DNA of 64,000 nt from Burkholderiaceae bacterium (GTDB lineage Bacteria; Pseudomonadota; Gammaproteobacteria; Burkholderiales; Burkholderiaceae_C): NCBI GenBank assembly GCA_965229345.1, contig OZ245872.1, forward strand, positions 3,094,971 through 3,158,970. The letters are read 5' to 3'. Positions 1 through 64,000 of the stretch are shown here, piece after piece. Below the pieces are notes generated by a model. It was not told where the DNA came from. It did not search any database and saw only the letters and a list, made by a program, of their open reading frames with translations. The first letter of the stretch is position 1. Every line of letters begins with the position of its first letter. Made by a program: the position numbers and the translations under genes.

Positions 1-531
1 CGGCGCAAGGATGCTGAGGCATCGCCGTACATCAACCATCCGATCGCATTAGCGAATGTTCTGGCCAATGAAGGTGGTGTGCAAGACCTCAACGTGCTGT
101 GCGCTGCGGTGCTGCACGACACCATCGAGGACACGCAGACGACGGCTGAGGAACTGGCGTCGATCTTCGGTGCGAAGGTGACGTCCATCGTCGTTGAACT
201 GACCGACGACAAGTCGCTAGCCAAAGAGGTTCGCAAGCAGCGTCAGGTCGAATACGCTGAACTGATTTCGCGCGAGGCCAAGCTGGTGAAACTGGCCGAC
301 AAGATCTGCAACCTGCGGGACATCCTGGCATCGCCGCCGGACGACTGGTCAGAGGAACGCAAGCAACGCTATTTCGATTGGGCGACGCAGGTGGTGGCGG
401 GGTTGCGCGGGGTGCATCCAGGACTCGACGCCGTGCTGGATGGACTGCTAAGGCAACAGAGAGATTTGGCCGAATCTACCCGGAGGCTCTATCAATCGCT
501 TGCCAACATCGCCAGACCGTCACACCCGTAG
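1..531 (+). CDS. HD-domain (p)ppGpp pyrophosphohydrolase, SpoT/Mesh1-like small alarmone hydrolase (5' end outside window)
   Basis: Frame 1 is open from position 1 (RRKDAEASPYINHPIALANVL...) into tracked ORF 79..531. It carries the HD motif VLHDTIEDT and KLADKICNLRD. No synthetase domain follows. Confidence 0.8.
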   Translation, partial: RRKDAEASPYINHPIALANVLANEGGVQDLNVLCAAVLHDTIEDTQTTAEELASIFGAKVTSIVVELTDDKSLAKEVRKQRQVEYAELISREAKLVKLADKICNLRDILASPPDDWSEERKQRYFDWATQVVAGLRGVHPGLDAVLDGLLRQQRDLAESTRRLYQSLANIARPSHP

Positions 532-878
532 TTACTTTGGGGGATGCGCAGGCTTAGACCGCATCTGTACATTCCTGCCAACCTGTACGGCTGCGGGTAT
601 GAAGCAGGCGTCAATAGACTGACTGGCAATAGCGCGATCTGGCATTGTTTTGGCAGCCTGAGCCTCGAGCTCAGACTTCATCCAATAGCCCCAGCCTGCC
701 AAGAGATATCGATACCGCTAGCACCTGACTCGATTGGATGGCACCCTAGACTTAGGCGAAGGTGCAAAGCTAGAGAAACCACAAAGTCCCCTTTCTTGTA
801 AAAACACCATGACGCGGTGCCTGTCGAGTGCGTGCTCTGGATAATCAGCCCAGATTTAATCCGTAACGGAGGTTTAAT

Positions 879-1733
879 ATGCCGTCGGTAGAATATGACT
901 CGAGTCGCGAGTCTCTTTATTCACCAAGCACGCGCCCGACGCTCTTCGACGCTGAATTTAAGTATTCTGACACACAACTTAGTATTGAGTCGTCTCGGTT
1001 AGCGTATTTGCAGGCCGAGGATTCCGCCATCGAACTTGCGTTGCTTTCCGATGCATTGTCTAGAGTCCAGTTCGCCGATTTGAAACCCTTTAACAGCGCC
1101 AAGACCGGGTCCCAAGGGTTTGGGGCTTATCGCGCTGCCGATAAAACTGCGCTGATCGCTTTTCGCGGAACAGAACCTGAGGAGCTGGCTGATCTGGCCA
1201 CCGTCCTTGAAGCCCATACCGCTCCCTGGACAGAATCCGCAGGACGCGTGCATGCAGGATTCGCATCTGCCGCTCGAGCAGTGTTACCTCAGTTGAATTG
1301 GTGGTTGGAAGAGAAATGTCCAGAGCACTCGCGACTGATTTTGTGCGGCCACAGTCTAGGTGCAGCACTCGCCACGCTGGTAGCGTCGATTCGAAAGCCG
1401 ACGCTGCTATTGACGATAGGGTCACCGCGTGTCGGCAACAGCCAATTTGCATCAACCCTGGACGGTGTCGCAGTAACGCGCTTGGTGAACTGTTGCGACG
1501 TGGTGACTCAGGTTCCGCCAGAGACGCCCTGGTATGTTCATGTCGGCTCGACCACTTACATCGATCGCCACGGCGAGGTAAGCACCAAATCAAGCACTGC
1601 AGATGAGCTTGAGGATCGAAACCATGCAAGGGCAGAGTACTTTGCGCACTATGCAGGGAGGACTGGTTCAGTGCTGCTGCGCGATTTGGCAGATCACTCG
1701 CCCATCAACTACGCCCGAGCATTCTTTCCATGA
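879..1733 (+). CDS. class 3 lipase family protein (alpha/beta hydrolase)
   Basis: Nucleophile elbow CGHSLGAALA (GxSxG), with AFRGTEP and VHAGF motifs typical of Lipase_3. GGAGG-like RBS (acggaggttt) upstream. No obvious signal peptide. Confidence 0.8.
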   Translation: MPSVEYDSSRESLYSPSTRPTLFDAEFKYSDTQLSIESSRLAYLQAEDSAIELALLSDALSRVQFADLKPFNSAKTGSQGFGAYRAADKTALIAFRGTEPEELADLATVLEAHTAPWTESAGRVHAGFASAARAVLPQLNWWLEEKCPEHSRLILCGHSLGAALATLVASIRKPTLLLTIGSPRVGNSQFASTLDGVAVTRLVNCCDVVTQVPPETPWYVHVGSTTYIDRHGEVSTKSSTADELEDRNHARAEYFAHYAGRTGSVLLRDLADHSPINYARAFFP

Positions 1734-3196
1734 TCCTCAGCGTCTACGCTCAGGCTGTTGAATCCGAGACGATTCAACTTTGGGTCGGCATGTTCGGGAC
1801 CGAGGCCCCGCCGACACCGCAATTCGTCATTGACAGGACGCCTGCTCAGCCGCTCGTTGCGACTGCGATGACTCCTATTCGCGATCAGCAGGTCGGCGCA
1901 AGCGGCAAAGCTCTAAACCATCGCGGAATCTTCAGGTTTTCCGTTGCCGAAGCAGGGCTGCCGCACTTAGTCGAAGTACAGGCTGGGGATGTGCATCGAG
2001 AGATCGCCACCAGCACATTGCCAAAGGAGCTACCTCAAGCCCTGAGCGGGAGCTTCAATGTATTGCTGTGTTCTTGCTACTTCCAGCCAGAGGATACGAG
2101 TGGATTACTCGGGACGATCGTCTCTCAAATCCAGTTGAAGCCCCATCTCACGGTGATGGCTGGAGACCAAGTGTATCTGGATCTGCCACTGTTAGAAGAT
2201 TTACCAGAGAAAGAACCGGCATTATCAAAAGTACTGGGTGACAAGTACTTAAGAAACTGGGCGTCTTCGTCACTCCGAATCCCAGGTTTGGAGCCAGTTC
2301 TCACACGCGCGCCAGTGGTCAACGTACCGGACGATCACGAATTCTGGAACAACTTCCCATTCCCGCAAAAGCAACTGCCTAACACCTGGGATCAGACCAT
2401 CCGCGATAGGTGGCAAAGAGCAGCGCAGTCTCTTTATGAAGATTACCAATTAGCTACCAACCCAACGCAGGCAGGTGCGATTCGCCTAGATGTCGATCCG
2501 CTAAAGATGCTCTTTCTCGACATGCGTTGCACTCGAGACAATGAGTTCAAGACGCTGATGAATCCAATGGCAGCGGCAGCTTTGACTACTTGGGTAAACG
2601 ACCTCCGCCAAGACAAGGCAGACGGACTCCCGGCGGTAGGGTTACTTTCGTCCGGACAGGCGCTGTTTATCGATCCTCCAGTCGATAACGGTAAAAAGCG
2701 TGACGTGGACGCGGAAATGGGAAACTACGACCAGTTCTCAATAATTGAAAAGGCTTTAACCGATTTGGCAGATGACGGTATACCCGTTGTCTATCTGACG
2801 GGAGATGTCCATTGGGGACGCATTGCGAGTGCTGATGATCAACTCCGCAGAAATCGCAAGTGCCTCTATGAGGTGATCTGTTCGCCTTCACGCCTGATTC
2901 GGGTTCCATTCCTGGACTCCGCCAAAGAATCGGTCAACGTTGTGAAGGGAATTTTTGGCAAGAAGGACTCGTGGCCTCGTCACAGCGATCCAGAGCAGCC
3001 TCCGAAATACTTCGGATCGACTCGTCGCTTCAAACTAGCTGGCGAGTGCGAACAGCGTGGTGATCATGTAGCCGTGATTTCATTCACTCGCGCCGGGACG
3101 GGCGTCGACTTTCAAGTCAGTTTCTTCGGCATTCACCAAGATAAATCGACAGCAAAGTCTCGAACAGCCGGGCCGTACCAACTGCGACCCATTTAA
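1730..3196 (+). CDS. PhoD-like / calcineurin-like metallophosphatase, apparently cytoplasmic
   Basis: Motifs FNVLLCSCYF, AGDQVYLD, VPDDHEFWNN and LTGDVHWGR resemble the metal-ligand motifs of PhoD-type phosphodiesterases. There is no twin-arginine signal. The ATG overlaps the lipase stop (ATGA at 1730-1733). Confidence 0.55.
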   Translation: MILSVYAQAVESETIQLWVGMFGTEAPPTPQFVIDRTPAQPLVATAMTPIRDQQVGASGKALNHRGIFRFSVAEAGLPHLVEVQAGDVHREIATSTLPKELPQALSGSFNVLLCSCYFQPEDTSGLLGTIVSQIQLKPHLTVMAGDQVYLDLPLLEDLPEKEPALSKVLGDKYLRNWASSSLRIPGLEPVLTRAPVVNVPDDHEFWNNFPFPQKQLPNTWDQTIRDRWQRAAQSLYEDYQLATNPTQAGAIRLDVDPLKMLFLDMRCTRDNEFKTLMNPMAAAALTTWVNDLRQDKADGLPAVGLLSSGQALFIDPPVDNGKKRDVDAEMGNYDQFSIIEKALTDLADDGIPVVYLTGDVHWGRIASADDQLRRNRKCLYEVICSPSRLIRVPFLDSAKESVNVVKGIFGKKDSWPRHSDPEQPPKYFGSTRRFKLAGECEQRGDHVAVISFTRAGTGVDFQVSFFGIHQDKSTAKSRTAGPYQLRPI

Positions 3197-3208
3197 GGAC
3201 TTCACTTC

Positions 3209-3982
3209 ATGCTTAGACAAGCTCGCTCCTCTTCATCTGATAGGAACCCTCAATTCACGTCGCTCGCCCGCAAATCTAAGGAATCCAACACAGCCTGGGG
3301 TGCAAGGGCTGTGACCCAAATGCAAGCGGGCGACCCGGGGAAGTGGACTTACGTAGTGTTGCTAGGCGGCAGCGATTCAATGGCTTTCCGTCTGCGAGTG
3401 GCGCAATCACATCTTCGTGGCGACATGCTGCCCTCTTACTGGTCGCACTCGATACTGGTGGAACTCAAGGAAGGCTCAGTCGAGACTGCCCAGGCCATAC
3501 ATGTTCCCCTGATTCAGCCAGAAGGCCCTCAGTTCTCGACCCGAACTAATGGCGTGGTGGCACAACCGTTGACAGACTTTGATGACCCGAAGCGTTTTCC
3601 AAACATCGCAGTGATCGCTCTACCCGTTCCACAAGCAGAGATTCTGAAACGCGTCGAGGACTTTCGGAGATCGAGATCGACACTTGACGCGTTGGAGCAC
3701 GTCCTTCGCTGGCTGGCATTCGCGTGGGGCGCAGCACGCACCCCTAATCCGCTCCACGAAAATTTTGGCCTCCCTTCGGCATGCATGCTGGAAACCGTCT
3801 GCGCGGCAGCAAATTTCGATCTGACTCCAGGGCTTGAGGCACGCGCTTCTTGTCCGGAAGCTATTTGGGTCGCTGCGCTTTACTGGCAAGACTATTTCGA
3901 GCAATTCAATGGAAATGCACCGACCGGACGGTACTGCATCGCCCATAAGTACCCAATCGTCGAGCCCGCCCTATCGAGCTAG
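3209..3982 (+). CDS. hypothetical protein, third gene of the lipase/phosphatase cassette
   Basis: 257-aa ORF starting 12 nt after the phosphatase stop, same strand. No recognisable motif. The start is uncertain (alternative ATG at 3320). Confidence 0.45.
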   Translation: MLRQARSSSSDRNPQFTSLARKSKESNTAWGARAVTQMQAGDPGKWTYVVLLGGSDSMAFRLRVAQSHLRGDMLPSYWSHSILVELKEGSVETAQAIHVPLIQPEGPQFSTRTNGVVAQPLTDFDDPKRFPNIAVIALPVPQAEILKRVEDFRRSRSTLDALEHVLRWLAFAWGAARTPNPLHENFGLPSACMLETVCAAANFDLTPGLEARASCPEAIWVAALYWQDYFEQFNGNAPTGRYCIAHKYPIVEPALSS

Positions 3983-4390
3983 CAAACCGTTGAATTTCAC
4001 CCGCGAGTCAGGAAATGGCCTGTGTGGACAGGAGATGGAAACTTGATTAAGTTTTAGACTCGGCTATCGAACCTCAGATAGCTGTGGTCGCAAGGTAGCC
4101 GGCTCCCCATTGAACTCGAGAACCCACCAAGCAACGGCCGCACCAGCATCCGTCCCGAAGCGCCGGCCAGCGGTTGGCTCCAGAGTAGCAAGCAATCTTC
4201 CTGCATCTCTAAGGAAAGGATGTCCGAAGAGCATTAGGACTTCTTTTACTCGCGATGCAACTGCATTTTTATCTCCTTGGCGCACATCAGCCTCCAGAGC
4301 ACGCAATGCCACGACGGAGTTGGCCTCTGCAAACTAGGTGGCGCTGAGGAAGTTGGTCGCGCGCTTTGCACCAGCTCCGGGCTTCACCTG

Positions 4391-4927
4391 ATGGAACGCC
4401 ACCTGCACACGCTGAGCCCGGACTCGATCGACGAGTTGCGCGGGATGCTGCGCATAGGAGTCCAGTGGGATGTCGACGCGACCGATGGGACCGTTGAGCC
4501 GAGGCCGAGGGCGTCACACGTTTTCTGCTCTGCACTCCCTGTGGCTTACAGCCCGATCCCGCCACGCCGCTGGAAGACCTTTGCGACGCTCGTTTTGGAG
4601 GCCGCTTACGAGGCCACGATGTGGTCGGCAGTGCTGAACACGCGTTCGAATGGCACGAACGTCGCTCTGCTCACCAGGCTGGGCGGTGGCGCATTCGCCA
4701 ACGACAATGACTGGATCGATGCTGCGATGAACCGGACCCTTCAAACGGTGTCAGGCTTCGAACTCGGCGTCAGGCTCGTTAGCCACGGGGTGGCCTCACT
4801 CGTCAACTTCGCAGAAACTCGACCCCAACAGGCCGCCACGACGTGGCCGGAGTGCCTGCCGCGCGAGCGGTTTAGTCCCCCGACCCAAACCTGCCAGCCG
4901 CGTTGCTCCAAAGCGGCCGGACGGTGA
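4391..4927 (+). CDS. macro-domain / microbial PARG-like (TIGR02452-like) protein, possibly truncated
   Basis: The segment LLTRLGGGAFANDNDWIDAAM resembles the GxGxFxN glycine-rich loop of macro/PARG-like proteins. The tracked ORF starts at 4277, but an internal ATG at 4391 is more plausible. Weak call. Confidence 0.3.
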   Translation: MERHLHTLSPDSIDELRGMLRIGVQWDVDATDGTVEPRPRASHVFCSALPVAYSPIPPRRWKTFATLVLEAAYEATMWSAVLNTRSNGTNVALLTRLGGGAFANDNDWIDAAMNRTLQTVSGFELGVRLVSHGVASLVNFAETRPQQAATTWPECLPRERFSPPTQTCQPRCSKAAGR

Positions 4928-5015
4928 GCCATCGTTTTCTTGTTTAGCTTTTCGACGCGGCTGTTGGTAACGTCAAACACCCTAAAGCTTTCATACAGCC
5001 CGCAGAATTTCCGGG

Positions 5016-6053
5016 CTAAATGGGCGGCTTCCCGGCGACCAACGCTACTAGCGTAGTGCCAATTGCGTCATAGCCGGAGACTGCACTAAGAACAACCGCG
5101 CTCGTCCATAGCAGTTTCTTATTCTGAATGAGCCTGTGGCGATGGGCAGCATAGACGAATCGGCTCACGAATAGGACGCTTGCCCGGCCAATTACCAGTG
5201 CCACTGGGACAACGAATGCAAAGCAAGAGAATAGGATCGCTGGGGTGCTGGCGACGAGTAATGATGCGCTGTTTTCTGTCCAGCGGTACTGAACGTCGGG
5301 TGGAAAACTTATCTGAGCGTGATAAAACTTAACTTGATCAATGATCCACAACATCGCGCCAATCAATACGGCCATCTTGATCGGAGCAAGGATCGCAGTC
5401 GATATTGGATATCGTTTCCCGAGTTTTCTCATATCATTTCGCATTTGGGATAGCGCCAAGTAATCCGTCAGAAGGTTTATCCAAATGGTCGACCCGCTAG
5501 CTGCCGAAATAAGATAGCTTGGCAGATCGTGGATATATGGCCTCGATACCCTCGCGAAAACAACAACAGTGGGTACCAATAGTGCCAGTACAGCCGCAGT
5601 CGTTGGAGACCGCCCCCTCAATATCGTCGGAATTCCTGTTCCCGCAATTAGCGCAAAGCAGAACATGTCATAACGAATCGAATCGCCGGCTATGGTCAAC
5701 AGGATAGAACTTGGATTATGGTAAGCATCCACCCAAAACGGGCTAGTAGCTATAACTAATGCTGCGGTTACACAATATGAGACCACGACTGAAGTACTTA
5801 TCGCCCGCCAAGAAATGATATTATCGCCAAGCATGCGATTGGCCACTCGATCAGCGATCTCGTAAGATTTTCGCAGAACCTCGCGTGCTTTCTCGACTAA
5901 ACCGCCGTCCAGGTCGGACAGTCGCACCCACCAAGCCTGCAGTCGGTCCTCTACTTGCTTCTCCTCGTCCTCATACAGAAACGCTGCTGCGTACGCAACC
6001 ACCAGCGCGGCGGTGGCAGCTAGAACCTGAAGGGCGACCAGCAGCGGGTCCAT
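5016..6053 (-). CDS. polytopic inner-membrane protein, unknown function
   Basis: 345-aa ORF with about 8 hydrophobic helices and a charged N-proximal loop (EDEEKQVEDRLQAWW). Visibly lower G+C than the flanks. No known motif. Confidence 0.55.
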   Translation of the reverse strand: MDPLLVALQVLAATAALVVAYAAAFLYEDEEKQVEDRLQAWWVRLSDLDGGLVEKAREVLRKSYEIADRVANRMLGDNIISWRAISTSVVVSYCVTAALVIATSPFWVDAYHNPSSILLTIAGDSIRYDMFCFALIAGTGIPTILRGRSPTTAAVLALLVPTVVVFARVSRPYIHDLPSYLISAASGSTIWINLLTDYLALSQMRNDMRKLGKRYPISTAILAPIKMAVLIGAMLWIIDQVKFYHAQISFPPDVQYRWTENSASLLVASTPAILFSCFAFVVPVALVIGRASVLFVSRFVYAAHRHRLIQNKKLLWTSAVVLSAVSGYDAIGTTLVALVAGKPPI

Positions 6054-6362
6054 ATCACTGACAAGAGTTTCGGATTTTTAACGCTACCCTAAGAGGTACG
6101 GTTAGGAAAGATCTCAAGTGCTTGACTAAGGGTGAGCCTGACCTCTGCGCTCTGCGCGGCCAAACGCACCGTTGCGAGCCAGGCGCTCGCAACGGCGGCT
6201 CCAGGACGAAGCGCGCGGCAATGCGCGGCACCGCCAACATGCTGGTCTCGGACAACGCGGGCGCCGCGTCGGCCAGTCGTGGCGGCCGATGCACCAAGGC
6301 CAATCAGCGCGGTTCGCTTACTGTTGCGCACAAAGCCCGATGCGGCTCAACATGTGGCTCAG

Positions 6363-6686
6363 CGTCTTAACGAATGGTGGCGGTTTCGTCGCGCTGACGG
6401 CACTCCCTGGGGCCTCGCCGGTCTGTGGAACACCTGGACCGATCCGGCGACCGGTGAATGGATTGAGAGCTACACGATGCTCACGATCAATTTGGACGCG
6501 CATCCGCTGATGCGCCGCATGCACAAGCCCAACCCGAAGTTGGGCGCCAACGAGCAGGACAAGCGCAGCGTCGTGGTGATCGAAGCCGCAGATTTCGATG
6601 CCTGGCTGACCGGCTCCGTAGACGATGCCAAAACCTTGATCCACCTGGCACCGGTGGAGGTGTTGTTGGCCGGGCCCGACGGCTGA
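6363..6686 (+). pseudogene. SOS-response-associated peptidase (SRAP/YedK, DUF159) C-terminal fragment
   Basis: PWGLAGLWNTWTDPATGEWIESYTMLTINLDAHPLMRRMHKP...RSVVVIEAADFDAWL matches the C-terminal half of SRAP proteins. The upstream part of ORF 6132..6686 has no SRAP-like sequence, and the catalytic N-terminal MCGR is absent. Confidence 0.65.
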
Positions 6687-7003
6687 CGCCGATACCTCGA
6701 CACCACAGCATTTCAGATCATCCGCCGCTGTCCTTCGAGCGGAATCCCCTGCCTCAGCCATTCGACCGCCGCGTTCTCAGGATCGAGTTGCTGCCGGCGC
6801 GGTTCGTGGTGCACCTCCACCGCACGTTCATCGCGCTACGCGCGCGGTAACCGCGGCCATTGCGCATGCAGTCGTGCCGTGAACCATGCCATCCTCGAGA
6901 TCTTGGCTACAGTCGGCAGCAGCTTTGATGAGCATGGGTTCTCCACGAAATCGACGAATTCAACCAGATGCAAAGCGAAACGCTATGGTCAGCCTGGCGC
7001 TCT

Positions 7004-7024
7004 TTTGATTAATTAAACGTAGCT
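7004..7024 (+). repeat. 21-nt AT-rich motif, copy 1 (TTTGATTAATTAAACGTAGCT), 46 nt upstream of the 7070 start
   Basis: 19/21 identical to 7684..7704. Contains a TTGATT -35-like hexamer. Confidence 0.6.
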
Positions 7025-7069
7025 TCACTGTTATGATCTTTACATGTACAGCCCTTCCCAGCTCACTCA

Positions 7070-7666
7070 ATGAGGATCCCCCGCCTGCACCTGTCGCTAG
7101 GCCAGATCGCCTGGGCGATCAACCTGGGCGAGCCTGCGCCGCGTCATTTGCTGGATCGCTTGAATTACCTGCGCCAACTCGGCATCCCCCTCAATCGCGA
7201 CCAGCGCGGTGCTGGCAGCGGCAACCGGGTGCCCTACGACTATGACGACCTGATCGAGTGCGGTGTCGCCCTGTTCGCCCTGGAGAGCGGCATGAAGCCC
7301 GCCGACGTCAGCAAGGTGCTCGTCGGTGAACGTCCGACCAGGCGAAAGACCTACCGCAAGGCGCTGCAGGTGCTGCCTGATCTGGCTTTGACTGCTCCAT
7401 GGGTCAAGAGCCGCGGCAAGACCGTGCCAATGATCGCCGATGAGGTCTGGCTGCGTCTGCACAACCGCTATTCGGAGACGCCCGGGACCTTTGAGGTGCT
7501 CGGCCCTCTGAAGGGCGATCCGCCTGCCGGTGGGTCGATCTTCGATCCGGTCGAGCGCTTTGCCGATGGGCTGACCTTTCGTCTGGTGCCGCTGACGCGG
7601 CTGGCGCTGCAGTGGACCGCCTGGGCGCTGGAGGCACCGCAGACTCGCACCGGGCCGCGCACCTGA
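7070..7666 (+). CDS. hypothetical protein with MerR-like N-terminal HTH (phage/element regulator?)
   Basis: The N-terminus LSLGQIAWAINLGEPAPRHLLDRLNYLRQLGIP resembles a MerR-type HTH. It is the first gene of the methylase-terminase block. Confidence 0.4.
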   Translation: MRIPRLHLSLGQIAWAINLGEPAPRHLLDRLNYLRQLGIPLNRDQRGAGSGNRVPYDYDDLIECGVALFALESGMKPADVSKVLVGERPTRRKTYRKALQVLPDLALTAPWVKSRGKTVPMIADEVWLRLHNRYSETPGTFEVLGPLKGDPPAGGSIFDPVERFADGLTFRLVPLTRLALQWTAWALEAPQTRTGPRT

Positions 7667-7683
7667 TGTGGATGTTGTTTTGC

Positions 7684-7704
7684 TTTGATTATTTAAACGT
7701 AGTT
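7684..7704 (+). repeat. 21-nt AT-rich motif, copy 2 (TTTGATTATTTAAACGTAGTT), 71 nt upstream of the 7775 start
   Basis: 19/21 identical to 7004..7024. Confidence 0.6.
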
Positions 7705-7774
7705 GTACTCTTTTCTGGTTCGGTTTGTTGTTGGTTGGTTCGTTCCATCGATTCACTTCACAAAGGATTCATCC

Positions 7775-9187
7775 ATGTCTGCCCTTGCAACGGTTCCTGG
7801 CTCTGCCGCTTCTCCGGCGTCGCTACCGCGCTTCCGCCCCACCATCGTCACGCTGCCTGTCGATTCGATTCAGCTGGATCCGGGCAACCCTCGTCAGCAC
7901 TCGACCAAGCAGATCGGTCAGATCGCTCGCAGCATTTCTACCTTTGGCTTCAACGTGCCGCTGCTGATCGACCCGTCGTCGAAGTTGATTGCCGGTCATG
8001 GTCGCTTGCTGGCGTGCCGCAAGCTGGGCTGGACCGAGGTGCCGACGATCTGCCTGGACCACCTGAGCGAGGCCCAGGCTCGGGCCTTCATGATCACCGA
8101 CAACAAGCTGACCGAGAACTCGACCTGGGACGACAAGCTGTTGGCCGAGAGCCTGAAGGCCTTGTCGGTGCTGGATCTGGATTTCTCGCTCGAGGTGCTG
8201 GGCTTCGAGATGGGGGAGCTTGATTGCCGGATTCAGGGATTGGACGGTGGCGTCGAGTCGGATGTGGCCGATGTGCTGCCACCGCCCTCCTCTGCTTCGG
8301 TGCCTGCAGTCTCAGTGGTTGGTGATCTGTGGGTGCTGGGATCACACCGCATCCTGTGTGCAGACAGCTTGCTCGCCGCTTCGTATGAAAGGTTGATGGC
8401 AGGTTCGCTGGCCACGATGGTGTTCGAGGACCCGCCGTACAACGTGGCGATCGACGGTCACGTCGGCGGCAAGGGTGCGATCAAGCACCGCGAGTTCGCG
8501 ATGGGCTGCGGCGAGATGAGCTCGGCCGAGTTCACACAGTTCCTGACGGTGGTGTTCGGCCACGCAGCACGCCACAGCACGAATGGATCGATCCACTACC
8601 AGTGCATGGACTGGCGCCATGTCGCCGAGATCACAGCCGCTGGCGCGTCGTCATACAGCGCGCTGAAGAACATCTGTGTGTGGAGCAAGAACGTAGGTGG
8701 CATGGGCTCGCTGTACCGCTCGCGCCACGAGTTGATCTTCGTGTTCAAGAACGGCACGGCGGCGCACATCAACAACGTGGAGCTGGGTCGCCATGGCCGC
8801 TACCGCACCAATGTCTGGGAATACAGCAGCATCGCGTCGACGCGCAAGGCGACCGATGAGGGTGATCTGTTGGCGATGCACCCGACGGTCAAGCCAGTGC
8901 GTCTGGTGGCGGATGCGATCCTGGATGTGTCGAAGCGCGGTGACATCGTGTTGGATGCGTTCCTCGGCAGCGGCAGCACGCTGATCGCGGCGCAGCGTAC
9001 CGGGCGGGTTTGCCACGGGATGGAGATCGATCCGCTGTATGTCGACACCGCCATTCGTCGTTGGCAGGCGGACACCGGGGGTGATGCGATCCTGGCGGCG
9101 ACGGGTGAAACGTTCGCCGAGGTCGAGAACCGCCGCAAGGCGGAAGCCGAAGCCTCCAGCACCGAAGGAGTCGGCCATGGCGTCTGA
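7775..9187 (+). CDS. ParB-like nuclease domain fused to N6/N4 DNA methyltransferase (phage-type)
   Basis: N-terminal ParB-like domain (LDPGNPRQHSTKQIGQIARSI, LIAGHGRL), catalytic DPPYN motif (VFEDPPYNV) and C-terminal AdoMet motif DAFLGSGST. Start taken at the internal ATG 7775 (MSALATVP) of ORF 7703..9187. Confidence 0.85.
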   Translation: MSALATVPGSAASPASLPRFRPTIVTLPVDSIQLDPGNPRQHSTKQIGQIARSISTFGFNVPLLIDPSSKLIAGHGRLLACRKLGWTEVPTICLDHLSEAQARAFMITDNKLTENSTWDDKLLAESLKALSVLDLDFSLEVLGFEMGELDCRIQGLDGGVESDVADVLPPPSSASVPAVSVVGDLWVLGSHRILCADSLLAASYERLMAGSLATMVFEDPPYNVAIDGHVGGKGAIKHREFAMGCGEMSSAEFTQFLTVVFGHAARHSTNGSIHYQCMDWRHVAEITAAGASSYSALKNICVWSKNVGGMGSLYRSRHELIFVFKNGTAAHINNVELGRHGRYRTNVWEYSSIASTRKATDEGDLLAMHPTVKPVRLVADAILDVSKRGDIVLDAFLGSGSTLIAAQRTGRVCHGMEIDPLYVDTAIRRWQADTGGDAILAATGETFAEVENRRKAEAEASSTEGVGHGV

Positions 9188-9647
9188 GATTCCTTTGCCG
9201 AAGGACTCGGCGGCGGTGGGTTCGAGCGCTGGTGTCGGCGCCACCAGCAACAGCAACTACGACGTCGGCTACGCCAAGCCTCCGGTGGCCACGCGTTTTG
9301 CAGCGGGTCACTCAGGCAACCCGCGCGGTCGCCCGAAGGGCTCGCGCAATGTGGCCACCACGTTGTTGCGTGAACTCGGTGCGGTGGTGACCATCCAGGA
9401 AAACGGTCGCCGCCGCAAGATCACGAAGCTGGAGGCGATCATGAAGCAGCAGGTGAACCTGGCGGCTTCGGGTGACCAGCGCTCTGCTCAGTTCATCGTG
9501 GGGCTCGTGCAGACCTCCGAGTCGGCACCGGCGCCCTTGGCCGGGCCGCTGTCGAGCGAGGCCGATGAGCAGGTGAAGAAGGCGCTCGTGCAGCGCATGC
9601 GTGCCTTGGTCAAGCAAAGCGACGGAGGCGGCGATGAGCAGTTTTGA
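9177..9647 (+). CDS. DUF5681-like phage protein (commonly precedes terminase)
   Basis: The motif FAAGHSGNPRGRPKGSRN is typical of DUF5681. The ATG at 9177 overlaps the methylase stop. Confidence 0.55.
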   Translation: MASEIPLPKDSAAVGSSAGVGATSNSNYDVGYAKPPVATRFAAGHSGNPRGRPKGSRNVATTLLRELGAVVTIQENGRRRKITKLEAIMKQQVNLAASGDQRSAQFIVGLVQTSESAPAPLAGPLSSEADEQVKKALVQRMRALVKQSDGGGDEQF

Positions 9648-11091
9648 TGCGCAGACCTTCGCGGCCTTGCTGCGCGGTGATTTCTACGCCTTTGTGCAGC
9701 GCAGCTTTGCGGTGCTGAATCCGGCGATTCCGTTTGCGGAGAACTGGCACCTGGAGTTGCTGGCCGGTTCGCTGGAGCGCTGCCGTACCGGGGCGTGTCG
9801 TCGGCTGATCATCAATGTGCCACCGCGCAGCCTGAAGTCAATCTGTGCGTCGGTGGCGTTTCCGGCATGGGTCCTGGGGCACGACCCGTCGGCGCGGCTC
9901 ATCTGTGCGTCGTATGGGCAGGAGCTGGCGGCCAAGCACGCGCTGGACACGCGCATCGTGATGGAGGATGCGTTTTACAAGGTCACGTTTCCAGGGACGC
10001 GGGTGTCGGCGAGGAAGCAGGCGTTGGCAGACTTTGAGACGACGGCCAAGGGCGGACGGATGGCAACGTCAGTGGGTGGGGTGCTGACAGGCCGGGGTGC
10101 GGATTTTCTGATCATTGACGATCCGCAAAAGCCCAATGAGGTGCTCTCGGAGGTACAGCGCGCCTCCGTCAATGACTGGTATGACCACTCGCTGCTGAGC
10201 CGGCTGAACAACCAATCGACCGGGGTGATCATTGTGATCATGCAGCGGCTGCACCTGGATGACCTTGTGGGCCACGTGCTCGAGCAAGGGGGCTGGGAAG
10301 TGTTGCGCCTGCCGGCGATCGCCGTGGACGACGAGGTGCACCGGATCTGGACGCCATACGGCGAATACACGCATGTGCGGCGTACGGGTGAGGCGCTGCA
10401 TCCGGCACGTGATTCGCTGGAGACGCTGGCTGCCATGCGTGCTTCGATGGGTGAGTACCCGTTCGCCGGCCAGTATCAGCAGGATCCGGTGCCGCAGGGT
10501 GGCGGGCTGGTGAAGGGACACTGGTTCATGACGTACGAGCCGGAGCAGTTGCCGAGCTCGGGGGGCCAGATCATTCAGTCATGGGACACGGCTTCGAAGG
10601 AAAGCGAGTTGTCGAGCTTCAGTGTGTGCACAACCTGGCTGGTGCATGACAAGCGGCATTACCTGCTGCATGTGCTGCGCCGTCGTATGGACTACCCGAC
10701 GTTGAAGCGCGAGGTGGTTCGGCTGGCGAAGGAATTCAAGGCGGCCACGGTGCTGATCGAAGACAAATCTTCTGGGATTCAGTTGATTCAGGAATTGCGC
10801 GGTGAGGGCTTGTACAGCGTGAAGGGGGTCCGGCCGGAAGGTGACAAGACGATGCGCCTGAACGCGCAGACGGCGACGATCGAGAACGGGTTGGTGTTCC
10901 TGCCGCGTCAGGCTCCGTGGTTGCTGGACTATGTGGCGGAGATGACGAGTTTCCCGAGGGCCAAGCACAGTGATCAGGTGGATTCGACGTCGCAGGCGTT
11001 GGCGTGGGTCAAGAGCGCGATGTATGGGCCGGGGATGGGGTTGCTCAACTACTACAAGCAGCAGGCTGAGTTAGCGCAGCGGGGGCGGTAG
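9634..11091 (+). CDS. phage terminase large subunit
   Basis: Starts FAENWHLELLAGSLE...LIINVPPRSLKS (Walker A-like). Also has IIDDPQKP (Walker B) and a C-terminal nuclease region with ATVLIEDKSSG and DQVDSTSQAL. Confidence 0.8.
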   Translation: MSSFDAQTFAALLRGDFYAFVQRSFAVLNPAIPFAENWHLELLAGSLERCRTGACRRLIINVPPRSLKSICASVAFPAWVLGHDPSARLICASYGQELAAKHALDTRIVMEDAFYKVTFPGTRVSARKQALADFETTAKGGRMATSVGGVLTGRGADFLIIDDPQKPNEVLSEVQRASVNDWYDHSLLSRLNNQSTGVIIVIMQRLHLDDLVGHVLEQGGWEVLRLPAIAVDDEVHRIWTPYGEYTHVRRTGEALHPARDSLETLAAMRASMGEYPFAGQYQQDPVPQGGGLVKGHWFMTYEPEQLPSSGGQIIQSWDTASKESELSSFSVCTTWLVHDKRHYLLHVLRRRMDYPTLKREVVRLAKEFKAATVLIEDKSSGIQLIQELRGEGLYSVKGVRPEGDKTMRLNAQTATIENGLVFLPRQAPWLLDYVAEMTSFPRAKHSDQVDSTSQALAWVKSAMYGPGMGLLNYYKQQAELAQRGR

Positions 11092-11275
11092 GTGAGCGAG
11101 TGGCAACGTGCGGCGAAACGGCGTGGAGCTTGAGGCTGGGTATAAAGGAATCTGCCGATCGTGGGTAACCGGTCAACTCGCCGAAGCGTAGGTCTGCGGT
11201 CAGCAAAACACCAGCCACAATTTCCATCGCGGTTGATTTCCTTCGCGCCACTCTTCATCGACGCCGAACCGGCAC

Positions 11276-12772
11276 ATGAATCACGACCAAATCAGCCTGT
11301 CTGTCCTCGAATCCCACCTTTGGGAGTCCGCCAACATTCTGCGCGGCCCGGTCGACGCCGCCGACTTCAAGACCTACATCTTTCCGCTGCTTTTTTTCAA
11401 GCGCATCTGCGATGTCTGGGACGACGAGTACCAGGAGATCGTTGACGAAACCGGGGATGAACAACTGGCTTGGTTCCCGGAATCGCACCGCTTCCAGATT
11501 CCCGAAGACTGCCATTGGAACGACGTCCGCAGCAAGGCCAGCAACGTCGGCGCCGCCTTGCAGCGCGCCATGCGCGAGATCGAGAAGGCCAACCCAGAGA
11601 CGCTGTACGGCGTGTTCGGCGATGCACAGTGGTCAAACAAGGACCGGCTCTCGGATGCCCTGCTCAAGGATCTGGTTGAGCATTTTTCTCGGCTGCCGCT
11701 CGGCAACCACAACGTCACTTCCGACCTGCTCGGTAATGCCTACGAGTACCTGATCAAGAAGTTCGCTGACGCCACCAACAAGAAGGCCGGCGAGTTCTAC
11801 ACGCCGCGCAGTGTGGTGCGGTTGATGATCGACATGCTCGCCCCCAAGGAAGCCGAGACGATCTACGACCCCGCGTGCGGCACCGGAGGCATGCTGCTGG
11901 CCGCCGTGCAGCACGTGAAGGAACAGCACGGAGACGTGAAGCGTCTGTGGGGCAAGCTGTACGGCCAGGAAAAGAACCTGACCACCTCGTCGATCGCCCG
12001 CATGAACCTGTTCCTGCACGGCATCGAGGATTTCCAGGTGGTGCGTGGCGACACGCTGCGCAACCCGGCCTTCTTCGACGGCGACCGGCTCGCCACCTTT
12101 GATTGCGTGATCGCCAATCCACCCTTCTCGCTCGAGAAGTGGGGTGAAGAGCTGTGGCTGAGCGACCCCTTCGGCCGCAACTTCGCGGGCCTGCCGCCTT
12201 CGTCGAGCGGCGACTTCGCCTGGGTTCAACACATGGTGAAGTCCATGGCCGACGTGTCAGGCCGTATGGCCGTCGTGCTTCCCCAGGGGGCCCTTTTCCG
12301 AAAAGGCGCTGAAGGAGAAATCCGGCGGAAGCTGCTGGAGATGGACCTGATCGAAGCGGTGATCGGGCTCGCACCTAATCTGTTCTACGGCACAGGGCTC
12401 GCGGCGTGCATCTTGGTCCTGCGCAAGCGCAAGTCTGCTCAGCACAAGAAGAAGGTGCTGATCGCCGATGCATCGCGACTGTTCCGCCGCGGCCGCGCGC
12501 AGAACTATCTGGAGCTTGAACACGCCGCCGACATAGTGGGTTGGTATCGCGGCTTTTGCGATGTGCAGGATGCCGTGCGAGTGGTCAGCCTCGACGAGAT
12601 CAAGGCAGAGGACTGGACGCTGAACATTTCTCGCTACGTGCTGCCACCGCTGCAGGAAGACATTCCACCGCTGCCTGAGGCCATCGCCACATTCAAGGAG
12701 GCGCTGACCCGCTGTCGCGAAGCCGAAGAGCGCCTCGCCCAGATCATGACCGAAGGGGGGTGGCTGCAATGA
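11276..12772 (+). CDS. hsdM: type I restriction-modification methylase subunit HsdM, paralogue 1
   Basis: N-terminal HsdM domain (LWESANILRG), GEFYTPRSVV, AdoMet motif DPACGTGGML and catalytic NPPF (VIANPPFSLEKW). Confidence 0.9.
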   Translation: MNHDQISLSVLESHLWESANILRGPVDAADFKTYIFPLLFFKRICDVWDDEYQEIVDETGDEQLAWFPESHRFQIPEDCHWNDVRSKASNVGAALQRAMREIEKANPETLYGVFGDAQWSNKDRLSDALLKDLVEHFSRLPLGNHNVTSDLLGNAYEYLIKKFADATNKKAGEFYTPRSVVRLMIDMLAPKEAETIYDPACGTGGMLLAAVQHVKEQHGDVKRLWGKLYGQEKNLTTSSIARMNLFLHGIEDFQVVRGDTLRNPAFFDGDRLATFDCVIANPPFSLEKWGEELWLSDPFGRNFAGLPPSSSGDFAWVQHMVKSMADVSGRMAVVLPQGALFRKGAEGEIRRKLLEMDLIEAVIGLAPNLFYGTGLAACILVLRKRKSAQHKKKVLIADASRLFRRGRAQNYLELEHAADIVGWYRGFCDVQDAVRVVSLDEIKAEDWTLNISRYVLPPLQEDIPPLPEAIATFKEALTRCREAEERLAQIMTEGGWLQ

Positions 12773-13236
12773 TGTATGAGGAGGTCATCGCTGACTTTGC
12801 ACAGCGAACTGCAGCGAATCTAAAAGCCATTCGGGCAATGCGAGCCGGGGACTCCAAAGCAGATGTCTACGAGGTAACTCAACTCGTGAACTCGATGCTG
12901 GGCCTGCTGGTGTTCCCTCAGCAGCGGTACATCGATCGGATTCCCAAGACGTCGATAGCTGAGCTTGAACGCGACGGATGGCCCATTCCTTCCGTGATTG
13001 GTGACTATCCACAAGTGGAAGATTTGCGCGACTTGGTACGCATGCTTCGGAACGCTGTGACGCACTGCAACCTTGAGTTCCAGCCGGGTCCGGGCGGCGA
13101 GATTGAGCGTTTGACCGTGTGGAATACAGATCCAAGGAGCCGGAAAGTGACTTGGAAGGCGGAGATGATGGTCGCCGACCTTGATGGGATCACCCAAAAG
13201 TTCATCGAGGTGCTCTTGAACAAAAAGGCGCCGTGA
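12769..13236 (+). CDS. small HEPN-domain protein (Rx4H motif) embedded in the type I R-M operon
   Basis: RNAVTH at 13048..13065 fits the HEPN Rx4-6H motif in an all-helical ~155-aa protein. The ATG at 12769 overlaps the hsdM1 stop (ATGA), and its own stop overlaps the hsdM2 ATG. Visibly lower G+C than both flanking genes. Confidence 0.55.
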   Translation: MMYEEVIADFAQRTAANLKAIRAMRAGDSKADVYEVTQLVNSMLGLLVFPQQRYIDRIPKTSIAELERDGWPIPSVIGDYPQVEDLRDLVRMLRNAVTHCNLEFQPGPGGEIERLTVWNTDPRSRKVTWKAEMMVADLDGITQKFIEVLLNKKAP

Positions 13237-14750
13237 TGAGCCGCATTTCCCAACAACAACTAGAGAGCTATCTGTGGGGCGCCGCCGTGCTGCTGCGCGG
13301 CTTGATCGACGCGGGCGACTACAAGCAGTTCATCTTTCCGCTGCTGTTCTACAAGCGCGTCTCGGATGTCTGGGACGAGGAATATCAGGCGGCGCTGGCC
13401 AACTCAGGCGGCGACCTCTCCTACGCGCAGTTCGCCGAGAACCATCGGTTCCAGATCCCTGAGGGTGCGCACTGGAACGAGGTGCGTCAGACACCGAAGA
13501 ACGTCGGCGCGGCCATCCAGAAGGCCATGCGCGCCATCGAGACCGCCAACCCGGATCTGCTCGACGGCATCTTTGGCGACGCGCCCTGGACCAACCGCGA
13601 GCGCCTGCCCGATGAAACGCTGAAGAACCTGATCGAGCACTTCTCGACCCAGACGCTCTCGGTGGCCAACGTACCCGAGGACGAGCTGGGCAACGCCTAC
13701 GAGTACCTGATCAAGAAGTTTGCGGACGACTCCGGCCACACGGCGGCCGAGTTCTACACCAACCGCACCGTCGTCCACCTGATGACGCAGCTCCTGGCCC
13801 CGCAAGCGGGCGAGTCGATCTACGACCCCACGTGCGGCACCGGCGGCATGCTGATCTCGGCGTTGGACGAAGTGAAGCGCTCGGGCGGTGAGTACCGCAC
13901 GCTGAAGCTCTACGGGCAGGAGCGCAATCTCATCACCTCGTCCATCGCCCGCATGAACTTGTTCCTGCATGGCGTGGAGGACTTCGAGATCATCCGCGGC
14001 GACACGCTGGCCGACCCCAAGCACATCGAGGGCGACCGCCTGCGCGAGTTTGACGTGATCCTGGCCAACCCGCCGTACTCCATCAAGCAGTGGAACCGCG
14101 AGGCCTGGAGCAGCGACAAGTGGGGCCGCAACTCCCTGGGCACGCCGCCACAGGGCCGCGCCGACTATGCGTTCCAGCAGCACATCCTGACCAGCCTCAC
14201 CGCCAAGGGGCGTTGCGCCGTGCTCTGGCCGCATGGCGTGCTGTTCCGCAATGAGGAACAGGCCATGCGCGCCAAGATGGTCGAGCAAGACTGGGTGGAG
14301 GCCGTCATCGGCCTGGGGCCGAACCTTTTCTACAACTCCCCGATGGAGTCGTGCATCGTCATCTGCAATCGCAAGAAGGCCGCTGCACGCAAGAGCAAGG
14401 TGATCTTCATCGACGCGCTGAACGAGGTCACCCGCGAGCGGGCACAGAGCTTCCTCACGCCCGCGCACCAGCAGCGCGTCCTGGCCGCCTACAAGACGTT
14501 TGCCGATGCGCCCGGTTTCGCAAAGGTCGCCACGTTGGCCGAGATCGGCGGCAATGCGGCCAATCTGTCGATCCCGATGTACGTGAAGCGCATCGCGGCT
14601 TCTGTTGCCACCGACAGCAATGGCCATGCAGTATCGCTGCGTTCGGCCTGGGCACAGTGGCAGAACGACGGCCGTGCCTTCTGGCAGCAGATGGACGCGC
14701 TGGTTGAAACGCTGGATGGCGTGATCGCGGAGGACGTCGAGCGTGCCTGA
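13236..14750 (+). CDS. hsdM: type I restriction-modification methylase subunit HsdM, paralogue 2
   Basis: Collinear with paralogue 1, roughly half the residues identical by eye. Has DPTCGTGGML and catalytic NPPY (ILANPPYSIKQW). Carries EFYTNR instead of EFYTPR. Confidence 0.9.
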   Translation: MSRISQQQLESYLWGAAVLLRGLIDAGDYKQFIFPLLFYKRVSDVWDEEYQAALANSGGDLSYAQFAENHRFQIPEGAHWNEVRQTPKNVGAAIQKAMRAIETANPDLLDGIFGDAPWTNRERLPDETLKNLIEHFSTQTLSVANVPEDELGNAYEYLIKKFADDSGHTAAEFYTNRTVVHLMTQLLAPQAGESIYDPTCGTGGMLISALDEVKRSGGEYRTLKLYGQERNLITSSIARMNLFLHGVEDFEIIRGDTLADPKHIEGDRLREFDVILANPPYSIKQWNREAWSSDKWGRNSLGTPPQGRADYAFQQHILTSLTAKGRCAVLWPHGVLFRNEEQAMRAKMVEQDWVEAVIGLGPNLFYNSPMESCIVICNRKKAAARKSKVIFIDALNEVTRERAQSFLTPAHQQRVLAAYKTFADAPGFAKVATLAEIGGNAANLSIPMYVKRIAASVATDSNGHAVSLRSAWAQWQNDGRAFWQQMDALVETLDGVIAEDVERA

Positions 14751-15930
14751 CAAGAAGAACAAGAGCCTGAGGCCCAGCTGGCGCCAGGTGAAGTTTGGCG
14801 ATGTGGTGCGGCAGTGCAAAGAGAGAGCCGATCCGGAGACCTCGGGTCTCGAGCGCTACGTCGCTGGTGACCATATGGACACCGACGATCTACGGCTGCG
14901 CCGGTGGGGTGTCATTGGCTCCGGCTACTTAGGGCCAGCGTTTCACATCCGGTTCAAGCCAGGACAAGTTCTCTACGGCTCGCGACGAACCTATCTGCGC
15001 AAGGTGGCCGTTGCAGCCTTCGAGGGCATCTGTGCCAATACGACTTTCGTGTTGGAGTCGAAATGCACAGGTGAGCTTCTGCCGGAGTTCCTTCCCTTCT
15101 TGATGCAGACCCAGGCATTCAATGCGTTCTCGGTCAAGAATTCGAAGGGCTCGGTCAACCCGTATATCAACTTCTCTGATTTGGAGCAGTTCCAGTTTGC
15201 TCTGCCTTCTGTCGAAGATCAGCGGAAGATTGTCCAAGTTCTAACAGCGGCGGATGCGTGCGCAATAGCGTATGAGGAGGCGAAAGAAGCACACGAGCGG
15301 CTGATCGCATCCTTCATTCAGGAGTCCTTCTTGGACTTTGATGGCCGCTATGAACACAGGCCCTGCAGCGAGCTGATGGAGAAGATCACGGTGGGAATAG
15401 TGGTCAAGCCGGCTGACCTGTATGTCGGTACCGGTCAAGGAGTGCGAACCTTAAGGTCTCTGAACGTATTCCCAGGGCGCTTCGTGCTGGATGAGCTGGT
15501 CGAGATAAGTGTCGAGGGACACGCAGCTCACCAGAAGTCGGCGTTGACCGCTGGAGACATTGTGGTTGTCAGAACTGGGAGGCCGGGCGATGCCGCCGTC
15601 GTTCCGGCTGACCTAGCGGAGACGAACTGCATAGACCTGATTGTTGCGAAGCCTGGCCCGTCCATAACTGCGGACTACGTAGTCACGTTTCTCAACTCTC
15701 AGTTCGGACTCCGGATCTTCAGTTCGGGAACAACTGGAACTGCACAGAAGCATTTCAATGTTGGAGAGTTTTCGAAGCTTAGGCTACCCGTTCCCCCGTT
15801 CGCTATGCAGCAAGAGTTTGGCACTAGACTTTCAGCACTTAAGGAGCCGATCCAATCACTTGAGGGTCGACTCCGAGTTGCACGCGCGACGAAAGCGATT
15901 GCCGTCAATTCAGCAATCTGTGGAGCGTGA
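14743..15930 (+). CDS. hsdS: type I restriction-modification specificity subunit HsdS
   Basis: Two target-recognition-like halves separated by a conserved helical spacer (LPSVEDQRKIVQVL..., LPVPPFAMQQEF...). The GTG start overlaps the hsdM2 stop. Confidence 0.85.
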   Translation: MPDKKNKSLRPSWRQVKFGDVVRQCKERADPETSGLERYVAGDHMDTDDLRLRRWGVIGSGYLGPAFHIRFKPGQVLYGSRRTYLRKVAVAAFEGICANTTFVLESKCTGELLPEFLPFLMQTQAFNAFSVKNSKGSVNPYINFSDLEQFQFALPSVEDQRKIVQVLTAADACAIAYEEAKEAHERLIASFIQESFLDFDGRYEHRPCSELMEKITVGIVVKPADLYVGTGQGVRTLRSLNVFPGRFVLDELVEISVEGHAAHQKSALTAGDIVVVRTGRPGDAAVVPADLAETNCIDLIVAKPGPSITADYVVTFLNSQFGLRIFSSGTTGTAQKHFNVGEFSKLRLPVPPFAMQQEFGTRLSALKEPIQSLEGRLRVARATKAIAVNSAICGA

Positions 15931-18929
15931 TCTCGATGGCCTTCAACGAATCGAACACCGTAGAAGCCTACGTCCGCGATCTGCTCGCAGGACCCATCAA
16001 GACGACACCACTCAACGCGGTACACGAACCCCTGCCCAGCTACGGTCCTAGCCCCAAAGGCATCGGCTGGCGCTATGCAGCCCCCGCCGAGGTGCCGCGC
16101 CAGATCCAGGAAGTGCTGGTCGAGCCCTGGATGCGCGATGCGCTAATCCGCCTGAACCCGGAGATCGCCGCCCAGCCCGACCGCGCCGACGAGGTGCTCT
16201 ACAAGCTGCGCGCCATCGTGTTGTCGGTGCGCTCGGATGGCCTGATCCGCGCCAACGAGGAGATGACCGCCTGGATGCGTGGCGAGCGCTCCTTGCCCTT
16301 CGGCTCGAACAACGAGCATGTGCCGGTTCGGCTGATCGACCTGGACGACCCGAAGCAGAACCAGTACATCGTCACCCAGCAGTTCATTTACCGCGCAGGG
16401 CCCACGGAGCGCCGGGCCGATCTGGTGCTGCTGGTCAACGGTCTTCCGCTGGTCCTGATCGAGGCCAAGACACCGGTCAAGAAGTGCATCAGCTGGGTCG
16501 ACGGTGCGGTGCAGGTACACGACGACTACGAGAAGTTCGTTCCGGAACTCTTCGTCTGCAACGTGTTCTCGGTGGCCACCGAAGGCAAGGCCTACCACTA
16601 CGGGTCGATCGGCCTGCCGGTCAGGGACTGGGGCCCTTGGCACCTGGACGGAGGCGATGCGCAGCACCACCCGCTGAAGTCTCTCAAGCTCTCGGCCGAG
16701 AGCATGCTGCGCCCGCATGTGGTGCTGGACATCCTCGGCAGCTTCACCCTGTTCGCCACGGACAAGAAGAAGCGCCGCATCAAGATCATCTGCCGCTATC
16801 AGCAATACGAGGCGGCGAACAAGATCGTCGAGCGCGTGTTGGCGGGCCACCCGAGGAAGGGGCTGATCTGGCACTTCCAGGGCTCGGGCAAGTCGCTGCT
16901 GATGGTGTTCGCCGCGCAGAAGCTGCGCATGCATGCCGGCCTGAAGAACCCCACCGTGCTGATCGTGGTGGACCGGATCGATCTGGACAGCCAGATCACC
17001 GGCACCTTCACCGGGGCGGACATTCCGAACCTGGAGAAGGCCGACAGCCGAGAGAAGCTGCAGCTGTTGCTGGCGCACGACGTGCGCAAGATCATCATCA
17101 CGACGATCTTCAAGTTCGGCGAGGCCAGCGGGGCGCTGAACACGCGCAGCAACATCATTGCGCTGGTGGACGAGGCCCATCGCACGCAGGAAGGCGACCT
17201 GGGCCGCAAGATGCGCGAGGCCTTGCCGAACGCGTTTCTGTTCGGTCTGACGGGCACGCCGATCAACCGCGCCGACCGCAACACCTTCTACGCATTCGGT
17301 GCCGACGAGGACATCGCCAGCGGCAAGGGCTATATGAGCCGCTATGGCTTCGAGGAGTCGATCCGCGACGGTGCCACGCTGAAGCTGCACTTCGAACCAC
17401 GGCTGATCGACCTGCACATCGACAAGGGCGCGCTGGACGCCGCCTACAAGGACCTGACAGGTGGCCTGTCGGATCTCGATAAGGACACCCTGGCCAAGAC
17501 CGCCGCCAAGATGGCGGTCTTGGTCAAGACGCCCGAACGCGTTCGAAAGGTGTGCGAGGACATCGTCGAACATTTCCAGACCAAGGTGGAACCGAACGGC
17601 TTCAAGGGCCAGATCGTCACGTTCGACCGGGAGTCCTGCCTGCTGTTCAAGGCCGAGCTGGACAAGCTGCTGCCGCCCGAGGCCAGCGATATCGTGATCT
17701 CGGTGCAGGTCGCGGACAAGAAGGAACACCCGGAGTACGCGAAGTACGACCGCAGCCGTGACGACGAAGAGAGGCTACTGGACCGCTTTCGGGATCCGGC
17801 CGATCCGCTGAAGCTGATCATCGTCACGGCCAAGCTGCTGACAGGCTTCGACGCGCCCATCCTGCAGGCGATGTACCTGGACAAGCCGCTGCGGGACCAC
17901 ACGCTGCTGCAGGCCATCTGTCGCGTGAACCGCACCTACTCCGAGCAGAAGACTCACGGTTTGATCGTGGACTACCTCGGCATCTTCGACGATGTAGCGG
18001 CAGCACTGGAGTTCGATGATCAGAGCGTCAAGCAGGTGGTCAGCAACATCCAAGAATTGAAGGACAAGCTGCCTGAAGCCATGCAGAAGTGCCTGGCCTT
18101 CTTTGCCGGCTGTGACCGCACGCTGCAGGGCTACGAGGGGTTGATCGCCGCGCAGCAGTGCCTCCCGAACAACGAAGTGCGAGACAACTTTGCGGCCGAG
18201 TACAGCGTGCTCAACAAGATCTGGGAGGCGCTGTCACCAGACACAGTGCTGGGCCCCTTCGAGAAGGACTACAAGTGGCTGTCGCAGGTGTACCAGTCGG
18301 TGCAGCCGTCCAGCGGCCACGGAAAGCTGGTCTGGCACTCGCTCGGCGCCAAGACGATCGAGCTTATCCACAAGAACGTGCATGTCGATGCTGTTCGGGA
18401 CGATCTGGACACGCTGGTGATGGATGCGGATCTGCTGGAGGCAGTGCTCTCGAACCCCGACCCGAAGAAAGCCAAGGAGATCGAGATCAAGCTCAAGCGC
18501 CGGCTGCGCGGACACGAGGGCAATCCCAAGTTCAAGCAATTGTCAGAACGACTGGATGCGCTGAAGGACCGCTTCGACTCAGGCCAAATCAATAGCGTCG
18601 AATTCCTGAAGCAGCTGCTTCAGATCGCTAAGGAAACACTGCAGGCCGAGAAGGACGAGCCACCGCAAGAGGACGAGGATCGAGGCAAGGCCGCGCTGAC
18701 CGAGCTGTTGAACGAAGTCAAGACCGAGGCGACGCCAATCATGGTCGCGCGCGTGGTCACCGACATCGACGAGATCGTGCGGCTGGTGCGCTTTCCGGGT
18801 TGGCAGGGAACCCAGGCTGGAGAGCGTGAGGTCAAGAAGGCGTTGCGGAAGGCGCTGTTCAAGTACCAGCTGCATGCGGATGAAGAGCTGTTTGAGAAGG
18901 CCTTTAACTACATACGGCAGTACTACTAA
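15927..18929 (+). CDS. hsdR: type I restriction endonuclease subunit HsdR (SF2 helicase/translocase)
   Basis: Nuclease region DLVLLVNGLPLVLIEAK, Walker A FQGSGKSLLM, DEAH box VDEAHRTQ, motif III GLTGTPI and motif VI QAICRVNR. The start overlaps the hsdS stop. Confidence 0.9.
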   Translation: MISMAFNESNTVEAYVRDLLAGPIKTTPLNAVHEPLPSYGPSPKGIGWRYAAPAEVPRQIQEVLVEPWMRDALIRLNPEIAAQPDRADEVLYKLRAIVLSVRSDGLIRANEEMTAWMRGERSLPFGSNNEHVPVRLIDLDDPKQNQYIVTQQFIYRAGPTERRADLVLLVNGLPLVLIEAKTPVKKCISWVDGAVQVHDDYEKFVPELFVCNVFSVATEGKAYHYGSIGLPVRDWGPWHLDGGDAQHHPLKSLKLSAESMLRPHVVLDILGSFTLFATDKKKRRIKIICRYQQYEAANKIVERVLAGHPRKGLIWHFQGSGKSLLMVFAAQKLRMHAGLKNPTVLIVVDRIDLDSQITGTFTGADIPNLEKADSREKLQLLLAHDVRKIIITTIFKFGEASGALNTRSNIIALVDEAHRTQEGDLGRKMREALPNAFLFGLTGTPINRADRNTFYAFGADEDIASGKGYMSRYGFEESIRDGATLKLHFEPRLIDLHIDKGALDAAYKDLTGGLSDLDKDTLAKTAAKMAVLVKTPERVRKVCEDIVEHFQTKVEPNGFKGQIVTFDRESCLLFKAELDKLLPPEASDIVISVQVADKKEHPEYAKYDRSRDDEERLLDRFRDPADPLKLIIVTAKLLTGFDAPILQAMYLDKPLRDHTLLQAICRVNRTYSEQKTHGLIVDYLGIFDDVAAALEFDDQSVKQVVSNIQELKDKLPEAMQKCLAFFAGCDRTLQGYEGLIAAQQCLPNNEVRDNFAAEYSVLNKIWEALSPDTVLGPFEKDYKWLSQVYQSVQPSSGHGKLVWHSLGAKTIELIHKNVHVDAVRDDLDTLVMDADLLEAVLSNPDPKKAKEIEIKLKRRLRGHEGNPKFKQLSERLDALKDRFDSGQINSVEFLKQLLQIAKETLQAEKDEPPQEDEDRGKAALTELLNEVKTEATPIMVARVVTDIDEIVRLVRFPGWQGTQAGEREVKKALRKALFKYQLHADEELFEKAFNYIRQYY

Positions 18930-18946
18930 AACAACGAGGACAACTC

Positions 18947-20518
18947 ATGCAGTTCACTTTTCGAGTTCTCCAAGTTAGAGAGCGGCTTCGCCCGAAGCTG
19001 CCTGGGCAGGTCTTCCTTTGTTCAGGTGATTGGGATGACTATTCTTTCAAGACCTCATTTGACGTCGTGCTGATCAATGCAGAGGGGAAAGAAGTAGATC
19101 TTGGTACTGTCAAGATTGGGTATGAAGGACAGCCTAATGGATGGACGCGCGAGAAATTGCCAGAGTTGTTCGAATCGCTCCCAGCTGAGTTTTTTTCACT
19201 CGGCCAAGACGTCGAGTATTACAAGAGCGCGTATGACGCCCTTGACACCGAAACTCGCGACTCAGTCCTGGGGGCATTACGCGATGTCGTATATGACGCG
19301 GCCATTCTCGCTGCCGTGGCCGACGAAAAGGTGTTCAAGCTATCTCTGACTCGAGGTGTAAGCCTTTCGACAGTGCGAGATCAGTTCAAACGGGTTCTGG
19401 GTGGTCAACCAGAGCTAACGGATTTCGACTTTCTTTATAGCCAAGAGCCAGGGAAAAAGAGCGCCCCAGTGGAGCTCAGTTTTCGTGTCACCGCCGGATC
19501 GTCGCCATCGACCAACGTGCACGTTCTCATCGGAAGAAATGGCGTCGGGAAGACAACTCTCCTCAACAACATGATCCGTACGTTGATGGGTCACGCAAAT
19601 GAATCTGGAGAACCTCATCGAGCCTTTCTCGGCGAGGAGGTTCTCCTGGACAGGCCCCTGCTATCTCATACTTACTTTAGCAGCGTTATATCCGTTTCAT
19701 TCAGCGCGTTTGACCCGTTCATTCCCCCCGAGGATCGCATGGATCGAACCAGTGGCCCGGCGTTTTACTACATCGGAATGAAGAAGAATCGCGCCAACAT
19801 TGTTGACGGATTAATCGCGCCACCTAAGACGAGTGACGACCTGGTAAGCGACTTCGTTGCCAGCTTCAAATCATGTTTAAGCCAACCTGCGAAACGAGAC
19901 CGGTGGATTCGAGCGATCCGACGACTTGAGTCCGACCTTAACTTTGCGGACATGAATTTGGCGGGGCTACTTGAACTTGAGGACCATGAGTCAGTTCACC
20001 AGGCGGCGAAACTAGCCTCGCGAATGAGCTCAGGTCATTCTATTGTTCTTCTCACAATAACAAAGCTCGTCGATACCGTTGAGGAGAAGGCTTTAGTGCT
20101 TATGGACGAGCCTGAGAGTCATCTCCACCCACCGCTATTATCCGCATTTACCCGCGCGCTTTCGGAGCTTCTACATGACCGAAACGGAGTCGCCGTCGTC
20201 GCAACCCATTCTCCGGTGGTACTTCAGGAAGTACCAAAATCTTGTGTTTGGAAGCTGACTCGAATTGGATCTCAAGGTAGATCCGACCGGCCGGAAAGAG
20301 AAACTTTTGGAGAAAACGTTGGCGTTCTTACACGCGAGGTATTTGGGTTGGAGGTATCCAAGTCAGGCTTCCACGAATTGCTTGAGCGATCAGTCGATCA
20401 GGGGGCGACGTTTGACCAAGTCATGCAAAGCTATGGCGGTCAACTCGGCACGGAAGCTCAGGCAATCTTGATTACTCTCATCGCCGCACGAGATTTATCA
20501 ATCAAGTCGCAGCAATGA
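18947..20518 (+). CDS. ABC/AAA_21-type ATPase, Septu PtuA-like, with ~195-aa N-terminal extension
   Basis: Walker A GRNGVGKTT at residues 196-204, signature-like MSSGHS, Walker B LVLMDEPESHLHP and H-loop VATHSP. Starts 17 nt after the hsdR stop. Visibly low G+C. Confidence 0.7.
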   Translation: MQFTFRVLQVRERLRPKLPGQVFLCSGDWDDYSFKTSFDVVLINAEGKEVDLGTVKIGYEGQPNGWTREKLPELFESLPAEFFSLGQDVEYYKSAYDALDTETRDSVLGALRDVVYDAAILAAVADEKVFKLSLTRGVSLSTVRDQFKRVLGGQPELTDFDFLYSQEPGKKSAPVELSFRVTAGSSPSTNVHVLIGRNGVGKTTLLNNMIRTLMGHANESGEPHRAFLGEEVLLDRPLLSHTYFSSVISVSFSAFDPFIPPEDRMDRTSGPAFYYIGMKKNRANIVDGLIAPPKTSDDLVSDFVASFKSCLSQPAKRDRWIRAIRRLESDLNFADMNLAGLLELEDHESVHQAAKLASRMSSGHSIVLLTITKLVDTVEEKALVLMDEPESHLHPPLLSAFTRALSELLHDRNGVAVVATHSPVVLQEVPKSCVWKLTRIGSQGRSDRPERETFGENVGVLTREVFGLEVSKSGFHELLERSVDQGATFDQVMQSYGGQLGTEAQAILITLIAARDLSIKSQQ

Positions 20519-21378
20519 AGAGGCTTAAAGTTCCGGCCTTCGACGACTCGGAGATTTACTTTGCCTGTGCTGCCGCTATACCGGGGGTTCAAGCAGCTGC
20601 GGCCTACACGGCAGCCTCAAGTGCAATGATGTTGCAATCCATCGAGTATCGCGTCCGAGCAGCCAGCAATGCTCTCCATACTTTTCAAGCAAGCGACAGT
20701 GGTAATGACCAGCAAGTTGTCGCAGGGGGTCTTACGAAAGGCGACCTCAAGAAGCTGTACGACCGGGGGATGCTGAAGGGTGCAGACGGGCGCACCTATT
20801 ACGATAAATTGCTCGCGTCTGCGCCGTTGGGGAAGTGTCCGTATTGCCAGTTTGGACATGCAGAGACGCTGGATCACTTCCTATCTAAGGCTCGATATCC
20901 GTCATTTGCAGTGCTACCAAGCAATCTGATTCCTTCGTGTATGCGATGCAACAAGGGCAAGGGGGGTGGGGTCGTTACCCCTGAGATGGAGATGTCGCAT
21001 CCGTACTTCGAGCTTACGCACATCGAGCAGGACGTCTGGCTTTCTGCAGAAGTCGCAGAGACGAGCCCCGTTACGGCAACGTATGCGATCACGACGCCTT
21101 CGCATTGGCCGATAGATCTTGCTCGTAGAGTCAAAAATTACTTTGACGAGTTCGACCTATCAGTCCGGTATGCCGTCGAGGCTGCGAGTGAATTGGTTTC
21201 GGTCTCCGCTTATCTGGGTGCGTTACCCTCCGCCGACGTGCGCCTTGATCATCTCCAACGGGTCGCCACAGAGGAGCGTGGTCTGTACAAGAACGGCTGG
21301 AAGACAGCGCTGTATGCGGCGCTGTCGACATCGAACTGGTACTGCGAGATTGGTTACGCTGGCGTTGGGGTGACTTAG
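20515..21378 (+). CDS. HNH endonuclease, Septu PtuB-like (TIGR02646-like)
   Basis: CPYCQFGHAETLDHFLSKARYPSFAVLPSNLIPSCMRCNKGKG is a CxxC...H...N...CxxC HNH fold. The ATG overlaps the ATPase stop (ATGA at 20515-20518). Confidence 0.7.
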   Translation: MKRLKVPAFDDSEIYFACAAAIPGVQAAAAYTAASSAMMLQSIEYRVRAASNALHTFQASDSGNDQQVVAGGLTKGDLKKLYDRGMLKGADGRTYYDKLLASAPLGKCPYCQFGHAETLDHFLSKARYPSFAVLPSNLIPSCMRCNKGKGGGVVTPEMEMSHPYFELTHIEQDVWLSAEVAETSPVTATYAITTPSHWPIDLARRVKNYFDEFDLSVRYAVEAASELVSVSAYLGALPSADVRLDHLQRVATEERGLYKNGWKTALYAALSTSNWYCEIGYAGVGVT

Positions 21379-21577
21379 ACAGCGCCTAGCCTCCGAAGTC
21401 CCCGCCACACTGGTCAAATTGCGCGCGCTCCCCCTCGATCGAGGTAGGGGCTCCGCCGCGTTTTCGTTCTCCCGAAAGGGGAACGAGTTCGAACGGCTAA
21501 TCGTCGCTTCGATCTACTTCCCCAACTAGCCTCCCTGCGCGTAGGCGAGTGCCGGTGGGAACAGCTCCAGCTCCTTT

Positions 21578-22135
21578 CTATGGTCCCAAAAGATCCTTGA
21601 GCAGAGCTATGTCTTCCTTGGGCACGCCCATCCGCGAGTGCTTGAGAGCTGAGATAACGAGGTCTCGAATACTCTGAACGGCCCAGGCCTGTCGATATCC
21701 ACTGGTCAGCATGAGCTGCAGAGTACTGGCGACGGATACGGTCGCCCCGCCTTCGCTGGCTCTACGACGAGCCTTGCGCTCGTCGAGGATGATGCTGGAG
21801 CCACGACCGGAGATTGCGAGTGCTGCGCTCTCGCCGTCATCCAGCCGTGTTCCGAGCGGCCCTGATACGAAGTTCAGGTAAGCGTCGTACTCGATCTCTG
21901 TCATGCGAACTTCTTCCAGTGTGCCGCTCGCGAACAGCCTGCACAGCGCATCGTTGTGGTCGAAGCCGGGAATAGGGTGCCGTCGAACTTCCTTTAGGGT
22001 TCGCTGCTCAATTAAGCACCGCTCTCCAAGGCCTTCAAGGACCAGCACTGGCTTGCCGCTTCCAAGTAGGTTGATAAGTACGCTGGCGTCAAGAACGACT
22101 AGGCCCCTCGGCAGGTAATCATTCGGCAAGGTCAA
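21578..22135 (-). CDS. PIN-like nuclease (COG2405/DUF3368-like), last gene of the QueC-like operon
   Basis: VVLDASVLINLL is the first acidic PIN motif, and GESAALAISGRGSSIILDERKARRRA resembles the GEaxaIxLA...DDxxAR motif of COG2405 PIN proteins. The tracked ORF extends to 22186. A TTG at 22135 preceded by GGGGAGG is the more likely start. Overlaps the upstream gene end. Confidence 0.55.
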   Translation of the reverse strand: MTLPNDYLPRGLVVLDASVLINLLGSGKPVLVLEGLGERCLIEQRTLKEVRRHPIPGFDHNDALCRLFASGTLEEVRMTEIEYDAYLNFVSGPLGTRLDDGESAALAISGRGSSIILDERKARRRASEGGATVSVASTLQLMLTSGYRQAWAVQSIRDLVISALKHSRMGVPKEDIALLKDLLGP

Positions 22136-23282
22136 GCACCACCTCCCCTGAGTGGCCGTCGCGCTCCTGAAACGCGCGCCGAACATCCAGCAGGTTCAGC
22201 TCGAGCATCGACGCAATCTGCTGCTCAGAGAGAAGTTCTCGGTCGTACGCAACGCCAGCGAAGAGAAGTGAGCGCGACGTGAACGGCCGATTCTCTTCAG
22301 GCACGCTCATCTCCTCGGCTACATGGCGGCGATGCTTTAGGCCGACGCCTTGTTTTCGTAAGGAGTCGTAGGTGCCCAGAGGCAGCATATCCAAAGACTC
22401 GAGGCGACGAGTCATCGCCTCGATGGAGATATTGAAGAACAACGCCATCATCAGCAATTGCCTAACTGAAAACTGGTCAAACAGCTCCTTGAGTTCCTTG
22501 GCCTTTCGGCGCACCGCAGTCGCCGGGGCAAGGAATGCGAGGCCAAACAGGTCACAGAACCGCTCAGTTCGGCTCTGAGGAGTCTCACCGTCAAAATGAA
22601 CAACCAGACTGGCCTGCCGAGTCAGTGCATGACCGACCTCGTGAGCTCCCGTGACGCGTCGCCTGTACGGTGGGTGCAGCGAATTCAACAGCACAAAGCC
22701 ACCGACCTTTTCATCGAAGGCGACAGCACCTGATATCTTGGATGGCAGCGGGCGCTCGAAGACTCGCAAGCCCATCTCAAACTCCATTAATGAAGCGAGG
22801 TCCTGGATAGGCCCCAGGCCGAGGCCCAGGCGCGAGCGCAACTGAAGTGCAGCATCTTCAGCCTGCCGGTCTAACGAGCCTGATTTCGACACCACGACCG
22901 CTGGGAGGTCGACATGTGGCGGCGCATGCCCAAGTAGCGCTTCCAGTTGAAGCGCTGAGCTGCCGAGCCGGTTGAGCATGTTCGCCACCAATACTTCGTC
23001 GGCGGCTTGCAAGGCCGACGCAGAACTCCGGAACTGCACCTCGAGTTCCAGAGATACAAGGTCGTCATTGACCAATTCGCTTTCGGGAACGTCGTAGAGC
23101 TCCGCGAACTGGCGCAGTTCCTGGCTAGAGACAGCACGCTTGCCAGCCTCAATGGCGACAAGCGTCGTCCGGGCAATGCCCAGCTTTGAAGCGGCAACCT
23201 CTTGGGTAATACGGTGAATCGTACGGGCATGCCGGAGCTTTGCCCCGAGCGCCTCTGCTCGGGTGTTGGCGTCGGTTGCCAT
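22119..23282 (-). CDS. XRE-family HTH fused to ImmA/IrrE (M78, COG2856) zinc metallopeptidase
   Basis: N-terminal HTH LRHARTIHRITQEVAASKLGIARTTLVAIEAGKR and a HExxH motif in VTGAHEVGHAL. Start taken at the ATG at 23282 (MATDANTRAE), 1 nt after the upstream stop. Confidence 0.8.
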   Translation of the reverse strand: MATDANTRAEALGAKLRHARTIHRITQEVAASKLGIARTTLVAIEAGKRAVSSQELRQFAELYDVPESELVNDDLVSLELEVQFRSSASALQAADEVLVANMLNRLGSSALQLEALLGHAPPHVDLPAVVVSKSGSLDRQAEDAALQLRSRLGLGLGPIQDLASLMEFEMGLRVFERPLPSKISGAVAFDEKVGGFVLLNSLHPPYRRRVTGAHEVGHALTRQASLVVHFDGETPQSRTERFCDLFGLAFLAPATAVRRKAKELKELFDQFSVRQLLMMALFFNISIEAMTRRLESLDMLPLGTYDSLRKQGVGLKHRRHVAEEMSVPEENRPFTSRSLLFAGVAYDRELLSEQQIASMLELNLLDVRRAFQERDGHSGEVVLDLAE

Positions 23283-23283
23283 C

Positions 23284-24678
23284 TCAGTTCCCTGCGAAGT
23301 CGGCCACCCAGGACTTCCGTCCGCAGGACTCCACAAACACATCCCATTCTTTCCGATGCTGGATTAGAAATGCTTCCATCTTGTCTCTCACGTTTTTGAT
23401 TGGTTCGTTGAGGCCGCGCGTGAGGGCAGCGACTTCTGCCTGCACACGCACGGCATGAGGTTGAGTTGCAAGGTCGGCTAGCCGCTGCATTGACCGAATG
23501 CTGTTGAGCGCGAGATCCCGGTTCGCGTTAACTGCGTGCGGTACGCCCGCAGGGAACGACTTTTCAAAGGTCGTTTCGCGGAGGTTTTGCGCTCGATATT
23601 CGGTTGAGTCGGCCACGCCGGCCCATTGCAGCGACACGCGTCTGAGGATGCAGTTCCCGCAGAGGCCGCAGTGCATCGACTTCCTGCCGCTGCTCGAGTG
23701 TCTCGCGTCGTACGAGCAGGATCGGTGGGTGGCGAGCCAGTGCGCGACGTTGGTCTCCCGCTTCGCCAAGCTAGCCAGCACCTGCCCCTTCGTAAGGAAG
23801 AGAGCGGGGTGGTCAAACTTGACTTCGGACTTCGTCAGCAGACGAATCAGATTCGCCAGACGTGACGTGAAGCCAGGATGGCAGCTGCGGTGTGGCGCCT
23901 CGGCGCCGAGCCGAACCAGCGAGCCACCGAGGCTGCCTTGGCCGTTCTCGGGAATCACGACACGCGCCGGTTGCGCGATGGCGGCAGCGTATCCCGCGAG
24001 CAGGTCATACAGGAAAGGCCGAGAGCGGAAGGTCAACTCAGCTCGATGGGGCTCGGTCGCATATGCCGCTACCTCAACCGTGTAGAACTCGAGCTGCTTG
24101 TTTCGGGCAAGGTTGCTCCACTCCTTTGGTTTGTCCTTGGCCCGCACGTTGACCAGTACCAATTCGGGTGGCGCTGATTCCGCTCGAAGTTCTTTGGCAA
24201 TGGCGAAGGAATCGAGGCCGTTGCTGAATGGCATGAACACCCTGAGCTGCTGAGGCGGCTCGACTAGATGGTCCTGGCGAGGCTCGCCTTTCCGGGGCTT
24301 TCGGTAGGTGAAAGCGAAGGACCAGCGGTCTGCCGTCAGGAAGCCCAGCGTTTCCGCGAGCGCGCGAGTCACCTCAGGGGAGCGCCAAAGCTTGAGGTCG
24401 CTCACTGGCGCGCTGATGGCGAGGTCGCGTGACCATCCCTTCGTGTAGTGCCGGACCGCGGAGCGGTCGGCCGTCCGCACGGCGCTGATGACTGACGTAA
24501 GATCCTGAAATACTTCCTCCTGGCTGTTGAAGCAGTAGCGCTGAAGATGGCTCGCGTCGATGCGAGTCGCGTCTCTCAGTGGTGCCGAAGCCTGGCCCTT
24601 CTGATTGCCTCGCCTCCGATGCGGGAGAGGACGAGCGGACTCTTCGGCATCGCTAGGAGTGGTTTGCAGCATCGTCAT
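23284..24678 (-). CDS. QueC-like PP-loop ATPase family protein with N- and C-terminal extensions (QatC/Cap9-like?)
   Basis: Degenerate PP-loop FMPFSNGLDS (residues 149-157) and a Cys cluster C321...C337GLC340GNC343ILRR resembling the QueC zinc site (CGxCxxCxxR). 464 aa. The ATG overlaps the upstream gene stop (ATGA at 24675-24678). Confidence 0.6.
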   Translation of the reverse strand: MTMLQTTPSDAEESARPLPHRRRGNQKGQASAPLRDATRIDASHLQRYCFNSQEEVFQDLTSVISAVRTADRSAVRHYTKGWSRDLAISAPVSDLKLWRSPEVTRALAETLGFLTADRWSFAFTYRKPRKGEPRQDHLVEPPQQLRVFMPFSNGLDSFAIAKELRAESAPPELVLVNVRAKDKPKEWSNLARNKQLEFYTVEVAAYATEPHRAELTFRSRPFLYDLLAGYAAAIAQPARVVIPENGQGSLGGSLVRLGAEAPHRSCHPGFTSRLANLIRLLTKSEVKFDHPALFLTKGQVLASLAKRETNVAHWLATHRSCSYDARHSSSGRKSMHCGLCGNCILRRVSLQWAGVADSTEYRAQNLRETTFEKSFPAGVPHAVNANRDLALNSIRSMQRLADLATQPHAVRVQAEVAALTRGLNEPIKNVRDKMEAFLIQHRKEWDVFVESCGRKSWVADFAGN

Positions 24679-25229
24679 ACCCCCTGCAAGTTCAGTTCGG
24701 TATTTAGGCTCTGCTCGACGGTCGGTTTGCGCATTCGGACCTTAGGCACAGGTGGATGTCGGAACTCGCACTTGGGCAAGGCCGCAAGTAAAGCGGCCCG
24801 GAGTCGCCGAACCTGGGTGTCGTGGTGACGGCGGGCGACCCACGCAACCGCACCTTCGATGCCGTCTTCGGCGCTAGCCTCAATTGCTGCTTTGACGACT
24901 CGGCCCCGCGTGTCACCGGCTGGCCGACCACTCCAAATCTCGGCGAAGGCGATGTCAAGGGCCCGACGCGCATCTTGGGACGGGCACCAAGCCTCGAGCG
25001 CCGACAACCTTTGTTCCATCTGCCCGGTTCCGAAGAGTTCGACTTGCTGAGTTGCTAGAACCTGCAGAAACTCCCTGCCCCAGGCTCCCTTCATCCAATC
25101 TGCCCTTTCCCAAGCGGCCCGGCTAAGAGTGTCAACAAGGTCACCGCCCAAGCTAGGCGCGCACGCAACCTGGACCACTTTCCGCCAGGGATTCGTCTGA
25201 GGAACCGAATGATGAAGGTCGTCGCGCAC
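24675..25229 (-). CDS. hypothetical protein, first gene of the QueC-like operon
   Basis: The tracked ORF reaches 25301, but its first 24 codons translate the operator/promoter region. A GTG at 25229 sits 7 nt after AGGAGGAG. No recognisable domain. Confidence 0.5.
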   Translation of the reverse strand: MRDDLHHSVPQTNPWRKVVQVACAPSLGGDLVDTLSRAAWERADWMKGAWGREFLQVLATQQVELFGTGQMEQRLSALEAWCPSQDARRALDIAFAEIWSGRPAGDTRGRVVKAAIEASAEDGIEGAVAWVARRHHDTQVRRLRAALLAALPKCEFRHPPVPKVRMRKPTVEQSLNTELNLQGV

Positions 25230-25243
25230 GGAACCGCTCCTCC

Positions 25244-25288
25244 TGACAATGTCAAGAGTAAGTGTATTTAAAAATTTGACAATGTCAA
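25244..25288 (-). promoter_or_regulatory. promoter with two copies of the palindromic operator TTGACA-N-TGTCAA
   Basis: Minus strand reads TTGACATTGTCAAATTTTTAAATACACTTACTCTTGACATTGTCAGGAGGAGCGGTTCCGTG. The -35 TTGACA lies inside the distal palindrome, followed by a 16-nt spacer and a -10-like TACACT. The proximal palindrome abuts the RBS. Palindrome centres are 33 bp apart. Confidence 0.55.
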
Positions 25289-25601
25289 ACTGAACATACA
25301 CGGTGTGCCCTTCATGTAAGGCATCTGGGCCTGGGAATGCCGCCGGTTCTATCTGTCAGACACCCAGATGGAATACGGCCGCTGTTAAAAGGTGATCAGC
25401 ATTTCGCGCCCTCCGTATGGATGTCAGCTACGGCATCACCACCAGTCACGCATTCGCGCCAACGATTCATCTGTTAGCCAATATCTCGCGCCTAAGTGCT
25501 AACTCAAGTGGTTCGCTGGACAAATGACTTGATGTGTGCCGCCCACAGAGCGTTACTGGTGCACCGCCGCGAAGGTCGCGGCGGACACCAGGAGAAGCTC
25601 A

Positions 25602-25991
25602 ATGAAGGCGAATGCAACAGGCTCGAAGGCACCGGCGATCAAGGTCGCAGCGAAAAAGCTCAGGTCCACGAAGAAGATTGATGTGCCGGCGGTGGTACCT
25701 GCGAAGGTGGTGCGTAGCAGCCGCGCCAAGACGGCTGGGGCGCTACCTCTCGTCCCTCCCACCCCATCCGAGCCGGTCGGCACCAGCAAGCAAGCTCGCT
25801 TGGTCTCGATGCTGAACGCCACCTCGGGCGCGACGCTCGAGCAGATGATGAATCTGACCGGCTGGCAAGCGCACACGGTGCGTGGCGCGATCAGCGGGGT
25901 GCTGCGCAAGCGGCTCGGCCTGAACGTGGTGTGCGATGCGGCTGGGTCGGAGGTGCGCCGCTATCGCATCGTCGGCTCGGTCGGCGCATGA
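25602..25991 (+). CDS. DUF3489 domain protein
   Basis: C-terminal SKQARLVSMLNATSGATLEQMMNLTGWQAHTVRGAISGVLRKRLGL is typical of DUF3489. RBS AGGAGAAG lies before the ATG at 25602. Confidence 0.7.
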   Translation: MKANATGSKAPAIKVAAKKLRSTKKIDVPAVVPAKVVRSSRAKTAGALPLVPPTPSEPVGTSKQARLVSMLNATSGATLEQMMNLTGWQAHTVRGAISGVLRKRLGLNVVCDAAGSEVRRYRIVGSVGA

Positions 25992-26388
25992 AGGTGGCTG
26001 ACTCGCTCGCCGAGTTGGCGGCGTTGGATCGGGCGAGTCTGGTCGAGCGCTGGGCAGCGGTGTTCGACCACCCTGCCCCGCGTCATGCCCAGGTTGGCCT
26101 GCTGCGCGGTGCGCTGGCATGGCGTATCCAGATGGAAGCTATTGCCGGCGCCGGTCGAGCCGATCGGCTGGTGCGGGGTCTGCGTCGATCTACTGTTGGT
26201 GCTGCACCTGCGGTGACACTGGCGCCAGGAACGCGGCTGCTGCGCGAGTGGAAGGGTCAGACGCACCATGTGACTGTTCTTTCATCGGGGTTTGAATACT
26301 CTGGTCGGACGTGGCGCAGCCTCACCGCGATCTCGCGTGAGATTACCGGGACGGCGTGGTCAGGCCCGCTGTTCTTCGGGTTGCGCTC

Positions 26389-26392
<4 letters not shown>
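25988..26392 (+). CDS. DUF2924 domain protein
   Basis: LVERWAAVFDHPAPRHAQVGLLRGALAWRIQ...GTRLLREWKGQTHHVTVL...SLTAISREITGTAWSGPLFFGL is typical of DUF2924. The ATG overlaps the previous stop (ATGA). Confidence 0.7.
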
Positions 26393-28083
<1,691 letters not shown>

Positions 28084-28290
28084 CCGGCTAATCGATCTAT
28101 TCGACATCTGGGCCCGCGACAGCGGGCCTTGTCGTTGGCGAGATGCACCGCGCGGAAAAGTTATACCGGGCAAATGGGCGACAGAGAATGGGCGGTGGTT
28201 TGGCGACCATCACGCCCGAAATTGCGCAGTGATCGCTATACAGAGAATTCGCCGTCGCCCGCAGGCCCGCGCAGTGCGGGGCTCGGGCAA

Positions 28291-28317
28291 GAAAAAGCCC
28301 TCCACGAGGGAGGGCTC
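28291..28317 (-). terminator. rho-independent terminator downstream of tRNA-Ser
   Basis: Minus strand reads GAGCCCTCCCTCGTGGAGGGCTTTTTC, a GC-rich 8-bp stem followed by a T-run, 9 nt after the tRNA 3' end. Confidence 0.6.
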
Positions 28318-28325
28318 AGACTTGC

Positions 28326-28418
28326 TGGCGGAGCCGGAGGGATTCGAACCCTCGATGCAGGTTTTGCCCACATACTCCCTTAGCAGGGGAGCACCTTCGG
28401 CCACTCGGTCACAGCTCC
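28326..28418 (-). tRNA. tRNA-Ser (anticodon GCU), encoded CCA end
   Basis: Minus strand reads GGAGCTGTGACCGAGTGGCCGAAGGTGCTCCCCTGCTAAGGGAGTATGTGGGCAAAACCTGCATCGAGGGTTCGAATCCCTCCGGCTCCGCCA. It has a 7-bp acceptor stem, anticodon loop CTGCTAA, a long variable arm and T-loop GGTTCGAATCC. Confidence 0.9.
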
Positions 28419-28464
28419 GCAGACAATAGCTTTCGATTCTAACTGCTCGCAATCGGCTTCTTGC

Positions 28465-29733
28465 TCAAGCCGGCGCTTGTTCCAGATCGAATGCCTTGTG
28501 CAGCGCGCGCACGGCGAGCTCCATGTACTTCTCGTCGATGACGACGCTGGTCTTGATCTCGCTGGTGGTGATCATCTGGATGTTGATGCCCTCGTCGCTG
28601 AGGGTGCTGAACATCTTGCTGGCCACGCCCACGTGCGAGCGCATGCCGATGCCGACGATGCTCACCTTGCAGATCTTGGTGTCACCCGACAACGTGGCCG
28701 CACCGGTCTTCGGGATCACGGCGGACTTCAAAAGATCCATCGTGCGCGCATAGTCGTTGCGGTGCACGGTGAACGAGAAATCGGTCTTGCCGTCGTGCGA
28801 CACGTTCTGGATGATCACGTCGACATCGATGTTCGCGTCGGCCACCGGGCCCAGGATCTGGAAGGCGATGCCCGGCTTGTCAGGCACACCGATCAGGCTG
28901 ATCTTGGCCTCGTCGCGGTTGAAGGCGATGCCCGATACGACGGCTTGTTCCATTTTTTCGTCCTCTTCGAAAGTGATCAGCGTGCCCGACTTCGCCTCTT
29001 CGACGATGTCGATGTCCCACGGCGTGAAGCTCGACAGCACGCGCAGCGGCACGCGGTACTTGCCGGCGAATTCGACCGAGCGGATCTGCAGCACCTTGGA
29101 GCCCAGGCTCGCCATTTCCAGCATCTCTTCGAAGCTGATGGTCTGCAGCCGGCGTGCCTCGGGCACGATGCGCGGGTCGGTGGTGTAGACGCCATCCACG
29201 TCGGTGTAGATCAGGCACTCGTCGGCCTTCAAGGCAGCCGCCACGGCCACCGCCGAGGTGTCCGAGCCACCACGGCCCAGCGTGGTGATGTGGCCCTGCT
29301 CATCGACGCCCTGGAAGCCGGTGATCACGACCACCTTGCCGGCTGCCAGATCGGCGCGCACGCGCTGGTCATCGATGCTCTGGATGCGCGCCTTGGTGTA
29401 AGACGAGTCGGTCTTGATCGGCACCTGCCAACCGGCATAACTGACCGATGGGATGCCCTCGGCTTGCAAGGCGATGGCCAGCAGGCCCACCGAGACCTGC
29501 TCTCCGGTCGCGGCAATCAGATCGAGCTCGCGCATCAGCTCAGTGGAACTGCGCTCGGGCGACAGCTCTTTCGCCAGACCGAGCAGGCGGTTGGTCTCAC
29601 CGCTCATCGCCGACGGCACGACCACCATCTGATGACCGGCGCGCGCCCATTTGGCCACGCGCTTGGCGACGTTGCGGATGCGCTCGGTGGACCCCATCGA
29701 GGTGCCGCCGTATTTGTGTACTGTCAGGGCCAT
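28465..29733 (-). CDS. lysC: aspartate kinase
   Basis: MALTVHKYGGTSMGS..., with C-terminal ACT repeats. Internal ATG of ORF 28465..29772. Confidence 0.9.
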   Translation of the reverse strand: MALTVHKYGGTSMGSTERIRNVAKRVAKWARAGHQMVVVPSAMSGETNRLLGLAKELSPERSSTELMRELDLIAATGEQVSVGLLAIALQAEGIPSVSYAGWQVPIKTDSSYTKARIQSIDDQRVRADLAAGKVVVITGFQGVDEQGHITTLGRGGSDTSAVAVAAALKADECLIYTDVDGVYTTDPRIVPEARRLQTISFEEMLEMASLGSKVLQIRSVEFAGKYRVPLRVLSSFTPWDIDIVEEAKSGTLITFEEDEKMEQAVVSGIAFNRDEAKISLIGVPDKPGIAFQILGPVADANIDVDVIIQNVSHDGKTDFSFTVHRNDYARTMDLLKSAVIPKTGAATLSGDTKICKVSIVGIGMRSHVGVASKMFSTLSDEGINIQMITTSEIKTSVVIDEKYMELAVRALHKAFDLEQAPA

Positions 29734-29828
29734 GGGATTCAGTGCATCGCAGCCATTCGATGACTGCGGCATGGTTCGGGAAAGCCCTCTAGTTTACTAG
29801 GGCCTGCGTCAGGTTCAACGGCGAACCG

Positions 29829-31142
29829 TCACGCCGGCCCGTGGGGGTCCCAGGTCAGCGTCACCTGCGGCTGCCCGGGCAAGCCGATCACCCGCGCATC
29901 GATGCCCAGGCCGGGCACGAAGACCAGTTGGCCGCCGCTGTAGACCAGCGGGCCGGCTCGCAACCAGCCGGGCACTTCGGCGGCCTGGAACTGCTTCTTC
30001 AGGCTGCGAGCAGGCCGCCCGATGCCGGTCTGAAAGCGCTCTCCGCCTGATCGCTCACGCAGTTCGACCTGTGCCAACCAGGCCAAAGGCACGCCGCCCT
30101 CCTTCACGCGCACGGCTCTCAAGCAACCGCCCCATCCAGGCAGCCGATGGGCTCCGGCGCGGCGGATGCTCAGCGTCGATTCCGGGGGCGGCGCGGCCTG
30201 CGCGACCCTGGATGCGCCCTGCCAGGTCAGCTGCCCCCGGTACCGTCGCAGCACCCCGTCGGCCAGCGGCCAGGAGGCCGACCCTGCCCTCAACAGCTCT
30301 TCGCTCAGGCGTGTGATGAGCGACGCAGGCGGGGCGCGACCGGTCTGGCGGCGCAGCCAGGCGCGCAAGGCGTTGACCCGGCGGGCGACCGACAGCGCTT
30401 GCAGCCCGGACAGCATCAAACCCCGATCGCCAACGATCGCGGACAGGTCGTCGGCAGCCACTTCATCGAGGCATGCTGTTGCCTGCTGCGCCCAGGTTGC
30501 GGCGGCGGCCAGTGCGGGCTCGGCATCGGGGAACGCCTGTTCCAGTGCGGGCCACACGCGCTGCCGCAAGCGGTTGCGTGCATAGCGCTCGTCACGGTTG
30601 CTGTCGTCGTCGATGTAGGCAAGCCTCTGCGATTGCACATAGGCCTCGATGGCGCTGCGAGGCTTGTCCAGCCAGGGGCGCGCCCAGCGCAGCCCGTCGC
30701 GCTCGATGGTGCGCGGCATGCCCGACAAGCCCGCGACGCCAGCCGATCGCAGCGCCTGCAGGATCAGCGTCTCGGCCTGATCGCGGCGGTGGTGCGCGAG
30801 CAGCACCAGCTTGGCCCCGTGACGCTTTGCCAAGCGCTTCAGCGCAGCGTAGCGCTCGCGGCGTGCCCAGGCTTCGATGCTGTCGCCAGGTTGAGGTTGG
30901 CTGCGCAGCCGGGCCGCTGCAAAGGAGAGCGGCCAGCCATCGGCCACCCAGCGTTCACATTGATCGCGACAGCGGCGCTCCCAGGCATCGGCGTGTGCAC
31001 TGAGGCGATGGTTGACATGCAGGGCGACAACCACCACGCCCAGCTCACGCGCGGTGACCAGCGTGGCACACAGCAAGGCGGTGGAATCGCGACCGCCGCT
31101 GTAGGCGACAGCCACACATGGGGGCAGCGGCGAGGACGTCAC
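29829..31142 (-). CDS. tilS: tRNA(Ile)-lysidine synthetase
   Basis: PP-loop VAYSGGRDSTALL and LLAHHRRDQAETLIL. Confidence 0.85.
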   Translation of the reverse strand: MTSSPLPPCVAVAYSGGRDSTALLCATLVTARELGVVVVALHVNHRLSAHADAWERRCRDQCERWVADGWPLSFAAARLRSQPQPGDSIEAWARRERYAALKRLAKRHGAKLVLLAHHRRDQAETLILQALRSAGVAGLSGMPRTIERDGLRWARPWLDKPRSAIEAYVQSQRLAYIDDDSNRDERYARNRLRQRVWPALEQAFPDAEPALAAAATWAQQATACLDEVAADDLSAIVGDRGLMLSGLQALSVARRVNALRAWLRRQTGRAPPASLITRLSEELLRAGSASWPLADGVLRRYRGQLTWQGASRVAQAAPPPESTLSIRRAGAHRLPGWGGCLRAVRVKEGGVPLAWLAQVELRERSGGERFQTGIGRPARSLKKQFQAAEVPGWLRAGPLVYSGGQLVFVPGLGIDARVIGLPGQPQVTLTWDPHGPA

Positions 31143-31161
31143 GCGCCGCCGCCTCGGGCGC

Positions 31162-32133
31162 TCAACGGTCGGTGGTGTCGGTGAAGCGACCGTAGGTCTG
31201 CAAACGCTCGTAGCGGCGTTGCAGCAGTTCCTTCGGCTTCAGGTCGCTGACCTGGCGCAGCGCATCGTTCAAGGCACGCTTGAGCTGCGCAGCCATCGCC
31301 TTGATGTCGCGGTGGCCGCCACCGACGGGCTCGTTGACGATCTTGTCGACCAGCCCCAGCGCCTTCAGGCGGTGTGCCGTGATGCCGAGCTGTTCGGCCG
31401 CATCCGCCGCGCGCTCGGACGTCTTCCACAGAATGGACGCGCAACCTTCCGGCGAGATCACCGAATAGATCGAGTACTGCAACATCAGCAACTGGTCGCC
31501 CACGCTGATGGCCAGCGCGCCACCCGAACCGCCCTCGCCGATGATGGTGACGATGATCGGCACCTCCAGCTGCGCCATCTCGAAGATGTTGCGGCCGATG
31601 GCTTCAGATTGACCGCGCTCCTCGGCGCCGATGCCAGGGTAGGCGCCGGGTGTGTCGACGAAGGTGAAGATTGGCAGGCCGAATTTCTCGGCCAGCTTCA
31701 TCAGGCGCAGGGCCTTGCGGTAGCCCTCGGGGCGCGACATGCCGAAATTGCGCAGACCGCGCTCACGGGTGTCGCGGCCTTTCTGGTGACCGATCACCAT
31801 GCAGGCCTGGCCATTGAAGCGCGCCAGGCCGCCAACGATGGATTGGTCGTCAGCGAAGTGCCGGTCGCCGTGCAGTTCCTGGAAATCAGTGAAGATTTCG
31901 TTGACGTAGTCCAGCGTGTAAGGCCGCTGCGGGTGCCGCGCGATCTGTGTCACCTGCCACGGCGTCAGGCTTGCGTAGATGTCCTTGGTGAGCTGCAGGC
32001 TCTTCTTGCTGAGGCGGTCGATTTCCTCGGAGATGTCGACCGCCGATTCGTTCTGCACATAGCGCAGTTCGTCGATCTTGGTTTCGAGATCGGCCACTGG
32101 CTGCTCGAATTCGAGAAAGTGTCTTTTGCTCAT
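31162..32133 (-). CDS. accA: acetyl-CoA carboxylase carboxyltransferase subunit alpha
   Basis: [19 protein letters not shown]...[20 protein letters not shown]...[20 protein letters not shown]. Confidence 0.95.
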
Positions 32134-32179
32134 CCGTGGTTCTACTCGCGGTATCGGTTGGTAACGGAGACCAAACAGC

Positions 32180-32830
32180 TCAATAGTTTACCGGCGTCGG
32201 CTCAAGGCTGCGCCAGATGTACCAGGTGGCAACCGAGCGGAAAGGTGCCCAGGCATCGCCGACCTCGCGGGCCTCGGCGCGCGACACGGGCTCACCACTG
32301 AAGTAGTTGATGCTGATGCCCTTGATCAGTCCGGCATCGTCCAGTGGCAGCACGTTCGGGCGCGCCAGGTGAAACATCAGGAACATCTCGGCCGTCCAGC
32401 GGCCGATCCCGCGGATCGCGACCAGTTCGTCGACGATGGCTTCGTCGTCCATCTCGGCCCACTGCCGCTCGTGCACTGAACCCGTCGAGAAATGCTGCGC
32501 CAGATCGTTCAGGTACTCGACCTTGCGCGCAGACAGGCCGGCCGCGCGCAGCTCGGTGGCTTGCAGCTTCAGCACGCCAGCCGGCTGCAAATGAACGGTG
32601 CCCCCAGGCACCGCTGCGAGAAAGCGGTCCCACACCGTCTGCGCCGCCTTGACGGAGATCTGTTGGCTGACGATGGATCTCGCCAGCGTCGTGAAGGCGT
32701 CACCGCGGCCCTTCAGGTGGCCGTTGCCGCACTTCGGGATCAGCTTGCGCATCACCCGGTCGCGCTTGGCGAGGTGCTTGCATGCGTCCTCCCAGTAGGC
32801 AGGAGGCGTGGTGGCAGTCGACACGCTCAA
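32180..32830 (-). CDS. DNA-3-methyladenine glycosylase II family (HhH-GPD)
   Basis: [18 protein letters not shown] HhH motif and a conserved Asp in VLPLDDAGL. Confidence 0.75.
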
Positions 32831-34209
32831 GCCTTGATCCAGGTGGTGCCTTGGGGGGAGTCCTGCAGCACGATGGACTGTGCGGCGAGCTCCTGCCGGA
32901 TTTGATCGGCACGCGCAAAATTTCGCGCTGCTTTCGCCGCCTGACGTTCGGCAATCAAGGCATCAATGCGCGATTCGTCCAGCCCGCTGCCGGCCTGCAG
33001 GAAGGTCTGCGCGGGTTGCTGCAGCAGGCCGAGAACGCGACCCAGCGACTTCAGCAGCCGAGCGGCTTGCGGAGAACGTGTGCGATTGACCTCGCCCGCC
33101 AGATCGAACAGCACCGCCACCGCGCCAGGCGTGTTGAAGTCTTCGTTCATCTCGGCGCGGAAGGTCGCGGCCTGTGGTTGCGACCAGTCTATGGCCGCTC
33201 CTGCATCGTCAGCCACATCGACACTGGACAGCGCGGTGTAAATCCGCCGCAGCGCATGCCGCGCATCGTCGAGGTTGGCATCGCTGAAGTTGAACGGGCT
33301 GCGGTAATGGGTGCGCAACATGAAGAAGCGCACCGTCTCGCCGTCATAGCGCTTGAGTACATCGCGGATGGTGAAGAAGTTGCCAAGCGACTTCGACATC
33401 TTCTCGTTGTCGACATTGAGGAAGCCGTTGTGCATCCAGACGTTGACGTATTTGTGGCCGGTCGCGCCTTCGCTCTGCGCGATTTCGTTCTCGTGGTGCG
33501 GGAACTGCAGATCGAGGCCGCCGCCATGAATGTCGAAATGCTCGCCGAGCAGCGCACAGCTCATCGCCGAGCACTCGATGTGCCACCCCGGGCGGCCCGT
33601 GCCGAAGGGGCTCTCCCATTTCGCGTCCGCAGGCTCGCTGTCCTTGGCAGACTTCCAGAGCACGAAGTCCAGCGGGTCTTCCTTGCCGTCGAGCACCGCC
33701 ACGCGCTCGCCGGCGCGCAGCTGATCGATGGACTTGCCGGACAGGCGTCCATAGGCCGGAAACTTGCGCACCGCGTAGTTGACATCGCCGTTGGGCGATC
33801 GGTAGGCCAGACCTTTTTGTTCGAGCGTGCTGATCATCTTCAGCATGGCCGGCACGTGCTCGGTGGCACGTGGTTCATGGGTGGGCGGCAGGATGCCGAG
33901 CGCAGCCACATCCTGGTGCATCGCGACGGTCATCTCGTCGGTGAGTTGCCGGATGGGGATGTTGCGCTCGACGGCGCGCTTGATGATCTTGTCATCGATG
34001 TCGGTGATGTTGCGCACGTAGGTGACGTCATATCCCAGCTCGCGCAGCCAGCGACAGGCCACATCGAAGGCCATCATGAAGCGCGCATGTCCGACGTGGC
34101 ACAGGTCGTAGATCGTCATGCCGCAGACGTACATCCGCACTCGGTTGGCATCGATCGGGGTGAACACCTCTGTCTCGCGGGACAAGGAATTGAAGATGCG
34201 CAAGGTCAT
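32827..34209 (-). CDS. cysS: cysteine--tRNA ligase
   Basis: [18 protein letters not shown] (HIGH) and KMSKSLGN (KMSKS). Internal ATG of ORF 32827..34305. Confidence 0.95.
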
Positions 34210-34450
34210 GTGCGAAGTCGAAGTGATCGCGGCGCGAAAGCGCACCGCATCGAATTGCCACAGGGGGAACGGGGCGGCGATTGTGCGGCCTGGCCGCATC
34301 GGCATGGATCAGGGCCTGCACCTGAACCGACGGATTCCTGCAAGAAGCAGCGCACCTACAATCGAGCGAAAGTCAGTATACCGGCGTGCCTACGGACGAT
34401 GCACCATGCTCGATGTCCGGTACGCCCCACCCCTCGAAGCTTTCCCATCC

Positions 34451-34987
34451 ATGTCCTTCGTTCGACACCTGCAACTCGCTCTCGCGACGCTGATCCTGTG
34501 GCTGTCTGCTGGCATGGTCCACGCCGCCGACGACGTGGCGAACATCACCCAGCTGTTCCGCTCCGGCCAGCAAAGCGAGGCGTTCACGCAGATCGATGCG
34601 TTGCTGGCCAACAAGTCGGATCGTCCCGATCTGCGCATGCTCAAGGGCGTGTTGCTGGTCGATGCGCGCCGCACCGATGAAGCGCTGGTGGTGTTCCAGC
34701 AACTGACTGAAGATTTCCCGGAAGTCCCTGAGCCGTACAACAACCTCGCGGTGCTCTATGCGGCGCGCGGCGATTTCGACAAGGCCCGCCAGGCCTTGGA
34801 AGGCGCCTTGCGTGCCAATCCCGGCTTCGCGACCGCCCACCAGAATCTGGGCGATGTCTATGCGCAACTGGCTCAGCTGTCCTACCAGCGGGCGCTGAAG
34901 GCCGAGCCGACCAATGCGGAGATTCCTCCGCGACTGGCCCTGCTGCGCAAGCTCAACGAGCCGGCGGCGAGCAAATCGGCTCCCTGA
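34451..34987 (+). CDS. secreted tetratricopeptide-repeat protein
   Basis: Signal peptide [25 protein letters not shown] and TPR-like repeats ([32 protein letters not shown]). Confidence 0.65.
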
Positions 34988-35018
34988 TCCCGGATCACCA
35001 TTTTTCGAGAGGCATTTC

Positions 35019-35585
35019 ATGCGTTCGAGATTTCTCGCCGGCATCGCTGCAGCCGTGCTGACGGTCACGGCAACCACCACAGCGCTCGCTCAGAAAGTGA
35101 ACCTCAGCACCAGCCTCGGGGATATCGTCATTGAGCTCAACCCCGCCAAGGCGCCGAAGACGGTCGACAACTTCCTGCAGTACGTGAAGTCCGGCCACTA
35201 CGACGGCACGGTGTTTCACCGGGTGATCGAGAACTTCATGATCCAGGGTGGCGGCTTCTCGCCGGAGCTCAAGGAAAAAGCCACACGCGCGCCGATCCCG
35301 CTGGAGTCACGCAACGGCCTCGGCAACAGCCGCGGCACGCTCGCCATGGCGCGCACCTCGGACCCCAATTCCGCCACCGCACAGTTCTTCATCAACGTGC
35401 AAGACAACGGCTTCCTCGACGCTGCACGCTCCCCTGACGGCAACGGCTATGCCGTGTTCGGCAAGGTCATCTCCGGCATGGAGGTGGTAGACCGCATTCG
35501 TGCGGTGCCCACGGGCAATCGTGGCCCTTACCAGAACGTGCCACTGCAGCCAGTGACCATCCTCAAGGCCACGGTCGCGCCCTGA
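35019..35585 (+). CDS. ppiA: periplasmic peptidyl-prolyl cis-trans isomerase (cyclophilin)
   Basis: Signal peptide followed by [15 protein letters not shown] and [21 protein letters not shown]. Confidence 0.9.
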
Positions 35586-35634
35586 GCAATTCCGCTGGCG
35601 CCTGTTTCCAACCCCACTCAACCCCACCTACACC

Positions 35635-36135
35635 ATGGCAACCCAAGTTGAACTGCACACCTCGCACGGACTGATCCGCATCGAACTGGACGACGCGAAG
35701 GCTCCTCTGAGCACCGCCAATTTCCTCGCCTATGTGCGCAAGGGCTTCTATGACGGCACCATCTTTCACCGCGTGATCAAGGGCTTCATGATCCAGGGCG
35801 GTGGCTTCGAGCCCGGCATGGGACAGAAATCGACGGATGCCCCGATCAAGAACGAGGCCAACAACGGCCTGAAGAACCAGCGCTACACGCTGGCGATGGC
35901 GCGGACTTCCGATCCGCACTCGGCCACGGGCCAGTTCTTCATCAACGCCAACGACAACGAGTTCCTGAACTTCAAAGCCGAATCCGGCAGTGGCTGGGGC
36001 TATGCCGTCTTCGGGAAGGTGATCACCGGCACCGAGGTGGTGGACGCGATCGAAGGCGTGAAGACCGGCCGCAAGGGCTTCCATGACGACGTGCCGAACG
36101 ACGATGTCGTGATCGTCAAGGCCGTGGTGGTTTGA
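35635..36135 (+). CDS. ppiB: cytoplasmic peptidyl-prolyl cis-trans isomerase (cyclophilin)
   Basis: [15 protein letters not shown] and [21 protein letters not shown], with no signal peptide. Confidence 0.9.
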
Positions 36136-36139
36136 GCGC

Positions 36140-36946
36140 GTGACGACAGACGGCCCGCTGGCATTGCCCACCTTCTGGGAAATGCAGGCATCGGCCGACT
36201 GGCGCGCGATCGACTTCATCAGCGATCTGCACCTGGCCGAGGACACACCGCATACATTCGACGCATTCGCGTCGTTCCTGCGGCACACGCGCGCTGACGC
36301 GGTCTTCATCCTCGGCGACCTGTTCGAGGTTTGGGTCGGCGACGATGCGCGCCACGAGGGTTTCGAAGCCCGATGCACCGAGGTGCTGTGCGAGGCCAGC
36401 ACGCGCTGCGCCCTGGGCTTCATGGTCGGCAACCGCGACTTTCTCGTCGGGGCCGACATGCTGAAGTCCTGCGGCGTACTCGCGCTCGCCGACCCGACCG
36501 TGATGGTCGCCTTCGGCGAACACGTGATGCTCACGCACGGCGATGCCCTGTGTCTCTCTGATGCGCCCTACCAGCGCTTTCGCGCGATGGTGCGCAACCC
36601 GGCTTGGCGACGTGATTTCCTGGCGCGTCCACTCGCGGAGCGGCGGCGCGTTGCCCGCGAAGTGCGCAACGAAAGCGAGCGACGACAGCGTGAACAGATG
36701 GCTGGCCTCGACGCCGACATCGACGTCGCCACAGCCGTACGCTGGATGCACGAAGCCGGCACGACGACGCTGATCCACGGGCACACACATCGGCCCGGAA
36801 CCGACGCCTTGGCACCCGGCTTCATCCGTCACGTGCTCAGCGACTGGGACCTCGATCAGGACGCAGCCGCCCCGCGCGCCGAGGTGCTGCGCTGGACCGC
36901 AGCCGGACTGAAGCGCTTGTCACTGGCGCAAGCCATCGAGCGCTGA
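36140..36946 (+). CDS. lpxH: UDP-2,3-diacylglucosamine diphosphatase
   Basis: FISDLHL, ILGDLFEVWVGDD, GNRDFL and HGHTHRP metallophosphatase motifs in LpxH order. Confidence 0.85.
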   Translation: MTTDGPLALPTFWEMQASADWRAIDFISDLHLAEDTPHTFDAFASFLRHTRADAVFILGDLFEVWVGDDARHEGFEARCTEVLCEASTRCALGFMVGNRDFLVGADMLKSCGVLALADPTVMVAFGEHVMLTHGDALCLSDAPYQRFRAMVRNPAWRRDFLARPLAERRRVAREVRNESERRQREQMAGLDADIDVATAVRWMHEAGTTTLIHGHTHRPGTDALAPGFIRHVLSDWDLDQDAAAPRAEVLRWTAAGLKRLSLAQAIER

Positions 36947-36948
36947 GC

Positions 36949-37752
36949 GTGCTTGCCAGGGCGCGTGCCGCCTGGCGGCGCTGGCATGAAGAGAGGGCCT
37001 GTCGCCGGCACGCGATCCCTGAAGCGCTGTGGCAACTGACGTTGGCACGCTACCCCTTCCTGGGCTGGCGATCGGCTGAGCAACTGGACCGGTTGCGGCG
37101 GCTTGCCACCTTGTTCCTTGCGCGCAAGGAATTCAGCGGCGCGCACGGCCTGGTGGTCACTGACGAGATGGCAGTGGCGATCGCAGCGCAGGCGGTGTTG
37201 CCAGTGTTGAACCTCGAAGCCGGGTTGAAGCTTTACGCGGGGTTCATCGGCATCGTGCTGCACAGTGATGTGGTGGTGGTGCCTCGCCAGATCACGGACG
37301 ACGACGGTGTGGTGCACGAATTCGATGAAGAGCTCGCGGGCGAAGCCATGCAGGATGGCCCGGTGATGCTGTCGTGGCGCGACGTGGAGGCTGCGTCAGA
37401 CGAATCGGGGCCAACCGACTGGGCCTACAACGTGACGATCCACGAATTCGCGCATGTCATCGACATGGCCAATGGCGCGGCGGACGGGCTGCCACCGCTG
37501 GCCGACCGCAGCGCGCGAGAACACTGGCGCGAGGTGATGCAGACAGCGTATGCCGACTTCCGCGCGCAGGCCGAAGCGCAACACTCGACGTCGATGGATC
37601 CGTACGCCGCCGAGTCGATGGCTGAGTTTTTTGCGGTGAGCGTCGAGACCTTTTACGTGCAGCCCCTGGAACTGCAGCTGGAATCGCCGCAGGTCTATCG
37701 CCTGTTCGCCGACTACTTCCGGGAGGATCCGGCGGCCCGCTCAGCTCGGTGA
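36949..37752 (+). CDS. M90 family metallopeptidase (MtfA-like)
   Basis: The zinc motif IHEFAHVID sits in a ~267-aa protein collinear with MtfA. Confidence 0.7.
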   Translation: MLARARAAWRRWHEERACRRHAIPEALWQLTLARYPFLGWRSAEQLDRLRRLATLFLARKEFSGAHGLVVTDEMAVAIAAQAVLPVLNLEAGLKLYAGFIGIVLHSDVVVVPRQITDDDGVVHEFDEELAGEAMQDGPVMLSWRDVEAASDESGPTDWAYNVTIHEFAHVIDMANGAADGLPPLADRSAREHWREVMQTAYADFRAQAEAQHSTSMDPYAAESMAEFFAVSVETFYVQPLELQLESPQVYRLFADYFREDPAARSAR

Positions 37753-37823
37753 GCCGCCGCGGGCATGAAAAAGCCGGGGCGTCTTGCGACCACCCCGGCT
37801 GAGTGCCATCTCAAGAAACGAGG

Positions 37824-40127
37824 TCAGGCGGTCGCCGACTCCGCTTTGGGCTTGTCGCTCTTCTTCGCCGGTTGGATGTCCAGCACGATCTTGCTGTCGG
37901 CATCGATGTCCACCGTCAGACGACCCCCATCGACCAGGCGGCCGAACAGCAGCTCGTCGGCCAGTGCACGACGGATCGTGTCCTGGATCAGGCGCTGCAT
38001 CGGGCGTGCGCCCATCAACGGATCGAAACCGTTCTTGGCCAGGTGCTTGCGCAGCGCGTCGGTGAAGGTGACATCGACCTTCTTCTCGGCCAACTGGCTT
38101 TCGAGCTGCAGCAAGAACTTGTCGACCACACGCAGGATGATGTCTTCGTCCAGCGCGCGGAAGCTGACCACTGCGTCGAGCCGGTTGCGGAATTCCGGGG
38201 TGAACATCCGCTTCACATCGGCCATCTCGTCGCCACGCTCGCGCGGGTTGGTGAAGCCGATCGTCGCCTTGTTCATGATTTCAGCGCCCGCGTTCGTGGT
38301 CATCACGATGATCACGTTGCGGAAGTCGGCCTTGCGACCGTTGTTGTCCGTCAGGGTGCCGTGGTCCATGACCTGCAGCAGCACATTGAAGACATCCGGG
38401 TGCGCTTTTTCGATCTCGTCGAGCAGCAGCACGCAATGCGGCTTCTTGGTCACGGCCTCGGTCAGCAAACCACCTTGGTCGAACCCGACATAGCCCGGAG
38501 GCGCGCCGATGAGCCGGCTGACCGCATGACGCTCCATGTACTCGCTCATGTCGAAGCGGATCAGGTCGATGCCGAGAATGAACGCCAGTTGCTTGGCGAC
38601 TTCGGTCTTGCCCACACCGGTCGGGCCGGAGAACAAGAACGAGCCAATGGGCTTGTCGGGCTTGCCCAGACCTGAACGCGCCATCTTGATGGCGGCAGCC
38701 AGCGCTTCGATCGCGGGTTCCTGACCAAACACCACGCTGTTCAGGTCGCGATCCAGGCTCTTGAGCTTCGAGCGATCATCATTCGACACGCTGGCCGGCG
38801 GGATGCGCGCGATCTTCGCGACGATCTCCTCGACCTCGTTGCGGGTGATGGTCTTCTTCTGCTTGCTCTTGGGCAGGATGCGTTGTGCCGCACCGGCTTC
38901 GTCGATCACATCGATCGCCTTGTCGGGCAGGTGGCGGTCGTTGATGAACTTGGCCGACAACTCGGCTGCCGCTTGCAGAGCACCCAGTGCGTACTTGACG
39001 CTGTGGTGTTCCTCGAAGCGCGACTTCAGGCCCTTGAGGATCTCGACCGTTTCCTCGACCGACGGTTCGATCACGTCGACCTTCTGGAACCGACGCGACA
39101 GGGCCGCATCCTTTTCGAAGATACCGCGGTACTCGGTGAAGGTGGTCGCGCCGATGCACTTCATCGCACCCGAACTGAGCGCGGGCTTGAGCAGGTTGCT
39201 GGCATCGAGTGTGCCGCCGGAGGCCGCACCCGCACCGATCAGCGTGTGGATCTCGTCGATGAACAGCACTGAATTGGGCTGTTCCTTCAGCACCTTCAAG
39301 ACACCCTTCAATCGCTGCTCGAAGTCGCCGCGGTACTTGGTGCCAGCCAGCAAGGCACCCATGTCGAGCGAGTACACCGTGGCGTTGGCCAGCACCTCGG
39401 GCACATTGCCTTCGGTGATGCGCCAGGCCAGGCCTTCAGCGATCGCCGTTTTGCCGACACCGGCTTCGCCCACCAGCAGCGGATTGTTCTTGCGCCGGCG
39501 GCACAGGATCTGAATCACACGCTCGACCTCGTGCTCGCGGCCGATCAGCGGATCGATTTTTCCGTCGCGTGCGAGTTGATTGAGGTTCTGCGTGTACTGA
39601 TCCAGCGGCGAGCCCTTCACATCGCCTTCTTCCTTCTCGCCGTCCGACGAGTTGTTGTTGTCAGCAGGCTTGACCGGCTCGGGAGGGTCCGACTTCTTGA
39701 TGCCGTGGGCGATGAAATTGACCACGTCCAGCCGGGTGACGCCCTGCTGATGCAGGTAGTACACCGCGTGCGAGTCCTTCTCGCCAAAGATGGCCACCAG
39801 CACATTGGCGCCGGTCACTTCCTTCTTGCCGCTGCCCGTGGACTGCACATGCATGATCGCGCGCTGAATCACCCGCTGGAAACCCAGCGTCGGCTGCGTG
39901 TCGACTTCGTCCGTGCCGCCGACGGTCGGGGTGTTTTCCTTGATGAACTGCGACAAGCTCTTGCGCAGGTCGTCCACGTTGGCCGAACAGGCGCGCAGCA
40001 CTTCGGCGGCAGATGGGTTGTCGAGCAGTGCCATCAACAGGTGTTCGACTGTGATGAATTCGTGGCGCTGCTGACGCGCCTCCACGAACGCCATGTGCAG
40101 ACTGACTTCAAGTTCCTGAGCGATCAT
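37824..40127 (-). CDS. clpA: ATP-dependent Clp protease ATP-binding subunit ClpA
   Basis: N-domain [31 protein letters not shown] and two AAA modules ([16 protein letters not shown]). Confidence 0.95.
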
Positions 40128-40480
40128 GCGGCCTCCATAATGCATTGCAACGGGTGGCCGCCACGTCGTGCAGCGGCCAACACCAACTCGACTTTCGTCG
40201 CAGCGACATCCTTTGAATAGGTGCCGCATACGCCTCGACCGTCATGATGAATCTTCAACATGATCTGGGTCGCGGCCTCGAGATCGCGATTGAAATACTC
40301 CTGCAGCACCACGACGACGAATTCCATCGGCGTGTAATCGTCGTTGAGCAAGACGACCTGGTACATGCGTGGGGGCTCGGTCTTCTGAGCCTGTCTCTCG
40401 ACAACGACTGAACCATGCCCGTCGTCGACTTGGGGCGTGACAACGGGGTTGGTGGGAGTGGGATTGTCACTGGACATCAT
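40124..40480 (-). CDS. clpS: ATP-dependent Clp protease adaptor ClpS
   Basis: [28 protein letters not shown]. The stop overlaps the clpA start. Confidence 0.9.
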
Positions 40481-40715
40481 TTCATTCTATCGACATCAAA
40501 GACCTGCGCAGACGCTATGGGATATGGGACCTGCGCCAGAAATCACAAGGTGCGAAACACATCATTTACCCTGACTCGCTGCGGCGCAGATCCGACGGGC
40601 GTCCAATGGGTCAACATTGCCAGAAATCGGATTCGGCCTGATTGATAGAGCGAATTGACACCGGCAATGCCAAGGTCGCAAAATCGCAGTGTTTCTGATT
40701 CACTGGAGTTGCAGC

Positions 40716-40976
40716 ATGTTTACAGGCACGGTGAAGTGGTTCAACGACGCCAAGGGATTTGGCTTCATTGAACCCGAGGGCGGCGGAGACGATGTGTTCG
40801 CGCATTTTTCGGCCATTCAAATGGACGGCTTCAGGACACTGAAGCAAGGCAGCAAGGTCAACTATGAGTTGATCCAGGGGCCCAAAGGTCAATTGGCTCA
40901 AAAGATCTTCCCGGTGGACGCGATCAGCCAAGGTGTTGAAGATCGATCGGCTCAGGTGCAGTCTCTGACAACCTGA
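40716..40976 (+). CDS. cold-shock domain protein with a short C-terminal extension
   Basis: [15 protein letters not shown] (RNP1) and DVFAHFS (RNP2). About 18 extra C-terminal residues. Confidence 0.85.
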
Positions 40977-41020
40977 CCGGCTGGGCCTTACAACCCTTCG
41001 GCCGACTCGGCAGTCGCCTC

Positions 41021-41046
41021 AAAACCCGCCATCCGGCGGGTTTTTT
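41021..41046. terminator. bidirectional rho-independent terminator
   Basis: AAAACCCGCC-ATCC-GGCGGGTTTTTT lies between convergent genes. Confidence 0.65.
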
Positions 41047-41153
41047 GTGCTCGGAAGTCTTCCGAAGGCAGCACCCTGCCGTGGATCAGCTCGGGCACCG
41101 GCTCACGCGCGGTGGTGGTGTGGACCGCCACCGCCGTGTGTGACCCCAAAAGG

Positions 41154-41498
41154 TCATGGATGGCGGGTTTGCGCGTCGTGCTTCTGACGGTAGATGCGCC
41201 GGCTGGCGACGTCCTGCCGCTTCTCGAGCGCGACGGCCTCTCGCGGCGTGATCTTCCCATCGGCTTCGGCGCGGCCTTCCGCACGGGCGATGCGCGACTG
41301 CTCCCGTTCGAGCCGACGCGCCTCGGGGGCGGTCAAGGCACCTGATGACACCCCCTTGTCGATGCGGCGCTCCTGTCGATCCTGGCGGTGGTCTACGCGC
41401 TGCTCGGCGGCTTGCGTCAGCGGCGTTTCGGCAAAGGCGCCTGTGCTGCTGACCACAAGCAACGCGAACAGCACCGGGTGGGAACGAAGAATGGACAT
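41154..41498 (-). CDS. secreted, charged helical protein of unknown function
   Basis: Signal peptide MSILRSHPVLFALLVVSSTGAFA followed by an Arg/Glu-rich sequence. Internal ATG of ORF 41154..41582. Confidence 0.5.
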   Translation of the reverse strand: MSILRSHPVLFALLVVSSTGAFAETPLTQAAEQRVDHRQDRQERRIDKGVSSGALTAPEARRLEREQSRIARAEGRAEADGKITPREAVALEKRQDVASRRIYRQKHDAQTRHP

Positions 41499-41740
41499 GA
41501 TGGCTCCTGTTGACAATGAGATGGTGAGTGAGATCGACAGCGTGACCGCAGGCAGCCACGTCACCCTTGAACCCTCAACCACCGGCCGGTCTTACTGCCC
41601 AGCGCCCACATCCGCCCAGACTGCAGGGACACTGAACAGGCAGCGTAAGAGCCAACCTCGGCGTGGGTTCAACAGTGTCTCGGCATGCCCCGCGCGTGCC
41701 GGGTGGGCAGATGACGAGACGGATGTACCGAGGATCCCCC

Positions 41741-42184
41741 ATGAGACGAACCCGATTGCTGTTGTGGTGTGTGGCACTGTGGCCCCTGTCACTGCTGTCG
41801 GCGCATGCAGCCCCGCCCGACGTGCCCGATCCAGCGGCATGGGCGGCGCTGAGCCCGCAAGAGCAGGCAGCGCGGCGCGTCGAATTGAAGCAGCGGCTGC
41901 AGGCCGCCACGCCTGCAGAGCGCGCCGCATTTCGCAACCGGCTGCGCGAGCGTCTCGAGGCCATGACGCCGGAGCAGCGACAGGCACTGGCCGGTCGCAC
42001 CCGCGAGCGCTGGCAGCAACTCAACCCTGACGAAAGGCAGCGCCTGATCAATGAGCGGCGTGAACGCGTCAAGGCCATGTCCCCCGAAGAGCGCCGACAA
42101 CTGATCCAGGAACGGCGAGACATCCTGGGCAAGCTCAGCCCTGAAGAACGCGCAGCGCTGCGCGAGAAGCTTCCAGCGCGGTGA
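41741..42184 (+). CDS. DUF3106-like periplasmic protein
   Basis: Signal peptide plus repeated xPEERxxL/ERWQ helical motifs typical of DUF3106. Lies upstream of an ECF sigma factor. Confidence 0.55.
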   Translation: MRRTRLLLWCVALWPLSLLSAHAAPPDVPDPAAWAALSPQEQAARRVELKQRLQAATPAERAAFRNRLRERLEAMTPEQRQALAGRTRERWQQLNPDERQRLINERRERVKAMSPEERRQLIQERRDILGKLSPEERAALREKLPAR

Positions 42185-42200
42185 TGCGCGCGATGACGCC

Positions 42201-42854
42201 ATGCACACGACCCAGGCCTGTCCGATGTCGCGCCTGACAGGCTGGCTGGACAGCGCCGCTGCGCGCATCCGCAGCCACACGGCCGCGCCTGCCGACGACT
42301 GGACGCTGTGGCGCGAGGCCTGCGCAGGCCATGCACAAAGCGCGCAGCAACTGGTGCGCGCACTCACGCCACCGGCGTATGGCCTGGCGATGCAACTGCT
42401 GCGCCGCAGCGAGGACGCTGAAGATGCAGTGCAGGACGCCTTCTTGCGTCTGTGGCGCAGCCACCCGAGCGACACCCACGGCGCAACGCTCTCGACCTAC
42501 TTCAACACGATCGTCATCAACCGCTGCAGAAGCCGCTGGACTTCGCAACGTGAAGACGCCACCGACCCCGAGACGCTCGCCGAACTGCGCGATGCACAAC
42601 AGGCCATCGAGGTGGCTGAGCACCCGGCCGCTCACCTGGCCGACTTCGGGTCTTCGAACGGCGGCGGTGCCCTGGCGGGAGGACTGGCGCGCCTGCCGGT
42701 GCGCCAGCGGATGGCCGTGGTGATGTGGGCCTATGCCGATGCTGATGTGCCCGACATCGCCCGCGCCCTCGACATCGATCCGAACGCCGCCCATCAATTG
42801 CTGCATCGCGCCAAGAAGGCGCTGCGCCTGCACCTCGAAGGAGCCTCGCCATGA
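42201..42854 (+). CDS. ECF-type RNA polymerase sigma-70 factor
   Basis: Region 2 EDAEDAVQDAFLRLW and region 4 LPVRQRMAVVMWAYADADVPDIARALDIDPNAAHQLLHRAKKAL. Confidence 0.8.
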   Translation: MHTTQACPMSRLTGWLDSAAARIRSHTAAPADDWTLWREACAGHAQSAQQLVRALTPPAYGLAMQLLRRSEDAEDAVQDAFLRLWRSHPSDTHGATLSTYFNTIVINRCRSRWTSQREDATDPETLAELRDAQQAIEVAEHPAAHLADFGSSNGGGALAGGLARLPVRQRMAVVMWAYADADVPDIARALDIDPNAAHQLLHRAKKALRLHLEGASP

Positions 42855-43213
42855 ACGACCACCCTGCCCCGGATGATCCACGCACCGATGCCGATGATCT
42901 GGCCATGCGCCTGCAACTGCGTGCGCTGAAGCCGCCAGCGGCCAAATCCGCCGCGCTGGCCGATCAGGTGCTCTCGCAATGGCGTGAACTGCACGGCGAG
43001 GCCGTCAGCGCAACCACTCGAATCGGCAGCTCGGGTGCAGCCGCGCTGTCTGGCGGGCATCCGACACGGCGCTGGCGATGGGTCGGCGTCACGACCGGTC
43101 TGCTGATCGGCGCCGTGATCGCCACGGTGGTGTGGGTGCAGCGCCCCGACCCGACTCTCGACGAATTGCTACAGGCCGATGTGTTATCGCAAATGGCGAT
43201 CGGCGAGTTGTGA
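42851..43213 (+). CDS. putative anti-sigma factor (single-pass membrane protein)
   Basis: Overlaps the sigma gene stop. One TM segment WVGVTTGLLIGAVIATVVWV. Confidence 0.45.
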   Translation: MNDHPAPDDPRTDADDLAMRLQLRALKPPAAKSAALADQVLSQWRELHGEAVSATTRIGSSGAAALSGGHPTRRWRWVGVTTGLLIGAVIATVVWVQRPDPTLDELLQADVLSQMAIGEL

Positions 43214-43259
43214 GTTGATGCGGTCGCGGATCAAGGCCGCGGTGTCCGCGTGTTCACGC

Positions 43260-44480
43260 CTACTCGACGGCGAGTGACAGCAGCGGGTCCGGCACGAGCT
43301 GCCCGCCCGCTGCCACGGCCCTGAACAACGCGTCGACCTGGGCTGTCACCGCATCCCATGACAGCCGCTCGGCGCTCGCCCTCGCTGCCAGGCCCATGCG
43401 CCGCGCATGCTGTGGATCGCCCACCAGCCGCTCGGCCTGGCGGATGAATTCAAGAGCGCGGCCGCAAGGGGCCAGCATCCCGTTGTCGTCGGACACGATC
43501 AGTTGCGCCGCGGCGGCATAGTCGTAGGCCAGCACCGGCAGGCCGCTGGCCATGGCTTCAGGCGTGACGTTGCCGAAGGTTTCGGTCAAGCTGGGGAACA
43601 CGAAGGCATCGGCCGAGGCGTAATGCAAGGGCAGCTCCTCGCCGGTGCGCGAGCCCGCGAGGATGGCCTCGGGGCACGCCGCCTGCAATGCCGATCGCTC
43701 CGGCCCATCGCCGACGATCACCAGCCGCGTGCGCGGCCGGATGCAGCGCATCGCCCGGTACGCCGACACCAGATCGCCGAGGTTCTTTTCCGGCGCCAGT
43801 CGGCCGACACACATCACCACCATGTCCTCGTCGCTCGCCCCCCATTGACGGCGCAAATCGGCGCTGCGTTTGGCCGGGTTGAAACGCACCGTGTCAACGC
43901 CGCGTGCGACCACGCTCAGGTCACGAAAGCCCTGCTGGGCCAGCTCGCGCCGCAATGATTCGGTGGGCACCATCGTGCACGCCGTTCGGCTGTGGAAATA
44001 CCGCAGATAGGCCAGCACCGGGCGCTTCAGCAGGCTGATGCCGTAGTGCTGCGCATAGGCATGGAAGTTGGTGCGAAAGTCCGACGACACCGGCACGCCG
44101 AGGCGCCGCGCAGCCTGCAGCGCCGACCAGCCCAGCGGCCCCTCGGTCGCGATGTGCACCAGGTCGGGTGGATGGTAGGACCACAGATCGAACAGCGCCC
44201 GGGTCTGCGGCAGACCCATCTTCAAATCGGGGTAGCGCGGGATGGGACAGCCCCGCATCAACACCTCTTCGTACGCTGCGGTGTGCACCGCAGTGTCGGC
44301 CGCGTGCTGTCGCAAGCGGATCAGTTGCACCTGGTGCTGGCGCGCACGCATGCCTTCGACGACGCGCGCGATCGTCATCGAGACGCCGTTGACCTCGGGC
44401 GGGTAGGTTTCGGTAACGAACGCCATGCGCAGCGGGCGATCGTTCGGGCGGGTCTCGTGGGTGGTCATCGCCGTCGACAT
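43260..44480 (-). CDS. glycosyltransferase family 4 (GT-B, group 1)
   Basis: N-terminal FVTETYPPEVNGVSM and the C-terminal E-x7-E region VFPSLTETFGNVTPEAMASGLPV. Confidence 0.8.
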   Translation of the reverse strand: MSTAMTTHETRPNDRPLRMAFVTETYPPEVNGVSMTIARVVEGMRARQHQVQLIRLRQHAADTAVHTAAYEEVLMRGCPIPRYPDLKMGLPQTRALFDLWSYHPPDLVHIATEGPLGWSALQAARRLGVPVSSDFRTNFHAYAQHYGISLLKRPVLAYLRYFHSRTACTMVPTESLRRELAQQGFRDLSVVARGVDTVRFNPAKRSADLRRQWGASDEDMVVMCVGRLAPEKNLGDLVSAYRAMRCIRPRTRLVIVGDGPERSALQAACPEAILAGSRTGEELPLHYASADAFVFPSLTETFGNVTPEAMASGLPVLAYDYAAAAQLIVSDDNGMLAPCGRALEFIRQAERLVGDPQHARRMGLAARASAERLSWDAVTAQVDALFRAVAAGGQLVPDPLLSLAVE

Positions 44481-44690
44481 CGTGGGCAGCCCCTGGTGGT
44501 CATGCCGCGATGGTGCCGATCGAATGCAACAGTTCGATGACGCTGTGTGACGGATCGCCATCAAGGACGCACCCGTTTGTGACTCACCACGCCGTCACGA
44601 GCTTTTCACGAGAGCACGTCACATTGCCGACTCGCAGCCGTGCGCGAATCCCGCGCACGCTGCGATCCGGTCCACGACACAGGAGCCCGC

Positions 44691-45299
44691 GTGAACGACT
44701 TCTTTCGCACCCTCGAGATCCAGCGCTGGGACGACCACCGCTACTACCACCACAGCCGCATCAACCAGTCGCTGCACCTGCTGAGCGCCATCAGTTTCGT
44801 CTGTGCGTATGCGCTGCTGTTCGTCGATCCGGCTGCGGCAGCATTGCTCGCGTGGCTGGTGTCGATGACGAGCCGTCAAGCCGGCCACTTCTTCTTCGAA
44901 CCCAAGACCTACGACCATGTGAACCAGGCCACCCACGCCTACAAGGAAGATATCAAGGTGGGCTACAACCTGCGCCGCAAGGTCGTGCTGATGGCGGTGT
45001 GGGCCGCGTCGCCGGTGCTGTTGTGGATCGACCCGACGTTGTTCGGTGCGTTCGAACCCGCGAGCTCATTCACCGAGTTCATGCGCCACATCGGCTGGAT
45101 GTGGCTGTTCATTGGCGCAGGCGGCCTGATCTTCCGTACCGTGCACCTGTTCTTCCTGCAGGGCGTGGTGGCGGGTCTGTCGTGGATGACGAAGATCCTG
45201 ACCGACCCCTTCCACGACATCAAGCTGTACTACAAGGCCCCGATGTACCTGCTGCGCGGAGAGCTGATCGACCCGATGACCAGCCATCGGCACGCTTGA
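44691..45299 (+). CDS. Mpo1-like (DUF962) membrane protein
   Basis: The H-x4-N-x3-H pattern in YYHHSRINQSLHLL is followed by TM helices. GTG at 44691 preceded by AGGAG. Confidence 0.4.
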   Translation: MNDFFRTLEIQRWDDHRYYHHSRINQSLHLLSAISFVCAYALLFVDPAAAALLAWLVSMTSRQAGHFFFEPKTYDHVNQATHAYKEDIKVGYNLRRKVVLMAVWAASPVLLWIDPTLFGAFEPASSFTEFMRHIGWMWLFIGAGGLIFRTVHLFFLQGVVAGLSWMTKILTDPFHDIKLYYKAPMYLLRGELIDPMTSHRHA

Positions 45300-45685
45300 T
45301 TTCTTGCGAGACTGCGGCGGCAGGCGGGGCGCTGGCGGGGCTTAGCTGCGCTGCTCGGCGTCGCAGATGCGCCCCGCCAGCGCCCCACCGGCCGCCTTGC
45401 TGCACAGACCGAAGTTCTCGACACGAAGAGTTCCCACAGCGGTGCCCGCGAGGCCGATGGCGGACAGCCGCGGGCGCGCCTCTTCGGTGCCGAGGAGCAC
45501 CGCGGCCCGAGGTCGCTGCGCGCAGCGCAGTCGGGTGCGCATGTCTGAGCCCGCAGGGCGAGTTTGCGCACCCGCCTCGGACCGCGAGCACCGCAGGGAA
45601 GTCGGCCTGCCGGGCCGACCACCGAAGCGAAGCGCCTACGGCTGTCTGCCGTAGGCCTCGCCCGATTCAACCGCCGACCGAAACG

Positions 45686-47341
45686 TCAGAACTTCGTCGC
45701 CAGCATCTCTTTCAGGATGCCACGCTTGATGGCCTTGTTGGTGAGGCCAGCTGGTGCCCACCACCAGCCGTCGGTCTGCATGGCCTGGCAGGCCGACACG
45801 AAGCGTTGCAACACCGCGTCGAAATCGGCCTCGCTGTAGTTCAGGCTGAAGATGAAGCGGCCGGTACCGACCCAGCTCAGCGCCAGGCCGGCTTCGCGCA
45901 GGTAGTACTGCAGCATCCAGTTGTAGCGCGACGGGGCGGTGTAGTACACGCTCCAGATCGTCGACAGGTTCGCCACCTGCACCGGCAGACCCAGCTCGGT
46001 CAGGCGGTGATTCATCCGCGCGGCGCGGCGGCTCCAGGTGGCATCGAGGTCGGTGTAGATCGCCTGTACTTCGGGCGTTTGAATGCGCTCCAGAAACACC
46101 TGCATCGCACCCATCACGTAGGGGTGCGAGTTGAAGGTGCCGCGGGCAAAGCAGACATCGGCGGGCTTGTCGTCGCGAAAGCGCTTCATCAGGTCGCGGC
46201 GGCCGCACACCACGCCGACTGGAAAGCCACCGCCGAGTGTCTTGCCATAGGTGACCATGTCGGCTTTGACGCCGAAGTACTCCTGCGCGCCACCGGCTGC
46301 GAGACGGAAGCCGACGAACACCTCGTCGAAGATCAGCACGATGCCGCGCTCGGTGCAGACCTCGCGCAACTGCTTCAACCATTGCGTGTAAGCCGCGCGA
46401 TCGAAATGCGCGCTGCGGCCACTGTCGAGCAGCGACGAATCGCCCGGCGCAGCCTTGTTCGGATGCAGCGCCTGCAGCGGGTTGACCAGCACGCAAGCGA
46501 TGTCGTGGCGGCTGCGCAAGACCTTCAGCGAGCGCTCGGCCATGTCGGTCAGTGTGTAGGTGCGATTCGGCGGCGACGGGTTGCCGATGCCGGGCTGCAC
46601 GTCCTCCCACCAGCCGTGGTACGCCCCGCAGAAGCGCACCAGGTGCGAACGTCCTGTGTGATAGCGCGCCAGCCGCACCGCCTGCATCACCGCCTCGGTG
46701 CCCGACATGTGGAACGAGACTTCGTCGAGCCCCGAGATCTCGCGCAGGCGCTGCACGTTCGAGGCGACACACGGGTGGTAAGCGCCGAGCACCGGCCCCA
46801 GGTCCTGCACGCGGGCGCTGCCCTCGGCCATGCACTGCTTGTAGAAGTCGACGCCGAACACATTCACACCGTACGAGCCGGTCAGGTCGTAATACACATT
46901 GCCATCGAGGTCGGTCACGGTGACGCCCGATGCCGACTGCACGAAGCCGCCGGTCTTCACATGCTCGCGCAACAGGCCTGCGTATTGGTAGGGCACGCGG
47001 TAGGCGCTGGTGAACTGCAGGTCAGATACGCCGACCTGCGTCTCGGCGGTCAGCGCGATCGACTTCGGCGCACGTTCACGCAGCGTCTGCCCCAGGCGCT
47101 GCAAGGCCGCGCGGCGCCGATCGGCGATCTCGGCCGGTGCGTCGTCGGAGTTGAAGAATCGGTCGTCGCCGTAGGCATAGAAAGGCACCCACTTCGCCAC
47201 CCGCTTGGCCATGCGCGAATGGCCAGCCAGCGAGCGGTGCTTGGCACGCGACAACTCGAGCCGGCGTTTGGCCGCAGGCAGCCACGGCGCCAGGGCGACC
47301 GCGGCCAATGCATACATCCACAAGGTCTCGTCCATGGTCAT
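45686..47341 (-). CDS. class III aminotransferase (glutamate-1-semialdehyde aminomutase-like) with N-terminal membrane anchor
   Basis: FHMSGTEAVMQAVRLAR, IFDEVFVGFR and TYGKTLGGGFP (PLP lysine). N-terminal hydrophobic segment LWMYALAAVALAPWL. Confidence 0.8.
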   Translation of the reverse strand: MTMDETLWMYALAAVALAPWLPAAKRRLELSRAKHRSLAGHSRMAKRVAKWVPFYAYGDDRFFNSDDAPAEIADRRRAALQRLGQTLRERAPKSIALTAETQVGVSDLQFTSAYRVPYQYAGLLREHVKTGGFVQSASGVTVTDLDGNVYYDLTGSYGVNVFGVDFYKQCMAEGSARVQDLGPVLGAYHPCVASNVQRLREISGLDEVSFHMSGTEAVMQAVRLARYHTGRSHLVRFCGAYHGWWEDVQPGIGNPSPPNRTYTLTDMAERSLKVLRSRHDIACVLVNPLQALHPNKAAPGDSSLLDSGRSAHFDRAAYTQWLKQLREVCTERGIVLIFDEVFVGFRLAAGGAQEYFGVKADMVTYGKTLGGGFPVGVVCGRRDLMKRFRDDKPADVCFARGTFNSHPYVMGAMQVFLERIQTPEVQAIYTDLDATWSRRAARMNHRLTELGLPVQVANLSTIWSVYYTAPSRYNWMLQYYLREAGLALSWVGTGRFIFSLNYSEADFDAVLQRFVSACQAMQTDGWWWAPAGLTNKAIKRGILKEMLATKF

Positions 47342-47388
47342 TCAGAAGTTGCAACCCCCAAGAAATAACCCACCCGCGTGACACCGAC

Positions 47389-48288
47389 ATGAAAACCACT
47401 GCACTCAAACCGATCCGCCTGCGTGACCGTCTGTTCCAGCAGGAAGACCTCAACTTCCTGTTGACCAACCGGGTGCCGCGCATCGCGCTGACGCACTTCA
47501 TCGGCTGGTTCAGCAAGCTCGAGATTCCGTGGGTCACGCGCGCGTCGATCGCGGTGTGGAAGGCCTTCTCCGACCTCGATCTGAGCGAAGCGCGCAAGAC
47601 CACCTTCACCAGCTTGCACGACTGCTTCATCCGCGAGCTGAAGCCCGGCCTGAGGCCGATCGACACCGACCCCGACCTGCTCAGCAGCCCCTGCGACGCC
47701 ATCGTCGGTGCCTGTGGCGCGGTGCAGGGGGTGTCCGTGTTCCAGGCCAAAGGGTTTCCGTACACCCTGCGGGACCTGCTCGGAAATGACGACACCGCAG
47801 CAGCAGCAGCCGAGCGCTACCGTGACGGCTGCTACGTCACGTTGCGGCTGACCTCCGGCATGTACCACCGCTTTCATGCGCCGCATGACTGCCGGGTCGA
47901 CCATGTCAGCTACATCTCTGGCGACACCTGGAACGTGAACCCGATCGCACTCAAACGGGTCGAGCAGCTGTACTGCAAGAACGAGCGTGCGGTGATCCGC
48001 ACCAGGCTGGAGGCTGGCGGGCACGAGGTCACGCTGGTGCCAGTGGCGGCGATCCTGGTGGCCAGCATCCGGCTTCATTTCCTCGACGTGCTGCTGCACC
48101 TGAAGTACCGCGGCCCGAACCAGATGCCTTGCGACGCCCGCTTCGACAAGGGCGACGAGATGGGGTGGTTCCAGCACGGGTCAACCATCATCGTGCTGGC
48201 ACCGAAGGGCTTCACGCTGTGCTCCGGGGTCGACGCCGGAACCCTGATTCGCGCGGGTCAGCCATTGATGAGGCTGCCCGGCGTCTGA
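47389..48288 (+). CDS. psd: phosphatidylserine decarboxylase family protein
   Basis: YVTLRLTSGMYHRFHAP and the self-cleavage region FQHGSTIIVL. Confidence 0.75.
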   Translation: MKTTALKPIRLRDRLFQQEDLNFLLTNRVPRIALTHFIGWFSKLEIPWVTRASIAVWKAFSDLDLSEARKTTFTSLHDCFIRELKPGLRPIDTDPDLLSSPCDAIVGACGAVQGVSVFQAKGFPYTLRDLLGNDDTAAAAAERYRDGCYVTLRLTSGMYHRFHAPHDCRVDHVSYISGDTWNVNPIALKRVEQLYCKNERAVIRTRLEAGGHEVTLVPVAAILVASIRLHFLDVLLHLKYRGPNQMPCDARFDKGDEMGWFQHGSTIIVLAPKGFTLCSGVDAGTLIRAGQPLMRLPGV

Positions 48289-48480
48289 AGGCAGACCAGG
48301 GTCGTTCTGCGGGGCTCGGCGTCTGGTGGGTCTACAACGCTGCGCAAAGCTGCCGAAGACACCGGGATGAGGCAGCACTCGAACCCTGCAGAACCCCGAA
48401 ACAGCGACCGGTCAGCCGGCGTTGGCGGGTGTAAAACCACGTGCTGCGACCTCGCACCATATCGACACAGGAAAGACCGC

Positions 48481-49182
48481 TTGAAGCAATTACACCGAAC
48501 CGCATGGTTGGTCGGCAGCCTGCTGTGCGTGGCCGCACCATTTCAATGCAAAGCCGGTCGGCCACTGGCAACGGACGATGCCGACGTGCTGGAGCGGGCC
48601 GATTGCGAGTGGGAAGGTGTGTACACGCGGCAAACAGCCCATCGCTCCGCGGCGGAGAACGGGTGGGAGACACAGCTGAGCTGCGGTGTCGGACTGGCGA
48701 CCCAGCTGGCGCTGGCCTACGGCCAGGCCCGTGCCGCCGACCGCACCTCGCGCAACGTGACGCTGCTGGGCAAGACCGGGCTGATCGACCGCAAGGATGA
48801 CGGTATCGGTCTCAGCCTGGCCTGGACGATCGGCGGCGTCAGGAACCACGACGAATCGTTCAAACACGACTTCAGCCAGCTTTATCTGGCGGCCTCACAA
48901 GAGGTGGTGAAAAACGTGACCTGGCACGCCAACCTGGGCTGGCTGCACGATCAGATCGAACACCGGAGCCACACCACCTGGAATATCGCCGGGGAGTACG
49001 CGCTGGGCAACGGCGTCGATGTGGTGGGGGAGTTCTACGGCGAGTCGCACATCAAGCCCTGGTGGGGTGTCGGCACACGCTGGCAGGCCACCGAGGCACT
49101 GAGCCTGAACGCGGGCTTTGGCCTGCAAACCGAGCAACCGCGAATCCGGCAGTGGTCGGTCGGGTTCAAGTACGCGTTCTGA
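48481..49182 (+). CDS. outer-membrane beta-barrel protein (MetA-pathway/transporter-like)
   Basis: TTG start after AGGAAAG, a signal-like N-terminus, alternating beta-strand pattern and a terminal FKYAF. Confidence 0.5.
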   Translation: MKQLHRTAWLVGSLLCVAAPFQCKAGRPLATDDADVLERADCEWEGVYTRQTAHRSAAENGWETQLSCGVGLATQLALAYGQARAADRTSRNVTLLGKTGLIDRKDDGIGLSLAWTIGGVRNHDESFKHDFSQLYLAASQEVVKNVTWHANLGWLHDQIEHRSHTTWNIAGEYALGNGVDVVGEFYGESHIKPWWGVGTRWQATEALSLNAGFGLQTEQPRIRQWSVGFKYAF

Positions 49183-49419
49183 ACGGCGCTTTCGGTTCTG
49201 CGGGCTGACGGGCAACGGACAACCCGGCAGCGGCGCGATCACGCCACAAACACGCCCCCGCGATCCGGGGGGATGGCGCCGTCAGGCCGTGATGCGGCAC
49301 ACGGAAAGCGGATTGGCGACTTGAGCCACCCGGCACAGCGGCCATCGGCCCGCTAAGGTGCACTCATTACCTTTGAATGGCCGCCTCCGGGCTGCGTTCA
49401 AAGCCGATCACCGCAACGA

Positions 49420-50121
49420 ATGATGGCCATGACACACCTCCTCTCCCGACATTGGCTGGGCGCCTGCCTGGTCCTCGGCGCCGCGCAGGCCCAGGCCACG
49501 CTGGTTGATTTCCAGGGATTTGCCAACGGCTCGCGCACGGTCAATTTCGCGTTGTCAGCACCCAACGTCACCACCTCGGGCTACACCGAAGCGGGCGGCT
49601 TCAACACGCTGGTGGACAACAGCCGGCTCGTGACCAGCTACTGCGTGGACCTGTACGAGTTTCTGAGCTTCTCCGACCCGGCCTACACCAACTACAACCT
49701 CGTCGATGGCTCACTGCACGCCTTCAAGAACACGCGTGCTGACAACGACATCGGCAAGCTGTTTTCCGCGGGTCACGTGGTGAACACCGCGACACGTCAG
49801 GCTGCTTTTCAGATTGCTGTTTGGGAACTCGCCTATGAGACCGCAGCGACGTACGACGTGAATTCAGGAGCCGCAAGGTTCTTTGGTGGATCTGCAGCGG
49901 ACCCGGGCGGTGCCCTGTCGCTGGCCAGCGAGTGGCTCAGCCAACTCAGCTCGATCACCAACACCGCCGATGTGCAGGTGCTGGAAAGCTTCACCCGAGG
50001 CAACGTCCTGGGCCACCAGGATCAGGTCTTCGTCAACCGGGTACCCGAGCCTTCGTCGGTCGCGCTGGCTTTGGCCGCCATGCTGTGCCTGGGCTTCGTG
50101 AACCGTCGTCGCCAGCGCTGA
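49420..50121 (+). CDS. PEP-CTERM sorting-domain secreted protein
   Basis: Signal peptide plus a C-terminal VPEPSSVALALAAMLCLGFVNRRRQR. Confidence 0.75.
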   Translation: MMAMTHLLSRHWLGACLVLGAAQAQATLVDFQGFANGSRTVNFALSAPNVTTSGYTEAGGFNTLVDNSRLVTSYCVDLYEFLSFSDPAYTNYNLVDGSLHAFKNTRADNDIGKLFSAGHVVNTATRQAAFQIAVWELAYETAATYDVNSGAARFFGGSAADPGGALSLASEWLSQLSSITNTADVQVLESFTRGNVLGHQDQVFVNRVPEPSSVALALAAMLCLGFVNRRRQR

Positions 50122-50150
50122 CGCCACGGCGACCCTTCGAGCCAAGGGCC

Positions 50151-50906
50151 TCAGAACTCCATGTCGAGTTCTTCGATGTCCTCGTGTTCGAGCTTGGCAG
50201 CGGCGATCCACTCCTTCATCTCGGGCATCGCCATGATCTGCTTGCAATAGGCACTGCAGACGCGGTCGACACTGACGTGGTACGTCAGAAATCGGGTGAC
50301 CACCGGAGCGTACATCGCGTCGGCGATGCAAGGCTTGTCGCCAAACAGGAACGGGCCGCCGTACTTCGCGATGCAATCGCGCCAGATGGCCGTGATGCGC
50401 TCGATGTCGCCCTCGGCCTTGGCCCAGACCTTGTAGCCAGGGAAGTCCCCTTTGAGGTTCATGGGCAGTGCCGAGCGCAAGCTGCTGAAGCCGGAGTGCA
50501 TCTCGCCGCAGATGGCGCGGCAGTGCGCGCGTGCGGCCATGTCGGCGGGCAGCAAGCCGGCGTCGGGCTTGACCTCGTTGAGGTACTCACCGATGGCCAG
50601 CGTGTCCCACACCTTGGTACTGCCGTGCGTGAGGCAAGGCACCAGGATCGATGGCGACAGCAGCAGGATTTCCTTGCGCGCATTCGCGTCGTCGGGCGAC
50701 ACCATCACCTCAGTGAACTCCAGCCCCGCAAGCTTGGCGATCAGCCATCCGCGCAGCGACCACGACGAATAGTTCTTGCTGCTCAGCGTGATCGAAGCGT
50801 CTGCACCAACGCGCGACTTCGGCACCGACCGCACCGGTGCAGCACTGCGCTTCGGCTTGGCGGCGACGGAGCGGCCCTGCGATCGGGTCTTAGGTGCAGT
50901 GGCCAT
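50151..50906 (-). CDS. glutathione S-transferase family protein
   Basis: Thioredoxin-like N-domain ITLSSKNYSSWSLRGWL and an alpha-helical C-domain. The basic N-terminal 38 aa may be over-extended. Confidence 0.7.
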   Translation of the reverse strand: MATAPKTRSQGRSVAAKPKRSAAPVRSVPKSRVGADASITLSSKNYSSWSLRGWLIAKLAGLEFTEVMVSPDDANARKEILLLSPSILVPCLTHGSTKVWDTLAIGEYLNEVKPDAGLLPADMAARAHCRAICGEMHSGFSSLRSALPMNLKGDFPGYKVWAKAEGDIERITAIWRDCIAKYGGPFLFGDKPCIADAMYAPVVTRFLTYHVSVDRVCSAYCKQIMAMPEMKEWIAAAKLEHEDIEELDMEF

Positions 50907-51077
50907 GGTTGCAACTCCTGGGTGACGTTATGCTCAAGTCGAGTGCAAGCGCTGTGCCAATCGACGCGTTCATGATGACACGGCACGCCTGAAACCGGTT
51001 CACAGACCCTTCGCGATCCACTTGCTGGCGCAGGAGTTGCAAGAGTACAAGCCATGGCCAGTTCTTGGGGGGAATGG

Positions 51078-52319
51078 ATGATGTACGAGGCTTACCAGGC
51101 ACAGACGGACCTGATGTGGCCGCTGCGCACCTTCACCAAGGCCGCGCTCCCCATGCTGAAGGACGACACCTACGGCTGGAACCGCTGGATGCCCAACCGC
51201 AAGCTGGCGGCCGCGCTGGAAGTGTTCGATCTCAGCGAGGTGACGCACAAGCGTCGCCCATTCGCCATCGATCAGGTCACCGTGACAGGCGCAGATGCGC
51301 CGGTGGCCGTGACCGAAAAGGCCGCCCATGTCGCCTCGTTTGCGACCCTGCTGCACTTCAAGAAAGTCACCGACAAGCCGCACCCCAAGGTGCTGATCGT
51401 GGCGCCGATGTCCGGGCACTTCGCCACGCTGCTGCGCGAAACCGTGCGCACCATGCTGGCCGATCACGATGTCTACATCACCGACTGGCACAACGCGCGC
51501 GACGTCCCGCTGTCGCACGGCCGGTTCGGGCTCGACGAGTACACCGAGCACATCATCGAGTTTCTGAACATCATGGGCCCGGGCTCGCACCTGATGGCCA
51601 TTTGTCAGCCCTGCGTCTCGGCCCTGGCGGCGACCGCGGTGATGTCGGAAGACCAGCACCCGGCCACGCCCATCAGCCTCACGCTGATGGCAGGTCCGAT
51701 CGATTGCCGCATCAGCCCGACCGCGGTCAACCAGCTCGCGGTCACCAAGCCGATCGAATGGTTCGAGTCCCACCTGATCGGCCGTGTGCCGCTGCGCTAT
51801 CCAGGGGGTGGCCGAAGGGTATATCCCGGCTTCGTGCAGTTGACTGCCTTCATGAGCATGAACAAGGAGCGACACGTCAACTCCTTCAAGGAGCTCTACG
51901 ATCTGCTGCAGAAACAAGAGGCCGAAGGTCTGCAGAAGGCCGAAGCCACGCGCAGCTTCTACGAGGAATACTTCGCCGTGGCCGACCTGCCCGCCGAGTT
52001 CTATCTGGAAACGGTCAAGGCGGTGTTTCAGGACTACGCCCTGCCTCAGGGCGAGTTGATGTTCAAGGACCGGGTGGTCAAGCCATCGGCCATCCGACGC
52101 ACCGCGTTGTTGACAGTCGAAGGCGAGCGAGACGACATCTGCGCAGTCGGCCAGACGCTGGCTGCCCACGATCTGTGCACCGGTCTGCGCGACTACCTGA
52201 AAACGCACTATGTGCAGCCTGGCGTCGGCCACTACGGCGTGTTCAGCGGCCGGCGCTGGAACAGCACCATCTACCCGATGGTGCGCGAATCGATCTACAC
52301 CGCACAGTCGTCGCTTTGA
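51078..52319 (+). CDS. phaZ: intracellular polyhydroxyalkanoate depolymerase
   Basis: MMYEAYQAQTDLMWPLR..., VLIVAPMSGHFATLLR and LLTVEGERDDI are typical of the PhaZ (TIGR01849-type) family. Confidence 0.8.
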   Translation: MMYEAYQAQTDLMWPLRTFTKAALPMLKDDTYGWNRWMPNRKLAAALEVFDLSEVTHKRRPFAIDQVTVTGADAPVAVTEKAAHVASFATLLHFKKVTDKPHPKVLIVAPMSGHFATLLRETVRTMLADHDVYITDWHNARDVPLSHGRFGLDEYTEHIIEFLNIMGPGSHLMAICQPCVSALAATAVMSEDQHPATPISLTLMAGPIDCRISPTAVNQLAVTKPIEWFESHLIGRVPLRYPGGGRRVYPGFVQLTAFMSMNKERHVNSFKELYDLLQKQEAEGLQKAEATRSFYEEYFAVADLPAEFYLETVKAVFQDYALPQGELMFKDRVVKPSAIRRTALLTVEGERDDICAVGQTLAAHDLCTGLRDYLKTHYVQPGVGHYGVFSGRRWNSTIYPMVRESIYTAQSSL

Positions 52320-52347
52320 GCGCCGGCCGGGCCCACTGCCCCACGCG

Positions 52348-54366
52348 CTAGGCGGGCAGCTTGAAGGTGGCGACCTCCTCGGCCAGTTCCACCGCCTGAT
52401 CCCTGAGGCTGGCCGCAGCCGCTGCGGTCTCCTCGACCAGCGCCGCGTTCTGCTGAGTCATGCGATCGAGCTGCTGAACCGACGCACCCACGGAGGACAC
52501 CCCCGCACTCTGCTCGGAGGCTGCCGTGGAGACTTCGGCCAGCAGCCCGTTGATGCGCTCGGCGTTTGTGACCAACTCGGACATGGTTGCGCCAGCCCCT
52601 TCAGCCACCCGCGTTCCGGATTCGATGCGCTCGACGCTGGTGCTGATGAGTGTGCTGATTTCCTTGGCGGCGTCGGCGCTGCGCTTGGCCAGATTGCGCA
52701 CTTCGGCAGCCACCACCGCGAAGCCGCGGCCCTGCTCACCGGCACGTGCGGCCTCGACGGCGGCGTTCAAGGCGAGGATGTTGGTCTGGAAAGCAATGCC
52801 GTCGATCGTGCTGATGATCTCGCCGATCTCCTTCGACGATTGGTGTATCGCCTGCATGGTGGTGATCATCTGCCCAATGACTTCGCCACCACGAACCGCC
52901 GCCTGGGCATTGGCCGAGGCCGCCTCGGAGGCCTGAGCCACGTTGTCGGCGGTCTGCCGGACGGTGGACGAGATCTCTTCCATCGACGACGCGTTCTCTT
53001 CCAGGTTGGCCGCCGTTTCCTCGGTTCGCTTGGACAGGTCCATCGACGCCGAGGCAATCTCCGTGCTGGCGTGCACGATGGATTCGGAGGTCCCTCGCAC
53101 CTGGGTCACGATCTTGCGCAGCGAGGTCTGCATGTCTGCCAACGAGAGCATCAGCTTGGCCGCTTCGTCCCGACCCCATGGCCTGGGAATCGTGGTCAGG
53201 TCGCCACGTGTCATCGCCTCGAGGTGGCGCTGCGTCTCCCGGATGCCGCCCTGGGTAACCAGGTAGAACGAATAGAACAGGTAGCCGCCTATCGCCACGC
53301 ACACCACGATCAGGATGGCCTCGCCCAGCAGCGCTTCTTCAGAGCCCAGGATGCGGTCGTCCAACACCGTGGTGACGCGTTCGAACAGCTTGCCGTTCAT
53401 GTCACGCTGCCGAGCCATCGCCTCATCGCCAAGCGACAGCAGAACATTCGGCGCGCCCTGGAGTCGGTCGCCCAGAACCTGGGATTTCAGGCCGGACAGG
53501 AAAGCGTCGAACGCATGGTCCGATTCCGTCATGCCGTACTGCTGCTTCTCGGCTTCCGGCCGACCGGCCACGCCATTCTGATAAGCGGCCTCGTCGAACG
53601 CATCGAGAAAACGCTGGATCGAGAACGACACCATCAAGGTTTGACGGCGCTCGGCACCCATGTCGTGGGTCTTCAGCGCGAGGGCACCCAGCGTGTTGAG
53701 CTGGGAGGTGAATTCGGTTTGCTTGGGGCCGAAGATCATCGCCTTGTTGATCAGGTGATACGACTCGGACTCCGGATCCAGGATCAGGCCGGACGCATTG
53801 ACGACCTTGACGCCGAGTTCCAGCGCCGCAGCAATGACCTCGGTGTGCGCCTTGAAGGTGTCATCGGGCGTGTCGCCGACGGGCCGAGCCTCGTTGCCCT
53901 TGGCCAGCTGACTGAACAGCTCGAACGCCTCGCGGGTGCCCAGGTGATCGCCTTGCAGCGCTTGCTGAGCCTCGATCCGGCTCATCGCCTGGGTCGCTTT
54001 TTGCTGCCAGTCGGCCACCGAGGCCTCGCCCAGCATCGCCGCCTGGCGCCGCGCCTGGGCGATCGTGACCCATTCCAGGACCGGCTGGACGAAATCGATC
54101 CCCTGGCGCTCGGCATGCGTCGCTGCCAGCAGGGTGGTCTCGGTCTTCCATTGCAGATACGACATCACGCACAGCGGCAGCAGCAGCGCCATGGACACCC
54201 ACAGCGCCTTGGTTCTGAACTGCAGCGTGCGAAACAGCTTGACGCCCGGCGACCAGATCCCTTGATGGCTGAAGAACTCGACGATTCCCGGCATCTCCGC
54301 GGTTCTGCGGGAGTGCTCCACGCTGGCCTTCGAAGGATTGCTCAAGCGGGTGACAGCGGTGTTCAT
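52348..54366 (-). CDS. methyl-accepting chemotaxis protein
   Basis: Two TM segments, a HAMP region and the highly conserved signalling domain IAFQTNILALNAAVEAARAGEQGRGFAVVAAEVRNLA. Confidence 0.9.
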   Translation of the reverse strand: MNTAVTRLSNPSKASVEHSRRTAEMPGIVEFFSHQGIWSPGVKLFRTLQFRTKALWVSMALLLPLCVMSYLQWKTETTLLAATHAERQGIDFVQPVLEWVTIAQARRQAAMLGEASVADWQQKATQAMSRIEAQQALQGDHLGTREAFELFSQLAKGNEARPVGDTPDDTFKAHTEVIAAALELGVKVVNASGLILDPESESYHLINKAMIFGPKQTEFTSQLNTLGALALKTHDMGAERRQTLMVSFSIQRFLDAFDEAAYQNGVAGRPEAEKQQYGMTESDHAFDAFLSGLKSQVLGDRLQGAPNVLLSLGDEAMARQRDMNGKLFERVTTVLDDRILGSEEALLGEAILIVVCVAIGGYLFYSFYLVTQGGIRETQRHLEAMTRGDLTTIPRPWGRDEAAKLMLSLADMQTSLRKIVTQVRGTSESIVHASTEIASASMDLSKRTEETAANLEENASSMEEISSTVRQTADNVAQASEAASANAQAAVRGGEVIGQMITTMQAIHQSSKEIGEIISTIDGIAFQTNILALNAAVEAARAGEQGRGFAVVAAEVRNLAKRSADAAKEISTLISTSVERIESGTRVAEGAGATMSELVTNAERINGLLAEVSTAASEQSAGVSSVGASVQQLDRMTQQNAALVEETAAAAASLRDQAVELAEEVATFKLPA

Positions 54367-54495
54367 CTACGACTCCATGCGTTCGACAGTCCGGAAAACG
54401 TGGGGTTGGGCCTGAAAGCCAACCACCACTGTCAGAGTTTTCGGACACCGACACCCCGGCTGTAGGGGTTCAGATGAAGTTTTTTGAACCAGATG

Positions 54496-55602
54496 TCAGC
54501 GCGGAGCTCGCTGGGCCGCAATCGGAGCGGCGGCGACCTCCACATCGCCACATTGCGCGCGGTGGCGCAGCGCGTGGTCCATCAGCACCAGCGCCAGCAT
54601 GGCTTCAGCGATAGGCGTCGCACGGATGCCGACGCAGGGGTCGTGGCGACCGAAGGTCTCCACGGTGGCCGGCTGGCCGTCGAGGTCGATCGACTGGCGG
54701 GGGCTGCGGATCGAGCTGGTCGGCTTGATCGCGATGGACACCGTGATGTCCTGCCCAGTGGAAATGCCGCCGAGCACCCCCCCCGCGTTGTTGCTGGCGA
54801 AACCCGACGGGCTCAGCTCGTCGCCATGCGTCGTTCCGCGCTGGCTCACGCTGGCAAAGCCGGCGCCGATCTCGACGCCCTTGACGGCGTTGATGCCCAT
54901 CATCGCGTGGGCGATGTCGGCGTCGAGCTTGTCGAACAGCGGTTCGCCCCAACCCACCGGAACGCCATGCGCCGCCACCTCGATGCGAGCGCCGCACGAG
55001 TCGCCCGCCTGGCGCAGCGCGTCCATGTAGGCCTCCAGCCGGGAAATGTCAGTGACATTGGCAGCGAAAAAGGGGTTGTTCGGAACGTGTTCAATCGATT
55101 CGAACGGGATGGCGATCTCGCCCAGCTGCGACATGTGCCCGGAAAAAGTCACGCCGTGATGCTCGCGCAGCCACTTTTTCGCCACCGCACCCGCACCGAC
55201 CATCGGCGCCGTGAGCCGTGCCGAGCTGCGGCCACCACCGCGTGGATCGCGCAGGCCGTACTTGTGCCAGTAGGTGTAGTCGGCGTGCCCCGGTCGGAAG
55301 GTCTGCAGGATGTTGCCGTAATCCTTGCTGCGCTGGTCGGTGTTGCGGATCAGCAGACAGATCGGTGTGCCGGTGGTTCGTCCTTCGTACACGCCGGACA
55401 GGATCTCGACCGCGTCGGGCTCGTTGCGTTGCGTCACATGGCGGCTGGTGCCCGGGCGGCGGCGGTCGAGCTCGGGCTGGATGTCGGCTTCGCTCAGTGG
55501 CAGCCCGGGCGGACAGCCATCGATCACGCAACCGATGGCCGGACCATGGGACTCACCGAAGTTGGTGACGCAGAACAGGTGGCCGAGGGTGCTGCCGGAC
55601 AT
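54496..55602 (-). CDS. aroC: chorismate synthase
   Basis: [19 protein letters not shown] and [10 protein letters not shown]. Internal ATG of ORF 54496..55686. Confidence 0.95.
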
Positions 55603-55783
55603 GGCGACGGGCTTTCGAGGTGTGCAAGGTGGTGGGTGTGCCTCGACGCGGCGCTGCCGCGTCAGACCAGACAGCGAGCATAGCAATCAAGCCAGCAGCC
55701 TGGCGCACCACGCCCGGCCCGTCTGTCGCACCGCCGCACGTTCCCGGTGCATCACCGGCAAGGCGGCGCACCCAAAGGCAGTG

Positions 55784-56266
55784 TCAGCCCGTGGACTGGC
55801 CGGAGGCTTCCGCAGACTCTTTCGCCGCACCGTCAGCCGGCCAGTCGCGGATGTACGCCTTCAGCATGCGGTTTTCGAAGTCCTGCGAATCGACCACCGC
55901 CTTCGCGACGTCGTAGAACGAGATCACACCCATCAGCGTGCGCTGTGTCATCACCGGCATGTAGCGGGCATGGTGGCCGAGCATCATGCGGCGCACCTCG
56001 TCCATTTCGGTGTCGGGCGTACAGGTCAGCGGGCTGTCGTCCATCACCGAACGCACGATCACCGAGCCGACCATGCCACCGTTGCGCACGATGGCCTGGA
56101 TGACCTCTCGAAAGGTCAGCATGCCGACCAGTTCGCCGTGGTCCATCACGACCAGGGACCCGATGTCCTTCTCGGCCATCGTCTGCAGGGCTTGCGACAG
56201 GGGCGTGTCGGGACCGACGGTGTACAGCGTATTGCCCTTGGCAGTCAGGATGTGGGTGACTTTCAT
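55784..56266 (-). CDS. CBS-domain pair protein
   Basis: Two CBS repeats (IGSLVVMDHGELVGMLTFREV and RYMPVMTQRTLMGVISFYDV). Confidence 0.8.
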   Translation of the reverse strand: MKVTHILTAKGNTLYTVGPDTPLSQALQTMAEKDIGSLVVMDHGELVGMLTFREVIQAIVRNGGMVGSVIVRSVMDDSPLTCTPDTEMDEVRRMMLGHHARYMPVMTQRTLMGVISFYDVAKAVVDSQDFENRMLKAYIRDWPADGAAKESAEASGQSTG

Positions 56267-56380
56267 CGGAGTCTCCTCAACACAAGCGAATGGATTCAAT
56301 ATAGACCCAAACCGGGGTGACAGACATCGTCGAATTCGCCCGGGTCGTGGGGATGTGAAAGCGGTGCTCGGCGTCAGCCA

Positions 56381-57628
56381 TCAGGTCGCAATCAGGTCGC
56401 GAAGTGTCAGGCGGTCGAAATTCGCGCGCTGCCAGAACACCTTCAGCTGCGGCGAAGGGTCCAGCAACGTCGTCGCCAGCAGCGCGCGCGCGGCGGTGGT
56501 GTCCGGGTCGCACAGCAACACATGGCGAGCCCCGCCCGGCTCGTCGAGGCGGCCCACCCAATCGAGCGCGACCAGCGCATGCAGCACCGGCTCCACCTGC
56601 AGCGGATCCGCGTTCAACGCCTGTGCGATCTGCTGGGCCGCCAAACCGTGGCCCCCGACCTGCCGCGCTTGCGCCAGACTGCGCAACACCGCCACCGTCA
56701 GTTCGAACCGGTATCCGGGCACATGGCCGCGCTGCACGACGCGGGTCTGCAGCGTCGGCGCATAGGCAGCGATCACCGCACCGAGCAGCACGATGACCCA
56801 GCCCAGGTAGATCCAGATCAGGAAGATTGGCACCGTCGCAAAGGCACCGTAGATCGTTGAATAGGTCGGTACTTGCCGCAGGTACCAACCCAGGGCCTGC
56901 TTGGCCAGTTCGAACCCGATGGCCACGAACACACCACCAGCCAGCGCGTGGCGCCACTGCACCCGGGTGTTGGGCACGTAATAGAAAAGCGCGGCCATGC
57001 CGAGCGCCTGCAAGGCGAACTCCGCCGCCTGCAACAGCACCCCGACGCCGCCGGGCAGCGCGCCGACAAAGCCGCGCGACGCTGAAATGGCATAAGAAGT
57101 GACGCTCAGGCTCAAGCCCAGCAACAGCGGCCCGAGCGTCGCCGCCGCCCAGTACACCAGCACCCGCTGCGCCATCGGCCGTGAAGCACGCACGCGCCAG
57201 ATCGCATTCAGCGTGCGGTCGATGGTCAGCATCAGTGCGATGGCGGTCACCACCAGCACGATCAGGCCGACCGTGCCCAGCCGCTTGGCCTTGCCCGCGA
57301 ACTGCGTCAACGCACTCAGCACCGGCCGGGCGATGCCGTCGGGCACCAGGGCCTGCAGGAAGTATTTTTCCAGCGAGCCCTGGAAGTTGGAGAACATCGG
57401 GAAAGCCGAGAACACCGCCAGCATCACGGTGAACAGCGGCACCAGCGAAATCAGCGTGGTGAAGGTCAGGCTGCCGGCGGTCAGGCCGAGGCGGTCTTCG
57501 CGAAAGCGCTGGCGCAGCGTGTGGACGGTGTCCATCCACGGCCAGGTCTGCAGCGTCACCAGCCAGAGTGCCGCCTGCTGGCGCCAGGTCTCGGCGACCG
57601 TCGCCTTGTGCATCGGGGGGGACTCCAT
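56381..57628 (-). CDS. YihY/BrkB family inner-membrane protein
   Basis: LTAGSLTFTTLISLVPLF... with about 6 TM helices and a C-terminal winged-helix-like extension. Confidence 0.8.
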   Translation of the reverse strand: MESPPMHKATVAETWRQQAALWLVTLQTWPWMDTVHTLRQRFREDRLGLTAGSLTFTTLISLVPLFTVMLAVFSAFPMFSNFQGSLEKYFLQALVPDGIARPVLSALTQFAGKAKRLGTVGLIVLVVTAIALMLTIDRTLNAIWRVRASRPMAQRVLVYWAAATLGPLLLGLSLSVTSYAISASRGFVGALPGGVGVLLQAAEFALQALGMAALFYYVPNTRVQWRHALAGGVFVAIGFELAKQALGWYLRQVPTYSTIYGAFATVPIFLIWIYLGWVIVLLGAVIAAYAPTLQTRVVQRGHVPGYRFELTVAVLRSLAQARQVGGHGLAAQQIAQALNADPLQVEPVLHALVALDWVGRLDEPGGARHVLLCDPDTTAARALLATTLLDPSPQLKVFWQRANFDRLTLRDLIAT

Positions 57629-57636
57629 CGCTGGCT

Positions 57637-58089
57637 ATGATGCCATCGATGAGCCCGAGCACCGCCCCCACCCTGCCCTCCGAGCCCGATGCGCCTGCGT
57701 CGCCGCTGCCGCCCGTCGTTGCCTGGAGCCGCGCTGTCGCCGTGGGCAGCCTGCTCGGGCTGATCGTGCTGGGTCTGGCGTGGGAGCTGGTGCTGGCGCC
57801 GACCGGCAATCGCACGCTGGCGCTGAAGGTGTTGCCACTCGCCGTGCCGCTGGTCGGCCTGTTGAAGAACCGCATGTACACCTACCGTTGGGTCAGCTTG
57901 ATGATCTGGCTGTACTTCATCGAAGGCGTGATCCGTGCCTCGGGCGACCGTGGCCTCAGCGCCTGGCTGGCCGGCGGCGAAGTGCTGCTGTGCGTGCTGC
58001 TGTTCACCGCCTGCGCGGTGCATGTGCGCTGGCGCTTGTACCGAGCACATGCGCTGGCGGCCGCCGCCGCCAGCACGGCCTCCGGCTGA
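57637..58089 (+). CDS. DUF2069 membrane protein
   Basis: LKVLPLAVPLVGLLKNRMYTYRWVSLMIWLYFIEGV is typical of DUF2069. The start is uncertain (ATG at 57637, 57640 or 57649). Confidence 0.6.
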   Translation: MMPSMSPSTAPTLPSEPDAPASPLPPVVAWSRAVAVGSLLGLIVLGLAWELVLAPTGNRTLALKVLPLAVPLVGLLKNRMYTYRWVSLMIWLYFIEGVIRASGDRGLSAWLAGGEVLLCVLLFTACAVHVRWRLYRAHALAAAAASTASG

Positions 58090-58118
58090 CGCTTCGCGTC
58101 GAAGCGCCGCGCTTCGCC

Positions 58119-59519
58119 ATGACGCTGATCGACGAGCTGCGTGCCGCCGTCGGTGCCGATCAGGTGCTGAGTGGCGGTGATCTGTCGGCCTGGGAAATCG
58201 ACTGGCGCCGCCGCTACCGGGGCCGAGCGCTGGCCGTGGTGCGGCCGGCCGACACCGCACAGGTGGCTGCCGTGGTGCGGGCCTGCGCGCTGCACGGTGC
58301 GAGCCTGGTGCCACAAGGCGGCAACACCGGCCTGGTCGGTGGCTCGGTGCCCGATGACAGCGGCATGCAGGTGCTGTTGAGCCTGTCGCGGCTGGCAACC
58401 ATCCGCGGTATCGACGCCGACAACCTGACCATCACGGTCGACGCCGGCTGCGTGCTGCAGCAGGTGCAGCAGGCCGCAGCAGACCGGGGCTTGCTCTACC
58501 CGCTGAGCCTGGCCTCAGAAGGCAGCGCCACCATCGGTGGCACGCTGGCCACCAACGCGGGTGGCACCCAGGTGCTGCGCTATGGCACGGCGCGCGAGCT
58601 GTGCCTGGGCCTCGAAGTGGTGACCGCCGCTGGCGAGGTCTGGAACGGCCTCTCCGGCCTGCGCAAGGACAACACCGGCTACGACCTGCGCGACCTGTAC
58701 ATCGGCAGCGAAGGCACGCTGGGCGTGATCACTGGCGCGACGCTGAAGCTCTACCCGCAGCCCGCAGCCACCGGCACCGCGATGGCGGCGGTGCCGACAC
58801 TCGAGGCCGCGGTGCGGCTGCTGGATCTCGCGCGCAGGCGCCTCGGCGCCGGACTGACCGGCTTCGAGGTGATGAACGGACAGGCACTGGGCCTGGTCCG
58901 CACCCATTTCCCGCACTGGCCGCAGCCGCTGCCGCCGGGGCCCTGGACGGTGCTGCTCGAACAGTCGAACACCGACAGCGCAGACCACGCCCAGACGGTG
59001 TTCGAAGCGCTGCTCGAGACCGCGCTGGGCGACGGGGACATCAGCGATGCCGTGGTGGCAGCCAGCCTGGAGCAGAGTGCTGCGATGTGGCGACTGCGCG
59101 AGGGCATCTCGATGGCGCAGGCCGAAGAGGGGCTGAACATCAAGCACGACATTGCGCTGCCGGTGTCGCGCATCGCCGCGTTCGTACACGAGACCGACGC
59201 CGCCCTGAGCGCCGCGTGGCCCGGCATCCGCATCGTCAACTTCGGCCACCTGGGCGACGGCAACCTGCACTACAACGTGCAGGCGCCGCTGGGCGTGCCG
59301 GCCACCGACTTTCTGGCCGGCCACGAAGCGGCGGTGAACACACGGGTGTACGCAGGGGTGCGGGCCCATGGCGGATCGATTTCGGCGGAGCACGGCATCG
59401 GCGCACTCAAGCGCGACATGCTGGCGCAGACCCAGTCGCCGGTGGCACGGCAGCTGATGCGCGCGATCAAATCCGCGCTCGACCCGCTGGGCACGATGAA
59501 CCCGGGCCGCGTGCTGTGA
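58119..59519 (+). CDS. FAD-linked oxidase (GlcD / D-2-hydroxyacid dehydrogenase-like)
   Basis: PQGGNTGLVGGSVP FAD-binding motif and C-terminal SAEHGIG...DP. Internal ATG of the artefactually long ORF 57099..59519. Confidence 0.85.
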   Translation: MTLIDELRAAVGADQVLSGGDLSAWEIDWRRRYRGRALAVVRPADTAQVAAVVRACALHGASLVPQGGNTGLVGGSVPDDSGMQVLLSLSRLATIRGIDADNLTITVDAGCVLQQVQQAAADRGLLYPLSLASEGSATIGGTLATNAGGTQVLRYGTARELCLGLEVVTAAGEVWNGLSGLRKDNTGYDLRDLYIGSEGTLGVITGATLKLYPQPAATGTAMAAVPTLEAAVRLLDLARRRLGAGLTGFEVMNGQALGLVRTHFPHWPQPLPPGPWTVLLEQSNTDSADHAQTVFEALLETALGDGDISDAVVAASLEQSAAMWRLREGISMAQAEEGLNIKHDIALPVSRIAAFVHETDAALSAAWPGIRIVNFGHLGDGNLHYNVQAPLGVPATDFLAGHEAAVNTRVYAGVRAHGGSISAEHGIGALKRDMLAQTQSPVARQLMRAIKSALDPLGTMNPGRVL

Positions 59520-59526
59520 GCAGCCG

Positions 59527-60543
59527 ATGGCCACCGCCCCCAGCCCGCTGAGCCACCACGACATCCTCGGCATCGTCGAGCCCTTCACCCGCCGCAGCCG
59601 GCAGGTCGATCTGGCGGCGAGCGACCGGCTCAACCGGCGGCTGTTGTTCAAGCCGATCGAGCATGCAGGCACCACCGGCCTGCCTGCCCTTCGAGAAACG
59701 CTGCAGCTCGACAGCTACCGTTCAGGCAACTACGAGCTGACGCGCACCCTGGCCCTGGCCGATGGCCGGACAGCCACGCTGCAGACCCACGGACGGCAGC
59801 CCGCCGCGTTGCTCGCACGCATCGAGGCGGTCGCGCCCGAGCAGCAGTTCGTGGCGGGCGCGGGTTATCTGATCGCGCGCAGCTACAGCGTGCCGTCCGA
59901 TCCGGTCACCTCGGCCGAGGGCGTGACGTCGGTGCCGCTGGTGCTCATCCGCGCCGTCATCCATCTGGACGACCTCACATTGACGCTGCGCGTGCCCGAG
60001 GCACGCGGTGTCTCGGCCGACATCACCCTCGCACCCACGCTCGCCACTGATGGCGGCACGCTCGACCTGCCCGATGACCTGCTGGCGGTGATCGGCTGGG
60101 ACTGGACCCGTCTGGTGCGCAAGAAGGACGAATGGGAAAGCCGGCTGCGGCTGCGCGGTGGGCCTGCGCGGCGCACACAGCGGGCCGAGCAGGCAGCAGA
60201 CCGCGCGGCGCTGCATCTGGCGCAGGTGCTGGCCGAACCGCCGGCGCGCTTTCATGAACGGCATCTGCGCGCGCGCTGGTGGGCGGCGCTGCGCCGCGCC
60301 ATCCCGATCCTGACGCCGATCAGTCTCGTCATCACCGTGCTGCTGTTCCCGCGCATCGATTTCGGCGAGAAGCCTGGGTTGTGGCTGATGCTGTACCACC
60401 TGCCCACTGCGCTGATCGCGCTGAGCTTCTGCCTGCAGGAGCTGCCCGAATTCGTGATCCCGCCGCTGCCGCGCCGCTCGGAGGCACCGACGTGGCGAAA
60501 ACCGCCCAAAGACGCGATCAGTGGCGCGCCGGCCAGCGGCTGA
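59527..60543 (+). CDS. conserved hypothetical protein with C-terminal TM segments
   Basis: 338-aa ORF with coding-like composition and two C-terminal hydrophobic helices. No known motif. Confidence 0.5.
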   Translation: MATAPSPLSHHDILGIVEPFTRRSRQVDLAASDRLNRRLLFKPIEHAGTTGLPALRETLQLDSYRSGNYELTRTLALADGRTATLQTHGRQPAALLARIEAVAPEQQFVAGAGYLIARSYSVPSDPVTSAEGVTSVPLVLIRAVIHLDDLTLTLRVPEARGVSADITLAPTLATDGGTLDLPDDLLAVIGWDWTRLVRKKDEWESRLRLRGGPARRTQRAEQAADRAALHLAQVLAEPPARFHERHLRARWWAALRRAIPILTPISLVITVLLFPRIDFGEKPGLWLMLYHLPTALIALSFCLQELPEFVIPPLPRRSEAPTWRKPPKDAISGAPASG

Positions 60544-60549
60544 GCCGGC

Positions 60550-61203
60550 TCAGGGCAACGCCTGCGATTGCTTGAAGCGGGCCTTCCAGCCGCCCCACAG
60601 CACCAGCAGGCCGGGAATCAGGATCGCCGACCAGATCACCTTGTCCAGGTGTTCCTTGACCCACGGCACATTGCCGAACAGGTAGCCTGCCGTCGTCACG
60701 CCACAGACCCACAGCAGCGCACCGGTCACGTCATAGAACGTGAACTTGGCGCGCGACATCTGCGCCACGCCCGCCACGAACGGCGCGAAGGTGCGCACGA
60801 ACGGCATGAAGCGAGCGGCGACGATGGTGACGCCACCGTACTTCTCGTAGAACGCATGCGCCTGCTCGAACGCACGCTTGTTGAAGAAGCGCGAGTTCTC
60901 CCACTGGAACACCTTGGGCCCGAAGTAGCGTCCGATCGTGTAATTGCACTGGTTGCCAAGAATGGCCGCGGCGACCAGCAAGGCCATCGCCAGCGGCAGG
61001 CTCATCAGCCCCGCGCCGCACAGCGCACCGACCACGAACAACAGCGAATCGCCCGGCAAAAAAGGCATCACCACGACGCCGGTCTCGACGAAGATGATCG
61101 CGAACAGCAGCGCGTAGACCCAGGCGCCGTACTGCTGCACGAAGTTCGAAAGGTGCACGTCCACGTGCACGATGAAGTCGATCAGGGCCGCGACGATTTC
61201 CAT
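60550..61203 (-). CDS. DedA family membrane protein
   Basis: FVETGVVVMPFLPGDSLLF and NYTIGRYFG are DedA/SNARE-associated motifs. Confidence 0.85.
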   Translation of the reverse strand: MEIVAALIDFIVHVDVHLSNFVQQYGAWVYALLFAIIFVETGVVVMPFLPGDSLLFVVGALCGAGLMSLPLAMALLVAAAILGNQCNYTIGRYFGPKVFQWENSRFFNKRAFEQAHAFYEKYGGVTIVAARFMPFVRTFAPFVAGVAQMSRAKFTFYDVTGALLWVCGVTTAGYLFGNVPWVKEHLDKVIWSAILIPGLLVLWGGWKARFKQSQALP

Positions 61204-61302
61204 GGTGAACGATTATGGACGGCGCACTGTGCCCGCTCGCGCAGCGCGGCCGGTGCCGACCTGCACAGATGCCGGTGCGGGTGCGGTTTCTACAATGCGG
61301 CG

Positions 61303-63144
61303 ATGAACGCCCGTGGGCCCCACACACCTCGCCGCCCGATCCGGGAACTGCCCGATGAGCTGATCAGCCAGATCGCCGCCGGCGAGGTGGTCGAGCGGCC
61401 GGCGTCTGTCGTGCGCGAACTGGTCGACAACGCGCTCGACGCGGGTGCGCGCGAGGTCACCGTCAAGCTGATCGCAGGCGGCATCCGCGCGGTGCTGGTG
61501 GAAGACGACGGCCACGGCCTGCCCGCCGCCGAGTTGCCACTGGCGCTGCGCCGCCACGCGACCAGCAAGATCGAATCGCTGGGCGATCTGGAAAACGTGG
61601 CGACGATGGGCTTTCGCGGCGAGGCGCTGGCAGCGATCGCGTCGGTGGCCGAGGTGTCGATCGCCAGCCGCTGCGCTGACGACACCCAGGCGCGCCGCCT
61701 CGATGCGCGGTCGGGCGAGATCACGCCGGCCGCGCGCGGCGTCGGCACCAGCGTCGAGGTGCGCGAGCTGTTCTTCAGCACGCCGGCGCGCCGCAAGTTC
61801 CTGAAGACCGAGGCCACCGAGCTGGCGCACTGCGTGGAAGCGGTGCGCCGCCATGCGCTGACGCGGCCTGACGTGAGTTTCGCGGTGTGGCACGAAGGCA
61901 AGCTGGTGCAGCAGTGGCGGCGGGCGGCCAATCAAGCAGACGCCGACGCGCGACTGGCCGACGTGCTGGGCCCCGACTTCATCGCCGACAGCCGGCCGGT
62001 GTCGCTGGACCTGGGCGTGCTGCGCGTCACCGGTCGCGCCGGCACACCGGCCTCGGCACGCAGCCGGGCCGACCTGCAATACGTCTATGTCAACGGCCGC
62101 TACGTGCGCGACAAGCTGATCGCACATGGCGTGCGCAGTGCCTATGAGGACGTGCTGCACGGCGGGCGGCAGCCGGCCTATGTGCTGTTCATCGACATCG
62201 CGCCCGACCGCGTCGATGTGAACGTGCACCCGACGAAGATCGAGGTGCGCTTTCGCGAATCGCGCGAGGTGCACCAGGCGGTGCGGCGTGCGGTGGAGGC
62301 CTCGTTGGCCGACGCGATCACGCCATCCACCCCCCAAAGGCCCGTCGCAGAAGCCGACGCCGCGCCAGCTACCTCCGCTTGGACGGGGCCGAGCCGCGCT
62401 TTCGGCGGCGGCATCGCGTCTCCCACGCAGGTCGCGTTGAGCCTGCAGCAGGCCGCCGTGCTCCATGCGCGCGAGCCCGAGGCCCCTTGGGGCGCCGGGC
62501 TCTCCAGTCGCGACGACACACGCACCGCGCCTTCGATCGCCACCGAGGCCGACCCCAGCGCCTGGCCGCTCGGCAAGGCCATTGCGCAAATCGCCGGCAT
62601 CTACGTGCTGGCCGAGAACGAGCACGGGCTGGTGATCGTCGACATGCATGCGGCGCATGAGCGCGTGGTGTACGAGCGACTGAAGGCGAGCCTCGCCGCC
62701 TCGCGCATCGATGCGCAGCCGCTGCTGATCCCCGCCACCTTCGCCGCCACCGCCGCTGAAATCGCCACCGCCGAAGCGCATGCCGACACGCTGCACACGC
62801 TGGGGCTGGAGGTGTCACCGCTGTCGCCCAGCGTGCTGGCGATCCGCTCGCAGCCCGCCGCACTGGCCGGCGGTGACGCGGTCGAACTGGCGCGCAGCGT
62901 GCTCGCCGAACTGGCCGAGCACGAAGCCAGCAGCGTGGTGCAGCGCGCGCAACATGAAATCCTCTCGACCATGGCCTGCCACGGCGCGGTGCGCGCCAAC
63001 CGGGCCCTGACCCTCGACGAGATGAACGCGCTGCTGCGCGACATGGAGCGCACCGAGCGTGCCGACCAGTGCAACCACGGCCGCCCCACCTGGCGGCAGA
63101 TCACCCGGCGCGAACTCGACGCGCTGTTCTGGCGCGGTCGCTGA
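61303..63144 (+). CDS. mutL: DNA mismatch repair protein MutL
   Basis: IRELPDELISQIAAGEVVERPASVVRELVDNALDAG, GFRGEAL and C-terminal ACHGAVRAN...CNHGRPT. Internal ATG of the long ORF 60568..63144. Confidence 0.95.
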   Translation: MNARGPHTPRRPIRELPDELISQIAAGEVVERPASVVRELVDNALDAGAREVTVKLIAGGIRAVLVEDDGHGLPAAELPLALRRHATSKIESLGDLENVATMGFRGEALAAIASVAEVSIASRCADDTQARRLDARSGEITPAARGVGTSVEVRELFFSTPARRKFLKTEATELAHCVEAVRRHALTRPDVSFAVWHEGKLVQQWRRAANQADADARLADVLGPDFIADSRPVSLDLGVLRVTGRAGTPASARSRADLQYVYVNGRYVRDKLIAHGVRSAYEDVLHGGRQPAYVLFIDIAPDRVDVNVHPTKIEVRFRESREVHQAVRRAVEASLADAITPSTPQRPVAEADAAPATSAWTGPSRAFGGGIASPTQVALSLQQAAVLHAREPEAPWGAGLSSRDDTRTAPSIATEADPSAWPLGKAIAQIAGIYVLAENEHGLVIVDMHAAHERVVYERLKASLAASRIDAQPLLIPATFAATAAEIATAEAHADTLHTLGLEVSPLSPSVLAIRSQPAALAGGDAVELARSVLAELAEHEASSVVQRAQHEILSTMACHGAVRANRALTLDEMNALLRDMERTERADQCNHGRPTWRQITRRELDALFWRGR

Positions 63145-63202
63145 CCCGTCGGACACCCCAACGCCGAGAGGCGCCTTTCATCTGCACACCGACTGGACCC
63201 GC

Positions 63203-64000
63203 ATGGCCACGCTGAAGATCAAACCGAAGAACACGGCCAGCCCGGCCGCCCGCAGCGACCGCGCGCCAGTGCGCGGCGTGGGCATGGGCGTGCGCCGGAG
63301 GCCGACGCTGGCCGAGGCGCAGGCCGAACGCGCGCGACGCGATGCGCAGCCGCCGAGGGAGCGGCCCGCCGAGCGTCCGAACGAACGGGCCTTCGATCGG
63401 CAAAGCGACAAGCGATCGACCCCACCGCGTCCGCCCACGTCGCGACCGCCATCACGCGCGCCGTTCGACACCACACCCCGCGACGCATCTCGTCCTGCCT
63501 CGCGGGCGCCATTCCAATCAGACACCGGCCCCGGCGCCGACCCTCGCCGCGCACCACCCGCCAGCCGCTCGACACGCCCGGCAGAACGTTCCACCGAACC
63601 GAGGCGCGACGCGCGACAGCCCCCCCGCCACGAGCCGCGCCAAGATCGGCGCGACGGTCCACCACCGCGTCCCGGCACGCGCCATCGCGAGGCACCGCCA
63701 GAAGCTCGGCAGCCACGTGACCCGCGCGATCATCAGCCCGATCGCCCACCCATCATCGCCACGCCGCGGTTCCCGGTCAGCCCGCCCGCGCGCCCTGTGG
63801 AAAGCTCAGCCGAGCGCCCACCGGAACGGCCGCCGCAGCGCCCGACCGAACCGAAACGCCGTCATGTGGCGCGCCAAGTTCGTGACGATGACGACGACGA
63901 GCGCGGCCCGTTCCACCGTCAAACCGAAGCCGCGCCGGGCAGCCTGCGCCTGTCCAAGCGCATGAGCGAGCTGGGCCTGGCCTCCCGCCGCGAAGCCGAC
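63203..64000 (+). CDS. rRNA pseudouridine synthase (RluB/RluF-like) with Arg/Pro-rich N-terminal extension (3' end outside window)
   Basis: I translated this frame by hand from the ATG at 63203, and it stays open to the window end. It finishes with LRLSKRMSELGLASRREAD, which resembles the start of the S4 domain of RluB/RluF-type synthases. It is not in the ORF track because no stop codon lies in the window. Confidence 0.5.
   Translation, partial: MATLKIKPKNTASPAARSDRAPVRGVGMGVRRRPTLAEAQAERARRDAQPPRERPAERPNERAFDRQSDKRSTPPRPPTSRPPSRAPFDTTPRDASRPASRAPFQSDTGPGADPRRAPPASRSTRPAERSTEPRRDARQPPRHEPRQDRRDGPPPRPGTRHREAPPEARQPRDPRDHQPDRPPIIATPRFPVSPPARPVESSAERPPERPPQRPTEPKRRHVARQVRDDDDDERGPFHRQTEAAPGSLRLSKRMSELGLASRREAD

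Follow-up and report, generated by a model that had tools for sequence, protein, structure and literature searches.

Organization of the two-hsdM locus

The window, the whole stretch of 64,000 nucleotides of Burkholderiaceae bacterium DNA that was analysed, contains one locus in which two distinct hsdM genes are combined with a single hsdS and a single hsdR, all on the forward strand. The ORF calls and Pfam domains agreed with the earlier note on the gene order hsdM1 - HEPN - hsdM2 - hsdS - hsdR, on the ORFs, and on the presence of only one hsdS and one hsdR. Both hsdM1 (11276..12772, 498 aa) and hsdM2 (13236..14750, 504 aa) carry the Pfam domains HsdM_N and N6_Mtase; hsdM1 is of the M1 type (A-MTase, predicted m6A) and hsdM2 of the M2 type (C-MTase, predicted m4C). 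The HEPN-family gene (pEK499_p136, Pfam PF18736; 12769..13236, 155 aa) is placed exactly at the junction of the M1 stop and the M2 start. These are followed by hsdS (14743..15930, 395 aa), which encodes two target recognition domains (TRDs; Pfam Methylase_S), and by hsdR (15936..18929), whose product has the Pfam domains HSDR_N, SWI2_SNF2 and T1R_D3 and matches TIGR00348 with 505 bits.

The locus had been described as overlapping at every junction, and a base-by-base check upheld this for three of the four: ATGA at 12769-12772 between hsdM1 and the HEPN gene, TGATG at 13234-13238 between the HEPN gene and hsdM2, and the GTG start of hsdS at 14743, 8 nt inside the end of hsdM2. An identical GTG start and 8-nt hsdM2/hsdS overlap were found in a homologous locus (L087). 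The fourth junction was read differently. A start at GTG 15927 would give an HsdR of 1000 aa, but the N-termini of homologous HsdR proteins all read M-x-F-(N/T)-E-S-N-T-V-E, the publicly recorded product is 997 aa long and begins at ATG 15936, and a GGAG lies 11 nt 5' of this ATG. Therefore, ATG 15936, 5 nt past the hsdS stop, is the most likely start of hsdR, and not all junctions of the operon overlap. The operon is nevertheless tightly packed, and its genes are probably translationally coupled.

A scan for promoters and terminators around the operon returned signals at chance level only, and megablast of the operon against the PLSDB plasmids gave nothing useful. The locus sits on a mobile island with many defence genes; no att-type repeat of the tRNA-Ser/recombinase end of at least 14 nt was found within the window.

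HsdM1 and HsdM2 carry the signatures of the two PacII methyltransferase subunits

The earlier note had estimated by eye that the two HsdM copies are about half identical, and alignment gave 52% identity over 452 residues, which falls in the 45-55% range published for M1/M2 pairs (Morgan et al. 2016, PMC5100572). It had also pointed out an AdoMet motif and a catalytic NPPF or NPPY motif in each, both of which were found. HsdM1 contains DPACGTGGML, NPPF (residues 281-284), EFYTPR and a GTGLA loop, and HsdM2 contains DPTCGTGGML, NPPY (residues 278-281), EFYTNR and an NSPME loop, so that M1 has G-T-x-x-x where M2 has N-S-P-M-E. Both genes are full length and keep all catalytic residues.

Two different M subunits in one enzyme are known from the m4C/m6A two-methyltransferase subgroup of Type I systems, whose methyltransferase is M1M2S (Morgan et al. 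2016, NAR 44:9413, PMC5100572). In this subgroup, one half-site receives m6A from M1 (NPPF) and the other m4C from M2 (NPPY); the NPPY subunit was assigned the m4C role in the 10 systems characterised, and REBASE held more than 300 putative two-methylase systems in 2016 (PMC5100572). The PacII M1M2S-DNA complex has been solved by crystallography (Zhu et al. 2022, Nat Commun 13:6391, PMC9613975, PDB 7vru/7vs4). The statement that a Type I enzyme is built from one HsdM species thus stands for canonical systems and fails for this subgroup.

In the PDB, HsdM1 matched PacII M1 best (7vru_A, 586 bits, against 458 for PacII M2), and HsdM2 matched PacII M2 best (7vru_B, 607 bits, against 466 for PacII M1), with 56% and 59% identity over the aligned regions, respectively. 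The next HsdM in the PDB (3lkd) scored only 201-225 bits with both, and by these scores M1 and M2 are closer to one another than to single-M HsdM proteins. Of the residues that Zhu et al. name, HsdM1 keeps all 12 of PacII M1 and HsdM2 keeps 23 of the 25 of PacII M2, including R29, F180 (in AAEF), N285-P-P-Y288, F373 and R410. The NSPME loop has been proposed to shrink the M2 pocket (PMC5100572).

The best PDB match of HsdS was likewise S.PacII (7vru_C, 132 bits); the protein also matched the PADLOC model Specificity_I with 278 bits, and the PADLOC model PDLC03038 spans both M2 and S. A PacII-like TRD1 was expected to be of the conserved type that reads a cytosine half-site (CCC, GCC or TCY), and the comparison was made with S.PacII alone. 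The N-terminal TRD1 is 40% identical to that of PacII and keeps two of the three base-contacting residues, R75 and R76, with T in place of the third, H94, whereas TRD2 is unrelated. The TRDs thus differ from those of PacII, and the recognition sequence of this locus would therefore be new. TRD1 might, in principle, not present a cytosine. A prediction of the m4C half-site from TRD1 was set aside, since the base read by H94 is not stated in the PacII paper.

The M1-M2-S-R architecture recurs across phyla

A survey of recurrence, suggested in the earlier note, found the M1-M2-S-R order in Geomonas, Limnobacter, Keguizhuia, an Omnitrophota MAG, Stenotrophomonas maltophilia, Pigmentiphaga and several metagenome contigs, and the arrangement is not unique to this strain. 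In every related locus, M1 was the orthologue of the upstream M and M2 that of the downstream M. For example, the upstream M of Geomonas scored 839 bits with M1 and 472 with M2, and the downstream M 478 and 806; in the Omnitrophota MAG the corresponding scores were 633 and 495, and 492 and 665. These sequence comparisons identify the M1 and M2 clades as orthologous across phyla. The NPPF/NPPY, EFYTPR/EFYTNR and GTGLA/NSPME diagnostics held in each of the 10 loci that have both genes, with the loop unread in 3 of the 20 subunits, and NPPY and EFYTNR were present in all of the best 120 M2 homologues listed. The defence cargo around the two-methylase operons was variable.

A HEPN gene is inserted between M1 and M2

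The product of the inserted gene matched PF18736 (pEK499_p136) with 78.1 bits against a cut-off of 26.6 (E=7.9e-22), over profile positions 3-148 of 152. It contains the R-x4-H motif as R94-N-A-V-T-H99; R94 and H99 were invariant in 28 aligned homologues, and R-x4-H was present in all 120 HEPN homologues listed. The AlphaFold model of the protein was confident (pLDDT 87.7), but a Foldseek search with it against the PDB and BFVD found no match at E<=0.001. Because the model matched no HEPN structure there, the putative HEPN assignment is one by sequence profile and motif.

The gene also lies between M1 and M2 in five other loci (L002, L003, L025, L090 and L093) and one JGI contig; the M1-HEPN-M2 arrangement thus occurs in seven loci, named genomes from two phyla among them. 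No Type I genes could be detected near many of the genome loci that encode more distant pEK499_p136 relatives; specificity for Type I systems is therefore not a property of the entire family. The metagenome scan used a single HEPN protein, and its patterns were too specific, returning one short contig. The exact look-up of the HEPN protein of the window on contigs gave no record, and tblastn against the PLSDB plasmids gave nothing useful. In the literature we found no paper on the pairing of a pEK499_p136 HEPN with a two-methylase Type I operon. The order M1 - (insert) - M2 - S - R is the one published for the subgroup, in which 6 of the 10 characterised systems have additional ORFs separating M1 from M2 (Morgan et al. 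2016, PMC5100572), and the HEPN cassette appears to be the only mildly new element of the locus, with a predicted role.

The HEPN gene may be compared with EcoprrI/PrrC, in which a Type Ic hsd operon contains a HEPN anticodon nuclease. In both cases a HEPN gene with an intact R-x4-H lies inside a Type I operon. PrrC, however, has an N-terminal ABC/Rad50-like NTPase domain fused to its C-terminal HEPN domain (summarised in Anantharaman et al. 2013, PMC3710099), whereas the 155-aa protein here consists of the HEPN domain only, lacks the ABC-ATPase domain and is a member of another HEPN family, pEK499_p136. For the present protein, a tRNA target and control by the R-M complex would be hypothetical.

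Proposed function and alternative explanations

From its gene content, its signature residues and the recurring architecture, the locus is very probably an m4C/m6A two-methyltransferase (PacII-like) Type I R-M system. It shares with PacII the order of genes, in which M1 (NPPF) and M2 (NPPY), with or without an insert between them, are followed by S and then R, as well as the GT-x-x-x and NSPME loops, and an S subunit that matches S.PacII best. It differs from PacII in the HEPN gene between M1 and M2, and it is known from sequence only. With canonical Type I enzymes (EcoKI, EcoR124I; M2S1/R2M2S1) it has in common the HsdM_N and N6_Mtase fold, the two-TRD S, the SWI2/SNF2 HsdR and the M C-terminal helices that assemble with the S coiled coil. 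In contrast to the single HsdM species that serves as both protomers of the canonical homodimer, two non-identical paralogues with clade-specific signatures are present here, and m4C instead of m6A is expected on one strand.

The heterotrimer, its assembly order and the m4C/m6A chemistry are taken from the literature on homologues, and we infer activity, recognition sequence and the role of HEPN for this locus. By analogy, M1 would be the first to bind S, via its C-terminal helix, and would place m6A on an adenine of the half-site that TRD2 reads. M2 would then be recruited beside TRD1 and put m4C (at cytosine N4) in the remaining half-site. The result would be an asymmetric M1M2S methyltransferase, which together with HsdR would restrict DNA without both marks. 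Restriction of lambda-vir phage was also shown in the homologue experiments (PMC5100572, PMC9613975). The two HsdM proteins would be specialised subunits from an old duplication, both of them required. Under this division of labour the second hsdM would be neither redundant nor a decoy, nor the scar of a fusion. The HEPN gene would be an accessory cargo gene co-expressed with the operon, most likely a latent RNase that provides an abortive-infection or back-up layer.

Among the three options of the earlier note, the heteromeric M1/M2 methylase matches a family that has already been demonstrated (Morgan et al. 2016, Zhu et al. 2022). Such a heteromer could still lack an m4C enzyme, if both subunits make m6A or if M2 is a structural partner with no catalytic role. 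Databases annotate both M proteins as adenine-specific Type I M subunits, NPPY is common to many m6A methylases, and TRD1 departs from PacII at H94. We consider this very unlikely, since M2 has the full PacII M2 cytosine-pocket set (F180, N285, P286, P287, Y288 and F373) with the NSPME loop, is 59% identical to PacII M2, and carries the NPPY of the subunit that is assigned the m4C role in the 10 systems characterised by Morgan et al. (PMC5100572).

A separate role for the second methylase, as an anti-restriction decoy, a regulator or the partner of a distant hsdS, is an option that the earlier note raised from first principles, and it is very unlikely. M2-type subunits without M1 neither bind S nor methylate (four tested systems and PacII biochemistry; PMC5100572, PMC9613975), and M2 always adjoins its cognate S and is sometimes fused to it (Morgan et al. 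2016, PMC5100572), in line with the PADLOC model that covers M2 and S together. The remaining option, that two Type I loci were recently fused or brought side by side and left one hsdM surplus and decaying or about to decay, would suit a mobile, defence-rich island, where rearrangements are frequent. It is nonetheless extremely unlikely: the M1 and M2 orthology holds in every related locus, no remnant of a second S or R was found among the ORFs, and both hsdM genes are full length with catalytic residues and clade-specific motifs intact. The last point agrees with the earlier view that neither copy is a decaying remnant.

Implications

The two-hsdM arrangement is established biology and not an unexplained duplication, as two-methylase Type I systems have already been characterised by genetics, methylome sequencing and crystallography. 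The appropriate annotation for the two genes is M1 (m6A) and M2 (m4C), not two duplicate adenine methylases, and M1-M2 pairs with NPPF/NPPY, EFYTPR/EFYTNR and GT-x-x-x/NSPME warrant no anomaly flag in scans. For the PacII-like system proposed here, the host methylome should hold a bipartite m4C/m6A motif of new specificity. M1-HEPN-M2-S-R may be a conserved sub-architecture in which HEPN is a guard of the PrrC kind, a latent RNase that the asymmetric M1M2S(R) complex keeps inactive and sets free once it is disabled by a phage protein with anti-restriction activity, for example Ocr or ArdA; we put this scenario forward only tentatively. The recurring HEPN cassette, together with the variable defence cargo, could be a small case of an R-M system carrying a second-line toxin.

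A Type I operon with two methyltransferase genes

Six-frame ORF analysis and inspection of the junction sequences confirmed that the five genes of the operon are read in one direction, in the order hsdM1-HEPN-hsdM2-hsdS-hsdR proposed in the earlier note. All of them lie on the forward strand. hsdM1 (11276-12772, 498 aa) and hsdM2 (13236-14750, 504 aa) each encode Pfam HsdM_N and N6_Mtase domains, and their products share 52% identity across 452 residues. Between them lies the HEPN gene (12769-13236, 155 aa; pEK499_p136, PF18736, 78 bits), followed after hsdM2 by hsdS (14743-15930, 395 aa; Methylase_S) and hsdR, which ends at 18929 (HSDR_N/SWI2_SNF2/T1R_D3). These Pfam assignments were matched by NCBIfam.

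It had also been claimed that every junction overlaps, which held for three of the four. M1 and HEPN are joined by ATGA, HEPN and M2 by TGATG, and hsdS starts at the GTG at 14743, 8 nt within the end of hsdM2; a homologous locus has the identical GTG start and 8-nt overlap. For hsdR, the overlapping GTG at 15927 is a less likely start than the ATG at 15936, 5 nt past the hsdS stop. The latter is most likely because the N-terminus it yields (MAFNESNTVEAY) is kept in homologues, all of which begin M-x-F-(N/T)-ESNTVE, the public record carries the corresponding 997-aa product, and a GGAG is positioned 11 nt upstream of this ATG.

The operon resembles the m4C/m6A system PacII

Type I systems encoding two similar, non-identical methyltransferases form a heterodimeric M1M2S methyltransferase, in which the upstream M1 (NPPF) produces m6A and the downstream M2 (NPPY), adjoining S, produces m4C (Morgan et al. 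2016, PMC5100572). According to the same study, M1 and M2 are 45-55% identical, additional ORFs lie between them in 6 of 10 characterised systems, over 300 candidate two-methyltransferase systems were present in REBASE in 2016, and classic restriction and modification were demonstrated in E. coli. M2 with S was inactive without M1, while M1 with S was partially active (Morgan et al. 2016, PMC5100572). In the ten published systems, a spacing of about 7 bp separates the two modified bases. In PacII, whose M1M2S-DNA structure has been solved, M1 binds S first and recruits M2 next (Zhu et al. 2022, PMC9613975). The anti-restriction proteins Ocr and ArdA each inhibit PacII (Zhu et al. 2022, PMC9613975).

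Each subunit of the window operon found its counterpart in the PacII structure (PDB 7vru) as top match: M1 matched PacII M1 (7vru_A, 586 bits; chain B, 458 bits), M2 matched PacII M2 (7vru_B, 607 bits; chain A, 466 bits) and S matched S.PacII (7vru_C, 132 bits). Of the PacII residues named by Zhu et al., all 12 in M1 are kept in window M1 (D25, E170, F171, R252, N276-P-P-F279, S280, R336, T367 and R401 in PacII numbering), as are 23 of 25 in M2, including R11, R29, D33, D36, K38, R130, K167, K168, H175, AAEF with F180, N285-P-P-Y288, S289, K291, R346, F373, S376 and R410. Window M2 has the loop NSPME, which was proposed to narrow the pocket for cytosine (Morgan et al. 2016, PMC5100572), and window M1 has GTGLA. 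The first target-recognition domain of S (TRD1) shares 40% identity with PacII TRD1 and keeps the base-contacting R75 and R76, whereas PacII H94 is replaced by T. Taken together, the PacII matches and the kept residues suggest that the predicted target very probably includes a cytosine-containing half-site that is methylated. We consider it highly likely that the operon belongs to the m4C/m6A two-methyltransferase subgroup of Type I systems.

By homology with PacII, the C-terminal helix of M1 would dock on the coiled coil of S, and M2 would then be recruited next to TRD1. Closure of the M1M2S clamp would flip cytosine into M2 for m4C and adenine towards M1 for m6A, HsdR binding would turn the complex into a restriction enzyme against unmodified DNA, and both M genes would be needed. 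By analogy, we infer m4C/m6A chemistry at this locus as well.

M1 and M2 form two conserved clades

The arrangement recurs, as found by two independent routes. Contigs of HEPN homologues contained six more loci with the order M1-HEPN-M2-S-R (Geomonas anaerohicana, Limnobacter olei, Keguizhuia sedimenti and three unrelated metagenome contigs), while an Omnitrophota MAG had the order M1-M2-S-R-HEPN instead. The M2 search returned thousands of near relatives with at most 95% identity, from Stutzerimonas, Stenotrophomonas maltophilia, Pigmentiphaga, Methylocaldum and others, and in 3/3 M2-homologue contexts examined an M1-type gene lay directly 5' of M2 without a HEPN gene. In every locus the upstream M scored best against window M1 and the downstream M against window M2. 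Distinct signatures were found in all 10 loci with both genes: NPPF (motif IV), DPACGTG (motif I), EFYTPR (FYT motif) and the loop GT-x-L-A for M1, and NPPY, DPTCG(T/S)G, EFYTNR and NSPME for M2. The loop was read as anchored by NLFY, with 3 of 20 subunits giving no reading; in M1 it was GTGLA in seven loci and GTSLA in one. NPPY and EFYTNR occurred together in 120/120 M2 homologues among the matches listed.

These orthologous scores and distinct signatures across loci argue that the M1/M2 pair arose by an old duplication and has been conserved as two orthologous clades, and such recurrence rules out a strain-specific accident as its source. Among the options of the earlier note, the heteromeric M1/M2 methylase was the correct one, M1M2S being already established for the family (Morgan et al. 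2016; Zhu et al. 2022), and both a second methylase with a separate role and a fusion of two loci are excluded.

Two of the related M2 genes differ in length. In the M1-HEPN-M2 locus of Limnobacter olei (L003, 6363-7442), the M2-type gene is a 359-aa open segment only, and its tblastn match ends near 7400 though the contig runs on; it may be a disrupted gene or an assembly error. The Pigmentiphaga M2 (L086, 8001-10145) is 714 aa long; about 210 aa of this form a C-terminal extension, which may resemble the additional TRD that M2.PcaI is reported to have (Morgan et al. 2016, PMC5100572).

The operon lies on a mobile island rich in defence genes

The hsd operon is located on a mobile island rich in defence genes. 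Directly upstream of hsdM1 stands a forward-strand group of three genes (7703-11091), encoding a fusion of a ParB N domain with an N6_N4 DNA methyltransferase (7703-9187), a protein with DUF5681 (9039-9647) and the large subunit of a terminase (9601-11091; phrog_38, 361 bits). No further phage structural gene follows this group, which looks like a piece of a mobile island, phage-derived or satellite-like, and not like a full prophage.

Downstream, a forward-strand pair begins 17 nt past the hsdR stop, comprising a PtuA-like AAA ATPase gene (18947-20518; PADLOC PtuA 613 bits, PDC-M01A 667 bits) and, overlapping it via ATGA, a PtuB-like partner (20515-21378, 287 aa; PDC-M01B 271 bits) with a CxxC...H...CxxC HNH-like signature. 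The pair looks like a Septu-like defence system, with a GC content of about 0.52 versus about 0.62 in the hsd operon. On the reverse strand follow a 202-aa protein gene (21578-22186, weak PDC-S70 match) overlapping an RmrA-like gene (22119-23342; HTH and Peptidase_M78 (ImmA/IrrE), PADLOC RmrA match), a QatC-like gene (23284-24678, 140 bits) and an unannotated 208-aa ORF (24675-25301). DUF3489 (25536-25991), DUF2924 (25931-26392) and a large serine recombinase (26356-28083) adjoining a reverse-strand tRNA-Ser(GCT) (28326-28418) probably mark the right end of the island, past which lie the core genes for aspartokinase and TilS. The DUF3489/DUF2924/recombinase set also flanks the M1-HEPN-M2 system in the metagenome locus L090. 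A search within the window for an att repeat of at least 14 nt found none.

Cargo varies among related loci. The genes 3' of hsdR encode SIR2 with HerA, McrBC or an SMC-like ATPase, and in the S. maltophilia loci L083-L085 (9626-13203) an OLD-family ATPase/TOPRIM nuclease and a UvrD helicase (Gabija-like) lie between M2 and S.

The HEPN gene as a probable inserted cassette

The family of the HEPN protein has been noted before in certain R-M operons (Anantharaman et al. 2013, PMC3710099), and many more distant members sit outside Type I contexts. Its R94-x4-H99 motif is invariant among homologues. The gene looks like a cassette inserted exactly at the coupling junction, since the M1 3' end (…GGGGGATGGCTGAAATG) runs directly into M2 in loci without HEPN and a near-identical M1 3' end runs into HEPN in loci with it. 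The AlphaFold model of the protein (12769-13236) was confident (pLDDT 87.7, pTM 0.80), and in it an inserted three-stranded sheet separates the R-x4-H helix from the final helix. Foldseek searches of this model against the PDB and BFVD gave no significant match, thus no solved or viral-predicted structural relative there.

PrrC, a HEPN anticodon nuclease encoded in a Type Ic hsd operon, carries an ABC-ATPase domain; the window protein lacks this domain, and homology to PrrC was rejected for this reason. The protein could plausibly be a co-expressed latent RNase, acting either as an abortive-infection toxin or as a PrrC-like guard, the guard role by itself being rather unlikely. The operon as a whole is an uncharacterised addition to a known type of system, and the HEPN cassette is its only feature that may be worth an experiment.

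Follow-up and report, generated by a model that had tools for sequence, protein, structure and literature searches.

Results

Layout and control of the operon

The window, by which we mean the whole 64,000-nucleotide stretch of a Burkholderiaceae genome that was analysed, carries on its minus strand, between 21578 and 25229, four open reading frames (A to D) which an earlier sequence-only reading had described as an operon with almost no intergenic space. The frames, their coordinates and their junctions were all confirmed, and the features of the locus are as follows.

25261..25288, minus strand: putative operon promoter, -35 TTGACA (25288-25283), 16-nt spacer, -10 TACACT (25266-25261), from a scan for sigma-70-like sites
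25277..25287, no strand: operator-like palindrome 1, TGACAWTGTCA, overlapping the -35 hexamer
25244..25254, no strand: operator-like palindrome 2, TGACAWTGTCA, between the -10 hexamer and the ribosome-binding site
24675..25229, minus strand: gene A, predicted small all-alpha protein of 184 aa, proposed partner and substrate of B (GTG start, conserved N-terminus)
23284..24678, minus strand: gene B, divergent QatC-family PP-loop ATP-pyrophosphatase of 464 aa (QatC profile and PDB matches)
22119..23282, minus strand: gene C, XRE-type HTH, ImmA/IrrE (M78) zinc peptidase and C-terminal domain, 387 aa (Pfam, PADLOC RmrA)
21578..22135, minus strand: gene D, predicted PIN-like nuclease (COG2405/DUF3368 type) with a C-terminal helical extension, 185 aa (AlphaFold2, Foldseek)

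The stop codon of gene A overlaps the start of gene B in an ATGA (24675-24678; an ATG at 24672 is an alternative start for B), the TGA of gene B lies 1 nt from the ATG of gene C at 23282, an arrangement which is conserved across homologous loci, and genes C and D overlap by 17 nt. Judging from these junctions, the four genes appear to be translationally coupled. Gene A begins at a GTG behind GGAGGAG, the codon at which its homologues all begin MRDDLH; a longer frame of 208 aa was rejected, as it would cross the promoter and the GTG is the conserved start. For gene D, the TTG at 22135 that had been proposed as its probable start, behind GGGGAGG and 17 nt inside gene C, was the sole candidate common to the 15 related loci in which a start scan returned candidates (none were returned in L004 and L017).

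The promoter upstream of gene A was the only sigma-70-like site on either strand of 21300-25600, and no promoter-like site was found in that scan between genes B and C. By eye, many related loci show an equivalent pair before gene A, TTGACA and then a TAnAnT-type hexamer, and so do the alphaproteobacterial plasmids. This one putative promoter appears to drive the whole A-B-C-D operon. The two exact copies of TGACAWTGTCA in the window both lie at the operon promoter, and allowing one mismatch gave three sites against 0.64 expected. Palindrome 1 is found at approximately -55 from the start of gene A in most of 17 related genome loci, palindrome 2 keeps a position at approximately -22, 32-33 bp from palindrome 1, and many loci have a third copy at approximately -87. 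The only HTH of the operon is encoded by gene C, and nevertheless the conserved operators are upstream of gene A; the HTH of protein C probably binds palindrome 1, and protein C probably autoregulates the operon.

Protein B is a divergent member of the QatC family

The second gene had been read as QueC-like from a PP-loop SNGLDS (residues 152-157) and a cysteine cluster. These residues are present (C321, C337, C340 and C343) and, together with D59, S152, G154, D156 and S157, are invariant in the protein B alignment. Profile searches returned strong QatC matches (PADLOC, 2.2e-41; NCBIfam, 1.8e-43 and 149 bits, which is below the cut-off of 280), and residues 56-379 matched the solved QatC structures 9vlk (E 6.5e-24) and 9zee (7.1e-22). 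B-like proteins form a clade of their own, apart from canonical QatC, and the substrate loop of B reads PHRSCHP, as opposed to STRTTHP in canonical QatC. On these profiles, protein B can be assigned to the QatC family as a divergent enzyme.

Many homologues are named "7-cyano-7-deazaguanine synthase" in RefSeq (PGAP), and protein B has a weak Pfam QueC match (18.9 bits, E 0.0011), as could be expected if it were a biosynthetic enzyme for 7-deazaguanine or another nucleobase, XRE-regulated, carried on mobile elements and not involved in immunity. However, the Pfam match is under the gathering score, the QueC equivalog TIGR00364, with a cut-off of 150 bits, gives a score of 15, and the proteins most closely related to B belong to QatC, which is unable to substitute for QueC (PMC13329287). 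Furthermore, the operon contains no queuosine-pathway gene other than B, and wherever the block occurs, within defence islands, it includes a PIN nuclease and a protease. We regard a biosynthetic role as highly improbable.

Protein A has an invariant N-terminal tail

Protein A had no match in Pfam, PADLOC or NCBIfam, and it belongs to a small family, with 61 clusters found in 1.84 billion representatives. The AlphaFold2 model (pLDDT 85.7) is all-alpha, with eight or nine helices, and gave no significant match in a PDB fold search whose library ends on 2026-04-08, probably before the release of the QatB structures. The N-terminal tail is invariant (M-R-D-D-L-H-x-S-V-P-x4-W), its hexapeptide being kept even among members that can otherwise barely be aligned, and the tail motif covaries by clade with the active-site loop of protein B (MRDDLH with PHRSCHP, M[ST]DGPH with DYRNHP, MRDGIW with PDLRTHP). 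The suggestion that A and B are a QatB/QatC-like pair is borne out by analogy only, in position, all-alpha fold and invariant tail, while homology to QatB was not found (hhalign probability 0.9%; no QatB profile match in PADLOC or NCBIfam).

Protein A lacks Gly2, residue 2 being Arg in the beta clade and Ser or Thr in the alpha clade. Met1 should therefore be kept in the former and removed in the latter, so that the N-terminal amine of A would lie at different positions in the two clades, and a simple model of N-terminal ligation is weakened accordingly.

Proteins C and D resemble a toxin-antitoxin pair

The assignment of protein C as an XRE-HTH and HExxH (ImmA/IrrE-type) peptidase was upheld by Pfam, with HTH_31 (3e-11; HTH_31/HTH_3 at 11-70) and Peptidase_M78 (4.6e-11; 170-294), and by HEVGH at 214. 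It matched the PADLOC RmrA models practically full-length (3.3e-30 over residues 14-368), as well as CapP (6.5e-12) and CapH (7.9e-4), and is better conserved than A, B or D, with identities falling from 87% to 47% across the 17 genome loci. On plasmids, 25 C-like matches span 80% or more of protein C; almost all lie on records that also gave B-like matches, and below these the scores drop sharply, from E 1e-37 to 1e-18. The C clade is thus specific to the four-gene system.

Protein D of the window had no Pfam match, although homologues carry PF11848 and one is named VapC family toxin. Its AlphaFold2 model (pLDDT 92.8) found Nob1, VapC4, VapC and other PIN proteins as top Foldseek matches, with probability 1.0, target-normalised TM-scores of at most 0.68 and modest E-values (3e-3 to 1e-2). 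The model points to a PIN fold of the COG2405/DUF3368 type, in agreement with the sequence-only reading, and the acidic residues D16, E43, E49, E102 and D118 are invariant in the family. Against PADLOC, protein D gave no match to the RmrT models and a weak one (6.5e-8) to the candidate PDC-S70.

The four genes are inherited together

The order A-B-C-D was kept in 17/17 genome loci and in 10/10 plasmid loci inspected, the latter alphaproteobacterial, so that the QueC-like pair and the peptidase-PIN pair occur together in all 27 related loci in which gene order was inspected. These span two proteobacterial classes (beta- and alphaproteobacteria), with protein B identity falling to approximately 28%, and the flanking genes of the window (PtuA/B, DUF3489, DUF2924, recombinase) had no match in the 17 genome loci. 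An identical arrangement of all four genes in 27 loci is more than chance would give: A, B, C and D are inherited together over deep divergence. D-like matches were found on 23 plasmids, and in 22 of these a B-like match lies approximately 1.2 kb upstream, the remaining plasmid (Microvirga) being absent among the 40 B matches listed; on plasmids, D-like genes were seen essentially only beside B-like genes. The B-, C- and D-like proteins each form system-specific clades, which co-localise almost without exception.

The two halves could still be independent neighbours, a minimal QatBC-like A-B pair and a Rosmer-like toxin-antitoxin pair in which C is RmrA and D a PIN-type RmrT. Each half resembles an autonomous unit, the minimal Qat unit being QatBC (PMC13279940, PMC13376578) and RmrA occurring with diverse toxins, PIN included (PMC10440598, PMC5499597), and PADLOC places the halves in different families. 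C and D also have the exact arrangement of predicted three-component toxin-antitoxin modules, in which an HTH-DUF955 (M78) fusion is followed directly 3' by an overlapping COG2405/DUF3368 PIN gene (Matelska et al. 2017, PMC5499597), and NetFlax pairs ImmA-type antitoxins with PIN toxins (PMC10440598). In contrast to such modules, C-D was never alone in the loci inspected but always 3' of A-B, under the promoter upstream of A, and D matched no PADLOC RmrT model. Strict linkage, a single promoter under operator control and the 1-nt B/C junction all disfavour a toxin-antitoxin pair merely fused to a QueC-like pair, and we consider two independent systems improbable.

The operon lies in a defence island and is covered by no PADLOC v2 model set

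As had been noted from the sequence, the block sits between a Septu module (PtuA/PtuB) and a large serine recombinase, the latter accompanied by DUF3489, DUF2924 and tRNA-Ser; the window also holds a type I RM system with a HEPN gene. Elsewhere, neighbouring genes vary between loci and are mostly known defence genes: 8/10 sampled large neighbours match Tiamat, a NERD helicase, type IIG RM (two loci), PDC-M65A/B, HKD-Snf2 or Shedu, and plasmid copies lie beside AbiE, AbiJ, Eco57I, an OLD-type endonuclease and Shedu. The block as a whole corresponds to none of the PADLOC v2 model sets: A has no match, B matches only QatC, C matches RmrA, and D only PDC-S70. The claim that a QueC-like enzyme, an M78 peptidase and a PIN nuclease form no described system also held, as no description of the four-protein combination was found in the searchable literature or the PADLOC v2 models.

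Discussion

QatABCD is an anti-phage system reportedly described by Gao et al. in 2020, and the cassette looks like an undescribed relative of it. Protein B shares with QatC the N- and C-terminal extensions on a QueC-like core, the catalytic Asp, the PP-loop and the four-cysteine zinc site, and directly upstream, with overlapping stop and start, both have a small, fast-evolving, all-helical protein with a strictly conserved extreme N-terminus; both operons include a nuclease gene and are located in defence islands. However, the QatA KAP NTPase, the QatD TatD nuclease and a CD-NTase are absent from the operon, as previously claimed (its immediate neighbours are PtuA/PtuB and DUF3489), and the operon has an HTH-M78 protein and a PIN nuclease in addition. 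At 184 aa, protein A is smaller than the QatB proteins examined (roughly 275-285 aa), and its short tail begins MRDDLH rather than MGTS, without the Gly2 which is essential in QatB and CdnD. Protein B forms a separate clade under the NCBIfam QatC cut-off, its PP-loop is SxGLDS rather than SGGLDS, and it lacks the invariant Thr278/Thr280.

In QatBC, the N-terminal tail of QatB enters the active site of QatC (PMC13279940, PMC13376578), and QatB binds the nuclease QatD (PMC13639016); QatC is proposed to modify QatB. In type IV CBASS, Cap9 was shown to modify CdnD by deazaguanylation, with an essential PP-loop (bioRxiv 10.1101/2025.04.06.647259). There too a QueC-family enzyme has an adjacent-gene partner whose N-terminal tail, in Cap9-CdnD, is the substrate, but the operon has no Cap10 (TGT) or Cap11, B is of the long QatC type whereas Cap9 is minimal, and the acceptor tail of A has no glycine motif.

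We favour, with a probability of about 0.6, a self-contained, horizontally mobile four-gene anti-phage operon related to QatABCD, with a different substrate protein and accessory genes. The PIN nuclease D would stand in place of QatD, and the HTH-protease C in place of QatA, as a regulatory or sensing part. Protein B may bind the helical protein A, take its tail (MRDDLH...P....W) into the PP-loop active site and modify A in an ATP-dependent manner, as Cap9 does with CdnD and QatC may do with QatB, although an acceptor peptide without glycine and a remodelled recognition loop in B make a different chemistry probable. Protein C, the proposed operon repressor and keeper of D, would keep the operon low by binding the palindromes and also restrain D like an RmrA-type antitoxin; because the weak TTG of D is buried in the end of C, D would be produced at a low level and never without C. 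Infection may alter the state of the A-B pair or directly activate the M78 protease, which would then inactivate the repressor/antitoxin function of C, so that the operon would be derepressed and the PIN nuclease freed to degrade RNA or DNA, stopping phage replication. In this reading, the repressor-protease C probably gates D.

This operon also resembles the CapH/CapP, ImmR/ImmA and DdrO/IrrE switches, in which expression of a mobile or immune operon is governed by an XRE-type HTH together with an M78 metalloprotease, and the operators overlap the promoter. Unlike in those switches, HTH and protease are fused in one protein, encoded within the operon rather than divergently, and coupled to a toxin-like PIN gene. 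C and D could then be a regulatory and addiction cassette only, the HTH-protease sensing DNA damage or infection and derepressing the operon as in CapH/CapP or ImmR/ImmA, the PIN toxin mainly stabilising the island, and A-B being the true effector, sufficient by itself as QatBC is for some phages, with no signal passing from it to C-D. We think this rather unlikely, despite the protection against lambda given by QatBC alone (PMC13279940), the CapP and CapH matches of C, the operators overlapping the promoter, and the toxin-antitoxin-like gene order and weak start of D. CapH/CapP-type regulators can be swapped from one system to another, whereas the C and D clades occur only with B-like genes, and conservation is highest in C among the four proteins. 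Moreover, the catalytic acidic residues of D are kept family-wide, which is no less consistent with an effector than with an addiction toxin.

Four genes kept together in one order

All four minus-strand open reading frames that the sequence-only reading had described were found, at 21578-25229, and are named here in operon order: A (a small helical protein), B (a QatC-like protein), C (a helix-turn-helix (HTH) and M78 peptidase protein) and D (a PIN-like protein). Their junctions also proved to be as described, with the stop of A overlapping the start of B in an ATGA, a single nucleotide between the stop of B and the ATG of C at 23282 (an arrangement kept in related loci), and gene D starting at TTG 22135 behind GGGGAGG, 17 nt inside the end of gene C. 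The upstream end of the operon carries the following features:

25288..25261, minus strand: promoter TTGACA-16-TACACT, just upstream of gene A
25277-25287: palindrome TGACAWTGTCA, upstream of gene A
25244-25254: second copy of the palindrome, upstream of gene A
24675..25229, minus strand: gene A, read from a GTG eight bases downstream of GGAGGAG

A scan of species-representative genomes, using an alignment of the B family as query, returned 17 loci, mostly from Burkholderiales, with two metagenome-assembled genomes labelled otherwise. The four genes stand in the order A-B-C-D in all 17, and their identities to the window proteins drop in step, from 81% to undetectable by tblastn for A, from 82% to 42% for B, from 88% to 47% for C and from 71% to 36% for D. 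The genes flanking the operon in the window had no match in any of these loci. On alphaproteobacterial plasmids 10 loci were inspected, and every one has this order (Ensifer, Roseomonas, two Methylocystis, two Agrobacterium, Pannonibacter, Bosea, Sphingobium and strain NT-25). Among the B matches listed, 22 of the 23 plasmids with a D-like sequence had a B-like match about 1.2 kb upstream of it, and full-length C-like sequences occurred on 25 plasmids, nearly all on records that also gave B-like matches; for the next relatives of C on plasmids, E falls from about 1e-37 to 1e-18 and coverage is partial. Canonical qatABCD is a commoner context for QatC on plasmids than the four-gene cassette. 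Judged from these comparisons, each of A, B, C and D is in a clade specific to the cassette, which argues strongly for one co-evolving unit and against two neighbours, and we hold it highly probable that A-B-C-D is one conserved operon and unit.

In one plasmid copy, from Methylocystis rosea (L030, 2893-4287), the B-like gene is annotated as a 237-aa fragment while the tblastn match covers residues 39-459, which may mean that the gene is frameshifted, a pseudogene or wrongly annotated.

Gene starts and a promoter with operator-like palindromes

All 17 genome homologues and all database homologues of A start, with MRDDLH, exactly where the GTG of gene A lies, and the TTG of gene D is the sole start candidate shared by the 15 related loci in which the start scan gave candidates (L001-L003 and L005-L016). 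A purine-rich Shine-Dalgarno sequence precedes this TTG at the same site in the window (22119-22135) and in those 15 loci. Conservation of such a weak start codon suggests that selection keeps the PIN nuclease less abundant than its partner. Longer reading frames for A (208 aa), C (407 aa) and D (202 aa) were rejected, as their starts are not conserved; the 208-aa frame for gene A, which is the annotated protein of the source genome (P0121), would extend through the promoter.

As annotated, P0121 has its start 24 codons upstream of the conserved one, within the promoter (window 24675-25301), and gene D is represented by a 108-aa fragment only (P0233, window 21578-22186), so that A and D both seem to be misannotated in the source genome. 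A terminator scan found no convincing terminator downstream of D, and its hits inside the operon were at chance level.

No sigma-70-like promoter other than the one upstream of gene A was found on the two strands of 21300-25600, and the two copies of TGACAWTGTCA are the sole exact ones in the 64-kb window. In related loci the palindrome lies at about -87, -55 and -22 from the start of gene A, with 32-33 bp between copies, and the operon copies carry two or three of them (the window, the genome loci L001-L017 and the plasmid copies L019, L022 and L030-L037). The copy at -55 includes the -35 hexamer TTGACA and another overlaps the region before the ribosome-binding site. This arrangement is kept in beta- and alphaproteobacterial copies alike, plasmids included. 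Since the operon encodes no DNA-binding domain apart from the HTH of protein C, the obvious inference is that protein C would autorepress the operon via these palindromes, which would tie the promoter of the A-B half to the C-D half.

Protein B is a remodelled member of the QatC superfamily

The proposal that B is QueC-like, made from a PP-loop and a cysteine cluster, was borne out by profile searches, which gave strong QatC matches for the 464-aa protein (PADLOC QatC, 2.2e-41; NCBIfam QatC, 1.8e-43) with the PP-loop and zinc cysteines intact. Solved QatC chains (9vlk and 9zee) align with residues 56-379 of B (E 6.5e-24 and 7.1e-22), an alignment that takes in the QatC-specific N-terminal extension. 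Across 32 members of the B family we found invariant D59 (the catalytic Asp), PP-loop residues S152, G154, D156 and S157, the E244/G246 motif, H267-P268, T296-K297 and the four zinc cysteines C321, C337, C340 and C343, which match most of the motifs given for the QatC cluster (PMC13329287).

B also departs from canonical QatC at several positions. Its PP-loop reads SxGLDS where QatC has SGGLDS, and PENGQGS stands where QatC has PENG(L/F/Y)IS. In the loop STRTTHP of QatC, Thr278 and Thr280 (P. aeruginosa numbering) are invariant and essential (PMC13279940), whereas B has PHRSCHP in the betaproteobacterial clade and, in the alphaproteobacterial one, DYRNHP or DLRTHP. Neighbour-joining places the B-like proteins in a clade separate from the QatC proteins of qatABCD operons, and the NCBIfam QatC equivalog score of B is 149 bits against a cut-off of 280. 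Its scores are also below the cut-offs of the canonical QueC equivalog TIGR00364 (15.1 bits against 150.3) and of Pfam QueC PF06508 (18.9 bits against 22). On these sequence criteria, protein B is placed in the QatC superfamily and is not a QatC equivalog.

On the Halolamina sp. CBA1230 plasmid pCBA1230-02 (L023, 3895-6164), two small hypothetical genes precede an archaeal QatC-like gene, near which no QatA, QatD, peptidase or PIN gene lies; this arrangement may be another minimal or variant QatBC type.

Protein A has an invariant tail on a divergent body

Protein A (184 aa) is predicted with confidence to be all-helical (pLDDT 85.7). It has no family match in Pfam, PADLOC or NCBIfam, and its model has no match with E < 1 in a library of PDB folds up to 2026-04-08, a date that the QatBC structures probably postdate. 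Its family is small, with 61 clusters (50% identity) out of 1.84 billion representatives.

The suggestion that A and B form a QatB/QatC-like pair stood for its QatC part, through the profile matches and the PDB chains, and did not stand for QatB, to which A has no detectable homology. As a QatB homologue, protein A was rejected at the sequence level: there is no QatB match in PADLOC or NCBIfam, a profile search of PDB sequences including the QatB chains returned nothing, and hhalign against six QatB sequences gave a probability of 0.9%.

While the body of protein A diverges until it is barely alignable, its first residues stay constant. The tail reads M-R-D-D-L-H/Y-x-S/T-...-W in the betaproteobacterial clade (the window protein begins MRDDLH), M-S/T-D-G-P-H/F-x-S-L-P-x4-W/Y on most alphaproteobacterial plasmids and MRDGIW in Roseomonas, with Asp3 as the universal residue. 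QatB (MGTS...P.W) and CdnD (MGGS) each insert their tail into the active site of a QueC-family partner (PMC13279940, PMC13376578); A likewise has an invariant N-terminal tail, but one that lacks their glycine, including the essential Gly2 of the QatB MGTS motif. According to the established methionine aminopeptidase rule, cited in both papers, Arg2 should prevent removal of the methionine from A and Ser2 or Thr2 should permit it, so the first residue of A is not fixed. The tail changes together with the loop of B, as MRDDLH with PHRSCHP, MSDGPH with DYRNHP and MRDGIW with PDLRTHP in the respective clades. Such co-change is expected if the B loop reads the A tail and, with only three states, it is suggestive that B may recognise A through this substrate loop.

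Proteins C and D resemble a toxin-antitoxin pair

The calls made for the two downstream genes were both upheld. Protein C (387 aa) has an XRE-type HTH at residues 11-70 and a Peptidase_M78 domain at 170-294, with HEVGH at 214; Pfam HTH_31 and Peptidase_M78 both match it, as does PADLOC RmrA (3.3e-30, residues 14-368), together with 14 further RmrA models and, more weakly, CapP and CapH. These matches agree with an HTH and HExxH peptidase of the ImmA/IrrE type.

Protein D (185 aa) has no Pfam match in its window copy, and PF01850 is reached by only three of 38 members; PADLOC gives PDC-S70 only (6.5e-8). Homologues of D have precomputed matches to PF11848 (DUF3368/COG2405, PIN clan), one of them being named a VapC family toxin. 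The predicted model (pLDDT 92.8) matches Nob1, VapC4, VapC and other PIN proteins with probability 1.0, and all 38 sequences compared share D16, E43, E49, E102 and D118. From the modelled fold, the conserved residues and the precomputed PF11848 matches, D is predicted to have a PIN fold with conserved acidic active-site residues, and its role as a nuclease is likewise a prediction.

Comparison with known defence systems

The partners of related systems are absent, as had been noted: neither the operon nor its immediate flanks encode QatA, QatD, a CD-NTase or a TGT. The KAP-family NTPase QatA is missing from the operon, which consists of A-D and gives no PADLOC QatA match, and from the related loci. 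None of the four proteins matches a QatD/TatD model, and where QatABCD has a TatD-family nuclease, the only nuclease here is a predicted PIN fold. As for type IV CBASS, the CD-NTase with its N-terminal glycine motif and the TGT-like Cap10 are absent from the operon and its immediate flanks.

RosmerTA is approached from the other half of the operon. Protein C has the HTH and M78 ImmA/IrrE peptidase of the antitoxin RmrA, but in the two-gene RosmerTA the sole partner is RmrT, whereas D matches no RmrT model and the C-D pair was always within the four-gene operon in the loci examined. An HTH-DUF955 fusion gene followed directly by a PIN-like gene of COG2405/DUF3368 or DUF4411 has been predicted to be a three-component toxin-antitoxin system (PMC5499597), and C and D have this arrangement, with the 17-nt overlap and PF11848 in D homologues, a likeness seen here at the level of the genes. 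The C-D half is thus Rosmer-like (PMC10440598) and the A-B half Qat-like. We class the operon with the QueC-family protein-modifier defence systems, outside QatABCD because QatA, QatD, the QatB glycine motif and the Thr/Thr loop were sought and not found, and outside RosmerTA because it has neither the two-gene architecture nor the RmrT toxin.

Neither the combination nor the gene A family nor the remodelled enzyme is represented in the PADLOC v2 models, whose HMMs would detect fragments at most (a lone QatC, a lone RmrA, a weak PDC-S70). In RefSeq (PGAP) the homologues go by '7-cyano-7-deazaguanine synthase', 'XRE family transcriptional regulator' and 'hypothetical protein'. The combination is likewise not covered by a survey of Qat in which 98% of operons are canonical (PMC13434339). 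The accessible part of the supplement to the QueC-family network paper mentions no Peptidase_M78 neighbour, and protein B probably lies outside that PF06508-based set, since it is below the Pfam QueC gathering score. The literature searched, which took in only part of the subscription papers, describes no peptidase or PIN protein together with a QatC- or QueC-like enzyme, and the claim that no system joining a QueC-like enzyme, an M78 peptidase and a PIN nuclease has been described holds for that literature and for PADLOC v2.

A possible modifier, protease and nuclease relay

QueC-family enzymes were recognised only recently as protein modifiers in immunity, via Cap9 and QatC, and to our knowledge neither the reaction of QatC nor the way in which QatBC stops phages is known. 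The operon described here has a promoter with operator-like sites, translational coupling, strict co-inheritance and an invariant A tail and, by their motifs, its proteins comprise a catalytically intact enzyme of QatC type (B), an intact HExxH with HTH (C) and an intact PIN active site (D). To the best explanation overall, a four-gene defence unit related to QatABCD, we assign a probability of about 0.6. In its proposed wiring, protein C would repress the operon and neutralise D, and B, having bound A, would modify the tail of A in a reaction that depends on ATP; infection would alter A-B or activate the protease, the control exerted by C would be lost, the operon would be induced and the PIN nuclease would act. 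This specific wiring is tentative, at slightly less than even odds. QatD is a nuclease that binds QatB (PMC13639016), and by analogy an exchange of modules, of QatD for a PIN nuclease and of QatA for an HTH-protease, would be reasonable.

A bolder version, which we consider rather unlikely, is that B puts a chemically new modification on the non-glycine tail of A and that the state of A is read by the repressor-protease, unleashing the PIN nuclease. Candidate sites in the tail M-x-D-x-x-H...P....W are the invariant Asp3 and the amine of Met1 or Ser2. If true, this would be an immune relay from protein modification to protease to nuclease, unlike QatABCD or CBASS, and would mean that QueC-family 'protein ligases' diversified their acceptor peptides along with their active-site loops. 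The cassette is a natural experiment, in which the same enzyme scaffold is combined with an unrelated putative substrate protein, a different yet equally invariant acceptor tail and a recognition loop that co-varies with the tail. Its proposed output, a PIN nuclease under the hold of a repressor-protease, is explicit and lends itself to simple assays, so the effect of a Qat-type modification could be tested through toxicity, transcription and cleavage read-outs.

Genomic neighbourhood

The operon lies in an integrative island whose order ends with Septu PtuA/PtuB, the operon, DUF3489, DUF2924, a large serine recombinase and tRNA-Ser; the Septu-like module expected on one side and the recombinase on the other were thus both present. 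Over 18-23 kb the GC content falls to 52-58%, where the presumed core genome on the right has 62-70%. At the other loci, eight of 10 sampled large neighbours match PADLOC defence models (Tiamat TmtA, NERD helicase, type IIG restriction-modification at two loci, PDC-M65A/B, HKD-Snf2 and Shedu), and plasmid copies adjoin AbiE/AbiJ, Eco57I, an OLD-type endonuclease, a Fic protein and Shedu. This is a family of modest size, but it occurs widely on plasmids and islands in Alpha- and Betaproteobacteria from soil or associated with plants. Neighbourhoods that change and yet stay rich in defence genes make the standard guilt-by-association case for a defence function, and the operon probably serves in defence against phages or other mobile genetic elements. 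Elsewhere the island encodes:

7703-9187: ParB N-terminal domain fused to an N6/N4 DNA methylase
9601-11091: terminase RNaseH-like domain protein
11276-18929: type I restriction-modification locus, two tandem HsdM paralogues followed by HsdS and HsdR
11276-12772 and 13233-14750: the HsdM paralogues
12760-13236: small HEPN gene (Pfam pEK499_p136) between the HsdM paralogues
25536-28418: island-end module, DUF3489, DUF2924, 575-aa large serine recombinase and tRNA-Ser(GCT) at 28326-28418

The ParB-methylase and terminase-like genes (7703-11091) may be remnants of phage or satellite packaging functions within the island.
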